Part shown: positions 1-64,000 of the stretch, in pieces
Numbering within the stretch: position 1 is the first letter of the stretch
Layout of the letters: each line of letters starts with the position of its first letter
Source of the DNA: Macrostomum lignano
Taxonomy: Eukaryota
Reading direction: 5' to 3'
Length of the DNA stretch: 64,000 bases
Assembly (NCBI GenBank): GCA_002269645.1
Contig: NIVC01002647.1
Location: 89,147 to 153,146, forward strand
Position numbers and translations under genes: made by a program
The notes under the pieces: model-generated
Seen by the model: only the letters and a program-made list of their open reading frames with translations
What the model was told of the DNA's origin: nothing
Databases searched by the model: none

Positions 1-1917
1 ATTTGAGCATGATGCTGTGTGCCATTTGAGCATGATGCTGTGTGCCATTTGAGCATGATGCTGTGCCATTTGAGCATGATGCTGTGCCATTTGAGCATGA
101 TGCTGTACCACTTGAGCATGATGCTGTACCACTTGAGCATGATGCTGTACCACTTGAGCATGATGCTGTGTGCCATATTTGAGCATGATGCTGTGTGCCA
201 TTTGAGCATGATGCTGTGTGCCATTTGAGCATGATGCTGTGCCATTTGAGCATGATGCTGTGCCATTTGAGCATGATGCTGTTTGCCATTTGAGCATGAT
301 GCTGTACCATTTGAGCATGATGCTGTGCCATTTGAGCATGATGCTGTGTGCCATTTGAGCATGATGCTGTGTACCATTTGAGCATGATGCTGTGCCATTT
401 GAGCATGATGCTGTGTGCCATTTGAGCATGATGCTGTGCCATTTGAGCATGATGCTGTGCCATTTGAGCATGATGCTGTGCCATTTGAGCATGATGCTGT
501 ACCACTTGAGCATGATGCTGTACCACTTGAGCATGATGCTGTACCACTTGAGCATGATGCTGTGTGCCATATTTGAGCATGATGCTGTGTGCCATTTGAG
601 CATGATGCTGTGTGCCATTTGAGCATGATGCTGTGCCATTTGAGCATGATGCTGTGCCATTTGAGCATGATGCTGTTTGCCATTTGAGCATGATGCTGTA
701 CCATTTGAGCATGATGCTGTGCCATTTGAGCATGATGCTGTGTGCCATTTGAGCATGATGCTGTGTACCATTTGAGCATGATGCTGTGCCATTTGAGCAT
801 GATGCTGTGTGCCATTTGAGCATGATGCTGTGCCATTTGAGCATGATGCTGTGCCATTTGAGCATGATGCTGTGCCATTTGAGCATGATGCTGTACCACT
901 TGAGCATGATGCTGTACCACTTGAGCATGATGCTGTACCACTTGAGCATGATGCTGTGTGCCATATTTGAGCATGATGCTGTGTGCCATTTGAGCATGAT
1001 GCTGTGTGCCATTTGAGCATGATGCTGTGCCATTTGAGCATGATGCTGTTTGCCATTTGAGCATGATGCTGTGTGCCATTTGAGCATGATGCTGTGCCAT
1101 TTGAGCATGATGCTGTGTGCCATTTGAGCATGATGCTGTACCATTTGAGCATGATGCTGTGCCATTTGAGCATGATTCTGTGTGCGATTTGAGCATGATG
1201 CTGTGCCATTTGAGCATGATGCTGTGCCATTTGAGCATGATGCTGTGTGTCATTTGAGCATGATGCTGTGCCATTTGAGCATGATGCTGTGCCATTTGAG
1301 CATGATGCTGTGCCATTTGAGCATGATTCTGTGTGCGATTTGAGCATGATGCTGTGCCATTTGAGCATGATGCTGTGCCATTTGAGCATGATGCTGTGCC
1401 ATTTGAGCATGATGCTGTGCCATGTGAGCATGATGCTGTGCCATTTGAGCATGATGCTGTGCCATTTGAGCATGATGCTGTGCCATTTGAGCATGATGCT
1501 GTGTGCCATTTGAGCATGATGCTGTGCCATTTGAGCATGATGCTGTGTGCCATTTGAGCATGATGCTGTGTGCCATTTGAGCATGATGCTGTGCCATTTG
1601 AGCATGATGCTGTACCACTTGAGCATGATGCTGTGTGCCATATTTGAGCATGATTCTGTGTGCCATTTGAGCATGATGCTGTGCCACTTGAGCATGATGC
1701 TGTGCCATTTGAGCATGATGCTGTGCCATGTGAGCATGATGCTGTGCCATTTGAGCATGATGCTGTGTGCCATTTGAGCATGATGCTGTGCCATTTGAGC
1801 ATGATGCTGTGTGCCATTTGAGCATGATGCTGTGTGCCATTTGAGCATGATGCTGTGTGCCATTTGAGCATGATGCTGTGTGCCATTTGAGCATGATGCT
1901 GTGTGCCATTTGAGCAC
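1..1917. repeat. Minisatellite, 19/21-bp unit (GT)GCCATTTGAGCATGATGCT, runs off the window start
   Basis: Direct reading. Identical variant blocks recur at 392 and 786 (394-bp higher-order period). Confidence 0.97.
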
Positions 1918-1951
1918 GCTTTGCCATTTCAGTCACCAAATGCAATTTTAC

Positions 1952-2115
1952 CTGTAAGGCAGTCCTGAGTCGCATAGGCCAGATGAACCATCCAGCTACC
2001 TGGCATGGCCATGACCGTCAGCTCCAAAGGTCCGACAGCTGCATCTCCATCGAAGGCGGCAGAATGCTGCTCCTGAGTCAGCCTGAATCGCTGCACAGAT
2101 TCGCACTTCATCCTG
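1952..2115 (-). CDS. Candidate orphan coding exon of an unidentified gene
   Basis: GC-rich island bounded on the minus strand by acceptor TTTCTTACAG (2116) and donor AG|GTAAAA (1951). One frame is open (..MKCESVQRFRLTQEQH..WMVHLAYATQDCLT). No family recognised. Confidence 0.35.
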
Positions 2116-2895
2116 CTGTAAGAAATATATGCCGATATGTAGCGTTTAAAAAGAACTTTTGTTGGTAAAATAAAAAATTAGTATTTATTAATGCAAGTGG
2201 ATCTGAGCACAGAGAGTTGCTATAAAAAGAGACAAAATTAAAAAGACACCAAATATGAGACACAGATACTACTGCAAGTAAATAACTGTACTAATTAATC
2301 ATTTGTTTATTTGGGCCAAAATTCAAGTAATACGAGCGTAATTTGTGGAATTTTATTCACAAGAATCGATTTTAGAAAAAAAAATATTTATTCGATTATA
2401 AATAAACGAACGCTGACCAGATAATAACTACTAATTAAACGTATTAACTCAGCAATAAAAAACAATTAAAAATACAAAATCATGTCATAATTTAAAGAAT
2501 TTGTGATTCGGAAATTACAAGCTAAAAAAACAAATATTTGATCAATATTTTAGGCTGCAGACGGCAAGCTCTGGGTTACAATGAATAATTTTATTATTAT
2601 TTAAACTCCGTCGATGAAAACGCGAAACTTTCATAAACCCAACATTGCAGTCCCGGAGGATGCTCAATGCAGCCAGTCCAGTTCAATTTACCACAGAGCC
2701 GGAGCCAAACGGATTGCAGGAATTCTGTAGTAGATTTGATTAAAACTAAAAAAATATTGACACTCACTGTCGGTGTCATGCTAGCGGACTATTTTGGCAG
2801 ACATCTGGTCACAATAAATTGAAAAAATATAGAGACAAAATTAAGAAACTAAAAATTTGCTCGCGTATGATAAATAAAACATGGGACCGATGTTG

Positions 2896-3548
<653 letters not shown>

Positions 3549-3738
3549 GGTCACAACAACGCAGACACAGAAGTGCAGTACAAATAGCGCATTTCCCTGG
3601 CAATGACAGCAGAAGCGGTGCACAGCTCCATCTAAGCTATTAACTGAATTGCAATTGGGGTTCACAAAGAGGAAAAATCCCTGCGGAACAAAACACAGGG
3701 CCGCACGCGCTTATAACAATTGCCGAGGCGAATGGAAC

Positions 3739-4041
3739 TCAGGCCTCCCTGGAGTTCAGGTAGCTGGCATAGATCTTCACAATGCAGGCAGACATGGGCA
3801 CCAGCATCCGGTCCCAGGTCTTCTGTCTCGCTTTTGTCGCGCGCATCAGCGTCGAGGTCTCCTTGGCGGCGGCCCGGTAGGTGGCCAGAAACTGCTCAAC
3901 ATCGTTGCAAGTCCAGCCGGCCTGAGACCACGGCTCCACCAGCTGCTCGACGGTGTCCAGGAAGAAGTCGCGCGTGTCCTTCGATGTTGTCAGGCTGAGA
4001 GCCAGCTGGGTGAGCCGGCGCAGCAGCTGCTTGTGACCCGC
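3739..4041 (-). CDS. FIBP: FIBP (acidic FGF intracellular-binding protein) exon 4, terminal
   Basis: Acceptor ATAG at 4042, phase 0. AGHKQLLRRLTQLALSLTTSKDTRDFFLDTVEQLVEPWSQ..TWDRMLVPMSACIVKIY matches the recalled FIBP C-terminus ([32 protein letters not shown]). Stop at 3739. Confidence 0.88.
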   Translation of the reverse strand, partial: AGHKQLLRRLTQLALSLTTSKDTRDFFLDTVEQLVEPWSQAGWTCNDVEQFLATYRAAAKETSTLMRATKARQKTWDRMLVPMSACIVKIYASYLNSREA

Positions 4042-5008
4042 CTATTGTCAAATTGGGAAAGTACACGAGTTGCACTTTTATAAATAATGTACTCTAACGC
4101 AATGTACTCCAAACTGTATTTTCATAAGTTAATGCAATTTTAACAAGGAAACACGGGGTTGCAGCCCAGTGGTCAGAGCGTCAGACTCACGACTGAAAGG
4201 TCGGGGGTTCGATTCTCGACCCACTCGGAAAAATTTGAGTCCTTGAGCAAGACACTTAGCTCTGCATTGCTTCAGTTCACCCAGCTGTAAAATGGGTGCC
4301 AGCATTAGCTGGGGTAACTGAGGCTGTGTGTGGCGACCCCCCAGTCCTTGGACTGAACCAGTGGTCCCAGCAAGTAGGTCACTGGTTTTTCGCGCCATTC
4401 TATTTTTTTGCGCCTAGCTTAAAGTCACGCGGCGCGCACAACCTCGAAAACCTCCTGACAGCAAAATTTAGCATACATGTACCTCCTACACTGTTTTTAG
4501 AAATTAATGATTGCAGCAGCAAAGGATTACAAATAAAATATTTGTAGCATTTTAGTTTTAATATTTGATTACAGTTTCAAATTTCTTAAACCACTTTAAA
4601 GCTCAATTTCAGGGAGGTTATTGACATAGATTTTTTTGCGGGATTTAATCGATCACTTTCCCGGACATATTGCAAGGATTATTGTATGTATCTAAATAAG
4701 CGAGCTTCTCTCTTCTCTTCCATCTTGACTCGAGAAATTTATTAATGAAGTTTTGTCTATGGTAAGAATGTAAAGGCTTCGCCCCCACACCCCAGCAGGG
4801 GCTTCGCCCCCACACCCCCATCCCCAACTTCAACTATAGACATACAAGTATGGCTCCGGGATTTATCTGAATACATCCCGCAAAATTAAAAAAGTTTAAA
4901 TAATATATTCGGCTCTCGGGATTTAATCCCATACCGACCTCAAACCCATAGAATATCTTATACGTAATTTAAACCATAGATCGCATTCGGTCTAGATCTG
5001 GGCAGAGG

Positions 5009-6025
5009 CAAGGAGTTCTATAATTAGCAACCTGGAGTGGAAACGAGTTTTTCAGTTTTACCTCATGAGGCCAGACTAGCATAGACAGTCAGACAGAGCC
5101 ATAGACATTCAGTGCTGGCTCCTTATCTTTAAAATTGGCGAGAGCCATAGACATTCAGTGCTGGCTCCTTATCTTTAAAATTGGCGAGAGCCATAGACAT
5201 TCAGTGCTGGCTCCTTATCTTTAAAATTGGCGAGAGCCATAGACATTCAGTGCTGGCTCCTTATCTTTACAATTGGCGAGAGCCATAGACATTCAGTGCT
5301 GGCTCCTTATCTTTAAAATTGGCGAGAGCCATAGACATTCAGTGCTGGCTCCTTATCTTTACAATTGGCGAGAGCCATAGACATTCAGTGCTGGCTCCTT
5401 ATCTTTAAAATTGGCGAGAGCCATAGACATTCAGTGCTGGCTCCTTATCTTTACAATTGGCGAGAGCCATAGACATTCAGTGCTGGCTCCTTATCTTTAC
5501 AATTGGCGAGAGCCATAGACATTCAGTGCTGGCTCCTTATCTTTACAATTGGCGAGAGCCATAGACATTCAGTGCTGGCTCCTTATCTTTACAATTGGCG
5601 AGAGCCATAGACATTCAGTGCTGGCTCCTTATCTTTACAATTGGCGAGAGCCATAGACATTCAGTGCTGGCTCCTTATCTTTACAATTGGCGAGAGCCAT
5701 AGACATTCAGTGCTGGCTCCTTATCTTTACAATTGGCGAGAGCCATAGACATTCAGTGCTGGCTCCTTATCTTTACAATTGGCGAGAGCCATAGACATTC
5801 AGTGCTGGCTCCTTATCTTTACAATTGGCGAGAGCCATAGACATTCAGTGCTGGCTCCTTATCTTTAAAATTGGCGAGAGCCATAGACATTCAGTGCTGG
5901 CTCCTTATCTTTACAATTGGCGAGAGCCATAGACATTCAGTGCTGGCTCCTTATCTTTACAATTGGCGTGGCCTCATGAGGTAAAACTCGCTTCCGCTCC
6001 AGATTGCTAATTGTAGAACTCCTTG
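5009..6025. mobile_element. P-element-like MITE nested in the hAT
   Basis: ~60-bp imperfect TIRs starting CAAGGAGTTCTA; 7-bp TSD GCAGAGG (5002-5008, 6026-6032). CAAGG termini with a 7-8-bp TSD fit the P superfamily (inference). Confidence 0.75.
5095..5968. repeat. 19 x 46-bp tandem array (AGAGCCATAGACATTCAGTGCTGGCTCCTTATCTTTA[A/C]AATTGGCG)
   Basis: 874 bp = exactly 19 units, with one polymorphic A/C position. Confidence 0.95.
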
Positions 6026-6566
6026 GCAGAGGCTACTTAGCATTAGCAACGAGTACATTTTTTTCTCGCATTTTTCCTATGGTACTTACTGGCTCCATCG
6101 TCCCTAAAAATGTTCTAAACTTTTTTGAATATGTAAGAAAAAAGGATTAAAGAAACTGTTAGTTAAAGAAATTAAAGAAAATTCCAATTTTGCGCCAATC
6201 AGTTGTGAAAAAAATCGCGCCATTGCTGTAAAATTTGCACATTCGCGCCTCACTGGGACCACTGGACTGAACAGCTGTACGCAGCCTTCAGATGCGCCGC
6301 GCAATAGCTGCGGCTGAGCTGTCGGTTGCACATCTGGCCCATTAACAATTAACAAGGAAAGTTCACCGCTAAAAGTACATTTTGAATTGAAATATTGCTT
6401 AGAAAATGCACAGGAGCTTTGAACACGGTTCTACATCAAGTGGATTGCACTTTGAAATGCGGTTTAAGTGCATTTAAAAAAACACAGAATTACAGCTGGT
6501 TGTAAAAGTACACGTGCACTTGAAACTGTTGAATTGCACTTTAGAAGCAGGGCTGAAGATTCTCAC

Positions 6567-6923
6567 CTCGAAATCAGCCATAGCTGTCTGGCTGAGCGGC
6601 GCCAGCTGCAATTTTGAAGCCAATTGGCCGCGAATCTCTTCAAGCGCCTCGCGCTCGCCCATGGCTTTCAGCTCTTTGAGGTCGCGCAGGAAATTGGCGT
6701 CAAGGTCCTGGTCCATGTCCTGGCTAGCGCAGTCCTTGCTGGAGTAGGACCAGTGCGCGATCATCTGGTTGGCGCAGTGGGCGAAGTCGTTGAATGACAA
6801 GAAGCCGAGCTTTCGCTTGCTGGTCTCGAAGCGCTGATTGGTGAGGAAGACGGCCGCGGCGTACTCTTTGGCCAGGTGCTCGGGCAGGAGGAACAGCGCT
6901 CGGATGTTGCCCACTAGCGAGCC
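6567..6923 (-). CDS. FIBP: FIBP exon 3
   Basis: CAG acceptor at 6924, GTGAGA donor at 6566, 119 codons. GSLVGNIRALFLLPEHLAKEYAAAVFLTNQRFETSKRKLGFLSFNDFAHCA..DLDANFLRDLKELK matches FIBP. Confidence 0.93.
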
Positions 6924-6980
6924 CTGCGGGTGGCGCAGTTTGAGCCACTTCGGAACGTGGGAGCGATTCTAGGGCCGTGG

Positions 6981-7520
6981 GAGGGGGCGGTTTTTGAGGC
7001 GATGGTAGGGGGCGGTTTTTGAGGTGATGGTAGGGGGCGGTTTTTGAGGCGATGGTAGGGGGCGGTTTTTGAGGCGATGGTAGGGGGCGGTTTTTGAGGT
7101 GATGGTAGGGGGCGGTTTTTGAGGCGATGGTAGGGGGCGGTTTTCGAAGTGATGGTAGGGGGCGGTTTTTGAGGTGATGGTACGGGGCGGTTTTTGAGGC
7201 GATGGTAGGGGGTGGTTTTTGAGGCGATGGTAGGGGGTGGTTTTTGAGGCGATGGTAGGGGGCGGTTTTTGAGGTGATGGTAGGGGGCGGTTTTTGAGGC
7301 GATGGTAGGGGGCGGTTTTTGAGGCGATTGTAGGAGGCGGTTTTTGAGGTGATGGTACGGGGCGGTTTTTGAGGTGATGGTAGGGGGCGGTTTTTGAGGC
7401 GATGGTACGGGGCGGTTTTTGAGGCGAGGGTAGGGGGCGGTTAAGGCGATGGTAGGGGGCGGTTTTTGAGGCGATGGTAGGGGGGCAATTTTGGGGGCGA
7501 AGGTAAGGGCGGTTCCAGGG
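6981..7520. repeat. 25-bp G-rich minisatellite (GAGGCGATGGTAGGGGGCGGTTTTT) in FIBP intron 2
   Basis: Direct reading; degenerates toward 7420-7520. Confidence 0.95.
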
Positions 7521-7577
7521 GCGGCTTTTCTGACGGATAAGAGAGCGAAAAAGTGAAAATAAAAAAGTTGCGAGCAC

Positions 7578-7820
7578 CTTAAGCTCTTCGACAGCCTTGA
7601 AGACGCGGCGAAGATTGTCGAACTGTCTTCTGCACGAGACTAAGGCGAGGCTGTTCCTCTCGGCCGTGTCCTCCAAGTCTCGCCGAGTTTTTGAGTTTAA
7701 CTTTTTCCCAAGCAGGTCGCGCACAACGGGAGCATCAAACTGGTAATACAGCTCGATGAGGCGGCGGACTGCGGACTCGCGAACCGGGAAGAGGCAGGCG
7801 TCTTGAAGCCGGTCGGGCAC
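7578..7820 (-). CDS. FIBP: FIBP exon 2
   Basis: CAG acceptor at 7821, GT donor at 7577, 81 codons. LIELYYQFDAPVVRDLLGKKLNSKTRRDLED..SCRRQFDNLRRVFKAVEE is a hallmark FIBP segment. Confidence 0.95.
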
Positions 7821-7842
7821 CTGGAGTGGTGGAGGAATTTAA

Positions 7843-8428
7843 GGCTGTCACAGTGAGACTGGCGGTGAAACTTCAAAGCATGCTGTCACAGTGAGGGTGA
7901 AAACTCAAAGCATATTGTCACAGTGAGGCTGGCGGTGAAACATCAAAGCATGCTGTCACAGTGAGACTGGCGGTAAAACATCAAAGCATGCTGTCACAGT
8001 GGCGGTGAAACATCAAAGCATGCTGTCACAGTGGCGGTGAAACATCAAAGCATACTGTCACAGTGAGGCTGGCGGTGAAACATCAAAGCATACTGTCACA
8101 GTGAGACTGGCGGTGAAACATCAAAGCATGCTGTTACAGTGAGGCTGGCGGTGAAACATCAAAGCATGCTGTCACAGTGAGGCTGGCGGTGTAACTTCAA
8201 AGCATGCTGTCACAGTGAGGCTGGCGGTGAAACTTCAAAGCATGCTGTCACAGTGAGGCGGGCGGTGAAACTTCAAAGCATGCTGTCACAGTGAGGCTGG
8301 CGGTGAAACTTCAAAGCATGCTGTCACAGTGAGGCTGGCGGTGAAACTTCAAAGCATGCTGTCACAGTGAGGCTGGCGGTGAAACTTCAAAGCATGCTGT
8401 CACAGTGAGGCTGGCGGTGAAACATCAA
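7843..8428. repeat. 38-bp minisatellite (GCTGTCACAGTGAGGCTGGCGGTGAAACTTCAAAGCAT) in FIBP intron 1
   Basis: Direct reading, ~15 copies. Confidence 0.95.
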
Positions 8429-8482
8429 AGTTGATAGCGACCTACCAAATAGACAGACAACAATTATCAACATTTTTCGCAC

Positions 8483-8713
8483 CTGCAGATGCCGCTCCAG
8501 CAGGTCGAACACCCTGTACTCGTTAGCGATCTCGCAGCGAAGCATATCGATGGAACCCGGACAGGTCTTGAGAGCCCCAGCCCTGGTCAGCACCTGGGCC
8601 GCCTCCGCCGGCGCCAGGCCGTTCACCCAGGTCCTGTAGGCGTCCCAGTCTATGCGCAGTTCGCCAGTCACAGAGATGTCCAGGTTCATGCAGGGTGGGG
8701 GGTACACTGTCAT
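8483..8713 (-). CDS. FIBP: FIBP exon 1 (coding start at 8713, or at 8689)
   Basis: MNLDISVTGELRIDWDAYRTWVNG..NEYRVFDLLERHLQ resembles the FIBP N-terminus ([36 protein letters not shown]). Donor CAG|GTGCG at 8482, 77 codons. Confidence 0.9.
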
Positions 8714-8744
8714 GAATGCCGGCGACTGCTGCTGAGTGTGGCTG

Positions 8745-11700
8745 CTGATTGCTGATGAGTCTGTGTGATTGCTGATGAGTCTGCGATGATTGCTGATGAG
8801 TCTGTGTGATTGCTGATGAGTCTGCGATGATTGCTGATGAGTCTGTGTGATTGCTGATGAGACTGTGATGATTGCTGATGAGTCTGCGATGATTTCTGAT
8901 GAGTCTGTGTGATGATTGCTGATGAGTCTGTAATGATTGCTGATGAGTCTGTGTGATGATTGCTGATGAGTCTGTGATGATTGCTGATGAGTCTGTGTGA
9001 TGATTGCTGATGAGTCTGTGATGATTGCTTATGAGTCTGTGATGATTGCTGATGAGTCTGTGTGATGATTGCTGATGAGTCTGTGATGATTGCTTATGAG
9101 TCTGTGATGATTGCTGATGAGTCTGTGATGATTGCTGATGAGTCTGTGATGATTGCTGATGAGTCTGTGTGATGATTGCTGATGAGTCTGTGATGATTGC
9201 TGATGAGTCTGTGTGATGATTGCTGATGAGTCTGTGGAATCACTGTGGGATGATTGCTGATGAGTCTGTGATGATTGCTTATGAGTCTGTGATGATTGCT
9301 GATGAGTCTGTGATGATTGCTTATGAGTCTGTGATGATTGCTGATGAGTCTGTGATGATTGCTGATGAGTCTGTGGAATCACTGTGGGATGATTGCTGAT
9401 GAGTCTGTGATGATTGCTGATGAGTCTGTGATGATTGCTGATGAGTCTGTGATGATTGCTGATGATGAGTCTGTGTGATGATTGCTGATGATGAGTCTGT
9501 GTGATTATTGCTGATGAGTCTGTGTGATGATTGCTGATGAGTCTGTGATGATTGCTTATGAGTCTCTGTGATGATTGCTGATGAGTCTGTGTGATGATTG
9601 CTCATGAGTCTGTGATGATTGCTGATGAGTCTGTGTGATGATTGCTGATGAGTCTGTGTGATGATTGCTCATGAGTCTGTGATGATTGCTGATGAGTCTG
9701 TGTGATGATTCTTGATGAGTCTGTGTGATGATTGCTGATGATTCTGTGGGAGGATTGCTGATGAGTCTGTGATGATTGCTGATGAGTCTGTCATGAATGC
9801 TGATGAGTCTGTGTGATGATTGATGATGAGTCTGTGTGATGATTGCTGATGAGTCTGTGTAATGATTGCTGATGAGTCTGTGATAATTGCTGATGAGTCT
9901 GTGGAATCACTGTGGGATGATTGCTGATGAGTCTGTGATGATTGCTGATGAGTCTGTGATGATTGCTGATGAGTCTGTGTGATGATTGCTGATGAGTCTG
10001 TGATGATTGCTGATGAGTCTGCGATGATTGCTGATGAGTCTGTGATGATTGCTGATGAGTCTGTGATGACTGCTGATGAGTCTGTGTGATGATTGCTGAT
10101 GAGTCTGTGATGATTGCTGATGAGTCTGTGTGATGATTGCTGATGAGTCTGTCATGAATGCTGATGAGTCTGTGTGATGATTGCTGATGAGTCTGTGATG
10201 ATTGCTGATGAGTCTGTGTGATGATTGCTGATGAGTCTGTGATGATTGCTGATGAGTCTGTGTGATGATTGCTGATGAGTCTGTGATGATTGCTTATGAG
10301 TCTCTGTGATGATTGCTGATGAGTCTGTGATAATTGCTGATGAGTCTGCGGAATCACTGTGGGATGATTGCTGATGAGTCTGTGATGATTGCTGATGAGT
10401 CTGTGATGATTGCTGATGAGTCTGTGATGATTGCTGATGAGTCTGTGTGATGATTGCCGATGATGAGTCTGTGATGATTGCTGATGAGTCTGTGATGATT
10501 GCTGATGAGTCTGTGTGATGATTGCTGATGAGTCTGTAATGATTGCTGATGAGTCTGTGTGAAGATGACTGATGAGTCTGTGATGATTGCTGATGATGAG
10601 TCTGTGTGATGATTGCTGATGATGAGTCTGTGTGATTATTGCTGATGAGTCTGTGTGATGATTGCTGATGAGTCTGTGTGATGATTGCTGATGAGTCTGT
10701 GTGATGATTGCTGATGAGTCTGTGGAATCACTGTGGGATGATTGCTGATGAGTCTGTGATGATTGCTGATGAGTCTGTGATGATTGCTGATGATGAGTCT
10801 GTGTGATGATTGCTGATGATGAGTCTGTGTGATTATTGCTGATGAGTCTGTGTGATGATTGCTGATGAGTCTGTGGAATCACTGTGGGATGATTGCTGAT
10901 GAGTCTGTGATGGTTGCTGATGAGTCTGTGATGATTGCTGATGAGTCTGTGATGATTGCTGATGAGTCTGTGATGATTGCTGATGAGTCTGTGATGATTG
11001 CTGATGAGTCTGTGATGATTGCTGATGAGTCTGTGTGATGATTGCTGATGAGTCTGTGATGATTGCTGATGAGTCTGTGTGATGATTGCTGATGAGTCTG
11101 TGATGATTGCTGATGATGAGTCTGTGTGATGATTGCTGATGATGAGTCTGTGTGATTATTGCTGATGAGTCTGTGATGATTGCTGATGAGTCTGTGTGAT
11201 GATTCTTGATGAGTCTGTGTGATGATTGCTGATGATTCTGTGGGAGGATTGCTGATGAGTCTGTGATGATTGCTGATGAGTCTGTCATGAATGCTGATGA
11301 GTCTGTGTGATGATTGATGATGAGTCTGTGTGATGATTGCTGATGAGTCTGTGTAATGATTGCTGATGAGTCTGTGATAATTGCTGATGAGTCTGTGGAA
11401 TCACTGTGGGATGATTGCTGATGAGTCTGTGATGATTGCTGATGAGTCTGTGATGATTGCTGATGAGTCTGCGATGATTGCTGATGAGTCTGTGATGATT
11501 GCTGATGAGTCTGTGATGACTGCTGATGAGTCTGTGTGATGATTGCTGATGAGTCTGTCATGAATGCTGATGAGTCTGTGTGATGATTGCTGATGAGTCT
11601 GTGATGATTGCTGATGAGTCTGTGTGATGATTGCTGATGAGTCTGTGATGATTGCTGATGAGTCTGTGTGATGATTGCTGATGAGTCTGTGATGATTGCT

Positions 11701-13290
11701 TATGAGTCTCTGTGATGATTGCTGATGAGTCTGTGATAATTGCTGATGAGTCTGCGGAATCACTGTGGGATGATTGCTGATGAGTCTGTGATGATTGCTG
11801 ATGAGTCTGTGATGATTGCTGATGAGTCTGTGATGATTGCTGATGAGTCTGTGTGATGATTGCCGATGATGAGTCTGTGATGATTGCTGATGAGTCTGTG
11901 ATGATTGCTGATGAGTCTGTGTGATGATTGCTGATGAGTCTGTAATGATTGCTGATGAGTCTGTGTGAAGATGACTGATGAGTCTGTGATGATTGCTGAT
12001 GATGAGTCTGTGTGATGATTGCTGATGATGAGTCTGTGTGATTATTGCTGATGAGTCTGTGTGATGATTGCTGATGAGTCTGTGTGATGATTGCTGATGA
12101 GTCTGTGTGATGATTGCTGATGAGTCTGTGGAATCACTGTGGGATGATTGCTGATGAGTCTGTGATGATTGCTGATGAGTCTGTGATGATTGCTGATGAT
12201 GAGTCTGTGTGATGATTGCTGATGATGAGTCTGTGTGATTATTGCTGATGAGTCTGTGTGATGATTGCTGATGAGTCTGTGGAATCACTGTGGGATGATT
12301 GCTGATGAGTCTGTGATGGTTGCTGATGAGTCTGTGATGATTGCTGATGAGTCTGTGATGATTGCTGATGAGTCTGTGATGATTGCTGATGAGTCTGTGA
12401 TGATTGCTGATGAGTCTGTGATGATTGCTGATGAGTCTGTGTGATGATTGCTGATGAGTCTGTGATGATTGCTGATGAGTCTGTGTGATGATTGCTGATG
12501 AGTCTGTGATGATTGCTGATGATGAGTCTGTGTGATGATTGCTGATGATGAGTCTGTGTGATTATTGCTGATGAGTCTGTGTGATGATTGCTGATGAGTC
12601 TGTGTGATGATTGCTGATGAGTCTGTGTAATGATTGCTGATGAGTCTGTGTGATGATTGCTGATGAGTCTGTGATGATTGCTGATGAGTCTGTGATGATT
12701 GCTGATGAGTCTGTGTGATGATTGCTGATGAGTCTGTGATGATTGCTGATGAGTCTGTGTGATGATTGCTGATGATGAGTCTGTGATGATTGCTGATGAT
12801 GAGTCTGTGTGATGATTGCTGATGAGTCTGTGTGATGATTGCTGATGAGTCTGGGTGATGATTGCTGATGAGTCTGTGTAATGATTGCTGATGAGTCTGT
12901 GTAATGATTGCTGATGAGTCTGTGTGATGATTGCTGATGAGTCTGTGTAATGATTGCTGATGAGTCTGTGTGATGATTGCTGATGAGTCTGCGTGATGAT
13001 TGCTGATGAGTCTGTGATGATTGCTGATGAGTCTGTGATGATTGCTTATGAGTCTGTGGAATCACTGTGGGATGATTCCTGATGAGTCTGTGAGTCTGTG
13101 TGATGATTGCTGATGAGTCTGTGTAATGATTGCTGATGAGTCTGTGATGATTGCTGATGAGTCTGTGATGATTGCTGATGAGTCTGTGTGATGATTGCTG
13201 ATGATGAGTCTGTGATGATTGCTGATGAGTCTGTCTGATGATTGCTGATGATGAGTCTGGCTGATGATTCCTGATGATGAGTATGTATGA
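8745..13290. repeat. 4.5-kb minisatellite, 21/23-bp unit TGATGATTGCTGATGAGTCTG(TG)
   Basis: Direct reading. Variant blocks recur at ~1.4-1.5-kb spacing (e.g. GTGAAGATGACTG at ~10559 and ~11965). Confidence 0.97.
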
Positions 13291-13779
13291 TGATTCCTAA
13301 TATACTAGTACTATTGAAATAAAAGTACAAAGGCTGCCAAAGTACAATCCAAAAACTGGTATGTACTTCCAAAAGCAACACACGGTAAACGCTTATTAAA
13401 GAAAAACAAAGAATATAAATTTTTACAAATTTGCGTGTAGTAATTAGTTGGAAACTGTATGTTACAAATTGGAGAACTGGCTGAGAAAATATCTTACAAC
13501 AGATGTCAATCGTAGAGATGCCAACAAAGCTTTATGGGCTGCAAATACAAGTAAGATCATTAACTAGCGCTGAAGCTCAATCAAGGTCATAGAATCATGC
13601 CAGACAATCACACTGTAACACACACATGTAAAATGAATTCACTGGGAACATACTACTTACAATAGTGGAAAAGCGCGTTTTATACAAATTAATTTTTTGT
13701 TCCAAGCAGTACCACAGAAGGTAATGGAGTTGGAGAGCGATGCTTAATGGTAAATGGTAATGGGGAATTTGAAATAGAA

Positions 13780-14395
13780 ATTGGGGAATCCCAAATTATA
13801 ACTGGGAAATCTCAAATGGTAATAGGGAAATCCCAAATGACAATTAGGGAATCCCAAATCCAATGATAAATGGTGAAATGGTGAATGGTGAAATGGTAAC
13901 AGTAGAATCCCAAATGGTAATAGTGAAATCCCAAATGGTAACAGTAGAATCCCAAATGGTAATACTGGAATCCCAAATGGTAATAGTGAAATCCCAAATG
14001 GTAATAGTGGAATCCCAAATGGTAATAGTGAGATCCCAAATGGTAATAGTGAGATCCCAAATGGTAATACTGGAATCCCAAATGGTAATAGTGAAATCCC
14101 AAATGGTAATAGTGGAATCCCAAATGGTAACAGTAGAATCCCAAATGGTAATAGTGAAATCCCAAATGGTAACAGTAGAATCCCAAATGGTAATACTGGA
14201 ATCCCAAATGGTAATAGTGAAATCCCAAATGGTAATAGTGGAATCCCAAATGGTAATAGTGGAATCCCAAATGGTAATAGTGAGATCCCAAATGGTAATA
14301 GGGGAATCCCAAATAGTAATAGGGGAATCCCAAATGATAACTGGGGAATCGAAAACGGTAATTGGGGAATACTAAATGGTGAATGAGGAATTCTA
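13780..14395. repeat. 21-bp minisatellite AATCCCAAATGGTAATAGTG(G/A)
   Basis: Direct reading; degenerate at both edges. Confidence 0.95.
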
Positions 14396-14399
14396 AATT

Positions 14400-14405
14400 T
14401 TTATT
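14400..14405 (-). terminator. Candidate polyadenylation signal of RNF145-like gene
   Basis: AATAAA on the minus strand ~170 nt after the stop at 14577. Confidence 0.45.
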
Positions 14406-14576
14406 GGGCATTGTCATTATTATTTAGATCAATTAACTAAATTTTATAACAGAAACTGTCAGCTCTCAAACAATAAACTCTAAAAAGGTCAGCACCTATC
14501 AGGAATGGGAGCCGTATTTGTTCAGACTGTTTGAAAGTTACCTATTTGCCTAGACGGGATCCCTATATGCAACCAG

Positions 14577-15027
14577 TCACTTGAGCTCCGCAGCCTCATC
14601 ATCATCATCATCGTCTCGAAGAATTTCGCTCAGCTCCTCGGACGATTCAGACTTGGCCGCCTGAGCTGCGACCTCGTGGGTGTACAGCGGCCGGTACACG
14701 GCTAAGTCAACGCCATCGTCCTGGCGGTACACCTCGCTGTCCGTGCTGTTGCTCACTTCAACGGCAGCTTCATCTTCAAAGTCCTCCAAGTCGACGCCGC
14801 TGGCGCTGCTGTTGCTTCGGCGAGGGCGATGCTGCTGCTGATGGAGAGTTGCTGCCTCAGACGATGGAGGCACCGGCTGCTGCTGCTGAGGCCGCTGCAC
14901 GGTCGCCGCTGCGGCCTGGGTTGCCTCATCAGGGTCGAACTGGTCAGAGTTATTCTGCTGCTGGTCCTCGTTGGGTATACTGATGGCCTGCTGGCACATG
15001 GGGCAGGTTTCGCGCACGTGCAGCCAC
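14577..15027 (-). CDS. RNF145: RNF145-like E3 ligase, terminal exon (end of RING-H2 plus acidic tail)
   Basis: Acceptor CTCAG at 15028; the phase-2 join restores CLR-R-WLHVRETCPMC; stop at 14577. Confidence 0.88.
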
Positions 15028-15079
15028 CTGAGCGAAGGTGGAGGTTGGGTGAGGAAGGCCAAGAGATGAAACATTATCC

Positions 15080-18000
15080 TCTCAATTTGAGGATCTTTGA
15101 ATTTCTCATCCCGATTTGAAAATCTATAGAGTTTTTCATCCAAATTTGAGGATCTGTGTGTTTCTCATCCCAATTTGAGGATTTGTGTAGTTTCTCATCC
15201 CAATTTGAGGATCTGTGTGTTTCTCATCCCAATTTGAGGATCTGTGTGTTTCTCATCCCAATTTGAGGATCTGTGTGTTTCTCATCCCAATTTGAGGATC
15301 TGTGTGTTTCTCATTCCGATTTGAGGATCTGTGTACTTTCTCATCCCAATTTGAGGATCTGTGTAGTTTCTCATCCCAATTTGCGGATTTGTGTAGTTTC
15401 TCATCCCAATTTGAGGATTTGTGTAGTTTCTCATCCCAATTTGAGGATATGTGATTTTCTCATCCCAATTGAAGGATCTGTGATTTTCTCATCCCAATTT
15501 GAGGGTCTGTGTGTTTCTCATCCCAATTTGAGGATATGTGTGTTTTTCATCCAAATTTGAGGATCTGTGTGTTTCTCATCCCAATTTGAGGATTTGTGTA
15601 GTTTCTCATCCCAATTTGAGGATCTGTGTGTTTCTCATCCCAATTTGAGGATCTGTGTGTTTCTCATCCCAATTTGAGGATCTGTGTGTTTCTCATCCCA
15701 ATTTGAGGATCTGTGTGTTTCTCATTCCGATTTGAGGATCTGTGTACTTTCTCATCCCAATTTGAGGATCTGTGTAGTTTCTCATCCCAATTTGAGGATT
15801 TGTGTAGTTTCTCATCCCAATTTGAGGATTTGTGTAGTTTCTCATCCCAATTTGAGGATATGTGATTTTCTCATCCCAATTGAAGGATCTGTGATTTTCT
15901 CATCCCAATTTGAGGGTCTGTGTGTTTCTCATCCCAATTTGAGGATCTGTGTGTTTCTCATCCCAATTTGAGGATCTGTGTGTTTCTCATCCCAATTTGA
16001 GGATCAGTGTGTTTCTCATCCCAATTTGAGAATCTGTGTAGTTTCTCATCCCAATTTGAGAATCTGTATAGTTTCTCATCCCAATTTGAGGATTTGTGTA
16101 GTTTCTCATCCCAATTGGAGGATTTGTGTGTTTCTCATCTCAATTTGAGGATCTGTGTGTTTCTCATCCCAATTTGAGGATCTGTGTGTTTCTCATCCCA
16201 ATTTGAGGATTTGTGTAGTTTCTCATCCCAATTTGAGGATATGTGAGATTCTCATCCCAATTAAAGGATCTGTGATTTTCTCATCCCAATTTGAGGGTCT
16301 CTGTGTTTCTCATCCCAATTTGAGGATCTGTGTGTTTCTCATCCCAATTTGAGGATCTGTGAATTTCTCATCCCGTTTTGAGGAGCATCTTGAACTTCTG
16401 AACCCCATTTGAGGATCTGTAAACTTCTGATCTCAATTTGAGGATCTGTAAACTTCTGATCCCAATTTGAGAATCTGTAAACTTCTGATCCCAATTTGGG
16501 GATCTATAAACTTCTGATCCCAATTTGAGAATCTGTAAACTTCTGATCCCAATTTGAGGATCCGTGAACTTCTGATCCCAATTTGAGGATCCGTAAACTT
16601 CTGATCTCAATTTGAGGATCCGTGAACTTCTGAACCCAATTGGAGGATCCGTAAACTTCTGATCTCAATTTGAGGATCCGTGAACTTCTGATCTCAATTT
16701 GAGGATTCGTAAACTTCTGATCCCAATTTGAGGATCCGTAAACTTCTGATCTCAATTTGAGGATCCGTGAACTTCTGAACCCAATTTGAGGATCCGTAAA
16801 CTTCTGAACCCAATTGGAGGATCCGTAAACTTCTGATCTCAATTTGAGGATCCGTGAACTTCTGAACCCAATTGGAGGATCCGTAAACTTCTGATCTCAA
16901 TTTGAGGATCCGTAAACTTCTGATCCCAATTTGAGGATCCGTGAACTTCTGAACCCAATTGGAGGATCCGTAAACTTCTGATCCCAATTTGAGGATCCGT
17001 GAACTTCTGATCTCAATTTGAGGATCCGTAAACTTCTGATCTCAATTTGAGGATCCGTAAACTTCTGATCTCAATTTGAGGATCCGTGAACTTCTGAACC
17101 CAATTGGAGGATCCGTAAACTTCTGATCCCAATTGGAGGATCCGTAAACTTCTGATCTCAATTTGAGGATCCGTAAACTTCTGATCTCAATTTGAGGATC
17201 CGTGAACTTCTTAACCCAATTGGAGGATCCGTGAACTTCTGATCTCAATTTGAGGATCCGTAAACTTCTGATCCCAATTTGAGGATCCGTGAACTTCTGA
17301 TCCCAATTGGAGGATCCGTGAACTTCTGATCTCAATTTGAGGATCCGTAAACTTCTGATCCCAATTTGAGGATCCGTAAACTTCTGAACCCAATTGGAGG
17401 ATCCGTAAACTTCTGAACCCAATTGGAGGATCCGTGAACTTCTGATCTCAATTGGAGGATCCGTAAACTTCTGAACCCAATTGGAGGATCCGTGAACTTC
17501 TGATCCCAATTGGAGGATCCGTGAACTTCTGATCCCAATTGGAGGATCCGTGAACTTCTGATCCCAATTGGAGGATCCGTAAACTTCTGAACCCAATTGG
17601 AGGATCCGTGAACTTCTGATCCCAATTGGAGGATCCGTAAACTTCTGAACCCAATTGGAGGATCCGTGAACTTCTGATCCCAATTTGAGGATCCGTAAAC
17701 TTCTGATCCCAATTTGAGGATCCGTAAACTTCTGATCTCAATTTGAGGATCCGTAAACTTCTGATCTCAATTTGAGGATCCGTAAACTTCTGAACCCAAT
17801 TGGAGGATCCGTGAACTTCTGATCCCAATTGGAGGATCCGTAAACTTCTGAACCCAATTGGAGGATCCGTGAACTTCTGATCCCAATTTGAGGATCCGTA
17901 AACTTCTGATCCCAATTTGAGGATCCGTAAACTTCTGATCTCAATTTGAGGATCCGTAAACTTCTGATCTCAATTTGAGGATCCGTAAACTTCTGAACCC

Positions 18001-19578
18001 AATTGGAGGATCCGTAAACTTCTGAACCCAATTGGAGGATCCGTGAACTTCTGAACCCAATTGGAGGATCCGTGAACTTCTGATCTCAATTTGAGGATCC
18101 GTAAACTTCTGAACCCAATTGGAGGATCCGTGAACTTCTGAACCCAATTGGAGGATCCGTGAACTTCTGATCCCAATTGGAGGATCCGTAAACTTCTGAA
18201 CCCAATTGGAGGATCCGTGAACTTCTGAACCCAATTGGAGGATCCGTGAACTTCTGATCCCAATTGGAGGATCCGTGAACTTCTGATCCCAATTGGAGGA
18301 TCCGTGAACTTCTGATCCCAATTGGAGGATCCGTAAACTTCTGAACCCAATTGGAGGATCCGTGAACTTCTGATCCCAATTGGAGGATCCGTAAACTTCT
18401 GAACCCAATTGGAGGATCCGTGAACTTCTGATCCCAATTTGAGGATCCGTAAACTTCTGATCCCAATTTGAGGATCCGTAAACTTCTGATCTCAATTTGA
18501 GGATCCGTAAACTTCTGATCTCAATTTGAGGATCCGTAAACTTCTGAACCCAATTGGAGGATCCGTGAACTTCTGATCCCAATTGGAGGATCCGTGAACT
18601 TCTGAACCCAATTGGAGGATCCGTAAACTTCTGATCCCAATTTGAGGATCCGTGAACTTCTGATCTCAATTTGAGAATCCGTGAACTTCTGATCTCAATT
18701 TGAGGATCCGTGAACTTCTGATCTCAATTTGAGGATCCGTGAACTTCTGATCTCAATTTGAGGATCCGTGAACTTCTGAACCCAATTGGAGGATCCGTGA
18801 ACTTCTGATCTCAATTTGAGGATCCGTAAACTTCTGAACCCAATTGGAGGATCCGTGAACTTCTGATCTCAATTTGAGGATCCGTGAACTTCTGATCTCA
18901 ATTTGAGGATCCGTGAACTTCTGATCTCAATTTGAGGATCCGTGAACTTCTGAACCCAATTTGAGGATCCGTGAACTTCTGAACCCAATTGGAGGATCCG
19001 TGAACTTCTGATCTCAATTTGAGGATCCGTAAACTTCTGATCTCAATTTGAGGATCCGTAAACTTCTGATCTCAATTTGAGGATCCGTGAACTTCTGAAC
19101 CCAATTGGAGGATCCGTGAACTTCTGATCTCAATTTGAGGATCCGTAAACTTCTGATCCCAATTTGAGGATCCGTGAACTTCTGATCTCAATTTGAGGAT
19201 CCGTGAACTTCTGATCTCAATTTGAGGATCCGTGAACTTCTGATCTCAATTTGAGGATCCGTGAACTTCTGATCTCAATTTGAGGATCCGTGAACTTCTG
19301 AACCCAATTGGAGGATCCGTGAACTTCTGATCTCAATTTGAGGATCCGTAAACTTCTGATCTCAATTTGAGGATCCGTAAACTTCTGATCTCAATTTGAG
19401 GATCCGTGAACTTCTGATCTCAATTTGAGGATCCGTAAACTTCTGAACCCAATTTGAGGATCCGTGAACTTCTGATCTCAATTTGAGGATCCGTAAACTT
19501 CTGATCTCAATTTGAGGATCCGTGAACTTCTGATCTCAATTTGAGGATCCGTGAACTTCTGATCCCAATTTGAGGATC
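15080..19578. repeat. 4.5-kb 29-bp minisatellite in the RNF145-like intron, two sub-arrays
   Basis: Type A (GAGGATCTGTGTGTTTCTCATCCCAATTT, to ~16365, with a 411-bp block duplicated) and type B (GAGGATCCGTGAACTTCTGATCTCAATTT, ~16400-19578). Confidence 0.97.
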
Positions 19579-19609
19579 ATTGTTGTTCATGCAAACAAAT
19601 TCCGCACAC

Positions 19610-20034
19610 CTTCGCAAGCACAGCGGATGAAAATAATGCTGGCAGACAGTCCGCTTAGCCCCGCTGAGCATGTCGCCGAAGCAGATGGCGCAGACATCGT
19701 TATGTTGACGCAGCTCCTCAGGTGTAGCATTGGGCAGCGAGCTCAGCCGCTTGGCCGCCAGGCGTCTCAGCAGGAACTTCCGCCAGCCGCTCTGCACTCG
19801 CTGCACAACGTTGAACCAGAAGTGCACAAGCAGGATGGCCAGGCTCAGGAAGCTCCAGTCGCGAGTGAAGAATTCCCTGACACCGAAGCAGACAATGACC
19901 AGGGCCACTAGCAGCTCCACTAGGCGAACGCTCGACTTCACGTAGAACACCAAGTCTTCGAAGCTCTCCTCGGTGGGACCGGACCGGAAGTGGTCGTACA
20001 GGAAGAGGCAGTACAGCACCAGACTGCCTGCCGC
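19610..20034 (-). CDS. RNF145: RNF145-like exon (last TM helices plus RING-H2 start)
   Basis: CAG acceptor at 20035, AG|GTGTG donor at 19609. [43 protein letters not shown] matches the recalled RNF145 sequence (GWKSFLLRRDAV..HNDICAICYQDM). Confidence 0.92.
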
Positions 20035-20242
20035 CTGAGGAGGACGGGATTGCAACTGTAGAATTGGGGATTTTCTGTTGGGAGTTGGGAGTTAAGCTTG
20101 ACACTTTAGAGATTCTTGTCACGGTAACGTTTTCAACGGGGAATCGACAGAGTCCTATGCAGGTCAGCAAAAAGGAAGGAAGAGAATCATCTCTACATGA
20201 GGTGGGAGACGTGTTAATGAGGCAAAAGTAATTGAGCTTCAC

Positions 20243-20917
20243 CTGCAGAGCGGTCAGCAGGCAGCTAAGCGCAATTATCAGCAGCCAGAAGTCCGGCCTG
20301 AACAGGCGCAGCAGCCAGACGGTGAGGTAGACAGGCGCGCACAGCAGCACTGCGATGACAGCCAGGGCCCGTGCGTGGCCACCATACGGCGCCGACTGTA
20401 CAGCGGCGCCGAGGTGCAGCAGCCTCGGGCCGGCGATCTCGTGCACCGAGTCCAGCAGCGAGGACACCAGAATGAAGGCTACAACGGTGACTAGGCTGGC
20501 CCATTGCGGAGTTCGCATTGTGTGCGGCAGGTTGGTTTGCACCGCCACCAACAGGAAGGTGAAGCCCTCCGCCCAGCCGCGCTGAAGGCCTCCGGCAGCG
20601 TCGCCAGCGGCAGCCGCTGCCGCTTGATTGGCGAAGCCTCCGCCGCCACCGCCGCCGCCGCCATTGAGGAAAAGTTTAGTGCATAAAAGTACAAACCATG
20701 AGGCGTGAGACACGGTCACGCACAGGCCGAGTATGCACAGCGGGCTGGAGCAGCTGTCGGACAGGGCGCCCAGCAGTACGATGTCCAAGCCTGTCGCGGA
20801 CGAAGATGCCGCCATCCAGTGCTGAATGAGGCGAAGACTGAAGTTGGATAGCCAGAAGAGTAGCAGCTGTCGGGTCATGTTGTAGTCCTGGAGTGGCATA
20901 AGGCTGCGGTTCAATGC
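20243..20917 (-). CDS. RNF145: RNF145-like exon (TRC8_N membrane region)
   Basis: CAG acceptor at 20918, CAG|GTGAAG donor at 20242, 225 codons. [44 protein letters not shown] matches RNF145 motifs. Confidence 0.9.
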
Positions 20918-20923
20918 CTGCGA

Positions 20924-22135
20924 TGGGGTCTGGGATTCTTCAGTGTTGGGATCTGGGATTCTTAGTGATGGGATCTGGGGATTCTTCAGTGTTGGGATCT
21001 GGGATTCTTAGTGATGGGATCTGGGGATTCTTCAGTGTTGGGATCTGGGATTCTTAGTGATGGGATCTGGGGATTCTTCAATGTTGGGATCTGGGATTCT
21101 TCAGTGTTGGGATCTGGGATTCTTAGTGATGGGATCTGCGGATTCTTCAGTGTTGGGATCTGCGGATTCTTCAGTGTTGGGATCTGGGATTCTTAGTGAT
21201 GGGATCTGGGGATTCTTCAATGTTGGGATCTGGGATTCTTCAGTGTTGGGATCTGCGGATTCTTCAGTGTTGGGATTTGGGATTCTTAGTGATGGGATCT
21301 GGGGATTCTTCAATGTTGGGATCTGGGATTCTTCAGTGTTGGGATCTGGGATTCTTCAGTGTTGGGATCTGGGATTCTTCAGTGTTGGGATCTGGGATTC
21401 TTCAGTGTTGGGATCTGGGATTCTTCAGTGTTGGGATCTGGGGATTCTTAGTGATGGGATCTGGGGATTCTTCAATGTTGGGATCTGGGATTCTTCAGTG
21501 TTGGGATCTGGGGATTCTTCAGTGTTGGGATCTGGGATTCTTAGTGATGGGATCTGGGGATTCTTCAGTGTTGGGATCTGGGATTCTTAGTGATGGGATC
21601 TGCGGATTCTTCAGTGTTGGGATCTGGGGATTCTTCAGTGTTGGGATCTGGGATTCTTAGTGATGGGATCTGCGGATTCTTCAGTGTTGGGATCTGGGAT
21701 TCTTAGTGATGGGATCTGCGGATTCTTCAGTGATGGGATCTGGGGATTCTTCAGTGTTGGGATCTGGGGATTCTTCAGTGTTGGGATCTGCGGATTCTTC
21801 AGTGTTGGGATCTGGGATTCTTCAGTGTTGGGATCTGGGATTCTTCAGTGTTGGGATCTGGAATTCTTAGTGATGGGATCTGGGGATTCTTCAGTGTTTG
21901 GATCTGGGGATTCTTCAGTGTTGGGATCTGGGGATTCTTCAGTGTTGGGATCTGGGATTCTTAGTGATGGGATCTGAGATTTTTAGTGTTGGGATTTGGG
22001 ATTTTTAATGTTGGGATTTGGGATTTTCGTGTTGGGATCTGGTATTCTTTAGTGTTAATATCTGGGATTCTGAGTGTTGGGATCTGGGACTCTTATTGGT
22101 GGGATCTGGGATTTTTGATACTTAGTGTTGGGAGC
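20924..22135. repeat. 22-24-bp minisatellite GGGATCTGG(G)GATTCTT(C)AGTG[T/A]T in the RNF145-like intron
   Basis: Direct reading; begins 7 bp from the splice acceptor and decays toward the donor side. Confidence 0.95.
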
Positions 22136-22188
22136 TTTGGGAATGGGATTAAATTGCACCTTATAATAAGTCTCTAAGAAGCCCTCAC

Positions 22189-22533
22189 CTGCCACAAATG
22201 CAGCGGCACAGCCACCCAGCCGTCAGCCCAGATCATGCGGCCCAGTCTGTCAAACAGAACGCGAAGATCGGCCACAGCGCCAGGCAGCAGGCGAAGGGCC
22301 AGCATGGCGGCCAGGGCTCGGGTCAGGGCGGCGGCGGCGTTGTGCCACTGCCATGGCTCGCCGACAGCGGCGTCATCGGAGCCGAGCAGCCAGAGCTGGC
22401 CGAGTTGGCCGAGTGCCGGCAGGCAGAAGGCTGCCAAACCCAGGCGGCCGAGGCCGCTCAGGCCCAGCAGGCGGCCAGCCAGAGCCGCCAGGGACAGCTG
22501 GCAGGTCACGTGACCGGCTGCGCCAGTAACCAC
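22189..22533 (-). CDS. RNF145: RNF145-like exon
   Basis: AAATCAG acceptor at 22534, CAG|GTGAGG donor at 22188, 115 codons, hydrophobic. Ends GWVAVPLHLWQ (cf. GLLALGMSLWNQ). Confidence 0.78.
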
Positions 22534-22644
22534 CTGATTTGCGAAGTGATGCGATTATGAGAAATAGGATGAGAAAAGAGATGAAAACAGATGAGAGGGG
22601 TGAGAAGAGAGGGAGAGAAGATAAGAGAAAAGAGAAAAATCATT

Positions 22645-22960
22645 TTTAACTCATTTGAAATTCATTTGAAATGAAGCACATTCGAAACTCATTTGAAACT
22701 CATTTGAAACTCTTTCGAAACTCATTTGAACTTCATTTGAAACTCGTTTGGAACTCATTTGAAACTCATTTGAAACTAATTCGAAACTCATTTGAAACTC
22801 TTTTAAAACTCATTTGAAACCCATTTAAAACTCATTTGAAACTCATTTGAAACCCATTTAAAACTCATTTGAAACTCATTTGAAACTCATTTGAAACCCA
22901 TTTAAAACTCAATTGAAACTCATTCGAAACTCATTTGAAACTCATTTAAAACCCATTTGC
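22645..22960. repeat. 11-bp minisatellite AAACTCATTTG
   Basis: Direct reading. Confidence 0.9.
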
Positions 22961-23143
22961 AATGGTCAGGGCCATTGTACACCCTGTGTGAGCGAGTGTA
23001 TGAGTGCATGCCTGTGTACAGCATGTACTCAGGAGTCAAAGGAATTGATTGACATGATTGGTTACCCCTCCTCTACATCAGGCTGCTCACCTTTATTTCA
23101 GCCATTATTAATGAATTAAGTAGGGAGGAAAAGCATTGCTCAC

Positions 23144-23313
23144 CTGCCAATAGTGATCTGGATCGGCGATGGCCAAACTGGGGCAGCAGTGAATGACATA
23201 AAGCTGCGACAGGCGAGCCTGGGCGCATACAATGGCAGCTGCGGCCATGCAATTGTAAATGGCCAGCAGCTTATCAAATGGCATAAAGGCAATGCCAAAG
23301 AACACAAAGAAGC
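23144..23313 (-). CDS. RNF145: RNF145-like exon (N-terminal membrane region)
   Basis: TACAG acceptor at 23314 (phase 1), CAG|GTGAGC donor at 23143. [30 protein letters not shown] aligns with GYILSVVLLTLPRQHLVQLY..HQISRDYV. Confidence 0.65.
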
Positions 23314-24630
23314 CTGTAGTGTTGGAATAATAAATGAGTACTAATTAGTATTCAAGTATCAAGAAATTGCTTCAATTGGTTTTGAAAACATGTTTGGGTT
23401 AATCAATTAAAGCCTATTAGTTTTATACATAGGCTATATGCACTTATTTGTGTCACTATGACTAATTAAACATTTTTAAACACATAAGCTGTCAAAACTA
23501 TTGGCTTTAATATTTTGATTTAGATGATATCATATAACAAAATGCTAATTAATTATTTATAAGGTATTTTTTCAGTTATTGTGTAAATAACATAGGCAAT
23601 ATCTACATGGTATTGTGCAAATAATGATTGCCAAAAATTATATGCTTTATATACTAAGGACCTTAGGCTTAGTATATGCCATATACATACAATACTAAGT
23701 ATATATATATTAGGAAACCTTTCTATATATTGCCAAGAAAAACTTCTATGGCAAAGGCCATCTTCCTGACTATAGATTCTATTAGTCTCTTACAATTGGT
23801 CTATATCATAATTACAGAATTTGAGAGAGGGATATTTTAAACTATTAGAAAGGTTTATTTCAAATTTCTACCATTATTATAGCAATCAGATTTTATTCCA
23901 CAAATTTGTTTAAACATGCCTTTGCCATTGGTTTTTATATAAATAAAAGTGATTTCCATGCCCAGAGAAGCAACCAATCTTTTGGTTCTGAGGCAATTTG
24001 CCTGACAAAACTGAATAAGCTAAGTTGCTAAAGCCTTTCTCATTTGTTAAAATTAAGAGCAAATGCTCATTAGCCAGGTGGAAATTACCAAGAGCACAAG
24101 ATGAATAGTCTAAGAGCCAATAGCATAATAGCAAAGAGACTAGGCATAAATTAGCCAACTGACAAAGGGAGAAATATCCCAATAGGATTGTTTGAATTGA
24201 ACAGCCAATAGGAAGTCATATATGACAAGAGCAAATCCATAATAAATAAGAAACTGAAATTCACCAAGCAACCTTGATCCATTAGAGAGTGCTACTTTAG
24301 GACTCAGTCATCCCCCTTCTAGCTAAACAGTGACTTGCCACTTGGGCACTGCGTGCTACCAGGGCAATCCATATTCATGTGAGAGCCCATAACCCCAACT
24401 GCACAACATCATAATTTTAGTAGGCTATAGTGAAGTGACCCTAACGGCCTAATCATTAATTTCACAAAATTCTAAATTAGGCCTACAGCTAGTTTACCCT
24501 GTGGTGTCAGCATTAAAATAAAAGTCCCCTACAACAACTTGATAACAGCAGTTGAATTTCACAGAATAAATTTCATAAATAACCCTACAATAAAGTATTA
24601 TATTGTGTTAATCCTTTTAAATATTATTAT

Positions 24631-27600
24631 TAGGGTGTCCAGTGAGAATTTTTTTTCTGAAATTTTTTGGTTTTGACTTATGTAACTTATAGACCTGGAT
24701 GTTATGAGTAAAATGACACTTCACTTTTTTAATTTGGTCAAGTAATAAAAAAGTTATGAGTATTTTTGTTTTAAAAAGAATGCGTTTTTTCCGTATTCTT
24801 AATACATTAGAAAGTGAAGCCAATTCCACGTCATTTTTACTTTTTTTCTTTAATTAAGTGTAAATAACTTTTTTGTTAGTTAAGCTACTTCTTTGACTTT
24901 GGTGTCAATTTTTAGGTAATTTAACTGTGCAATATAATTTGTAACTAAAAAAGTTCTCCTGCTTAGCAGTTTTTTGCTGCAGGATGTTCTGTTAATAAAA
25001 AAATGTTTTTTTATGCTGCCGGAGTCATACTTTTTTACTTTAAAGTCCCCTTAAAATACTTGTACTATACTTAGACAGACTTTCTTGGTGTCAAACTTTA
25101 GATTTCTTTTAGTTCTTTTAGGAAACATAAAAATTGTGCAGTTTAAGTATAGCTGTAGGTGAGGAGAATTTTTTTAAGGAAAATTTGTGAATAAGGGTTC
25201 AGGAAGGCAAACTGGGTGATAGTGTCTAGTAGACAGTTTTAAGTTAGAATGTCAGGGTTTTTACTTTTTTAACAAATACAACTGGATGTTATGAGTAAAA
25301 TGACATATTACTTTTAAAGATATGTTGAATAATAAAAAAGTTATAAGAATTTTTTTAAAAAAATTCATTGCACTGCTTCTCTCTCTGTATTGTTATAAAT
25401 GGGTAATGACATGTATATGGTATAAAAAATGTTTCATAACTTCATAAGTTTCTGTTTCCATATTTTCTGGCTTGTCCTTAATATATAAATATGACTAATA
25501 TTATGAGTATCTGGCTTTACTGTGAGTTTATGTCATTTATCATGTCAAAATATACTATTTCACTTTCAGATGCTATTATGTCATAATATAAATAGTAATT
25601 GTAAATTATGTCAGAACAATATACTCATACTCAATTTTATCGCTCCATTTCTAACCCTCACTCCAGTGCTTCTGCTAGCATTTAAATTGAATACTACATA
25701 ATATTTCATAAGAATTTATTTCTATGTCCAACTCAACGACACCCAAGACTGGTGCAGCCAGTAGCGCTGGGCCTGGCACCCCTATTGCTCGATCAAGGGG
25801 TCGACCCAGATTGCAGGTCACCAATGCCATGGCAATCGCTACTGTAGAGCAGCAGCAGCAGGGTGTTAGTTTCACTGAAAAATGGACTGCTTTGGCTGAC
25901 TGTCTTGAGCAACAAGACATGAGCCTAGCTGAGTTAAAGACCTTGCAGGGAGCCTTCAGTCGCATGTACGCAAAGGCAGAAGCCCTGAAGAAGAGCACGC
26001 ATGGTGCTGGTAGAGATGAAGGCAGAGCTGCCTACCAGCAGTTCTTGGAGAGTAAATTTGTACCTCCTGCCACGCGTGGCCGTGAGGCTGCAGATGCAGC
26101 TACCACTAGGCCTGCGGATGCACCTGCCACGCCTGCTGGCGCACCTGCCACGCCTGCTGGCGCACCTGCCACGCCTGCTGGCGCACCTGCCACGCCTGCT
26201 GGCGCACCTGCCACGCCTGGTCGCGTCCAGGCAGCTGCCAGTGCCCTGTCACCAGAAGAGCAGCGCGGTCAGGAGGATGGGCTTCATGCAGCACTGCGTG
26301 AGGTAAGCCTTCTAGAGTGAGGAGTGAGGCTGTATCTCGCATTGTCTATTGAAATGAGTTTAAACTTTGAACAGGTACCCTTCGACTTGTCAGGTAGTAA
26401 GATAGTTTTTTTTTACTTTACTGTTGCAAAAAGAAAGCCTTAATTATGTCTTGTCCTGACACAACTTTCCGGGTAACGCAAGGGACTGAAATCTGGAACT
26501 TTATTTTATCCCCCTTTCACACAGGCACGATATCGTCTGACTCTATCCGAGGCAAGGGTCAGGCGGCTTATATTTCGCCTCTCAAGACGGCCATCGATGA
26601 AGGTATGGCAGCAGCGCGTCAGACGCCTCCAGCGGCGGATCCGAGACGCCCGCCGACAATATCGGTACCAGGCCAGGATGCTGCTGGATGTGCGTGCGAA
26701 TCTATTGCTGGAGAAGCGCCAGTCGGCCATTCGCATGGACGCGGAGGCCAAACGTCAGATCGAAGCCCTACGGTCTGAAGTACGGCAGGCGCATCATTTG
26801 CTGGCTGAAGCCAACAGCAAGGTGAGACGAACTGTAAAGTGAAAAAGGGTAGGAAAGTATTAAATTGCTGGTGTGTTTGTTCTTAAGAAGCTGCGCTCAT
26901 CGGAGATGTCTGGCGCACGGGCTTGGATAATGGGATTTGACCTTATGGTAGACGCATAATCAGACACGAACTCAATTGGTCTGGAACCATCATTTCACAC
27001 TTCTACAAAACAGGTTGAACAGCTGACAGGCCAGGTGGCAGCCGGCCGTCTGCTGCAGACAATGGAGTCACGACCTGGAGGTGGCGTGCAGTACACGAAC
27101 GATGTCGTTCGGGCGTGCGTCAGTCTCGTGCTCGATTGCCACGTCCCTTTCCGTTACGTCAGCTCCGCCATTCGAAAGGTCGTGGAGCAGTTGTGCGGGA
27201 TGCAGGTGGAGAACCTGCCGTCCGTGTCGCACATAAGTGCCGTGTCCTACAGCGTCGGCGGGAGTCTCGCTAAGGCCAGCGCCATGGAGAAGCTCCTGGT
27301 GGCCGCGCAGGACGACAAGGCGCTGACGCTGATGACCGACGCCACCAGTAAACGAGGAGAGCACTGGTCGGATTGGCAGGTACAACTATACTTTTTCTCA
27401 TTTGCATAAACTTTTGCTTCGAATGATGGCATGTCGATATCGAAACAGACAGAAGAATACTTACACCAAACTGCAATCCCCCTCATCACACAGATTTCCA
27501 CTGGCGGGAACGAGCAGGTCACGCTGGCTCTTCGGCCTGTAGAGGGTGGTACAGCGGAGATGTACGCCCGTGACATGGACGCCTCCGTCGATGAGCTAGT

Positions 27601-30600
27601 GGAGTCCTTCTGCGACGTCACTAAGCCCGACGTCAGTGTTGAAGACAGGGTCCGGTTGAAGCGGGAGCTCTTCATCCGGATCAACTTTCTCATGACGGAC
27701 CGCCACGTCGTTAACAAGTGCCTGTTGGTGAGTGTGACGCGGAGGGTTAGGTCTAGCAGTGGTTCAGTGTTGTTTCGAGAAATTTACGGCAGTCATTTTT
27801 TCTTACATTTCGTATAGGTGCTTCTTAACGAGATGCGCGACACCTTCGCGAGGCAGGCCGGTGAGGACCAGCCGGAGAAGGTCACGGCCCTTTTCTGTGG
27901 CATGCATGCCATCGTTAATCTGGCTGCCGCGGCTGAAAGCGGTCTCAAAGCCTGGGAGGCCTGCGTGTCATCGCAGCCACTCGGTGCCGCTGCGCTACCC
28001 GGTTTCTGGACTTCAAAGGCCGAGTCCGGTAGGATTTTCCATATGGCGTGCAGGCTAGGGTTACAACTTAAGTTGATGTTGAAAGCTTCTGCACTGTTTG
28101 ATTACTTTCATTGTAAAAAATGTGGTACTAACAGGTTAGAATAATTGACTAAGTCAATAAATATGCAGTCACACGGAGTACTTCCTTTCAATTCAAGTAC
28201 TCCTAATCGATTCTATACCAGTATACGACCCTAACCATGTCCACAGGCACTCAGCGTACCATCAGGACGGTCTGCAAGGCGTTTCATCGGCTCGGGAACG
28301 AGCAGTGCGGCGTCGCAGTTCCGTACGAAACGTACTTACAGTCGCAGGGCGCAAAGCCGTTCCAGATGGAGGACTTCCGCGGCAACCGGGCGTACGTCAT
28401 CTTCCCGAATGGAGGTCACGTTTTCCGCCAGCGGGAGCTCCTGCTGACTTTCCTGACGGAGTACCCGTGCAGCAACCGCCTGCTGCTAGCCGTGCAAGCA
28501 GATCTCGCCTCGAATGTCCTGCTGAGTGGCTGTCGAGCGCTTGGTGTCATCGACATGCTGGTGATTCGGCCATTGTGGATGCTGAACCGGCAGTCAACAG
28601 TCCGAATTCTGGACATGAACCAGCGCTACGAGCAACTCTGCGACTGGCTGGAGGAGCTGGCCACGGCAGACGGCTTCCGCTTTTCGGGCGACCAGAGCGG
28701 CCCATTTCCTGACCTTGCTGGGGCAGTGCTAGCGCCCGATGACGCTGGCGACGTTTGGAGTGCGTTGACGGCCGATGCGTCGCAGCTGGACAACGATCTA
28801 CTGAGCCAGGCGCTGCAGGTCACCGCTGCATACATGCTCGTGCTGCTTCGTCGTGAGGTCTGCGACCACTTGCCCGGCGGTGCCCTGCGCAATTTGTCCG
28901 ACGAGCAGCGCCGTCTGACAGCGGATGCGCCGAAAGACAACGTCGCTCCCGAGCGCAATTTTGCTGTGCTGGACAGCACGGTGACTTGCAAGCCGCACAT
29001 GCGCCCATTGGCTCGAGAGGCGTACGTCCTCTTTCAGCAGAACGCTACGGAGCAGTGGCTGCATCAAAAAACTCGAGATGAGCAGGAGGCCATGCTTTCT
29101 CGGGCTCGGAAGATTTCCGGGAAAGTTGAGGCACGGGCAAAGGCGACGAAACAGGCGATCGACAAGGCACGGCAGCAGTTGCAGCAGGCGCGCATCGAGG
29201 CAGTGCACCGCAAGAGAGTCGCCAAGGACTGCTCCCTCCGTGACCACATGCGCGCTGTTCACGAGTTCGGCGGCGTCTGGATTACCGTCAGCGACATGAC
29301 GGAGGCGCTGCAGCAGCTCCCATCTGGACGTCACGAGCAAGCTGTGACAGCGCAGCTGCGTCTGCAGAAAGCCATGAGTAAGACAGCGTAGTGTTGGTTT
29401 TAAGTAGGAAGTAAATTTTAAAATTGGTCTTTAGCAAAGAAAGTTTCACGAAAATTTTGCTGAAAGTTGACTTTCAAACGTTCAGGAATCAGGTAATTTG
29501 GAGAATTCATTATCACCTACAAACTTACTTCCATGCAGAGCCTACTCTGCCAAGGGACCTGGCTGCCCTGCTCAACCTGTTGCAAGCCGGTGTAAGACGC
29601 AGCCTGCCCGCCCTGACTGCCAACCTGCGACAAGTAATTGCCCATCTGGAGGCTGAAAAGGCAGCAGTTGCCGTCGCGGTCGACACCCAAGGCAACACCA
29701 ACATCCGGCCCTGTAATGAGCGGGCAGAGCTTGTCCGCTCTGCTGTCACCAAGAAGCTGGAGGCCCGTCAGGTGGCAGCTACGACTGGCCAGCAGCACCA
29801 AGGTGGCGCAGCAGGCAGCGGGCGTGGTGCTAGCGCGTCAGGCAGTCGGGCACGCGGTCGGGGTCGCGGACGTGGTCAGGGGTGTGGCCGTGGCCAGGGT
29901 AGAGCTTCGAGCAGGCAAAAGCGAGCGCCGCTGCCGACTTCTGATTCGGAGTCAGACTCTGCCGAGGCCATTGCAGAGCAGCAGGCTGCTGCTATTCCCC
30001 CCTCGCTGAGCAACCTCCCACAGCTGGAAGGCCGACGTGTGGAAGTTTTGTTTGGCTACACCGACGGCGAGGTCTGGGAGCAGGGTGTCGTTGTCCGCCG
30101 TGTTCCGGGTACCAATGCAGACATCCTTGAGCATAAGTTCAAGGTTGTGTTTGACGACCATGGCAGCACAACCTTTGAATATAACTTTTACGAAGACTAT
30201 TTGAAGGGCGACCTTCATGTCCTGTCAGACGACGAGTAGCTCAACAGAGTTACTGAACTTCTTGAATATTGAGTCTAAACTGAAATGATCAAGTGAGAGT
30301 GGATAATGTAGTATAGGTAATTACAATTCCTTAACTAAAAGCAACATTACTATCATATAAGTTGTTTAGATCAACAGCTCATATACATCAATTTCAATTT
30401 GGGTCAAAGCAGAGTCAAATAGTCCCCATTAAAAGCTGCGAAATGCCCAGTTTTGTTTTTTCCCTATCTCCGCAGTGTATTTCCAAGAAACGTTCTACAG
30501 TCTATGGCCAATGGTGCCTTTGCGTTTTGGCCTACATAGAAATCCTTTCTAGACCTGATTTGGGGTGCGTTAGGCTACATTTTAAGCAAAGGAAACATTC

Positions 30601-31213
30601 GTGCTTCAAACAGGCCATCCAATATTTGAAGTTTTACATTTTCCTATGAGATTTTACATGTATTTGGTGAAATTTTTGCCCAGCACTTGCGTTTATAGTT
30701 AGGAGGTCGAACTTTCGCTGAAACTGCTTCATTTGGTTGCCATAACAACTACATACAGTTTCAGGGGCATGCTTACACCCGATCTTGAAAAACTGACATT
30801 CACCAATTTTCATGTACATGACATGCTTGTACATGAAAAAATTTTTTCTTCAAAAAAAATAGCTCCTAAGGTACTCATACATGTTTACTAAGCTCCAGTG
30901 TTGAAAAAAATCATGAAAAACAGTTCAGTTTTTATGTAGGACCAATTCTACAAAACCCACTTTCTTTTTTGGATTTTGCCTCAATTTTAAATTTCTGTAA
31001 AAATGGTACAACTTTGCCATGCTGTAACTTTTTTGTATAAAATGAAATCGCTTGATTCTTTTTTTATGTTGTAGATATAAGTCCTAACTTTCTAAAAAGT
31101 ATAAACTCATTGCTGTAGCTTACATACTTACCGATTTACAGACATTTGAAATTAGGTCATTTTCATATTTTTCAAAAATCATACATTGAAAAAATAGCTC
31201 ACTGGACACCCTA
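24631..31213 (+). mobile_element. Autonomous-looking hAT-superfamily DNA transposon (hATw-like), 6583 bp
   Basis: 16-bp perfect TIR TAGGGTGTCCAGTGAG / CTCACTGGACACCCTA. Flanking duplication TTATTAT (7 bp with TAG termini). Encodes a transposase. Confidence 0.88.
25724..30239 (+). CDS. Spliced hAT-like transposase, 1172 aa, 7 exons
   Basis: Exons 25724-26302, 26525-26821, 27014-27379, 27494-27727, 27818-28028, 28247-29377, 29539-30239; all GT-AG; 3519 nt open. Motifs LMTDATSKRG (D), LMTDRHVVN (D), FCGMH (CxxH), APERNFAVLD (E). C-terminal RG-rich tract and Tudor/SH3-like domain. Confidence 0.8.
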
Positions 31214-34200
31214 TTATTATTTAAAACTTATTATTTAATTATTTAATTATACCAACCTTTTTTTGACTACTACTAGTGTAACAATCGAAAGCATGTAAGA
31301 TATTTCAGAAATTTATCACGTGGAAATTATCACAAAAAGAAAAAAAATTAAAATATAATATAATGTAGCAACATACCTGTAAATGAAACAATTAAAAAAA
31401 GAATTTTGGAAGCAATATCATTTGATATTTGATCTAATGTGTCTGGGACAATTGGTGGTAATTTGGGACCAAGTGCATCGGCTTTGCTGGAAAATAAAAA
31501 GCTTTGAAATAAGTTGCAAAGAAAGATAGCCATCTGAGCGTGCGCAGGTAACGTTCGTACCTCATTCTCATTGGTGATATTATTAGAATCTGTGCCAAAA
31601 AAATTGAGAATCCGTGGAGGAAATTGAAAAGCATTTAAATAATACAGAGAAGGAACTCTCAGCAAAGAATCCAACATCTTAAAAAGTTTTTTGTTAACAG
31701 CCAGCTAAAATACAAATCATGAAACAACGTTTGCAGAGGCACATTTTACACTAATTTATCGACGCACGTTTCATAGAAAATCAGAAGTCAAAAGTCCGTT
31801 AGTCCAATATAACAGGTTTATTCCTAGTAGTTGCACATTTAAAAGTTAAAAAAAGTTTGTAAATAATAATAACACAATACAGTTAGTATTAAGACTGCAA
31901 ATTACCTAAAAAATATCTGTAAGGTATACTCTTCTTTAAAATTTTACGTGATATTGTTGTTGCACGATCGCCTGGGTCGTTCTCAAAGCTAGGTCACAAC
32001 TTTTTGTTATTGCAAAAAAAGTTTATACATCGACCAATAATCGTACCAAAAAAATTATTTCGACAATTTCTGTAAGAAGCTGCTACTAAAACCACAAGAA
32101 AACTTGAAATTGAGAAGAAATCAAGGCTATTTGTTATTCTTTGTTGCGGAAAATAAACGACAAAAATATTAAAGAGAAAATAAAATTTTCTTCTATTTTT
32201 ATTTTAAATATGCAGATAAATTTCTTTTGCAAAAATAAAAGAACAAGAAATTTACAAAGGAAATGTTTTTGAGCACAGCATTTTGTTACTCTGCTCTAAA
32301 TCCCAGACATTTAAAATTATCGTGTGCGAAAAAGTGCGAAATATTATAGCATGCACTCGAAAGGACTTCGATCAGTTTAACTTATCACTGAATTAAGAAG
32401 TCTAAATAAGTCTTGAAAGGTTGAATTAAAAATCAAGTTTTCACTATGTATCTTTTCAAAGTCAAGATGATTCGACAAATAAAGAATGTTCATTTTTACG
32501 GTGAACAGAATTGTTCATTTTTACATTAAATATAATAAAATCTAACTAATAATAGAAAAAGTCAGGGAACTATCCTTGAACACCAAAAAGCACATTGTGG
32601 ATTTAATATCAACTGCATGTTCCTTATTAAAGGAATTCGGATACTAGTATATATTTTATTTTTTGTAGCATAATTTCTGAAAACTATAACTTGCTTGATT
32701 TTACTTTAAGTACTTATTACATTAATGCTTATACCAAAGCTACATGTACTTAAAATAAAAAATTATAGTTACTTATTAGACATTTTACTCCAATTAACTT
32801 AAAATAATTCAAATTTGTTTTAATGAATTCATTTTTTGAAACTTTTTGGAAAATAGACAAAATTGAATTATTTAATTACCAAAAACCTACTAGCTTAACT
32901 AAAATAGCAATTAGTCTTTAAGAAAAGATTTCACTTGTTAATTGAGAAAAATGAGGATGTGCGAGGTGTAAAAATGCGAAAGAGCATGCAGGAAACAGAG
33001 ACAAACAAAAATGTAGGTAAAAGACACTGCACATGCACATAATATGATAACCAGACATAATGCGCACACTGAAACACCAGTAGCAATGACGCCCAAGCTT
33101 TTGATGATCACAAGCGAAAAGGCAAAACCCAGCCATCAATCAAAGAAGTAGACTTTAGCACGCATCTTGAGTGCATCACGCATTTTTTGCAGAGAAGCTC
33201 GAAAATTAACATTGTATTCTGTGCACAACCACCAACTGCGACAGGGTCTGCCGGGGGATTTGTGGGCACGCAGTCGCGGATACAAAACGGAGGAGTCGCT
33301 GACCATTCTGAAATTACTAGCTAGTACATGTAATTTTGTGTATTAATATATTCAGCCCGCTTTATTTCTATGCTCTCGTCCGCCTCTCGTTAATGCATCC
33401 CCAGACTCTTGCAATAATCAAACTTATGATCGACCTATGCATGGCTTCCGTCCCTCGCTTTGAATCTCTCACCTCCCCATAGTTCCATCAACCTTACCTT
33501 AGTGGCTTCCTATGCAAAAATCATCCCTCCGCATCTTACACAGGCTACTTCAGGCTGTAGACTGTACTACACTATTAATTAGTTGCGCTATAAGGAATCT
33601 ACATGTATTTTGCTCGCAGCGCAGCGCGCTGCTCAAAGAAGTTTAGTTCTATCTAGATATTCTAGTAATTTCAGGTTTGTCCATAGACTAGAGCTCATGA
33701 GATGAGAATTCCATTAACTAGTACATTTAATATGAATGAACTGCGTGTGTGTGTGCTGTGCATTCATATGTATAATATACGAGTAGTTTATGGGCCAAAT
33801 TATTGTGTGGCACAATTCTTGGCATCACTCAGCAGGCACAAGATGCAGTTAAGCAGCGCACGAAAATTCTACAAAAGAAATTGAGCCTGGTTGAGGTGAT
33901 GCGAGGAGGCAGATCCACACAATCTCAGTGAATACACCAGACTGCACCAGATACGAGTCCAGTCGAATGTGCGCACTGGTCTAAGCAGCACACGCATGTC
34001 CTTCTGACAATGACGGCACCTAGCTTCGTCCAAGCCTTTGCCAGCGTCACTGACAGCGTCAATACTACCATGCAGTGCCACCTGCAGCACCGACAACGGC
34101 AATTCCTCCAGTTAGCCCACTACAGTGGCTAAACTGAGGGACAGGGAACCTACCCACAGAAGACACACACATACACACACAGCACCGGCAGCAGCACTCT

Positions 34201-36673
34201 GACAGCATAACCTAAAGCTCCATGAGCTCAGTTTTCAAGCATTGAAGAAGCAGAAGCAGTCATCTTGGATCCAGGGATCAGGAAGAGTGTTGCATGTCCG
34301 ACATGTGCTGTTTCCGTGGCAAAAGGTGATGGAGCAAATTAATCAACACTTACTATCTAGCTCGTATTAAGACTAAAAAACTGAGGCAAGCTGGGATTAA
34401 ACCAAAGAAAATTTTTTACTATACTTTTTTACCATATACTTTTACTATACTTCTATAGTATAGTAGAGAGGTACTCTATTTAAATGCAGTAAGAAGTGAA
34501 ACAAATTTATATATTTAATTATTAAATTAAATTAATTCAAGGTAAATAACTAATTTAACCAATTTATTAGGAGTATTTATTATTATAATAAATTGATTTT
34601 TATACCTTACACGAAATAAGCTCTACATTCATTTCTTAGCTTGGGGCCCATCTGTATAAGGTCAGTTTCTTCAAAATGCTGATTAATTAATTAAGGCCTG
34701 TTGTCTTTACTTAAATTTGTAAGGGCATCTTAGAAGTTAATATTACTATATAATACATGTATAATAGTATTACTATATTATAGTAATATAGTTGCAATTT
34801 TAATGACTATTGAATAAGTTTAAATGCTTCCCCTATTGACTCTAAATATATGGTATTTTTCCCTTCAGAAAAAATTAGCATAGAATGACTTGATGAAAAC
34901 AAAAAAAATCATTTTGAGATACACATTTGCTGATCATTCAGGACAAATTTCAAGGTCCAGTTTTGCACATGTTTCTCTGTAGCTTGGTTACAAGGATTTT
35001 AATAAAAATATAATAAATATGTCCAATGAACTAACTGATACATAGCCAAATTGAAGTATTTTCAAAAACAAAAAAATCATTTGCTCAGTTTACTTTATGG
35101 ATATCTTTGTAAAATTTCAGCTCAAAAGGTGCTCCATGGAGAATGCTAGTGTGGTTACAGGATATTTATTTTGTGCTTCAAAGTAGGAGTTTATTGCGAT
35201 GCATGGTTGCTTTTAATTATTTTTATCAACAATAGTGCTCTATTTCATAACAATTTTTTACAAAAAGATAATAAGACATGTTTTTCTAATTATCTGCATC
35301 AAAATGTATCATTTTAAGCACGCATTCTAGACGTCAGCCGAAAAATACATTTTGTGAGACGCAAAGAGGCTATCCCACCGGAAATGCTAGGCGTACAGTT
35401 AAAGCGTCTATAAAATCATTTGTAGTGCAGTTTATTGAGCTTTAAAAAATTCTTAAATTAAATTTATATAAGCTTTCATTTTAAATGTAATATAGCAAGG
35501 TTTCAACACAACAGCAACTTTTTTTAGCTACAGACATCTTGTAGTATCAAAAATTAACATCGGTGAAATGATTGAATTTGAATTTTTTCATCGCTAATTA
35601 TCGCTTAATACCGCCAGATGATTAAAAATACTTATGTATGATAAAGTTCAACCCAAAAATTATCTTTATTGACAGATAAAAGTGTCCTATTATTTTCAAT
35701 ATGGCAGTAACAATAGTAAATGTTCGGAAAATTGTTAAAATTTTTGCTCCTTCTAGAATTTGCGAACGACCCGCCTGCACTTAGCCAGCTGCTACTTTTT
35801 TACACTTAATTTTTTTCTAAAGGGTGTTTGAAATTTGAATATCGTCATTCAGTGGCCATCTTAAGTGGATTGAAATCACTACAGTAGTAAACACACCACA
35901 GTATATACATACTATAAATTATGCGTTGGAATGTACTTCTTCAGTTTAAATTCTCAATTAGTAAGTAAACCGCATTTGATTGCTGCTTGTATTGTATCTG
36001 CTTGGGATCAGACTATTGTAGTCACAAAATTGTGGCTAGATTTTTATATATATATCGATAATCACTATATATATTATTCTATGACATTTGCTTATGTATT
36101 TGCCACTTTAGTTAAATTATTTGATTTTCTTACAAAGCTCATTGACCTAGCTTAGTCTAATGTTCTTATAATTGTATGAAATCAGGCCTAGGGCCATGCA
36201 TTTTTAGACCTGTTATTTTTATAACTTACAGTAATCATATAAATAGTAAAAGTCGTTTTTTACAGTCAACACTTGTAACAATTACCCAAGCCAAGTATAT
36301 AAATTGAATAATAACTTGCTATATTGCTATAAGGACTCTACTAAAACTACCTAAAATACTAATTATTATAGGCCCTAGTTGTTTTGCTAACAAACATTTT
36401 TAGGACAGTCATTTTGGTAAGTAATTAGCCAAGTCATTTTGGCAAAGATAAGGATCTTTGGATCACCATATTAGATTAGAAAGTTTTGCACAAATTTTGG
36501 CACATGTTTTTACTTTAAAATTTTTCAAAAGAATTTCAAAAGTTTTGGCACTTAAATTTTGTAAGAAAATTTTTATAGTTTTTCCATGTGCAAGTTGCGC
36601 AAGTTTACTAAAGATATGAAATTTTATGATAAAGACCCTATATCTTTATATTTATATATTTGAGTATTCTAAG

Positions 36674-37418
36674 TGTGACAGGCCTTTTGGCTCTGTCTTT
36701 CTAAACTTCTAACTATTAGTGTTTATTAAATATCCTACGAGCTGCCACCAAAGTTGTTACAGGCCTTTCACTTCTTACTTTATCAATTTTAATCCCACCG
36801 ATTTGCCAACTACAGTTATCCTGATTATACTTGCTTTTACTCCCTAACTATTTCTTAGAATTTCATTTAAATATTTCTGGGTAGCGTTCTTAGTAGCGTT
36901 TCTGGTAGCTTATGGCTTGCTTTCTGGTAGCGTTCTAGTAGCTTATGGCCTGAGCGGTCTAGTACTGGTATATGTATTAGTGTATAGTCCTAATCGGGCG
37001 TTCACCGAGACTAGAGGGTCACGGCGCCTCTCTTGGTATATCTCCAAGAATTAGTCCCAATTCCCTTCTCTTAGCAAATTTCTTAGAATCGTTTCACAGG
37101 TTTTGCAAATAAATAAGTCGCTATTTAGCTCAAAGACTTTGAAATGGTTTAGATTGAACTGCTTATTCTGTTCGCAATTATTTGCTCACGAGTATAAGAC
37201 AGTTAGAGTATATTTGTCGCGAAACCGCTCCTATATATAGTGATTTTCCCCACATACGATTAAAACAAAAAAAATAATTCTCCAATTTATTTCGCGCATT
37301 AAAACAAACTATTATTTGGCGTTCGCGTAGATTCAGTTTCTAAGAAAGATTCGAATATACAGTTATTACATTGAAAGAACATTCGAGTATACTATGATAA
37401 AGGCATAGCACTAGTACA
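36674..37418 (-). repeat. 3' LTR of L1 (745 bp)
   Basis: Near-identical to 40950-41705. Confidence 0.95.
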
Positions 37419-37430
37419 ACTTTCCTCCTC
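37419..37430 (-). other. Polypurine tract of L1
   Basis: GAGGAGGAAAGT on the minus strand abutting the 3' LTR. Confidence 0.8.
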
Positions 37431-37704
37431 TATATATCAAATTTTGAACGAAATACTATATTGTATGTATACAGTGAAAAATTGATATCGTAGGAAAATG
37501 TAGGTGAAAAGGTGCAAAGCAAGGTGCAGAAAACACAATTCAGTGCTAAAACAATTGGTGCATAAAATGGTTGTGATAGAACTATTATGTAGGTAAACCA
37601 TTAAAGTGAGAACTATTATGGAAGCAAAACGAACTATTATAAAAGTATTATAAAAGGCAAAATTGTTATTAAAGGCAACGCAAAAGTTAGTTCACCTCAA
37701 TAGT

Positions 37705-38579
37705 TCAGATAAACATGCAGGGCTCCGGGAGGTCGCGATAGTAGGGCCAGCCGACTTGAGCGAAAAACCATCGGTACTCTTCGTCGAGGACCGTCAGCGC
37801 TGGCGGCGGGTTGGCTCTTATAGCTCGCTGGAGGCGATAGGCGACGTCCTGGAGAACAGCGACAGCTTCCTGGTAACTGAATTGATCCCTTAGAAACTTC
37901 AGGTGTGTCCAAATTTGTGAGCATTGGGGTAGCGCTGTCGGCTGTCGGATCGGTGGTACGCTACTTTCAGTGCGTATTGCTCAATGTGGAAGCGTAGCTT
38001 TTCCACCTCTGCTCCGCGAGTCTCCACAAGTTCTCGGACGATGCGATGAAAATCTCTCTGCGAATTCGATTGCTGCTGGCTCGGCTGTAGTGCTGATGGC
38101 TGGCTAGACTGCTGCGCTGATTGCAGGCTCGGCTGCAACGCTGACTGCTGCGCTGATTGCAGGCTCGGCTGCGACGCTGGCTGCTGAGCTGGCGGTGTCG
38201 CAGCTGTCGATTTCTTCTGCCGTGGTGCCGGGGTCTTTCTCGATGATGGGGCAGCTGGCGGTGACACCAACTGCTGCGTTCGGCTTGATGTCGACGATCC
38301 TGGCGTGGCCTTGACAACATAGGAGCGCACGGGCGCAGCTGCCTGTGCTGCCACCAGGGCGGCGCGCTTCTGCTCGGGGCCTTCGACCCTCATTTGGCGG
38401 CAAGGCGATGAAGCTGGCGATGATGTTCTTGGCCGTTTGCTGGATACACCAGGCGCCTTTGGACGTGTTGCACATCGAAGCGGTGCCTCATTTTCGTCGG
38501 TGTTGGGCGCTGGCTGGGGCTCCATATCGTCTGACAGATTGCCAATTAACTCGTCCAAGATATCAATAGAGTTGTTCAT
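37705..38579 (-). CDS. Accessory ORF of L1, unknown function (226 aa as given; ~291 aa if a 1-nt frameshift near 37910 is corrected)
   Basis: ATG at 38579. The frame stops at 37899, but the -1 frame continues WTHLKFLRDQFSYQEAVAVLQDVAYRLQRAIRANPPPALTVLDEEYRWFFAQVGWPYYRDLPEPCMFI* to 37705. Confidence 0.6.
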
Positions 38580-38662
38580 TTTGATTTCTCTGCGAATGGC
38601 TCTTAGAATAGAAAGGAAGCTAGCAGTGAGCTATGGGATCTGTGGGGCCTGCAGGGTGCTCG

Positions 38663-38730
38663 TATTTATAGGCTGGCGGGCCGAAAAACTGGACCTCTTC
38701 GAAGCACTCCCCTCGCGCGTGGGGCGGGGC
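38663..38730 (-). promoter_or_regulatory. Internal Pol II-type promoter candidate (GC box plus TATA) for the L1 accessory ORF
   Basis: GGGGCGGGGC at 38721-38730; TATAAATA on the minus strand at 38670-38663, 84 nt upstream of the ATG. Confidence 0.55.
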
Positions 38731-38979
38731 ATGCCAGATTTGACAGATTTGACAACTAAATTTTTATGGATTTTCTATTTCTTTTTATAACTTTTTTATT
38801 TTTTGATAGATTTTCTTGAGTAAAGTATCAAATTAAAGATCGCATTTTGTAGATTAATATGGTATTTACAGATTCGCTCTATGTACAGCATGTCAAATTT
38901 TATAAGCAGATAAGTAATTTTAATACGGAATTTTAACTATTTAACACTGTTTCTTATGGGAAATTGCTTACGTCATGAT

Positions 38980-39462
38980 TTAAGGTGCTAAATATTTCGC
39001 GTAGCGCCTTCGGGGCACAAATCCTGTCGCGCCTTCTCTTTCTCTCCTTCGCTGAGTCATCCTAAAGTTATACCTATTCTCTGGCTGAACTCGTTCCTCC
39101 TCTAACTCTAATGCTCCTTCTTCTTCTTCTGATGGCTCATCTGAGTCAGTCGCTCTCTCTGTATTCTCACTGTTCAATTCTTCATTTCCTTCGTTTTCAC
39201 TCTGCGAATTCGGATCTGCGAATACTCTCCATTGAATTCTGTTTTCTTCGTCTGAGCTTTCCTCCTCTAAAATTTGAACTTCTGGAATTCTATTTTCTTT
39301 TTGTCTATGGCAAATTCTTTTCTTCGGCTTCGGCTGTTCCTTCTTCTTAGTTGACACTGGTGCTGGTTTTAAATTATCATTATTAATTTCTTCTGGTAAA
39401 TCAATTTCGGATTTCGGCACTGGAGTCAGATTATTACTGTTTTTCTTCGAACAATTTTGCAA
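38980..39462 (-). CDS. Acidic low-complexity ORF, possibly a relic of a Gypsy pol C-terminal tail
   Basis: Open frame rich in E/S, ending YNFRMTQRRR..PRRRY as in integrase tails (inference); TTG start only. Confidence 0.35.
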   Translation of the reverse strand: MQNCSKKNSNNLTPVPKSEIDLPEEINNDNLKPAPVSTKKKEQPKPKKRICHRQKENRIPEVQILEEESSDEENRIQWRVFADPNSQSENEGNEELNSENTERATDSDEPSEEEEGALELEEERVQPENRYNFRMTQRRREREGATGFVPRRRYAKYLAP

Positions 39463-40269
39463 ATTCTCACAGCTTCTCTTCGAAATCTCATCTTCATTTC
39501 ATCTCATCTCAACTCAACAACTTCTCGACTCAATATCTCAACTCGACCCTGACCTCTCGAAAGCTTCTCTGCTGAACTCATGCCAGCTACAGCTCTACTG
39601 TCACGGGTCCTACAACTCTTAACAAATTCTCAAATCTCGAATCTCCTTCCGCTATCTCAGTTTGGCCTCGTCAGTAGAATCATAGAAATTCTGTATTAAT
39701 CTGCTCTTTAGGCCTTACTGCCCTTCCTTTCCTGCATGGCCTGACTCTCTGAACCTTTTTTGGCTCTTCTGAAAGCGTCATCGGCCTCTTCTTTCTGCCT
39801 TTGGCCAATCCGCAATTGGTCAGTATGCGTAGCTGTCCGCGCGTCATGCCAATCTCTGCAATCCAATCTTTTCGACAATTCTCTTCGCACAATTCTGCAC
39901 AGTTCTCTCAGCATCAACTTCTCGTCAACTTCTCTGAGTAAAATAATCTTCCTTCAATGTTTTCAGTCCGAAATTGCAGTTCCCTGGCTTTCCTAAATAA
40001 GTTTCTTAGTAAAACGGCCCTTTTAAGGTCAAACGGCCCTTTTAAGGGTCACCTTCCTAAAATTTAATTATTTTATTTCTTTTAGACAGCTTATTTAATC
40101 AGTTGCCTTGCAACATGCCAACAAAATACCTCTTAATCAAATGTTTTTGGGTTTTTCTGAATTTTTTATTCGTTTTTATATTTATGCATATATATTTGAA
40201 ACATATTTACAGATTTGCTTTACAGACACTTTTAATTTGCTGATTCGCTTGAGTTCGCTCACTTTCTGA

Positions 40270-40848
40270 TTATGGCGGCTTCTGCTGGGCGTACCGATTG
40301 AAGTTGATTCGGCACTGGTGTCCTGCTTGAGGCCTAATGGGTCCTGGCTGGTTGCAGAAGAAGCAGTGACCAGGTGTCGGCTCTGGCCTGATTCCACTGA
40401 ATCTGTTCAGGCGGCGCGGTCTTGGCACTGACTGCTGCTGCTGCCCTGTCTTTGGTTCTAGGCTAATGTTCGTTAGCACGAAGGTCAAGGTCATTAGACA
40501 CTCTACTAATGCATCAATTCCCTCTTTTCGGTTCTGCTGCTTCGGCTCAAATTCTTCGATTATTCGTCGCCTAATTTCCTGATACTGACTCTGCTCTTTT
40601 CTGTGACTGATTCGGCGTTTCAGTCCCTCTGGGATGTTTAGATTAGCAAAGAGAGCTTCCTTCTGTTTCTCGCCTGTAATCCCTTGGATTCTGCACTGCT
40701 GCTCAAACGTGTTCATCCACTGCCTAATGTTCTGACCAGGTGTGAACTTTTCTACTTGCACTTCAGCCTCCTTCGATCCTAACTTGAGATGTTTCCTCAG
40801 TTCCTCTGCCAGCATGGCGATGGCATCATTAGCCTGATTCTGATTCAT
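40270..40848 (-). CDS. Gag-like ORF of L1 (truncated or degenerate)
   Basis: Follows the PBS. VEKFTPGQNIRQWMNTFEQQCRIQGIT is a retrotransposon-gag-like N-terminus; a zinc-knuckle remnant CFFCNQPG is present. Confidence 0.65.
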   Translation of the reverse strand: MNQNQANDAIAMLAEELRKHLKLGSKEAEVQVEKFTPGQNIRQWMNTFEQQCRIQGITGEKQKEALFANLNIPEGLKRRISHRKEQSQYQEIRRRIIEEFEPKQQNRKEGIDALVECLMTLTFVLTNISLEPKTGQQQQSVPRPRRLNRFSGIRPEPTPGHCFFCNQPGPIRPQAGHQCRINFNRYAQQKPP

Positions 40849-40929
40849 CTTTTCTCTACGAAAAACTTTTCAAATTATTCTTCGGAATTCTTCTGAATCT
40901 AGCTTTAAGAGTTCGCGCCGTTTCTCTAA

Positions 40930-40947
40930 TCCTTATCGCTGCCACCA
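40930..40947 (-). other. Primer-binding site of L1 (tRNA-Leu-like)
   Basis: TGGTGGCAGCG 2 nt after the 5' LTR, complementary to the recalled tRNA-Leu 3' end (..CCGCTGCCACCA). Confidence 0.8.
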
Positions 40948-40949
40948 GC

Positions 40950-41705
40950 TGTGACAGGCCTTTTGGCTCTGTCTTTCTAAACTTCTAACTATTAGTGTTT
41001 ATTAAATATCCTACGAGCTGCCACCAAAGTTGTTACAGGCCTTTCACTTCTTACTTTATCAATTTTAATCCCACCGATTTGCCAACTACAGTTATCCTGA
41101 TTATACTTGCTTTTACTCCCTAACTATTTCTTAGAATTTCATTTAAATATTTCTGGGTAGCGTTCTTAGTAGCGTTCTTAGTAGCGTTTCTGGTAGCTTA
41201 TGGCTTGCTTTCTGGTAGCGTTCTAGTAGCTTATGGCCTGAGCGGTCTAGTACTGGTATATGTATTAGTGTATAGTCCTAATCGGGCGTTCACCGAGACT
41301 AGAGGGTCACGGCGCCTCTCTTGGTATATCTCCAAGAATTAGTCCCAATTCCCTTCTCTTAGCAAATTTCTTAGAATCGTTTCACAGGTTTTGCAAATAA
41401 ATAAGTCGCTATTTAGCTCAAAGACTTTGAAATGGTTTAGATTGAACTGCTTATTCTGTTCGCAATTATTTGCTTACGAGTATAAGACAGTTAGAGTATA
41501 TTTGTCGCGAAACCGCTCCTATATATAGTGATTTTCCCCACATACGATTAAAACAAAAAAATAATTCTCCAATTTATTTCGCGCATTAAAACAAACTATT
41601 ATTTGGCGTTCGCGTAGATTCAGTTTCTAAGAAAGATTCGAATATACAGTTATTACATTGAAAGAACATTCGAGTATACTATGATAAAGGCATAGCACTA
41701 GTACA
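40950..41705 (-). repeat. 5' LTR of L1 (756 bp)
   Basis: Differs from the 3' LTR by an 11-bp tandem unit and at least one substitution. Confidence 0.95.
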
Positions 41706-41884
41706 TAAGTTAAGTTCAAAATAAACAATAATAAAACAAAATGTTAGTTTTAATTTCTTTTCTAAATAATATATTAATGTTTTGATAGAATTTTTTAAAT
41801 ATACAAATATCCCTATTAGGACAAGTGATATTTTCGTAGATAGTGTCTAGTATACTTTGAAAAGTATTAATGCACTTAGTATAT

Positions 41885-42944
41885 TGAGGTGGGGGTGGAA
41901 AAAAAGTTTTCTTGGAACGGTTGGTTTTGAAGTTTGCTGACATCAGTGAGGTAGAGTGGATTCCATGTTTGGATTGCCACTGACGTTGAGTTTGCACAAA
42001 TAAAACCGGAAAAATCGCGCAGTTGAATCTCAATGGGAAAACTTTCTCCTTTTACTCCAACTGCCAGGTTCTCAAGTCCAGGGAAAGGGTAGTCGTAATC
42101 CTAGCAGAGCGTTTGTGTAGCAGCCCAGTCGTTCAAAGCAATAAAACACCAGAGAATTTTGACACTGTAAACTAATGCGTTGAGTTGCTGAGTTTGTTAC
42201 CTTCAGTAGGGTAGTTGCTGCTACCACCATAATTTATGTATTATAGAACGAATAAGTCTCAGAGCTTTCTTTGAGATGAGAACTTTAGTTATTTTATGCC
42301 CCACGGGCAAATGACTCAATAAGATACTATGGCTTATAGATCAATGAATAAATATGGATTCAAAGTTTATTAAGTGTTGTTACTTATTTATTGATGAGCA
42401 GGCTAAAATTCTTTGATGTTATTTTTGGACAAAGATTAAATTTGCAGGCGGCACCTAGGTGCTAAATGAAATAGAAATTAGATACGCTGAGTTTTAAGGA
42501 GCCAAACAGGCAAAAAATGGCAAAAGATGGAAACAATGAAAAGAAAAAAAAGAAAAGAACAGGAAGGGATGAACATTTCATGAAAATAGAAGGGGTTTAT
42601 ATAGCAGAGAAAACAGGTCCACATATAGGAGCATCTAGTGGACAAAACATTAGACATACACAGTTTACAAATTGGGTCGCATGCAAAAACCATTGGGAGA
42701 AACGTGTTTCAACAAAACTTCCAGCACAAGGGCATGCATGTGCACTGCATGGACTAACTGTTGGAAAAACCGTCCAACATTGCCATATACAAAGTCCCAT
42801 ACAAAAGTCCCATATTGCCACATACAAAGTCCAAACCAAAGAAAATAAAATTTAATTTTTGTGCACTGCGCGGACAGTCTTAGTGGAAACAGTTTTAGTT
42901 AGTCATCAATACTTGTTCAATCAAAGTGGCATCCGCCTGTCACA
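41885..42944 (-). repeat. 3' LTR of L2 (1060 bp)
   Basis: Homologous to 61446-62455, with many transitions and a ~50-bp indel. Confidence 0.92.
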
Positions 42945-43583
42945 TGCATGAGGTGGCAGAGAGAATGATAAGAAACTCAGCAGCAGCCACCGGCCTCGGG
43001 CAGCAGAAATGCAGCCTCTGCAGTTGGCCGGGCAAGAGGCGTGGCTGGCTCCGTCAGGCTGAGTTGGTGGGTCGGGTTGCTTGTTTGTGGCTACAAGGCC
43101 AGTGCTCAAGGGCCAGCCATAAATGTGGACCTGGCTGTCCACGATGCTCAAGCATTCTAGATATTTGTCCAGGGCTGCATTCCAATATGCTTTTAAACGG
43201 GGCAGCCACCCATTCCGCAGCAGGCCTGCCTCCATATAAGCGAGGGTAAGCAGCATGGCCAGGGCTAGCCGGGCTCTAGCCGGTCCTTCATGTAGGCCCT
43301 CCTTGGCGAGGGCAAGCTGTTGATCTAGGATGGCCTTGGTGATCTCGGGTGGCATCATACCGCAGAAGAAATGCCACTGTACATCAATTTGGATTCAGCC
43401 CTTTCGGGTGGCCTGGCGCACGGCCTCTTCTATAGCTTGCTGGAGGCATACACGGGCAGGGGCTTCACCGGTGGCCGTGGCGGTAAGGGCGCGCATGGTG
43501 ATGACTTCCTCCAGGTGCAACCATGGCGCTCAGGCGAGAGTGGCGCTCATGTCAGGGGCTCGACTGCGCACAGAAGGTTCCAT
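42921..43583 (-). pseudogene. Accessory ORF of L2 in the env position, two in-frame TGA stops
   Basis: ATG at 43583 is in frame with the 43358 ORF. TGA at 43530-32 and 43395-97. TATATAAA at 43775-43768 upstream. Confidence 0.5.
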
Positions 43584-44028
43584 GGCGTTGGTCAATAGTT
43601 GGACAGAAAATAAATAAATAGAATAAATAAATAAATAGATATGTACAAAGATATTCACAGGAATAAGTCAGAGGGGTCACAGCTGCTAAATAAAAATTTG
43701 CCAATTAGGATTTACGATAATCGCAGGGAAAATTTACAGTATGCAATGAACAGAGCCACTTGGCTGCTTTATATACTTGGAAAAGCTGCCCAATCGATGA
43801 ATAAAGGAGATTCACGCGCTGGAACAAGGCACCAGTCACCGCCCCTCATGCACTCTATGGCGGACGCACATGGAGGTGGGGTGGGTGACCAATGGAGGAA
43901 TAATAAAACAGATAGCTAGCCGCGGCAGAGGGGCTAACTTAGAATGAAATGAGGCGCCTTAAACGGCTCACATAAAATGAAGAGGGCAGTTAAGAAAGGC
44001 TGGTTAATGCATAAACAATAGCTAAAAT

Positions 44029-47000
44029 GGGTCATTCCAGATAAGGACGGTCGTAACATGTCACTGTATTTGGTCATATTTTTTCTAATAGGCGAAAGTA
44101 TTTGAAACAAAAAACATGTGGTCTTGAAAGCACTTCGTATGGTCTTTCTTTTGCAAAAACAGTTGGCACAAATTGTTGTTTTATTAGGAGAATAATTAAC
44201 AAAACATTCACATCCCGGTCGTAACCAGTGAAAAACGTAGATCACGTTTTTAAAAAGTAAACTAAAAGTTTACTCAACATATTCATTGGAACCACAAGCG
44301 AGTGACAAAAATATGCTACAAAGAAATGAAACAACAGGTAAGCAATGTGATTCGCTTCTATTTTAGTACTTTTGATAGTTTAAAGTCAGTTTGTTAAAAT
44401 CCCGGTCGTAACATCCCGGTCGTAACACTTTTGTCTCCCCGCAGTCACACTCGGGAATTATCAACAAAGTGGCGGTGAGTCAAGTAATATCGTTCTTTTC
44501 TTGAAAGGTACATGTCTTATGATCGTTTGAAATGATAGTTAAACATTTGGTAAAAACTATTAAAACTTGTTTTGGACTTCAAGGTCAACGATAGCATTTT
44601 TTCAACATCTTTTATGACCTACAAAGTGACATTGAGTTTGATGGTACCCAAACACGCTAGATTTTGCATGCACTATTATAACACTGACAAATTAAATTTT
44701 CCCATTTCAGATCAGCAAAAACGTCGAAGTAAAAGCAGTAAAGTGAACACAATAAACATGGATGCAGAACCTGGAACCCAGAAAAGTAACATCCGGGTTC
44801 CAGGTTCTGCATCCATGTTTATTGTGTGGCAGTTGCTGTTGTTGCCCATCACTCAAAGTTGAATTTGAAGTGGCCACGGGCATCCAAGGGCACAGGGGGA
44901 TCCAACAGCTTCTGGATGTCAGCCAGTGGGTAGTAAATACAGTCCTTGGACTTTGGCCAGGCGTAGTTCGTGTTGCCGCTTTTCACCATCACATTCACTT
45001 TGTATTCAAACACCCCCTCAGTGTCGTCCAGCTGCCGGATCTTCACAACCTGGCCAGGGAAAACCTCGCCCTCATAGTCGACCAGGACCCACCGGCCCAC
45101 AGCTAGCTCAGCTGCGATGGGGTCAAGACTGGCACTTGGAGCCTCAGCGGACTCTTGGCTCATGCCAGTGAGCAGCCTGCCTGCTGGAACCGGAGTACTG
45201 GCAGCTGCAGGGACCCAGGAAGGCCTTGGCGGCGGAGCACTTGAGACTGGCGCTCGCACAGCAACTTCACTGTCAGTGTCCAGGCACCAGAAGTGGTCAC
45301 GCTGGATGCCCTTGACCTGTTTTAATTGAGATAAATATATATATATATTTATAGTATTTTGTTTTCTGCGTTGTACACATGTACTTTATTTCATTTTCAA
45401 AGATGGGCTGTGATTTCAATGTTCTTAGTTTTTTCTGTTTTATAAATAATTGCCGCATGCACTTAAGTTTATTTTCTTCTTGAGTGCGCCTAAGTAAAAA
45501 AATACAATTTAATCAATGCTGACATTACCGCAGGTGCATCCAGGAGCTGAGACTCGAGGCTGGAGAACTGAGCCTGGATCGTCTCGCTGGCAATGAGCAC
45601 AGTCTCAATGCTGCTGTCCTTCACAGCGTGAACGAAGTCCTGCGCGCTGTGAATGAAGAGCTGACGGGCCTTCACCTTGGTCCAGGCCAGCCGCTTCAGA
45701 ACGCCACCGACGCCGTCAATGGCGCCCTTGCCATGGAAAGTGGCAAAAAAATTCCACGTGATGCGCTTGACGCCCGGGTTCTCGGTCAGGAGGATGGCCA
45801 GCAGCTTCATCATGAAACGGTTCTTGAACTGTGAAGCTGGGCCATCACTCCAGAAGTGGACCACCTTGGGCTGCCAAGACTCACAGAACTTCTGGGAAGG
45901 AAAAGCAAGGGAGAAAGGGATGGGGATTGAGACAGAGAGACAGAGAGAGAGAGAGAATGGACTGGGACAAATGGAATTCCTGTAAAAAGTACATAACTAT
46001 GCCTTACCTGCATCAGGTGCCGCAGGAAAGTTGAAATGGCCTCCTTGGAATGATGAAGGTGGTCGCTGACGATGGCCATCATCTTGCTGCCACCTGGCCA
46101 GTAAGCAGCAACAGTGAAAAGTGTTACCTGCGCCTGATTCCAGTAGGCGCTTTGGGCCATGTCCTGCTGGGAGCACGTGTAATTCTCGCTGAAATCGAAG
46201 TGCAGCAGGAGCTCTCCGTCGGCCAGCGCGTCCTTCTGGTTGCGAAAGAAGCTGGCCTGCACCTGCTTCGTCTGGTGGTGAAGGACGAAAGCAGGCAGCT
46301 GCTCAACCAGCATCTTGAACGTGTCGGCCACGGTGAGCTGCACTGGCTGCTGCTGCACGCGGCCGTCCGCCCCGAAATCCCACTGGTGAAAGCGGACCAC
46401 GTGCTCCTTCTCCTCATCAGTTGGTGACACCAGGCGGTGGTTGTCACCTGAAGCACAGCGCTGGCATTGGCCATTGTTGCAATCCAGAGTCGCCGGGTTG
46501 CAGAGGATGAATTCGCCTACCCAGCGCGACGAGTAGGACGGCATGCCAGTGGCACCAGCCAGGGCACTGCAGAGACTGTTTTAATAGAATAATTTGAAAT
46601 GGGTGGCAGTTTGTTAAGAAGTAATATTTAAGTATATGTAACTTAGTACATCTGTCATAATTATGTCGAACTACCTTTTGAAGTTCTCGTGCAGCTTGCA
46701 GCAGCAGGCCTCCAGCGGTGTCTTGGAAAATGTCAGGATGTGACGTGGCCGCAGCTCGCAAAACTTCGACAGCGAGAGCTTGTGCTCTACATGCTCGTGG
46801 ATGAACAGGTGGTGCAGCTCCTTCATGCCGGCCACCAGGTAGCGCTTCTGGATCTGCTGACCATTGACTTTGACGTACTCCTTCCGCCCAGGAGTCCAGC
46901 GGGAAACGTCTTCGCGATCAAAAAAGGCAGCCACAGCATCGATGGTCTCGAATGGAATCCGCTCCCGGGAGATCTTCGGGGGTCAACCAGCTGCACGCCA

Positions 47001-48134
47001 AGGTTTTTGGCGAGCTGGCGAACGACTACGCGCTGGTGATCTAGTGATCTTGGCAGACCCTTCCAGGCGCTAGAGTGAAAGAAAGAAAGGGGAATGTTCT
47101 ACAAAAAACATCTAGATACACATGTCACACATTGTTACAACCTACAAACATAACTACCTAAAGGTGTCAAATTCAAATGCCAACTTACCGGTTCACAGCA
47201 CGATTGAGTGTTTTGCTGCTGCTGTAGGTGGTGCTCTCAAGTGACTCAGCCTCCTGCTGCTGCTGTTCCACCAGTTCACGCCGCCTCTGCCGCATGGCTT
47301 GCATCCGAGCTAGAGCTTGCTTCCGCTGCTTCTCAATCTTTGCAGGGTCCTTCTTCGCCTCACTCCTCCTATCCCGACTCCTCTTCTTCTCCTTCTCACG
47401 CAACTCGTCTCCCTTCCGAATCCTATAATCACGCTTGACTTCTTTTGATGGCTTTACCATAATGAATTCAAGTTAGAAAGTCACTTGGCTGTAAGAAAAA
47501 TAACACACGGTCAGTATTTTGAATGAGGGAATAAAAATCAACATGAAAAAACAAATGGTATCATTGTGTTACGACCATGTTACGACCAGGATATCCCGGT
47601 CGTAACCTAACTTTACACATAAAATAGAGTACAAAATGCATATCGAACTGTGTCAATACTTCTGTATCACACCAATATACATGTGTTTCAAATGAAAACC
47701 ATTCCCGATGTTAATTTTTTCAAAGAGACAGTCACCAAAAAAACTTTTCAACTTTCTATATCCCGGTCGTAACACATGAATTACATCACAATAAACTGTT
47801 TCATACTATCTTTCAAGCTATGTTTAAACTGCTAAAAACGTTTTTTTTTACTTTCATATACTGAAACATTAGTTATATGCCAGAAAACGACTTCTATAGT
47901 TAGTAACTATTAAATTGCAAAGCTTAAAACTTTATACCTATCAGCGTACCTATTCAGAATGTATGCATTACATAGACTTTGGAGTAGAAAAAAAGGAACA
48001 AAAATGCCATATCTTCATTAAAGTTCAATAAAAACATAAAATATAGACTCTCACTAAGCACTTTAAGCAAAGTTGGTGCTTCTACATCAGTTTTAATTTT
48101 TTTCCCATTGTGTCCTTTTCTCGTGGAATGACCC
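44029..48134 (-). mobile_element. Sola2-like DNA transposon A (4106 bp), nested in L2
   Basis: 11-bp TIR GGGTCATTCCA / TGGAATGACCC; AAT on both flanks; subterminal GGTCGTAAC repeats; encodes a transposase. Confidence 0.8.
44849..47460 (-). CDS. Spliced Sola2-like transposase (~688 aa, one 1-nt frameshift at 46978-46982)
   Basis: Exons 47460-47189, 47069-46675, 46575-46008, 45891-45529, 45316-44849, all GT-AG. Motifs HFDFSENY, WSDGPASQFKN, HGKGAIDGVGGVLKR. C-terminal Tudor-like domain. Confidence 0.78.
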
Positions 48135-48582
48135 AATAATATAAAATAGTAAGGGAGCAAAGGCAGGCTCTTTACTATTGATAATGTTAGAATAAAGTAG
48201 GTTAGCTACCGATATGGCATGCAGAGGCTCCATAGGGAGTTACAATGAAACAGGGGCTACCTTGCGCTAGGGGAAGGGAGCCAAAACTGGCAGGCCCTTG
48301 CAAAGTTCCCAGGCTCGAGCAAAATCAAACAAAGAGCATGGGTCGAGTCACCTCAAATGCCCTCCACTGAAAGACAAGGCCTGGATCCGGGGTGCTTGAC
48401 CTGAATGAAGCACAGACAAAATTGGCCCTTACACAGCGGGCTCACAAAAGCAGAAAAAAAGGGGACCTTCCGCTTTAATTGAACTAGAAGGTTTATAAAA
48501 ATTAACTGCTTTTCTCCCGAAAGCATAAGGAAAAGAGAGGATTACTTCCACACTTTGACCGTGTGCATAGAAGTTTTTAATA

Positions 48583-49900
48583 CGAGGGGTGATCAAAAAT
48601 TTCTGCAAGTGACCTCACAACTCAGTGCTACAGCAGCCGAGGCGTCTAATCGGAGTCACATTCCCTCAAAGTACTTTCCACCACTATCCATGCACTGTTG
48701 CATGCGTGCGCACCATGTCTGAAAGCAGTCATGGTACTCCGAAGTTGGTATACCCTGTAGAGCTGAATGTACCGCTTGGGCAAGGTCTTGCATGCGTGAA
48801 AGTGGCCTCCCAGAAATGACGGATTTGATCCTTGGGAACAGCCAAAAGTCGCACGATGCTAGGTCTAGAGAGTAGGGTGGATGGGGCAGCAGCCAGACCC
48901 CCTGCTGCTCCAGGTATGCCATGGTTGAGGCCACTCTGTGCGGTGCCGCATTGTCATGGTGCAGCAGGAGTCGAGGTCCATGCCTGGTTCGCACACGTTC
49001 CTGCCGCTCCTGCAGCACGCCTGGCAGAACAGTGTCTGTGTAGTACCTGGAAGTCACTGTGGCACCCGCTGGAAGGAAGTTTACCGATAGAACACCCTGA
49101 GAGTTGAAAAAATGGTGAACATCCACTTCCAACTACGGAATCCGGTCTTCAGCACCTCAGGCCTTGGCTCATCTTCTGCCAGCCAGACCATGTTGGACTG
49201 CTTATCCTTCATGGTAAAAGAAGGAGATCCAACATTCGTCTCCTGTGATGACATCCGACAGTCGTCGTGGGCCGTGGGGCTCAAACATGTGCACCTATAA
49301 GCAACAGATGTGCACCCTCTCTGCTTGCTGCTCCGGAGTGAGAAGATGGGGTACCCACCGAGCGCAGGTCTTTGTGCGGCCTAGTTGCTCATGCATGATG
49401 TTATGAGCACTTCTATAGCTGACACCAAGCTCATAGGCAAGGAATCTCAGCATAATGCTCCAATCCTCACGAATTATTGCATCGGCATGGGCCACGACAT
49501 CTTCGGTCACGGATGTCCAGGGTCGGCCAGACCTCGGTTCATCGTTGAAGCTGTCCCAGCCTTCCAAGAAATGGCGCAGCCAGCGGGCAACCATGTCAAA
49601 TGATGGAGCAGAGTCAGCTAAAACATTCACCAGATCGGTGTGAATCTCAGTCCCTTTGCAACCAAGTTGCATGCGCATAAAGATATAGAAGCGAACACTG
49701 TCTTTTGATGGTTCCATCAGCTACTGAAAACACATGGAAAATATATGTCTGTGAAATTTTACTGGAGCACATTTGGAAGCCAAAAATGCATATAAATATA
49801 GCTAACAGATATAGCCGCATATGTGTAAGTTTTTGGCTTTTCCCGATTTTATAACTAAAAGCTATAACAAAAGGTTGCAGAACTTTTTGATCAACCCTCG
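48583..49900 (-). mobile_element. Mariner (DD34D) element, 1318 bp, defective
   Basis: 26-bp TIRs CGAGGG[G/T]TGATCAAAAA[T/G]TTCTGCAA with 2 mismatches; TA TSD on both sides. Confidence 0.93.
48656..49717 (-). pseudogene. Mariner transposase pseudogene
   Basis: Motifs WVPHLL, TGDECWI, HHDNAAPH, YSLDLASCDFWLF; stop near 49295 and frameshift near 49216. Confidence 0.9.
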
Positions 49901-50039
49901 TAAATGGGGATTTGCAAAATTAGATAAAAACGCAAAGTACTATATCGCATTGATTAAATATTGATGTGTTGAATAAATATCAGTCGCATTGATTAAATGG
50001 AAATTTCACTGTACATGAGAACTGAAAGGTTCAACATTC

Positions 50040-50440
50040 TGCTTTTAGCTGGAAAGCATAAGGAAAAATACAGAATAGAACAGCAAATGAGAAAATTTGT
50101 TGCTTTTATCCCTCAAGCATAAGGAAAAGTACAAATTGGCTGCTTTTATCCCTGAAGCATAAGGAAAAATACATTGAAATAAAAATTGATGCCTGCTTTT
50201 ATCCGGAAAGCATAAGGGAAAGAGAATTGCTTTTATCCCTGAAGCATAAAGAAAAGTACATTGAAATTTAAAATTTATATATGCTTTTATCCAGAAAGCA
50301 TAAGGAAAAGAGTACCTGCTTTTATCCCTGAAGCATAAGAAAAGTACATTGAACGGAAAATTAAAATTTGATGCCGGCTTTTATTCAGAAAGCATAAGGA
50401 AAAGAGAATTGCTTTTATCCCTGAAGCATAAGGAAAAGTA
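50040..50440. repeat. Dispersed tandem motif GCTTTTATCCCTGAAGCATAAGGAAAAG (~8 copies; one more at ~48507)
   Basis: Direct reading; present on both sides of the mariner insertion. Confidence 0.8.
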
Positions 50441-50617
50441 CATTAAAGGTGAATCCAAAATTTAGTACAGATTTTCTGTCCTGGACATTTTTTTATTTAA
50501 ATTTTCACTAAAACAGTTTTTTAACAAAATTAATATATCAGAAAACTTTTTATAAAGTTTTAAGCACAAGAAATACACTGGAACAGAAATAATGCACTTT
50601 TAAATTTTTCTAAACAT

Positions 50618-50753
50618 CGATGAGTGGAACTTTGGCATTGATGAGTGGAACCTTGGTGTTGATGAGTAGAACCTTGGCATCAATGAGTGGAACCTTGGCG
50701 TTGATGAGTGGAACCTTGGTGTTGATGAGTGGAACCTTGGCGTTGATGAGTGC
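50618..50753. repeat. 21-bp repeats GATGAGTGGAACCTTGG(C/T)GTT; inverted copies at ~55065-55170
   Basis: Direct reading; they bracket transposase B. Confidence 0.8.
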
Positions 50754-51436
50754 ATATGAGATAAGAAATATACTAACCTGAATCTTTTATTTTGCTATTT
50801 CAACTTACCATATATTTTGTCATCTATTGCCATGAATAAAGAAATAAAAAACTGCACACTTAGCCTTTAAAGTCGTTTTCTTATGCTAGAGAAATGATAA
50901 CTGCACAGTGTATGAAACAATGCATATAGCATTTAAAGACAATAGTATAGGTGGATAATGTTTACTTGGCATAAGCACTAAAATGCAGTAGTTCGAAAAA
51001 ATTGACAAAATTATTGAAAATTATTTTAAATTATTTTAAATTATTAAATTATAAGAAAAAGCTAATGGCAATTGACACTAGATACAGCCCAGATCATATG
51101 GCGCTATACAATTCTTCAATGCGAGCATACTCGGTGTCTGGCAGGCAAAAAATCGGTCGGCGAACTGTGCTGACTGGCACTAACTGCGGTGGCGTCGAGC
51201 ACACAGCCAGCACAGAGCCCGCCTCGATCCACTAGGTGTCTTTTTTTCCACATGAATCTGCAAAAGGAAGCATGACAAAAATGCATTAATAGCTTGGCAG
51301 CTGCTTTAAAGTTAAAGTACGTATATATTTCTGATCCAACCTAAAAGATACCTGGCAGGACTTCCAATGTTTAAACCAAAATATATTAATCTGATATGAA
51401 TATGACAAACTTAAATCTGTTAATTTACCAATTTGG

Positions 51437-54400
51437 CTAGGTCATAGTCATGAAGGAGATGTAGATGTCCCCTTCCTTCACTTCCTTGACTTCCCCAAGG
51501 TACCAGCTGGTCTCGTATGCTACAGCAACAAAGGAGTTTATTGTTGCAGTTGGCAGCGGCAGCTCAATTATTTCGTCCAGAATGACTGCTTCTGCTGGCA
51601 CCTCATGTGTTGTTAGGTCTGGGCTCCAGGTTGTGGTGTTGAAGCAGCCTGTGCATCCAGTTGCTGTGCACTGGCAGGCCAACTGACAGTACAGGATGTC
51701 AGTGGCTTCAGTGCACTCAACATGGTGTGCTCTTAAAATGCCTACGATCGGTGGCACCGTGACATTTTGAAGGATGCTCTTCAATGTGTCAATCTTCTCA
51801 GAGGTTACCTTTAAATAGAAGAATAGAGGTTAACTAAATTGTAAGTGCGTGGGATTTTTAGCAGTTAAAAATAATTATTTTACAGGGTACTCTAGAACAA
51901 TTATTGCTGTACTTCATTTACCTGCATAAATAGGATTTTTGAATTGCGAAGACCTCCATTCATCGCAGCTTCCACATCTGTGACAGTGATAACAGACTCT
52001 CCCCAAGCCACGGCCTCATCACATTGGCGCTTAATGGCGGCGCTAACTCCGTCAGGAGCGCCCTTGCTGTGGTTGGCTTTGGTGAAAACCCACTGCCAGT
52101 TTGAGATGCCACGCGCTGCCAACTCCCGCTGAAAGAGATACACCTTGTATCTGTTGTGATACAGCAATGACGGTGAGTTGGACACAATTGTGACCCGTCT
52201 GGTCTCACAAATTGACTGGCAGTGGTCCAGGATGGGCTGCAAGTGCGCAGTGACTGCTTCGGCCACCTTTCAGCGATTGGTCGACAGAGTTGCAAATGGT
52301 GTCAGGTCTGCGCCCTAGATTATTGTAAGGTTACACCATGGCAATGTGTATCGCAATAGTATCGCAATATCGCAATAGCTTAATAGTTTTAATGATCTTG
52401 CCTTCAAGTAGCATATCCCTTGATGAATTACAACTTCTGGATTACTGCTATAGTGTGCGCTTGTTACTTCATGGCCATATTTTCCCATGTAATTCTTGGA
52501 AAAGTTGACGTGGATGACTACGTGGCCATCTTCCAGCAACAATCAAACAGCGCGGATGTACCCAAACTGATGTTTGATGCAATTGAAATGGCAGGAGTAT
52601 TTTTTAAGAGTCTGCTAAAAGGCTTCAACCACCATAGCCAGGTTGTCACATTTCTTAATTGGAAGAAAGCAAGAAGTGTTAGTACATATCTGATCACTTT
52701 GGAGTTGTCAAGCTGCTGTGATAGTCTCAAATGTACTATACTGATATCATATTTTCATTAAATACTAACTATTTTAAAAAGCACTCCAAAAGGAGTAGTC
52801 AGAATTTTACCTGAACACACTGGGTCAATTTGAAATTGTTATCATTGACCGTCAAGGCCCACTGGTGATAGGTCAGCATTTGGGATGCAGCGCTCGAAAG
52901 GTGCATAGGAATGCACTTGTCCCTGCAGGCTGCACATTCTCTTTGCAGACAAGCTGCCAAAGCAGGTGACTGGCCGGAGTCGCACAGGATCTGCTGTAGC
53001 AGCTGGTGCTTGTCGCAACTGGATATGAGGTGCTTGCTGAAGAGGGCGTCGCCCAAGAGCTATGAAAGGTGCAAGCAAGATCACTTTTAAGAATCGAAAT
53101 TGGTTCACGCCTAAGTCATCCATGCATATTAAAATATAAGGCATTTTCAGATTCCTAAAAGAAGAAATTTTAACTTACATCAAGATTGCTGCAGGTCATG
53201 CAGTGGCAAATGCCCCTGTCATTGAGCCGTGGCTTTACGACATAAAATGGTCAAATGGCATAAAATGTCGAATGGCCAATGGAAACGTTAGGATTCTCTG
53301 ATCTGAACTTCTCAAAAAGCACTTCGATTGAAAAGTTCAAGAAGCACTTCTGCATTTTGACCTTTTTCTTGGTCTTAGTCTCGTTTGTTGACGCCATCAT
53401 GCGCATATTGTTGTTGCAATTATAAAACTTGGCGACTAGCACTCTCCGACTAAGTCTTGCGTTGACAGCCAGGCTCATTTGGCCTTTGCTGACTTCATTG
53501 AGGGTTTGATAATCGAGACACAACTTCTGGACAAGGAAGCGACACGCCTTTGCTCCTTTGAGGTTTTTGCAAATCTGTTAAAAAGGTTTGTTAGTGAACA
53601 TTAAGTTAACTCAGGACACAAGAAGTAATATAAGATTTTGCTGAGGTCACAAGACAACAATTGTAAAAGACATGTAAACCATACCTTCTTAGCCAACTTG
53701 GTGATCGACTTGTTTCGTGTATGCTGGGCAAGTGCATCAAACGTTGCCTCTGCAGCTTCAGCTTGTGCATTCTGGAGTTTCAGGCAAGCACGTCGCAGCT
53801 TAGCCTGCCGAACACTAGCACTCTGCCACTTTGCCCGCCGGGTAGGCTCTTGCGGCTTTTTTGCAGAAGCTTTAGCGGTTTTCTGTAAATATTCATTTTA
53901 AACAGAGATCAAGTTCTATGTACACAACCTGATATAGAAAAAAGCACATTAAAATTAGTCTTCAAACTTACCAAATGGTATAGACACTTTCTGAGTCATT
54001 CAAATGTAGTTATAAGTTTGCTGTTTTGAATTTTCAGCATTTGCCGCTCTTCTAAGGCTCGTCGTCATTCTCAAGCAGAGGCAGCAACACTACAAGCAGA
54101 GCTTGGTGTATAGCTGCAGCTGAATGATTCTGTTGCAGATTTAGAGCCACCGATTGCAGACTTTGGACTCAAAGTAACAACTTTGTCAGCAGGCAGGACA
54201 GCAGCAGCTGGGTCAGCAGGCAGGACAGCAGCAGCTGGGTCAGCAGGCAGGACAGCAGCAGCTGGGTCAGCAGGCAATACAGCAGCTACAGCTCCTTTAG
54301 CCTCTCCGCCATCTTTTTCCGCAGGTGATCATTTTTGCAACGACTGCGAATATCACGCTGACTCATACTGCTCTTCTTTTTCTCGGCATATCGCTTTGAA

Positions 54401-54504
54401 GCAGTAGCTTGATGAGCCCTAAAGGCTTCAGGGTTTTCAGCTTTTTGCTTTGCAATAAAATGTTGATCACGTGCTTTCTTCAAATCAGGATTGATTGCAA
54501 CCAT
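51437..54504 (-). pseudogene. Degenerate spliced Sola2-like transposase B (element ends ~50450-55480, unresolved)
   Basis: Mutated motifs HVNFSKNY, VSNSPSLLYHNR, ANHSKGAPDGVSAAIKR. Tudor-like tail FVAVAYETSWYLGEV. Multiple stops. Confidence 0.72.
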
Positions 54505-55507
54505 TGCTAAAAGTGAGAATTAAAAATTTTATACCATTAGCTGGTTTTGGAAAATGAGAATAACAGATTTAAAACTAACTCAACATATAAATATTCTAGA
54601 ATCTTAATAAAGAAGAGTCCAAAGTCATAAGGCAATTTGAACATAGAACTTCAAAAGCTTTATAGAATTTTTTCTATAATTTATCATTTTTAGTATAGGC
54701 TTAAAAATAAAATTTTGCTACATTAATAATGTATTTAAAAATGTACTCTATGCCATGCCAGATGTTCTTCATTAAATACAATACTAAAACTTGTTAATCT
54801 ACTTTAAGCATAGAAACAAGTTTCTAGGACAATAAAGTCTTATCTCTAAGATTTTTAGATCATATTCTAAAAACAAATATTTTTAAATACCTAGATAATG
54901 ATAATTCTTAGCTATAAAACAATAATGCATGCTACTTGTCAACACATTAAACTTAAGGATTACTGTAAAAAAACAGTACAGTAATTTTTCTGCATGAATG
55001 CTGCTAATGCAGCTTGAAAATTCTCTATGTTTTACTCATTCAGCAATTTTTATAACTCATCAATAGCAGTGTTCCACTCATCGATGGCAGTGTTCCACTC
55101 ATCGATGGCAGTGTTCCACTCATCAAGGCCAATGTTCTACTCAACGATGCCATCAATGAGTGGAAACCTAGTGCTATTTTTTGTATCTACAAGTAATACA
55201 CAAACATATTGGGACTCAAAATTTATGAAAATATTGTCACAATACAAACATCTGTACAATATTATACTGTTGAAATTAGAAACAAAATAATATAAATGAT
55301 ATAGCTGTTCAAAAGGCGTTGATGAGTGGAAGTGTTGTGCTAACTAAAAATGGTCTAAACTAAAAAAATTCTCTAACTAAAAGAGAATTAAAATGGAAAA
55401 TTAAAATCGGCTTTCAGCACAGAGCAAGTGCAGAGAAAGCTTATAGCAAAACTAAAATTTGGAACGCATTTGCAGATTCAACTACTACTAGTAATGCACA
55501 TCAAAAG

Positions 55508-58500
55508 TTAGCAACTTGGCGCAACAGAAAATTCATTGGTAAATACCTTTTTAGACTTCGATCTCCGCGCCGATTTCAGGCAAATCTGGGTTGCCTTTGG
55601 GCAGCACTTCCAGATGGCAGAGGCTCGGCTTGAACAATTGGCTGCCACGCAGTTCAGGCTGAGCTGCGGCTGCCTGTTCTGGAGCGGGCTGATTGGCTGG
55701 GTCAATTTTGCTTTCATCGCTCGACTCGTAGGCAACATTGGCCACTCTGTCTGGCGCAGCAGCTCCTGTGGTCGATCTGCCATCATCTGCAGCACCTTGA
55801 TGATGTGATTGCGATGAACTAGCATTTCAGCTGGGCATCCACGTCAGGCTGTCATAGGCTGGATCTTGTAGGCTACTTCGCCGACCTTCCTGTTGACCTT
55901 GTACATGCTTTTGTATGGCTGGTGAAACTTCGGCAGCTCGCCCAACTCGAGCTTCGGGTTGGCCAGGCAGACCAGGTCTCCAGGCTGCAATTCCACTGGC
56001 TTGGGTCGGTTCTCGTAATATTCTTCGCAGCGTTGGATCTCAGCTTGCAATCACTGTCGCACAATCCTTTCAGTCTCGGCCAGTCTACGCTGATGCTTTG
56101 CAATGTACTCGGGGAGGTCCGGTGATACGTCCAGGTGGTCTAGGGTGTTATCGATCAGATACCGATAGGGCACTCCATAGACAATGTAATGCGGCAAGAA
56201 TCCCGTCGTACGGTTGACAGCTGATCTCAGGGCTGTCAGAGCAGCTGGCAGCATCTTGTCCCACTGTTGATGATCTTCTAGGAGATGAGTGAGCACCTTC
56301 TTGATGTTTTTGTTGCACAATTCAGCTTGACCATTGGCCCAGGGCGAATATGGCGGCGTCGTGGTTTGTCGAATGCCATAGACTTTGCAGAAATGTTGAA
56401 ACTCATGCCCTGTGAACTGTTTGCTTTGGTCCAAATAGATCCACGCTGGGATTCTAGTGATTGGGAAGACTTGTTCTTGCAGGAGAGTTATTATCGTCTT
56501 GGTGCGCTGATTCTTTATGGCAAAGCCAATGGATATTTCAACATAGTGTCGACGTAGGTTAGGATATACTTGTTACCACAGTCTGTTGGGTCTCCAATGG
56601 GGCCTAGAGTGTTGATTGCGCATCGCCCATAGATTTCGCAGACCAGAAATGATTGCACATGCGCCGCAATTTGTTGCCTTCCTTTGCTCTGAGTGCAGGT
56701 CTGGCAGGAAGCAATGTAGTCAGACACGGCCTTGGCCAGGGCCAGTCGCCAGAACCTTTCGTGCACCTTTGCAATGGTGAGGTCTCAGCCCATGTGTCTG
56801 CAGTAGGGCAAACCATGCAGGTTGGCAAACACCATGGCGTCGAGACTCTTTGGCAGGATGATCCTCGCTTTATCCTCTTTGCCCTTATTGTTGAGATGGA
56901 TGACTAATAGTCTATCATCTCGGACTTCCAATTGCTCATAGAATGCTAGGAGATTTCGCTCATCTCTTGTTAGATTTAAACGCTGATTCAGCGACAGCTT
57001 TGGTTGTTGACTTTTGATAAGGTTGATCATCATTGCAATGGCGGAGTCAGCACACTGGTGAGTCTGGAGCTCCTCACGTTATAACACTGGTCTTGGGATG
57101 TGATCAGTTAAGTTCAAGGTTTGGCGTGTGTTAGTCGAATTAGTCGGCACGGCTTCAGCTGTGGTGGCATGGTTTGGGGTCTGGAGCTCCCTCCGCATGA
57201 TCGCTACTCTGGCTGGTTGCCAGGTCATTAAAGAATTTGAAGACCAATCCTCGTTGGACATTTTGGCATCATTGTAGGCAAATTTGGATTCGTCAGCAGA
57301 GCTGTTGGTGTCGATGCTGAATCTCACTTTCTTGAACACATGACGGCGAGCGGATTGGCAGTGGTCGTCGCTGGCTGCGCTGTGGTCGCTGTCCTCGTCG
57401 CCTTTAGCTAATAGACAGTGGCTCCTTGAAGGGCAACATGTCGTGCTGCTAAAGCTGGTGGGCGACCTCTGAGTCTTGAAAACGGCTGGCCAATGGCCTC
57501 AGCTTCGTCACTGGCGGGTGCAGTGCTGTCAGCGGCTTGCTATTGGCTGTCAATGATGCTGGCAGCGTAGCCTTGCCATTGGACTCTTTCGTCTTCGTCG
57601 GCAGTTTTCGTCGATTCTGGCAGGTCAGTTGCTTTTTGCTTGGTGGAGAGCTAGGGTGGCTGCTGTTATGGACCTTCGGCGCCGCTGCGCCAGTTATTGT
57701 GGCTGGCTGCTTACTTTGGTCCTCGTCTGCTGCCTCACGCTGAGCCTCCTCCAAGCATTCAGCATCGTCCTCGGGCCGTCTCGAGAGACCGTCAGCATTC
57801 TGATGCTGACTTGACTTTCGATGCAGGATCTCGAACTCAAATTTGCTGAGGCACTGTAGCCATTATCCAAAGATTTCTTCTTGCTGAGTTCACCTTAAGA
57901 TCCAGGTTAATGCGGCATGATCGGTTCAGCAAGTGAACTTCTTAGCCAGCAGGTAGAATCGGAAGTGTTGCATCCCATCTACAACTGCCAATAGTTCTTG
58001 TTTAGTAATCAGATATCGGGCTTCGGCTGGTTTGAGTTGCCGGGAGAAATAGCCAATTGAGCACTCAACCCCATCAGCTTGGTGTTGGCTCAGGCAGGCT
58101 CCGATTCTGGTCACAGAATCATCCGTGTCCAGGATAAACATAACTTCCGGGTCCTCACTGAACTGCGGATATGCAAACACTAATGTTGAAGTCAAGGCTG
58201 CTTTGAGCTGGTCAAACGCGTCTTGCTGGGCTTTTCCCCATAAACAATTGAAATTTCGGATCTTCTTCTCCTTGATTAGATTGTAGAGCAGAGCAGCAAG
58301 TTCTGCATAGCCAGGTACAAATTTAGCATAGTAGGCACACGTGCAGACAAAACTCTTAAGTTGTTGAGCTGTTCTTGGTCTTGGCCAGGTCTGAATTGTC
58401 TCGATCTTCGCCGGGTCAGTTTTGATTCCATCCTTCATTACAATATGCCCAGGTAGTTTAGACTTGCCCAAAATAGATGGCACTTCTTGCCTTTGAACTT

Positions 58501-59960
58501 AAGATTAGCTTCTTGGACTCGCTTGAACACTTCTTCCATATGCTGTAGATGGTTATTAAATTTCTTAGAATAAACAATTACATTATCCAAATAGGCTATT
58601 GCACTTTTGTAGATGATCCTGTTAAGCACAGCGTTCATGTGGCGCATGAAGCTGGCTGGAGCTGAACTTAATCCCATAGGCATAACATTGTAGGCAAATT
58701 GTCTGCGGTGCAGCGTAGCGAAAGCAGTCAGATCTTGATCTTCTGGACGCAGTGGAATCTGATAGTAGCCGCTATTGAGGTCAAACATGCTGAATAGCTG
58801 GCTTCCTTCGAGACTGGCGAATGCTTCTTGGATGTTCGGTATCAGGTATGGAAAGTACTTGCACTTCTGATTCAGACTCCAGAAATCTTGCACAATTCGC
58901 AGGCTGCCGTCCTTCTTCGGGATGATCACCAGTGGGGTGTTGTAGCTGGAGAAGCTCGGTTGGATCACGCCTTTGGCCAGGAGATTGTTGAATAGCTGAT
59001 CCACTTTGGGCAGCAGATGCGGCGGGATCTGGCAAGTCGGCAGATGCACTGGATTCATGTCCTTTAGCACAATACTGTGGGTGACCAGATGAGTTTGGCC
59101 GAGATCGTGTGGCCCCTGAGAGAAGATAGTCTTGTACTTCTTCAATAGCTCAATGACTTGAGCATGCTGGTCACTAGACAGATCTTTACTGATGTCGATC
59201 TCCTTGATCCAAGCGTCAGGATATTCGTCTTGGATTTTATTGACAGAGTCTTCTGGCTTCAGCAGTGGAAAGAACTGTAGCTCGGGCAGTTTGATTGGTC
59301 TAGCAATCCCAACTAAGGCATTCGCACATACTTTGATTGATGTTGTTCCTTGATTAATCATCTTGATAGTGCCTTCTCTGTTAGACATAGATATTAGTGC
59401 AGGCGCGGCGTCTAGATGCTGCATATCTTCTTCGCGCCGAGCCGGTTTTAGTGGCTCGATTACAGTAGGTATACCCTGGTTTTCTTCTTGTCCTTTAGCG
59501 AGTTTAATTTTAATTCAGGTTGATGACAGTGGCAGCACAGTAGTGCTCTTAGCTGTGTAGATTCTGCACGTGGTAGCCTCAGTTCGCATGTAGCGAAGCG
59601 GTGCGGCAGTGCCATCCTTGAAAAACAGCATCCCGGCGGCAAGATCCAGTGAGGTGCTGTACTTGTCCAGAAACTTGAAGCCCAGGATGTTGTCATGCGA
59701 TCCTTTCGCTAGTAGAAACTTGACTGTTGGCTGAAAATTACCTATCTTCACTTTGATAGTTAGTTGGCCTGCCATTTGAATAGGTTCACCATTGTAGGTC
59801 ACGATATGTTGCAGGCAAGGCTCAATTTGGCCACGGAGGGTCAGGTCGTCGGTACATAGGCGGTGCCAGGTGCTGAATCCAAGGACTTCACACTTGGGCC
59901 CAGTGTCAAGTAAGAAAGCGAAATAATGACCTTGAATCTCACCAGTTAGAAACGGATCCC
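55508..59960 (-). pseudogene. Gypsy pol pseudogene of L2 (protease, RT, RNase H, integrase)
   Basis: LLDTG (~59905); FDLNSGYYQI, MPMGL, YLDNVIVYS; LDTDDS..KQELLAVV; HHCC zinc finger, INTLGP, DQSKQF, NGQAE; many stops and frameshifts. Confidence 0.92.
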
Positions 59961-59961
59961 T

Positions 59962-61374
59962 TCAAGGTTGCTTAGGTGCAGAGTTCTGTACAGGTGCGGC
60001 AGAGGCAGTCTCAGCAGTGGCCTGCTGAGCGACTAAAGTCCTTGGCGGGGACTTTAGTGCTAGTGTGGCTGCTGGATGGCGCTGCCCCTGATGGTGCATC
60101 CAGCAGTCCCATTTCCCGAGCCGCCGTTGCGCTGGGGCGCGGTGCTGGCTGACCACTGGTGCAGGCATTTGTCGGTGCAATGCTCGCGATTGCACCTGTA
60201 GCACATTGCACTTTGCCGTTGCAACTGATAGGGTGGCAGCCTTGAACCCAATTGTTGCTGCTGCGGCTGCTGCTGTTGCTGCTGTGGTCGACGTTGACCT
60301 CCTGCTGGCAGCGTTCTCGGCAGCAGGTTGCTGCCATCTCTCGGTTGCTGAAGTCAATGGTACCAAACATCTGGAGCGCTGGCCCCACGAGTCCCGTGGC
60401 TGGTGGCGAGGTTCCCATGGCTCTGGGGTGTCGTTGTTGCGCGATCCCCGTGAGTAGAATTCTCGCATTTCATTACTCAAAGTCTCTAGTAGGTGTCGTT
60501 GCTCTTGCAGTGTCTCGGCTTGTTGTTCCATGACCTCATGCAACCAGTTTTCCTCAGGCCGAGATGACTTGGTGTCGTGTTGCACCACAGTTGATGTCTG
60601 ACTATTGTCATCTTTGAGAACCCGGACGTGTCTCGCTGCTGGCAGCGGTGCTACTCGCTGAGCCAGACTAGCTGCTGTCTCCAAGCGTAGCATGGCCCTT
60701 CTTGCTGTGGTCAGATTTTGCAGTTGCACCAGGATTAGCTGCTCTCTGGCTGACTGAACAATCCACACTCCCACCATAAACTGATCCACCAGTTCTGCCT
60801 GCTTCTGAACCAGGTAAAATGCAGGAATGCTCAATCGGCCAGAGCAGTTAGTCGATCGCCATAGTTGTCCACACTCTTGTTCTTGCCTTGCTGACAGCTT
60901 CGGAACTGCTCCCAATACTCCAGTGTGTCAGCCATATGCGTAAAGCATTCAGACAATCTGTTTGAACTCACCAAACATTAGATTGTCTGGCAGCTCCATC
61001 CTGATGACTGCGGGATAGGTTGTGGCAATGTCCAAATTCACAAGGACCTCTGCCTTCTTGCGTCTATCGTCTGTGATCCCATTGAGCTTGCAACACTCTT
61101 CCAGAGCCTGGATCCTAACATTGAATTCCTGGTTCTGCGTGTACCGCTGAATCTTGACTGGTTTTGGTGCCAGAGCTCAATCCTGCTGCTGGGGCTGCTG
61201 GTATACATGATGATAGTGTTGCGGCTAGCCTAGGCTAGTCTGCTCCAGTTGCCAGCGCACCTCTTCGGTCATCATGCAAATCATCTCGTTGTAGGTCAGT
61301 CTAGTAGTTGAGTTGTTGGGGCCCGCGGCATTGGCTGTCGCGTCTGTGGCTGTTGAATTAGTAGTTGAAGCCAT
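59962..61374 (-). pseudogene. Gypsy gag pseudogene of L2
   Basis: ATG at 61374 after the PBS. VKIQRYTQNQEFNVRIQALEECCKLNGIT resembles the L1 gag. Zinc knuckle CYRCNREH..KC near 60200. Stops and frameshifts. Confidence 0.75.
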
Positions 61375-61422
61375 AGTACTGTAGCATTTGAATGACTCAT
61401 TGAAAGGGTTTTAGCGTTTTGT

Positions 61423-61444
61423 TATCCCACTTAGCTGACCACCA
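61423..61444 (-). other. Primer-binding site of L2 (tRNA-Leu-like, imperfect)
   Basis: TGGTGGTCAGCTAAGTGGGAT 1 nt after the 5' LTR, versus the recalled Leu PBS TGGTGTCAGAAGTGGGAT. Confidence 0.65.
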
Positions 61445-61445
61445 G

Positions 61446-62455
61446 TGAGGTGGGGGTGGAAAAAAGTTTTCTTGGAATGGTTGGTTTTGAAGTTTGCTGA
61501 CACCAGTGAGGTGGGGCAGATTCCATGTTTGGATTGCTGCTGATGTCGAGTTCGCATGAATAAAACCGGAAAAATCGCGCAGTTGAATCTCAATGGGAAA
61601 ACTTTCTCCTTTTACTCCAACTGCCAGGTTCTCAAGTCCAGGGGAAGGGTAGTCGTAATCCTAGCAGAGCGGTTGTGTAGCGGCGCGGCATTCAAAGCAA
61701 TAAAACACCAGAGAATTTTGACACTGTAAACTAATGCGTTGAGTTGCTGAGTTTGTTACCTTCAGTAGGGTAGTTGCTGCCACCACCGTAATTTATGTAT
61801 TATGGAACGAATAAGTCTCAGAGCTTTCTTTGAGATGAGAACTTTAGTTATTTTATGCCCCACGGGCAAATGACTCAATAAGATACTATGGCTTATAGAT
61901 CAATGAATAAATATGGATTCAAAGTTTATTAAGTGTTGTTACTTATTTATTGATGAGCAGGCTAAAATTTTTTAATGTTATTTTTGGACAAAGATTAAAT
62001 TTGCAGGCGGCACCTAGGTGCTAAATGAAATAGAAATTAGATACGCTGAGTTTTAAGGAGCCAAACAGGCAAAAATAGCAAAAGATGGAAACAATGAAAA
62101 GAAAAAAAGAAAAGAACAGGAAGGGATGAACATTTCATGAAAATAGAAGGGGTTTATATAGCAGAGAAAACAGGTCCACATATAGGAGCATCTAGTGGAC
62201 AAAACGTTGAACATACATGGTTCACAAATTGGGTTGCATGCAAAAACCGTTGGGAGAAATGCATTTCAACAAAACTTCCAGCATGAGGGCACGCATGTGC
62301 ACTGCATGGACTAACTGTTGGAAAAACCTGTTGGACGAAGTCCAAACCAAGGAAAATAAAATTTAATTTTTGTACACCACGCAGACAGTCTTAGTGGAAA
62401 CAGTTTTAGTTAGTCATCGATACTTGTTCAATCAAAGTGGCATCCGCCTGCCACA
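61446..62455 (-). repeat. 5' LTR of L2 (1010 bp)
   Basis: Adjacent to PBS and gag; TSD ATAT follows. Confidence 0.92.
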
Positions 62456-64000
62456 ATATACACCTCTAATGCAACAAGGCATGCCAGAGGTCTAAGGGAC
62501 AGTGCACTAGAGGGGCTAAGGGGTGGTTTGCCAGAAGGGCTAAGAGGCCATAATTCAAAAGGTGATATGTATTTTGGGATTTCTTGGTATACAACAAGGT
62601 AAAGGGTCTTACCATTTTTCAGCATATATCAAGGCATACCATGTACATAATATAATAAATACAGTACATGGTGTCAAATGACATTTTTTGTATTTGCATA
62701 TAAACCCAACATGCAAACAAGGTCTTGTCATTTTTTCTAGTATTAAACCTGGTATATACTAATACACAATCCAAACTATGGCTAAAAGGTAGGATGCCAA
62801 TGGATAGCACACCAAAGGGGTAGTGCATACTTGAAAGATGGCACATAGAAGTGTAGCTTACTTGTGCTATTCTTCTGGCTATACCAAATTGCCAAAGGCT
62901 TTTAACACCTATGTAGCATTAAGAAGATTGCCAATATATCATAGCAGTTTTAGTTCAAGAAACATTTTTATAATAGATAGTCTATAAACCCCTAGGCCAA
63001 AGTGAGGAGGCATGCAAAGTTATGCTTTTTCTGCAAATTTTTGCTTAGTGAAAAATATAAAACTACTTATTAGCTGAATAATAAAACTTATAAGACAATA
63101 AGGTAGACAGCTTAGGCAAGTTGGTCAAAGTTAATTCTATCATTTATTTAATATAATTTGCGTATTGTCCCCTAGATTGGCATTGTTTCACATGCAAAGT
63201 ATGTTATTCTTGGCGTGCATCTATGGACTTGGAGAATTTATTCCAATAGGGCAAAATAAAAATGTTAATAAAATAGACCAAATTTCAAAGTGATACTATG
63301 AAAACTATTACTTAATTGACAATTTAGTAAATATTCCATTTTTTGCCAAAGGCAAAGCCCTATTGCAGCCAAGGTTTAATGGCCATTGGCTGGAATAGAG
63401 ACAAAGTGCCAAGTGATAAAGTGATAAAACATTAAACATTAAAACATCATTAATTACCTTAACAAAACATAAGTAAATTTTTATAAATATACACTTAATG
63501 CCCCATATACAATACACATTTGGTAACAAAAAGGCTATTACCAAAATGGATGACCCCAAAGTGACTATCAATGAAATAACTGGTCCCCCTTAAAGCATAA
63601 GATTATAGATTGTCGAAGTCACTTGCTGGACCTCTTGGCTGCTATACCTCTATATTCTCCCTTGCTTCCATAGTCCTCTAGATGCAGAAACTGGATATGG
63701 AAACTGTGGGGTTCAAAAACCTTAATATCTATAACTTCCCATAGTCATATCCATAGCTATAGTGAAACTCCAATAGTGTTATGATTACATTTTTGTGTAT
63801 ACTACTGTACCAACAAACCATTTTTAGTAAATTGGATTCTTTAAAAACATATATAAATGATATCTTACCCAAAATCAATAACAAATGTTAGTAAGTGAAA
63901 AAAGGTAAATTAGTGAGTAAACAGCCGTTTCCATGTGCATATTTTTACTTGTTAGTTTCTGATTATAGACCTAATAATATTATAGGAAATTATAAGAAAA

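Follow-up and report, generated by a model that had tools for sequence, protein, structure and literature searches.

In the 64,000-nucleotide stretch of Macrostomum lignano DNA that was analysed (the window), a recently inserted LTR retrotransposon without detectable pol carries an accessory gene in its 3' interior. The sequence comparisons support a genuine protein-coding family that is not env-like and that has the layout of a nuclear regulator. The family itself is new, whereas the position that it occupies in the element is of a known kind. Tentatively, we propose that the gene encodes a nuclear regulator of the element itself, made from an internal promoter, that may raise the transcription of its element family. 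The parts of this proposal differ in strength. The gene probably belongs to the elements and is not a host gene that was picked up once. The protein is likely to be nuclear. Judged from motifs, it is moderately likely that transcription starts at an internal GC-box/TATA promoter and ends at the poly(A) site of the 3' LTR. As read, the gene in the window is a broken copy, probably from a Ty3/Gypsy-type lineage of Macrostomum, and it is carried by a recently inserted non-autonomous element.

The element that carries the gene (element 1) is a 5.0-kb LTR element at 36674-41705 on the minus strand, which was delimited by self-comparison of the window. Its features outside the accessory gene are as follows.

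40950..41705, minus strand: 5' LTR with TG...CA ends (blastn match of 98.15% to the 3' LTR)
40930..40947, minus strand: primer-binding-site-like (PBS-like) tract, 2 nt past the 5' LTR
40273..40869, minus strand: shortened gag relic, 199 codons stop to stop (gag match to element 2)
38983..39498, minus strand: acidic low-complexity frame of 172 codons where the pol tail would lie (putative pol origin; pol-like match only at E 0.36)
37420..37431, minus strand: polypurine tract (PPT) before the 3' LTR
36674..37418, minus strand: 3' LTR (self-comparison)
41706..41709 (5' copy) and 36670-36673 (3' copy), minus strand: 4-bp target-site duplication (flanking letters)

Element 1 exhibits the features of an LTR retrotransposon, namely paired direct LTRs, TG...CA ends, a target-site duplication, a PBS-like tract, putatively of the tRNA-Leu type, and a PPT. 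The LTR pair differs by one substitution in 744 columns and by indels of 1 and 12 nt. As its LTRs are near-identical, element 1 was inserted very recently. Self-comparison gave no second copy of it within the window.

The interior of element 1 is only 3.5 kb long, and coding capacity for PR, RT, RH and IN was not detected in it. None of the five interior stretches from the gag/pol region has a Pfam match to RT, integrase or protease, and the best pol-like match between the interior and the gag-pol of an older element in the window (element 2, described below) has the E value listed above (tblastx). The gag relic has a degenerate zinc-knuckle-like end (by eye). Its N-terminal part matches the N-terminus of the element 2 gag (36 aa, 28%, E 4.5e-4; tblastx), and it gave nothing above the cut-off in Pfam and nothing below E 0.6 among PDB sequences. 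A preliminary description of this DNA had placed the gene between gag/pol relics and a PPT, inside an LTR element that lacks pol. The LTRs, the 4-bp target duplication and the five stretches without a pol match bear out the element, and a purine tract is present 3' of the ORF at 37431-37420. The gag relic is backed by its N-terminal match, but the pol relic is not. Since no pol domain was detected, element 1 is classified as a non-autonomous LTR retrotransposon. It probably belongs to the Ty3/Gypsy superfamily; it has no RT of its own, and the link is made through the gag match to element 2, whose RT is nearest to the Ty3 RT in the PDB (E 1.4e-34), together with the 4-bp target-site duplication.

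Several minor observations were made on element 1. At the end of its LTR (41026-40938 and 36750-36674, minus strand), the LTR-end-plus-PBS-like sequence has an inner copy roughly 79 nt ahead of the true end, which would fit an enlargement of the LTR by tandem duplication of the U5/PBS junction. Two near-identical repeats of about 19 nt follow right after the gag relic (window 40005-40075), hairpin-like near 40030-40074. They match the Rfam Histone3 stem-loop on the plus strand with 27.8 bits, which is under the cut-off of 34. Folding in excess of shuffled sequences was found neither for the repeat near 40030-40074 (z -1.09, genomic strand) nor for the 3' UTR (z -0.63). The repeat pair might conceivably act as a cis packaging signal. 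A canonical heat-shock element is absent from the LTR and the interior, and the motifs of element 1 gave no match in the supplements of PMC12801592.

The accessory cassette is sense-oriented in the 3' interior of element 1. Its parts are as follows.

38721-38730, plus strand (reversed relative to the ORF): GC box GGGGCGGGGC, the sole perfect 10-mer in the 64-kb window
38670-38663, minus strand: TATA box TATAAATA of the putative internal promoter (motif)
38601..38632, minus strand: candidate acceptor (3' site) for splicing or trans-splicing, about 22 nt upstream of the ATG (branch-point-like pentamer by eye, pyrimidine tract, AG at 38603/38601)
37944..38579, minus strand: accessory ORF, first frame, with the acidic N-terminus, the motif block, the linker and the first two helices of the domain
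37936..37950, minus strand: frame-switch interval (tblastn of relatives), broken in this copy or in this assembly
37705..37935, minus strand: accessory ORF, second frame, with the remaining helical domain, a conserved aromatic C-terminal motif and the stop

The first 30 residues of the ORF contain 8 D/E and no K/R. A conserved motif block follows at about residues 30-90 and includes KRPR at residues 48-51 (38438). The linker (residues 91-173) consists of Q, S, P, A or T at 83% of its positions. The acidic N-terminus, the KRPR motif and the Q/S/P linker had all been named in the preliminary description and were found again here, as was the helical, aromatic-rich C-terminal domain, which is seen in the AlphaFold models and in the alignments (about 115 aa). 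The combination of an amphipathic acidic tip with a basic motif, an extended disordered linker and a compact helical domain is a nuclear-adaptor layout that is known from activators. The earlier view that the protein is not env-like also holds as far as a hydropathy scan goes. The N-terminus is acidic, and no TM-like stretch is found in any of the five sequences scanned, with a peak 19-residue hydropathy of 1.02 for the N-terminal piece from the window and 0.26-0.90 for the other four.

The domain is split by a frame break in the window. When the relatives described below are placed on element 1 with tblastn, the frame changes at 37950-37944, and the first frame continues out of register to a stop at 37901-37899. 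The break had been noticed before and is real, but its proposed cause, the loss of a single T in AAATTT(T)GG near 37910, is not upheld. Among the eight codons before the Trp codon at 37911, the downstream frame is identical to the three relatives at 6, 6 and 5 codons, against one of eight for each relative in the ATG frame. The lesion therefore lies upstream of the proposed site, by about 25-40 nt according to tblastn and the codon match. The break may be an assembly error, a post-insertion indel or an inherited change; because two indels already separate the LTRs, a third indel within 875 nt would come as no surprise. The product expected from this copy as read has 226 aa and lacks most of the domain, and the copy is probably non-functional.

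The C-terminal domain is predicted by AlphaFold to form five helices (pLDDT 83). Two AlphaFold models agree on the same five helices and on a disordered middle, and the model of a full-length relative has an extra short N-terminal helix at residues 59-70 that corresponds to the acidic segment. The domain is all-helical and has 1-2 Cys in about 115 aa. Its charge, counted as K+R against D+E, is 16/13, 14/14 and 11/7, thus neutral to slightly basic, and the domain is therefore no obvious nucleic-acid binder. No Pfam family was matched by the three ORF pieces, and none of the three relatives has a significant Pfam match; similarity to Gag or to nucleases is likewise absent from the Pfam results. 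The best NCBIfam match has an E value of 0.093, PHROGs gave none, and the best matches of the accessory protein among PDB sequences have E values of 0.67-1.6. Foldseek comparison of the AlphaFold model of the C-terminal domain, which the preliminary description had suggested as a check, gave 0 matches at E<=0.001 in the PDB and in BFVD. Neither DNA-binding nor activator domains were matched by fold, and nothing rose above helical-bundle noise.

The relatives of the accessory protein were identified with phmmer, using the downstream frame as the query against 1.84 billion representatives. Four matches were obtained at E<=0.001. In three of them (P0003, P0004 and P0005; E 2.5e-15 to 4e-11) the domain runs through without a break, and these are true relatives. 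P0003 is M. lignano BOX15_Mlig016073g1, P0004 is BOX15_Mlig008543g1, and P0005 is a Logan record. The fourth match, P0006, is a 924-aa repeat protein with four short matching stretches; it was judged spurious and dropped. Profile searches over longer proteins (211-2000 aa, 8000 candidates scored) and over proteins of near length returned the same three relatives only, and the 57-residue first half of the domain gave one candidate as a query and none at E<=1. The relatives have in common the N-terminal motif block, a KRP motif and a five-helix domain of about 115 aa (about 42-51% identity). P0005 has no acidic N-terminal helix.

Identity to the window ORF is 36/59 (P0003) and 23/53 (P0005) in the motif block, 19/56 (P0003) and 11/44 (P0005) in the linker, and 8/33 and 13/33 in the first part of the domain. 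It is 38/75 (P0003), 37/75 (P0004) and 32/76 (P0005) in the C-terminal part of the domain. Both the motif block and the C-terminal part are thus more conserved than the linker, a pattern that points to protein-level constraint on the family and has no bearing on selection in this particular copy. The M. lignano gene set was built from RNA-seq (PMC5730564), and both BOX15 ids (Mlig016073 and Mlig008543) are present in the Mlig_37v3 transcriptome table (PMC7336406, supplement); these relatives are therefore transcribed. Their label of "Non-Specific" expression is the default class (47,371 transcripts) and is uninformative on tissue.

Element 2 is an older Gypsy element that occupies 41885-62455 on the minus strand. 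It is 20.5 kb long and swollen by nested insertions. Its features are as follows.

62455-61446 and 42944-41885, minus strand: LTRs of element 2, with 48 substitutions in 1010 columns and a 4-bp target duplication
about 61400 to beyond 56000, minus strand: decayed gag-pol
42921..43845, minus strand: parallel cassette directly before the 3' LTR (motifs, ORF scan)
43845-43839 (GC box), reversed CCAAT, 43775 (TATA) and 43583 (ATG, strong Kozak), minus strand: parts of that cassette

The ORF of the parallel cassette is sense-oriented, GC-rich and helical-looking, and it contains two in-frame stops. The pieces that were scanned have no Pfam or PDB match. Homology of this ORF to the accessory domain was considered and rejected (hhalign probability 0.5% against the domain alignment). 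Both elements nevertheless exhibit the same GC-box/TATA/ORF layout, about 4 kb apart.

The preliminary description had given the accessory gene its own GC-box/TATA promoter. Its motifs are confirmed. The perfect GC box GGGGCGGGGC occurs once in 64 kb, at 38721-38730, in the orientation opposite to the ORF, and TATAAATA at 38670-38663 (minus strand) is followed 84 nt on by the ATG at 38579. Promoter and ORF together form a block of 56-58% GC between flanks of 24.5% upstream and 30% downstream, and the GC box marks its start. Of the 72 TATAWAWR sites that the window contains, the two at 38670 and 43775 alone are preceded by a GC hexamer at a distance of 5-120 nt, and both pairs sit before ORFs in the 3' interior of Gypsy elements. 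The promoter is plausible, but a window-wide null for such pairs has a mean of 0.32, and 2 are reached in 12 of 200 resamplings (p about 0.06). A local null gave the pair in 38 of 20000 cases, for a region picked after the fact. The recurrence of the layout in element 2 is the best evidence that the motifs may form a real promoter, and it is evidence of motifs only. The first AATAAA sites after the ORF stop lie in the 3' LTR, at 37291 and 36727. The LTR and the internal promoter of element 1 have no common word of at least 10 nt; the targets of the foamy-virus regulator Tas are likewise described as having little sequence in common (PMC7390438).

The result of the window-wide null and the structure of P0003 count against an internal start. 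The annotated ORF of P0003 starts 55 codons before the equivalent Met, and that transcript therefore begins upstream of the internal start. Residues 1-55 of P0003 were compared with the promoter and 5' UTR of the window gene; the score was reached by 41 of 2528 windows and 169 of 5000 shuffles, and in an ATG-anchored test by 17/300 and 13/297. At this borderline level, the 55 residues may represent translated promoter and 5' UTR, with the start codon in the database set too early.

It is well established that LTR elements can carry an extra ORF between pol and the 3' LTR, and the function of such ORFs is described as a standing open question (PMC7264820). The accessory gene resembles Grande gene23, Retand TRP28 and RIRE2 as an extra Gypsy ORF between pol and the 3' LTR. 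The maize Grande gene23, with which it further has in common an own promoter (putative here), a nuclear product (predicted here) and no known homologue, is antisense (PMC7264820), and Retand carries antisense TRP28 ORFs that are retained in non-autonomous copies too (PMC11963269). The plant ORFs thus differ from the accessory ORF, which is sense and from an animal, and TRP28 (PF04195) has no Pfam match in it. In foamy viruses, the small nuclear protein Tas (Bel1) is expressed independently of the LTR, from an internal sense promoter in the 3' region of the genome (PMC7390438). The likeness lies in a sense internal promoter (putative here) in the 3' part and in a small regulator. Unlike element 1, foamy viruses are vertebrate retroviruses and have this promoter within env, and Tas is not among the matches listed in the sequence, PDB-fold and viral-structure searches.

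Among invertebrate Ty3/Gypsy elements, Caenorhabditis elegans Cer1 likewise encodes a novel accessory protein, CERV, in which a basic NLS-like motif is present and folded domains are joined by flexible linkers (PMC10309623). It is described as a 517-aa protein, spliced from exons shared with gag, with a Cys-loop M domain and a GTPase-like G domain (PMC10309623), none of which was seen in the accessory protein. The closest precedent for the layout of element 1 is the bdelloid TelKA2n, a non-autonomous element in which ORF3 has survived the loss of most of pol and of the gag C-terminus (PMC5408684). Bdelloid ORF3s are env-like, GDSL esterases or DEDDy nucleases and are typically spliced (PMC5408684), whereas the accessory protein matches no enzyme. 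On these comparisons, the accessory ORF belongs to none of the env, TRP28 and CERV groups.

In our literature search, the sense, promoter-bearing arrangement was found described for foamy viruses and not for animal Gypsy elements. The search, whose coverage is incomplete, yielded no description of the accessory ORF family; Mlig016073 appears in no main text and Mlig008543 in no paper found. A search for the BOX15 ids in the supplements of PMC5730564, PMC7806878 and PMC12801592 gave no match, and the terms ORF, accessory and internal promoter are absent from the parts of the recent M. lignano LTR paper that were covered (PMC12801592).

The mechanism that we propose is as follows. Element 1 must have been copied by an autonomous partner. 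The transcript of an intact accessory gene would start near 38640 and end at the poly(A) site of the 3' LTR, and the internal promoter would allow the protein to be made while the LTR is quiet. The acidic N-terminal helix could then recruit co-activators, and the helical domain could dock on a chromatin protein or on the DNA or RNA of the element. The protein would thus be an adaptor that raises transcription of the family, either as an activator or by blunting silencing, comparable to the loop of internal promoter and Tas in foamy viruses or to maize Grande gene23. Against a regulator count the missing fold and family matches, the domain that is not basic, P0005 without the acidic helix, and the absence of a common word of at least 10 nt between the LTR and the internal promoter. 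The argument that the gene was kept and therefore selected is weak, because one internal deletion of pol leaves the 3' region intact and because this copy is broken.

Four other explanations were weighed against this proposal. The protein could be a Rev- or CERV-like factor that acts post-transcriptionally and exports or protects unspliced genomic RNA. Its own mRNA would then begin in the 5' LTR and be a subgenomic RNA produced by splicing, or by SL trans-splicing. The pyrimidine content before the AGs at 38603/38601 is 81-88%, against 50-75% for the other 8 of 10 AGs, so that an acceptor-like sequence stands 22 nt before the ATG, and donor-like GTRAG sites are found on the minus strand in the LTR near 41475-41478 and 41055, and also at 38972. 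(The 9-mer around the first GTRAG, at about 41478, is repeated at 38972, just past the 172-codon frame.) In addition, 38.8% of M. lignano genes are reported to be trans-spliced (PMC5730564), CERV is nuclear with a KRKK motif and a spliced mRNA (PMC10309623), and splicing is typical of the bdelloid ORF3s (PMC5408684). We nevertheless regard such a factor as unlikely: the donor and acceptor matches are short consensus matches without a null model, the GC-box/TATA pair would be superfluous, and the domain has neither an Arg-rich RNA-binding stretch nor a Cys cluster (1-2 Cys). Equally doubtful is a passenger, that is, a Macrostomum-specific intronless host gene or a cassette of another mobile element that was captured with its promoter, does not help the element and is decaying. 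The sharp GC boundaries that flank promoter and ORF, the annotation of the relatives as host genes, the break in a very young copy and the broken parallel ORF of element 2 would all fit. However, the family has four members with about 42-51% domain identity and none else among the 1.84 billion representatives, the same layout is found in a second, unrelated element, and both BOX15 ids are absent, among the rows listed, from the orthogroup tables of four Macrostomum species (PMC7336406, supplement). A captured host gene in particular is disfavoured, because no relative beyond the three proteins was found.

The remaining two explanations concern what the protein acts on. It could be a self-limiting or competing factor that dampens autonomous partners or rival families and so controls copy number. 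Roles of this kind have been raised for extra ORFs (PMC5408684), and a gene that interferes could be retained in a non-autonomous element just as well as one that helps. Yet the protein has no Gag or nuclease similarity, and such elements should be out-competed (PMC5408684), which makes this explanation quite improbable. Slightly less probable still is a decoy function, in which the domain would imitate the first repeat of cullins. Nuclear ubiquitin ligases that restrict the element would then have their substrate adaptors titrated away or redirected. Beyond the element-encoded nuclear regulator proposed here, a bolder generalisation, which we consider rather unlikely, is that Gypsy lineages of Macrostomum routinely carry unrelated, lineage-specific nuclear regulators with their own GC-box/TATA promoters in the 3' interior. 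The present family would then represent a new adaptor with five helices that counters silencing, perhaps by mimicry of a cullin repeat, and non-autonomous copies would spread it in trans. If true, such routine unrelated regulators would amount to a foamy-virus-like two-promoter circuit in animal retrotransposons, in a host rich in stem cells.

In the literature consulted, the extra ORFs of plants are antisense, and those of animals are env-like, code for enzymes or are spliced. An accessory gene that is sense, unlike env and equipped with a promoter, and whose product has a new folded domain and a probable nuclear role, would make the question of extra ORFs testable in an animal, and RNAi, transgenesis and LTR reporters are reported to work in M. 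lignano (PMC5730564, PMC12801592). The significance is limited in that accessory genes of this general kind are known, the family has few members, the copy in the window is broken and its function is a proposal. An unrelated second cassette only 4 kb off hints at a recurring strategy, and the case also suggests that transposon genes are to be found among the "orphan host genes" annotated in M. lignano.

The rest of the window is repeat-rich eukaryotic DNA with many minisatellites and transposon relics. Pieces of a TRC8/RNF139-like RING ligase gene are found at 19510-21007 (minus strand; Pfam TRC8_N, E 1.9e-19), between minisatellite arrays. A mariner-like transposase relic lies at 48659-49720 (minus strand), with a weak match to Pfam Transposase_1 (E 0.027). 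GC-rich, DNA-transposon-like clusters of ORFs in several frames occur at 44852-47500 and 51400-53900 (minus strand) and at 26400-30240 (plus strand), and the pieces scanned from them have no significant Pfam match. Positions 1-22959 of the window hold dense minisatellite arrays with periods of 4, 21-25, 29, 38, 44 and 46 and lengths of up to 4.5 kb. The 46-nt array at 5095-5968 has 43-nt inverted repeats on both sides.

Follow-up and report, generated by a model that had tools for sequence, protein, structure and literature searches.

An LTR-internal copy of the LTR-end/primer-binding-site junction is probably one unit of a tandem array in a Ty3/Gypsy lineage of Macrostomum lignano

The window element and its repeated junction

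The window (the whole 64,000-nt stretch of Macrostomum lignano DNA that was analyzed) carries on its minus strand a young, non-autonomous LTR element, with a gag remnant and without pol, whose two LTRs differ by one substitution, a 1-nt indel, and a 12-nt indel. The parts of this element, its target-site duplication (TSD), and its primer-binding site (PBS) are as follows.

41706..41709, minus strand: TSD CTTA (TAAG on the plus strand), 5' side
40950..41705, minus strand: 5' LTR of the non-autonomous Ty3/Gypsy element, 756 nt, TG...CA
41067..41084, minus strand: third PBS-like site, truncated, distal 10 nt exact
41031..41044, minus strand: inner copy of the LTR end, with no known insertion ending there
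41008..41026, minus strand: inner PBS-like site, 10 nt perfect and mismatched after that
40998..41003, minus strand: AATAAA within the spacer, candidate poly(A) signal
40950..41030, minus strand: last array unit (linker, inner PBS-like site, purine-rich spacer, terminal LTR end)
40929..40947, minus strand: terminal PBS for tRNA-Leu(AAG), 11 nt perfect at the start, distal half mismatched
40270..40869, minus strand: gag remnant; pol is missing from this copy
37420..37431, minus strand: polypurine tract; an identical tract precedes the 3' LTR in sister copies
36674..37418, minus strand: 3' LTR, 745 nt, TG...CA
36732..36808, minus strand: 3' LTR counterparts of the inner PBS-like site, the inner LTR end, and the truncated site
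36670..36673, minus strand: TSD CTTA, 3' side

The element has the TG...CA LTRs, TSD, tRNA PBS, and polypurine tract of a Ty3/Gypsy element, and a 4-bp TSD was found in 54 distinct elements. Sister copies with the same LTR encode a gag with a zinc knuckle and a pol in the order PR-RT-RH-INT, so the element is assigned to Ty3/Gypsy; the position of integrase after RT in these copies excludes the Gmr1 order. The RT region of one sister copy is identical to a Macrostomum lignano protein in NCBI, and relatives in other species are 40–50% identical. Gmr1/Osvaldo and Mdg3/Micropia clusters are listed for this species in the available part of PMC12801592.

A third ORF of ∼240–310 codons (37899-38630, minus strand), which has its own TATA-like sequence upstream and no Pfam match, is common to the sister copies. 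A histone 3' stem-loop (40015-40074, plus strand; Rfam RF00032, E 1e-4, below the gathering score), preceded by a partial second copy, lies antisense within the non-autonomous element where pol has been replaced, and no long ORF precedes it. Elsewhere, the window holds a long 29-nt tandem satellite (∼15749-19500) and a piece of a host gene with a TRC8 N-terminal domain (19718-21007, minus strand).

On the minus strand, the outer junction reads AAAGGCCTGTCACA (40963-40950), GC, and TGGTGGCAGC (40947-40938), and the inner junction reads AAAGGCCTGTAACA (41044-41031), ACTT, and TGGTGGCAGC (41026-41017). The spacing between outer and inner copies is 81 nt for the LTR-end motifs and 79 nt for the PBS motifs, and the inner junction is repeated in the 3' LTR at 36768-36741. 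The original prediction, that the LTR contains a near-copy of its own LTR-end/PBS junction, had placed this copy correctly in both LTRs. When the outer junction was aligned locally against the rest of the LTR, the score was 43, and none of 1000 dinucleotide shuffles reached this value (mean 19.7, sd 2.9, maximum 34).

The TSD (41709-41706 and 36673-36670) flanks the outer end, which shows, as had been proposed, that this is the end used by integrase; no LTR ends at the inner site, which the original prediction had named as an alternative position of the boundary. The inner junction was found in 76 LTR copies from many contigs (67 of them unchanged and 9 slightly changed at the inner site), so the motif is present in other family members. 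Since it is also spanned by contigs of independent public runs, it is not an assembly artefact.

The earlier inventory listed this inner copy correctly but as the single extra site, missing a third, truncated PBS-like site, TGGCAAATCGGTGGGATT (41084-41067), whose last 10 nt are the exact distal half of the tRNA complement. Comparison with the related loci L075, L150, and L059 indicates that this site was likely truncated through a deletion between TGGCAAA microhomologies. The window LTR thus contains one full array unit plus the truncated third site. A third exact TGGTGGCAGC within the element (38347) lies inside an ORF, has no LTR-end context, and was set aside.

The AATAAA was found between the inner PBS-like site and the outer end (41003-40998), as had been stated, and its role in polyadenylation is putative. 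This motif is present in the last 130 nt of the LTR in 30 of 54 elements, mostly those of the window's family, and is missing from the whole LTR in 8 of the 54. No poly(A) ends were present among the loose ends listed for the public runs, which consist of contigs only. The predicted presence of the extra PBS near both ends of the transcript, within the R region, depends on this role of the motif and is likewise putative.

PBS-like arrays in related elements

The first relatives with arrays surfaced in a genome search with an extension seen in two sister copies, and one extension searched genome-wide matches the LTR ends of related families. To sample the lineage, 60 of 144 RT matches were fetched across identity tiers and picked blind to their LTRs. 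All 35 distinct TSD-verified elements from this sample (RT identity 57–100%) contained at least one inner tRNA-Leu PBS-like copy, 32 of them by the inner-copy pattern and three (L194, L198, and L199) by a separate array scan, in which the scanner had a false-positive rate of 1 in 44,000 shuffled nt. These elements depart from the canonical layout, in which one PBS lies outside the LTR.

The arrays lie at the 3' end of the LTR and are built from units in the order linker, PBS-like site, purine-rich spacer, and LTR end, with unit borders always at the LTR-end/PBS junction. The number of units per LTR ranges from 1 to about 20. Across all loci, 194 distinct units with 57 spacer clusters and a median period of 52 nt were found, and the longest arrays (20–21 units) occur in a TSD-flanked solo LTR represented by L210 and L211, which are probably one insertion. 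Some units are common to several families, and the order of units differs between families. Inner copies are also present in families at 57–58% RT identity, and even at 58% an inner TGGTGGCAGC without any mismatch is retained. In L201 and L202, the LTR contains repeats of the family's own LTR end, so the duplication recurs in separate branches.

A second Gypsy family in the window (RT at 57926-59514) has inner PBS-like copies at 61785 and 61505 in its LTR, followed by a terminal site (61444) that carries a one-base insertion (region 61785-61425, minus strand). Another LTR of this second family (42226-41885, minus strand) ends ∼180 nt upstream of the element studied here. The 5'-most inner site often consists of TGGTGGCAGC with CTACC 0–4 nt downstream (L197–L199, L200, L202, L066, L067, L156, and window position 61785); this arrangement, a potential small hairpin, occurs in families 58% apart in RT. 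L032 and L033 are head-to-tail tandem elements with a common LTR. The sole metagenome match, L203, proved to be a prokaryotic CRISPR-type array with a duplicated spacer and was rejected as a chance match.

Primer tRNA, array growth, and competing explanations

The primer is tRNA-Leu(AAG), with its sequence taken from the genome's own tRNA gene. Among 37 terminal junctions of the window's family, a count that is not deduplicated and comes from an assembly that holds some insertions twice, 23 carry the mismatched window variant, 11 a perfect tRNA complement, 2 a partial one, and 1 a deletion. A perfect terminal PBS is present in 20 of 63 elements across identity tiers. Elements with a perfect site are dispersed over the family tree rather than grouped in a clade (7 changes for 7 rows among 23, at least 4 of them forced by starred branches). 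Because perfect, partial, and imperfect terminal sites are scattered among near-identical copies, the rule stated for Ty1 and Ty3, that the primer is not inherited, does not appear to hold here. The pattern of terminal sites suggests that the element acquires the primer tRNA sequence at whichever site is used, as happens in retroviruses and has been proposed for ETn and MusD of the mouse, with recombination between copies as the alternative. The distal half of the terminal PBS is mismatched or A-inserted in a family-specific way although about a third of copies are perfect, which suggests that copies with a perfect terminal PBS propagate less.

A second priming site had been one of the functions predicted for the inner copy. 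For the window's family this was not borne out: none of the 76 LTRs had an inner site converted to the tRNA sequence, and no matches to insertions ending at the inner CA were found in a search that was blind to flanks with C at position 2. The inner site of the window is probably an older unit, now without detectable use, unlike the inner sites of relatives, where tRNA copies do arrive. In prediction, the window's inner site pairs with the tRNA 3' end nearly as stably as the terminal PBS does (-25.3 and -25.6 kcal/mol, respectively), so pairing energy does not account for the choice of the outer site. One joint in public run X1 looked as if the window's inner site had been converted, but its sequence is that of the L204 family's terminal junction and leader, and it was not counted. 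The possibility that inner variants serve other tRNAs was also rejected, as no inner string is within 1 mismatch of the two other Leu-like 3' ends tested.

Asymmetric elements provide candidate growth intermediates. From 90 loci, 54 distinct TSD-verified elements were retained after dropping 18 without a TSD, 17 without an LTR pair in the fetched stretch, and 1 duplicate. In three of these (L036, L150, and L156), extra units are present solely behind the 5' LTR, and the TSD is at the short end; seven further automatic "asymmetric" assignments were gag start codons and were reassigned. The first PBS is a perfect tRNA copy in 3 of 3 asymmetric and 14 of 51 symmetric elements (Fisher p 0.027), a comparison from which L159, asymmetric with an imperfect first site, was excluded for its missing TSD. 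The spacers in the asymmetric extensions follow imperfect PBS-like sites in other families. Two of the three have a symmetric sister in which both LTRs, 100% identical to each other, carry the extension and the TSD flanks the new end: L035 (TSD TGCA) for L036 and L204 (TSD CTAA) for L156. In addition, among arrays with at least two inner units, the 3'-most inner unit was more tRNA-like than the 5'-most in 14 of 22 and less so in 3 (p 0.006).

The intermediates, their symmetric sisters, and this polarity suggest that units are added at the PBS-proximal end via a tRNA-copy step, become fixed in both LTRs in the following cycle, and later decay. The intermediates are few (n = 3), and gain versus loss in each event is not readable from one genome. 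The earlier suggestion that the inner copy is a fossil of LTR growth by junction capture is supported by the pairs L036/L035 and L156/L204, by L150, and by the lineage-wide array.

We therefore regard it as probable that the inner junction belongs, as a single unit, to a tandem array made of LTR-end/tRNA-Leu PBS junctions that were once terminal, an array that likely grows and shrinks during reverse transcription. In the proposed route, which starts as it does for retroviruses, plus-strand strong-stop DNA would include a copy of 18 nt of the tRNA primer. This tRNA copy would sometimes anneal to an inner PBS-like site, on the element's own template or that of a co-packaged relative, either after priming at the inner site or on an extended minus strand; we propose that mismatches in the distal half of the terminal PBS are what lets it land there. 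The product would be a short LTR with a perfect PBS and additional units behind it. In the next cycle, priming at the outermost PBS would bring the extra units into both LTRs and shift the LTR end outward. Inner sites would then lose central pairing and so prime less, and units would be removed or recombined when the polymerase switches templates at short homologies. This model leaves unexplained why the well-pairing inner site of the window shows no use in 76 LTRs, and some long arrays of near-identical units (L210 and L211) may instead reflect slippage at the DNA level. Also counted against the model are the mismatch-free inner TGGTGGCAGC in families as distant as 58% RT identity and the published statement that Ty3-type elements lack inheritance of the primer sequence.

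Terminal and inner sites differ in where they are mismatched. The first 10 nt are intact in 9 of 11 imperfect terminal types versus 7 of 110 imperfect inner strings, the latter omitting those of 28 of 50 spacer-anchored loci. Among spacer-anchored imperfect inner types, which are related strings with positions 15–18 partly fixed by the search, positions 1–4 are kept in 20 of 23 and positions 1–10 in 2 of 23. Inner mismatches amount to 40/92 at G5, 6, 9, and 11 and 6/69 at G2, 3, and 12 (the strings are not independent), and insertions cluster after positions 5–7. Most inner types thus keep end pairing with a central mismatch, whereas the inner copy of the window shows the terminal-type pattern. 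Since the inner mismatches are uneven, pure decay is not enough to account for them. The central breakage fits selection against inner priming, and would also fit a decoy or a second tRNA contact. Of the inner strings, 38 of 110 have an intact distal heptamer, versus 1 of 11 terminal ones (p 0.10), and GTGGGAT is exact in 20 of 38 LTR types (last 420 nt).

The original prediction had proposed asking whether the inner motif is more conserved than its flanks, and the outcome was mixed. The PBS-like part is 73% identical among units with unrelated spacers, units that had been found by their PBS likeness. Among units whose spacers are at least 95% identical, it is 90% identical and so no better conserved than the flank.

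These patterns bear on what, if anything, the array is for. One speculative possibility, of low probability, is a self-renewing polar array that acts as a counter-defence: tRNA copies would be written in, selection would break their centres, and the resulting sites would sequester 3' tRNA fragments, or hold the T-arm, but not prime. Priming would be left to the terminal site, which would also break the fragment seed match. Such an array would also record co-packaged families.

It is rather unlikely that the array is kept as a decoy, with inner sites binding 3' tRNA fragments as target mimics with central mismatches and the terminal PBS pairing with the last 10–11 nt of the tRNA and breaking the distal half read by the fragment seed. 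The intact first 10 nt of terminal but not inner types, the retention of positions 1–4 in spacer-anchored inner types, and the clustered insertions are as a decoy would predict, and family-specific imperfect terminal sites persist despite about one-third perfect copies, much like those reported for mouse ETn and MusD in the available part of PMC7472051. However, the distal heptamer is intact in just 38 of 110 inner strings, the comparison with terminal sites gives p 0.10, and not all LTR types hold it exactly (20 of 38). The inner site of the window has the terminal-type pattern, closely related units show no greater conservation in the PBS-like part than in the spacer, and sites in cis could equally be silencing targets.

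The mirrored mismatch patterns of terminal and inner sites would also be expected if primer binding were bipartite, with the tRNA 3' end on the terminal PBS and the T-arm on an upstream inner GTGGGAT. An exact distal 10-mer is available for this at 41076-41067 in the window LTR, and two tRNA sites are described for gypsy in the accessible text of PMC1635307. We consider this explanation unlikely, as 18 of 38 LTR types have no exact heptamer in the last 420 nt and a single contact would not need 2–20 shuffled units. Nor does the LTR end fold better than shuffles (z 1.0), and hairpin covariation between the LTR end and the PBS-like start was at the level expected (44 of 182 versus 45.4).

Near-identical units in L070, L071, L210, and L211 and chimeric units joined at short homologies (L150 and the 79-nt unit of the window) are what ordinary tandem duplication would produce, whether by slippage or unequal recombination and whether in DNA or between RNAs; the tRNA copy would then have no role, and PBS likeness would merely reflect the duplicated sequence. 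This is quite unlikely as a general account, because all three intermediates, whose donors are imperfect, carry a perfect tRNA sequence at their new junction, and because both the polarity and the constant unit borders at the LTR-end/PBS junction are left unexplained. Finally, chance similarity or a misplaced LTR boundary, which nothing favors beyond the shortness of the motif, is ruled out for practical purposes by the shuffles (0/1000), the TSD at the outer end, the lack of any LTR ending at the inner site, and the arrays in all related families.

Comparison with known systems

The array, as a tandem of former LTR-end/PBS junctions, is real, larger than first noted, and mechanistically informative, and its function is putative. 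LTR ends and the single PBS are usually regarded as fixed, whereas the LTR end of these elements appears to shift outward by one unit after another. Such a shift, for which one genome already offers candidate intermediates, would be a concrete way for LTRs to grow and for families to exchange sequence. With dozens of natural PBS variants in both terminal and inner sites, the proposed trade-off of tRNA priming against tRNA-fragment silencing becomes testable in an invertebrate model. Such arrays can also mislead the annotation of LTR boundaries and PBSs.

The individual parts of this arrangement have precedents, and a PBS array inside an LTR is without a match in the open-access literature searched. 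The available text and five supplements of PMC12801592, on LTR elements of Macrostomum lignano, do not contain "PBS," "tRNA," or "tandem," and no comparable array is described in the available parts of PMC3601003, PMC12471100, PMC4558846, and PMC13537249. The comparisons below refer likewise to the available portions of the papers cited.

CRISPR arrays also combine a conserved repeat with variable spacers, addition at one end, and decayed older units. Unlike in CRISPR, the spacers of the flatworm arrays are related LTR ends rather than foreign DNA, and there is no dedicated acquisition protein. In HIV-1, the primer activation signal is an extended tRNA contact. Gypsy-type RNAs, too, can have tRNA complementarity beyond one site: Drosophila gypsy has two tRNA sites, and Ty3 has a bipartite PBS (PMC1635307). 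The Helenus, Ajax, and Cassandra TRIMs have tRNA-related sequence inside their LTRs (PMC10886601), but it is a sense tRNA or 5S promoter without priming complementarity, whereas here the PBS itself is repeated. In Culex cqgypsy_1, of the Osvaldo lineage, tRNA-derived sequence and a 26-nt LTR duplication lie at the LTR/PBS junction (PMC3286476); that case is a single insertion of two whole tRNAs, and the flatworm array is lineage-wide.

Misplaced transfer has a counterpart in HIV-1, in which tRNA-bearing plus-strand DNA can land wrongly on the minus strand during aberrant second-strand transfer (PMC12657518). The HIV-1 products are defective deletions, whereas the flatworm products keep both ends and pass the extension on. 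The flatworm array is also natural, in contrast to engineered HIV vectors with two PBSs, which have no LTR-end copies. In such HIV-based vectors, Voronin and Pathak (2004) reportedly found the second PBS to be used for initiation.

For inheritance of the primer sequence, the comparison is with mouse elements treated in a review by Cullen and Schorn. The commonest PBS of mouse ETn, MusD, and IAP is mismatched, and perfect "revertants" scattered on the tree are ascribed to copying of the primer tRNA (PMC7472051). The flatworm elements are alike in their mismatched common PBS and scattered perfect copies, and they differ in that the mouse elements have one PBS outside the LTR. According to the same review (section 4.3), the primer sequence is not inherited in Ty1 and Ty3, whereas in the Gypsy-type lineage described here it appears to be. 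The copies thus suggest retrovirus-like primer inheritance in a Gypsy-type element, contrary to the textbook statement for Ty3.

Follow-up and report, generated by a model that had tools for sequence, protein, structure and literature searches.

A repeated LTR end and tRNA-Leu primer-binding site inside Macrostomum lignano LTRs is probably a unit of a variable U5 array

Is a second copy of the LTR end and primer-binding site (PBS), lying inside an LTR, a working part of the retrotransposon that carries it? The question arises from the 64,000-nucleotide stretch of Macrostomum lignano DNA analyzed here (the window), which holds the elements L1 and L2, both with such an inner copy. The sequence-only reading had taken it for a lineage-level design, a "double-PBS LTR". 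L2 is a minus-strand element with direct LTRs of the TG...CA type and a 4-bp target-site duplication (TSD), ATAT. It is composed of the following parts.

61446..62455, minus strand: 5′ LTR, TG...CA, with the TSD ATAT at 62456-62459
41885..42944, minus strand: 3′ LTR, 90.7% identical to the 5′ LTR, with the TSD ATAT at 41881-41884
61446..61458, minus strand: outer LTR end, the integration end, at which most 3′ and solo LTR copies end
61424..61444, minus strand: outer, primed PBS, a bulged 21-nt tRNA-Leu complement that is an exact tRNA-Leu(AAG/TAG) complement in a minority of copies
60616..61374, minus strand: broken gag region, homologous to the gag of L1 and of sister families
55793..59511, minus strand: pol remnants in several frames, in the order RT, RNase H, integrase

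The pol remnants match Pfam RVT_1, RT_RNaseH and rve in Ty3/Gypsy order, with rve slightly below the cut-off, and the best PDB match of the RT is that of Ty3 (E 1e-33). By its pol order, Ty3-like RT, LTRs with TSD and tRNA-Leu PBS, L2 is a Ty3/Gypsy LTR retrotransposon. Its closest named RT relatives are M. lignano proteins, and motifs of the published M. lignano family set are present in this genome. No polypurine tract precedes the 3′ LTR in L2-lineage copies, which have a C/G-rich stretch there instead; a purine tract is present at this place in the sister families F, G and H. The C/G-rich stretch (window 42945-42960, and also in L181, L185 and L261) resembles the inner LTR end, and the start of the L2-lineage LTR resembles the PBS. 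Some 12 kb of the L2 interior (43000-55400) is mostly foreign to intact relatives, and a near-identical L2 locus on C89 has a shorter interior. At three other loci (L177, L252, L255) the LTR, PBS and leader are repeated about 8-9 kb apart, possibly as tandem elements with a common LTR. The window also contains long satellite arrays with 21-, 23-, 29- and 46-nt units (1-1916, 8746-13277, 15083-19578 and 20924-22113).

The inner copy comprises about 13 nt of LTR end and 10 nt of PBS, repeated 61 nt inward.

61507..61519, minus strand: inner LTR-end copy in the L2 5′ LTR
61496..61505, minus strand: inner PBS remnant of 10 nt, without the T-arm complement
61459..61495, minus strand: unit spacer, the least conserved part (mean column identity 0.69)
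41935..41958, minus strand: decayed inner copy of end and PBS in the L2 3′ LTR

The coordinates reported earlier are correct: on the plus strand the LTR end begins at 61446 and the inner TGAGG at 61507 lies 61 nt inside, with the decayed counterpart present, as claimed, at 41947 in the other LTR. When the 22-nt junction was compared with the adjoining LTR of the window L2 it scored 19, a value reached by 0 of 5000 dinucleotide shuffles (maximum, 14). The inner site was seen in all 30 aligned L2-like loci, which were chosen for similarity to the window. In L2 these sites lie downstream of AATAAA candidates; RNA contigs of four runs showed no visible transcript starts or ends on family F. In L2 the inner PBS is identical to the opening 10 nt of the outer PBS that is commonest in the lineage, and the duplex computed for it has about half the strength of the outer one (-13.7/-14.4 against -28.2/-24.7 kcal/mol). 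Across 19 dereplicated L2 LTRs, conservation was 0.89 for the inner block, with a TGGTG core at 0.95, and 0.82 for upstream U5. This does not amount to extra conservation of the block, as 91 of 332 windows reach its score. The inner copy in L2 has probably decayed into a relic that the element can do without.

We then considered which tRNA primes these elements. The host genome carries genes for tRNA-Leu(AAG/TAG) and tRNA-Leu(CAG). Compared with the host tRNA set, each of the two L2 sites complements a tRNA-Leu 3′ end, and the inner one matches tRNA-Leu(CAG) over 9 nt. This bears out the earlier remark that the inner PBS is the better 9-nt match, as far as the match itself goes; a PBS copied from that isoacceptor was found in 0 of 82 L2-lineage outer PBS rows. 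By hand count, these rows fall into two bulged types (48 and 23), variants (5) and a Leu(AAG/TAG) type (6, of which one comes from another family and two are probable alleles with one change). Similarly, the outer PBS of L1 is an exact Leu(AAG/TAG) complement in 9 of 30 copies. Searched with the Leu PBS pattern, the genome yielded 732 matches; among the first 100 listed, 96 were exact Leu(AAG/TAG) complements and none was of the Leu(CAG) type. Since tRNA-copied daughter PBSs name the real primer, L1 and L2 would share a single type of primer, which according to the copies is tRNA-Leu(AAG/TAG) rather than tRNA-Leu(CAG). The two elements had been said to use different PBSs; the sequences do differ, but the tRNA-copied variants of both correspond to tRNA-Leu(AAG/TAG). 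Judged from these integrated copies, the tRNA-copied PBS appears to be inherited far less than half the time in both the L2 lineage and L1.

Could the inner site of L2 nevertheless function as a second site for priming by tRNA-Leu(CAG)? Besides the 9-nt match, the commonest L2-lineage outer PBS pairs slightly better in silico with this tRNA than with Leu(AAG/TAG) (-29.8 against -26.1). We consider it very improbable all the same, given that exact Leu(CAG) complements are missing from the outer rows and that five of the L2-lineage rows are of the Leu(AAG/TAG) type. Use of the inner end should also leave LTRs that stop there, and against 151 intact inner sites we found three matches with another continuation, none of them an inner-ended L2 LTR with a TSD. 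One (L131) is unrelated, one (L132) has a small insertion, and the lone candidate, L130/L259, ends there without a TSD. About every second end of this kind is picked up by the comparison, with which a rate of a few percent is compatible.

Next, we asked how far the trait extends. Close PBS pairs, spaced 59-86 nt apart, numbered 12 among the first 100 of the 732 matches listed. Reading 30 Leu-PBS loci and additional elements revealed arrays of one to several units, each an LTR end, a tRNA-Leu PBS and a spacer, in families F, G, H, I, K and M, whose LTRs are mutually unalignable. When the trait was mapped on an RT tree, the L2 lineage, K (a relative of L1), M, F, G, H and J formed one clade with 99/99 support; family J, within it, is single-unit. 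Two published families of other clusters (id38 and id115) and two other Leu-PBS families have no inner copy, with scores of 5-6 as against 18-19. Of the published families only id38 is in the tree, where its RT is 39-40% identical to the clade without a supported join; an RT match was not found in the Mag family id115. The published M. lignano set comprises 137 families, including a Gmr1/Osvaldo cluster, according to the available part of PMC12801592, and the unit motif had no match in the partial sequence lines of six of the 137 in its supplement. A control search with the guessed PBS of another tRNA gave no matches and was not used. The sequence-only reading was thus right to see a lineage-level trait and not an accident, since the unit recurs in families with unalignable LTRs that all belong to one RT clade. 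A further family (L276, L302, L292, L303) has an exact tRNA-Leu PBS and the upstream 10-mer described below, with no RT match in 20 kb and nearby frames that look ankyrin-like by eye.

The second element of the window belongs to the same picture.

40950..41705, minus strand: L1 5′ LTR, with its partner at 36674-37418 and the TSD CTTA
41017-41026, minus strand: L1 inner PBS 10-mer
40938-40947, minus strand: L1 outer PBS 10-mer

L1 (36674-41705) is young, with an LTR identity of 98%, and retains a gag remnant and no pol match; RT-bearing relatives exist (L279). A T-arm-like motif in L1, considered as part of a bipartite PBS, was rejected when relatives showed it to be a decayed further unit. Because the gag regions of L1 and L2 are homologous and the trait runs through one RT clade, the double-site layout is inherited, and the two elements are relatives that share it by descent and not independent cases.

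The number of units is not fixed. Of 52 family-F 5′ LTRs, 32 are without an inner unit, 13 carry one and seven carry two; these LTRs were chosen by leader sequence from 70 matches, with four retrieved rows skipped, and they include allelic near-copies, so that rows are not independent. The unit is also missing from 10 of 35 rows of the L2-lineage tree, which are scattered over it (8 changes, against a shuffled mean of 8.8). Four long-branch rows with broken internal sequence are unsure, and L186 was excluded as another family. Unit-less young L2 subfamilies include copies whose LTRs are 99.6% identical. The proposed "double-PBS design" is therefore not borne out, with a variable unit number in F, young L2 subfamilies without the unit and no extra conservation.

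How, then, do units come and go? In family F the PBS is an exact tRNA complement at 23 of 27 inner sites and at 15 of 52 outer sites, the outer ones being mostly bulged. The same LTR-end types serve as outer ends in single-unit copies and as inner ends in multi-unit copies, and two mosaics of the L2 lineage (L184 and L191) join a single-unit-type end to a unit. Moreover, one family-G element with the TSD GTTA has one inner unit in its 5′ LTR and two in its 3′ LTR. Among 22 family-F elements that carry an inner unit and whose 3′ end is resolved, two have a 3′ LTR that stops exactly at the inner end, with TSDs TAAT and ATTA and LTR identities of 99.9-100%; one of the two (L138) had been pre-selected for two exact PBSs.

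Our main reading, to which we give a probability of about 60%, is that the U5 of a Ty3/Gypsy clade holds a tandem array of variable unit number, to which the inner site belongs as one unit, and that units are gained, swapped and lost when plus-strand strong-stop DNA anneals out of register. The plus strand would end in an 18-nt copy of the primer tRNA and could anneal to an inner PBS of a minus strand made from unit-bearing RNA. This would leave the old LTR end and a fresh, exact PBS within the LTR, with the captured spacer and end coming after them. The annealing partner might be any PBS on the minus strand, from the same or a co-packaged RNA, and units would be added, swapped or dropped depending on the choice. 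A fresh inner unit could itself act as primer site and integration end, and units that are not used would decay, as in L2. The mis-annealing step, deduced from integrated copies, is likely. We favor an origin in reverse transcription because the inner PBSs are exact, end types interchange and very young LTR pairs differ by one unit. Priming at inner sites is likely but unproven, because the two inner-ended F elements could also have arisen by post-integration deletion between short copies of the end (shared suffixes of 7 and 4 nt) or, with no priming at the inner site, from a mixed dimer of RNAs.

Another account would be ordinary tandem duplication in U5, followed by unequal recombination or slippage in integrated DNA; the PBS would merely be part of the repeat and inner sites would never be used. 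LTRs commonly hold tandem repeats. Adjacent units are near-identical in L139, L141, L227 and L233, and the short shared suffixes might guide deletions. This account leaves unexplained why inner PBSs are exact when most outer PBSs of F are bulged, why the junction of end and PBS forms the border of the units, and why LTR pairs that are 99.9-100% identical are asymmetric. We regard it as quite unlikely.

We also considered that selection maintains the inner unit as an RNA element, acting as a decoy or switch that binds tRNA, 3′ tRNA fragments or the anti-PBS strand and thereby frees the real PBS. Indeed, the inner PBS and spacer form a predicted hairpin in families F, G, H and I (z -1.4 to -2.7) that the outer PBS and leader do not form, and this may be a sign that the unit is under selection. 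In F, exact outer PBSs occur in 11 of 20 copies with inner units and in 4 of 32 without, and a spacer motif is common to families with unalignable LTRs. The idea that PBSs trade priming against silencing by tRNA fragments (tRFs) is argued in the accessible portion of PMC7472051. Despite this, the unit is missing in 32 of 52 family-F copies and in many young L2 copies, the L2 and L1 units are without the hairpin (z +0.6 and +0.8), single-family z-scores are weak and the L2 inner block lacks extra conservation. An anti-PBS hairpin as the function of the L2 inner site was rejected, there being no such hairpin in L2. Selection for a decoy or switch is unlikely in our view.

A further tRNA complement, missed earlier, lies much deeper in the LTR.

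61776..61785, minus strand: far-upstream exact 10-nt complement of the tRNA-Leu(AAG/TAG) 3′ end, conserved across the clade
42217..42226, minus strand: decayed copy of this 10-mer in the L2 3′ LTR

It sits about 340 nt inside the window L2 LTR and 90-360 nt inside the LTR across the clade. Of 45 L2-lineage rows, duplicates counted, 42 retain the 10-mer, and most sister families have it too, with or without inner units. Its 9-nt core had no match in 50.3 kb of internal sequence. M, L141 and the L1 of the window do not have it as a separate site, and the window copy has no hairpin beyond shuffles (z -0.4). Being more constant, the 10-mer appears to be a better candidate for a selected design feature than the flagged duplication. 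A bolder and rather unlikely proposal is that the clade has a multi-site tRNA system in U5: a 10-nt tRNA-Leu docking hairpin 90-360 nt inside the LTR, together with renewable spare cassettes of integration end and PBS that prime, integrate, swap between families and decoy tRNA fragments while the working PBS stays bulged. If true, this would be a natural, self-renewing multi-PBS LTR, so far undescribed.

The inner unit is a genuine feature that extends through the clade and seems not to have been described before; it is a variation on ordinary LTR biology. The sequence-only reading knew of no description, and we likewise found no natural arrays of LTR end and PBS in the literature searched, with subscription papers mostly outside it and Repbase and GyDB not covered. 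The available parts of PMC3601003 and PMC3212995 contain no such arrays, and that of PMC12801592 has no mention of PBS or tRNA. Because the copies probably record strand-transfer errors, the frequency of out-of-register plus-strand jumps, the survival of mismatched PBSs and the growth of U5 become questions that can be put to genomes alone. In such families, boundaries may be wrongly placed by LTR finders and in dating by LTR pairs. The conserved upstream tRNA complement offers a defined site at which possible regulation by tRNA or tRFs could be studied in a model flatworm.

Self-priming of the Tf1 type, in which the RNA 5′ end is complementary to the PBS and no tRNA primer is used, was rejected as a parallel: the repeat here is a direct one, and the outer site has exact tRNA complements, the mark of copying from a tRNA. 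Closer is the situation in the mouse ERVs ETn, MusD and IAP, where mismatched PBSs revert to the tRNA copy, as described in the available text of PMC7472051. As there, the common PBS in M. lignano is mismatched and a minority is exact through plus-strand copying; unlike there, the whole module of end and PBS is repeated in U5, in variable number, and inner copies are exact more often than outer ones. Drosophila gypsy and yeast Ty3 have a second or bipartite PBS near the RNA 3′ end that pairs with the anticodon/T-stem region (PMC1635307, in the part available). They resemble our case in having a second tRNA-complementary site in the element RNA, whereas the extra sites in M. lignano repeat the acceptor-end complement beside the 5′ PBS, along with a copy of the integration end. 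In HIV-1 proviruses, aberrant second-strand transfer leaves tRNA-derived sequence at junctions (PMC12657518, likewise in part). Mis-targeted plus-strand transfer and tRNA-derived junction sequence would be common to both, but the HIV-1 products are defective deletions, and those in M. lignano appear to have replicated further because units are in both LTRs. Voronin and Pathak (2004) reportedly engineered retroviral vectors with two PBSs on the same RNA, each of which initiates reverse transcription. In contrast to such vectors, the M. lignano arrays are natural and heritable, and the integration end is part of them; they are a case from nature of LTRs in which complete priming and integration ends occur several times, a layout otherwise familiar to us from engineered vectors only.
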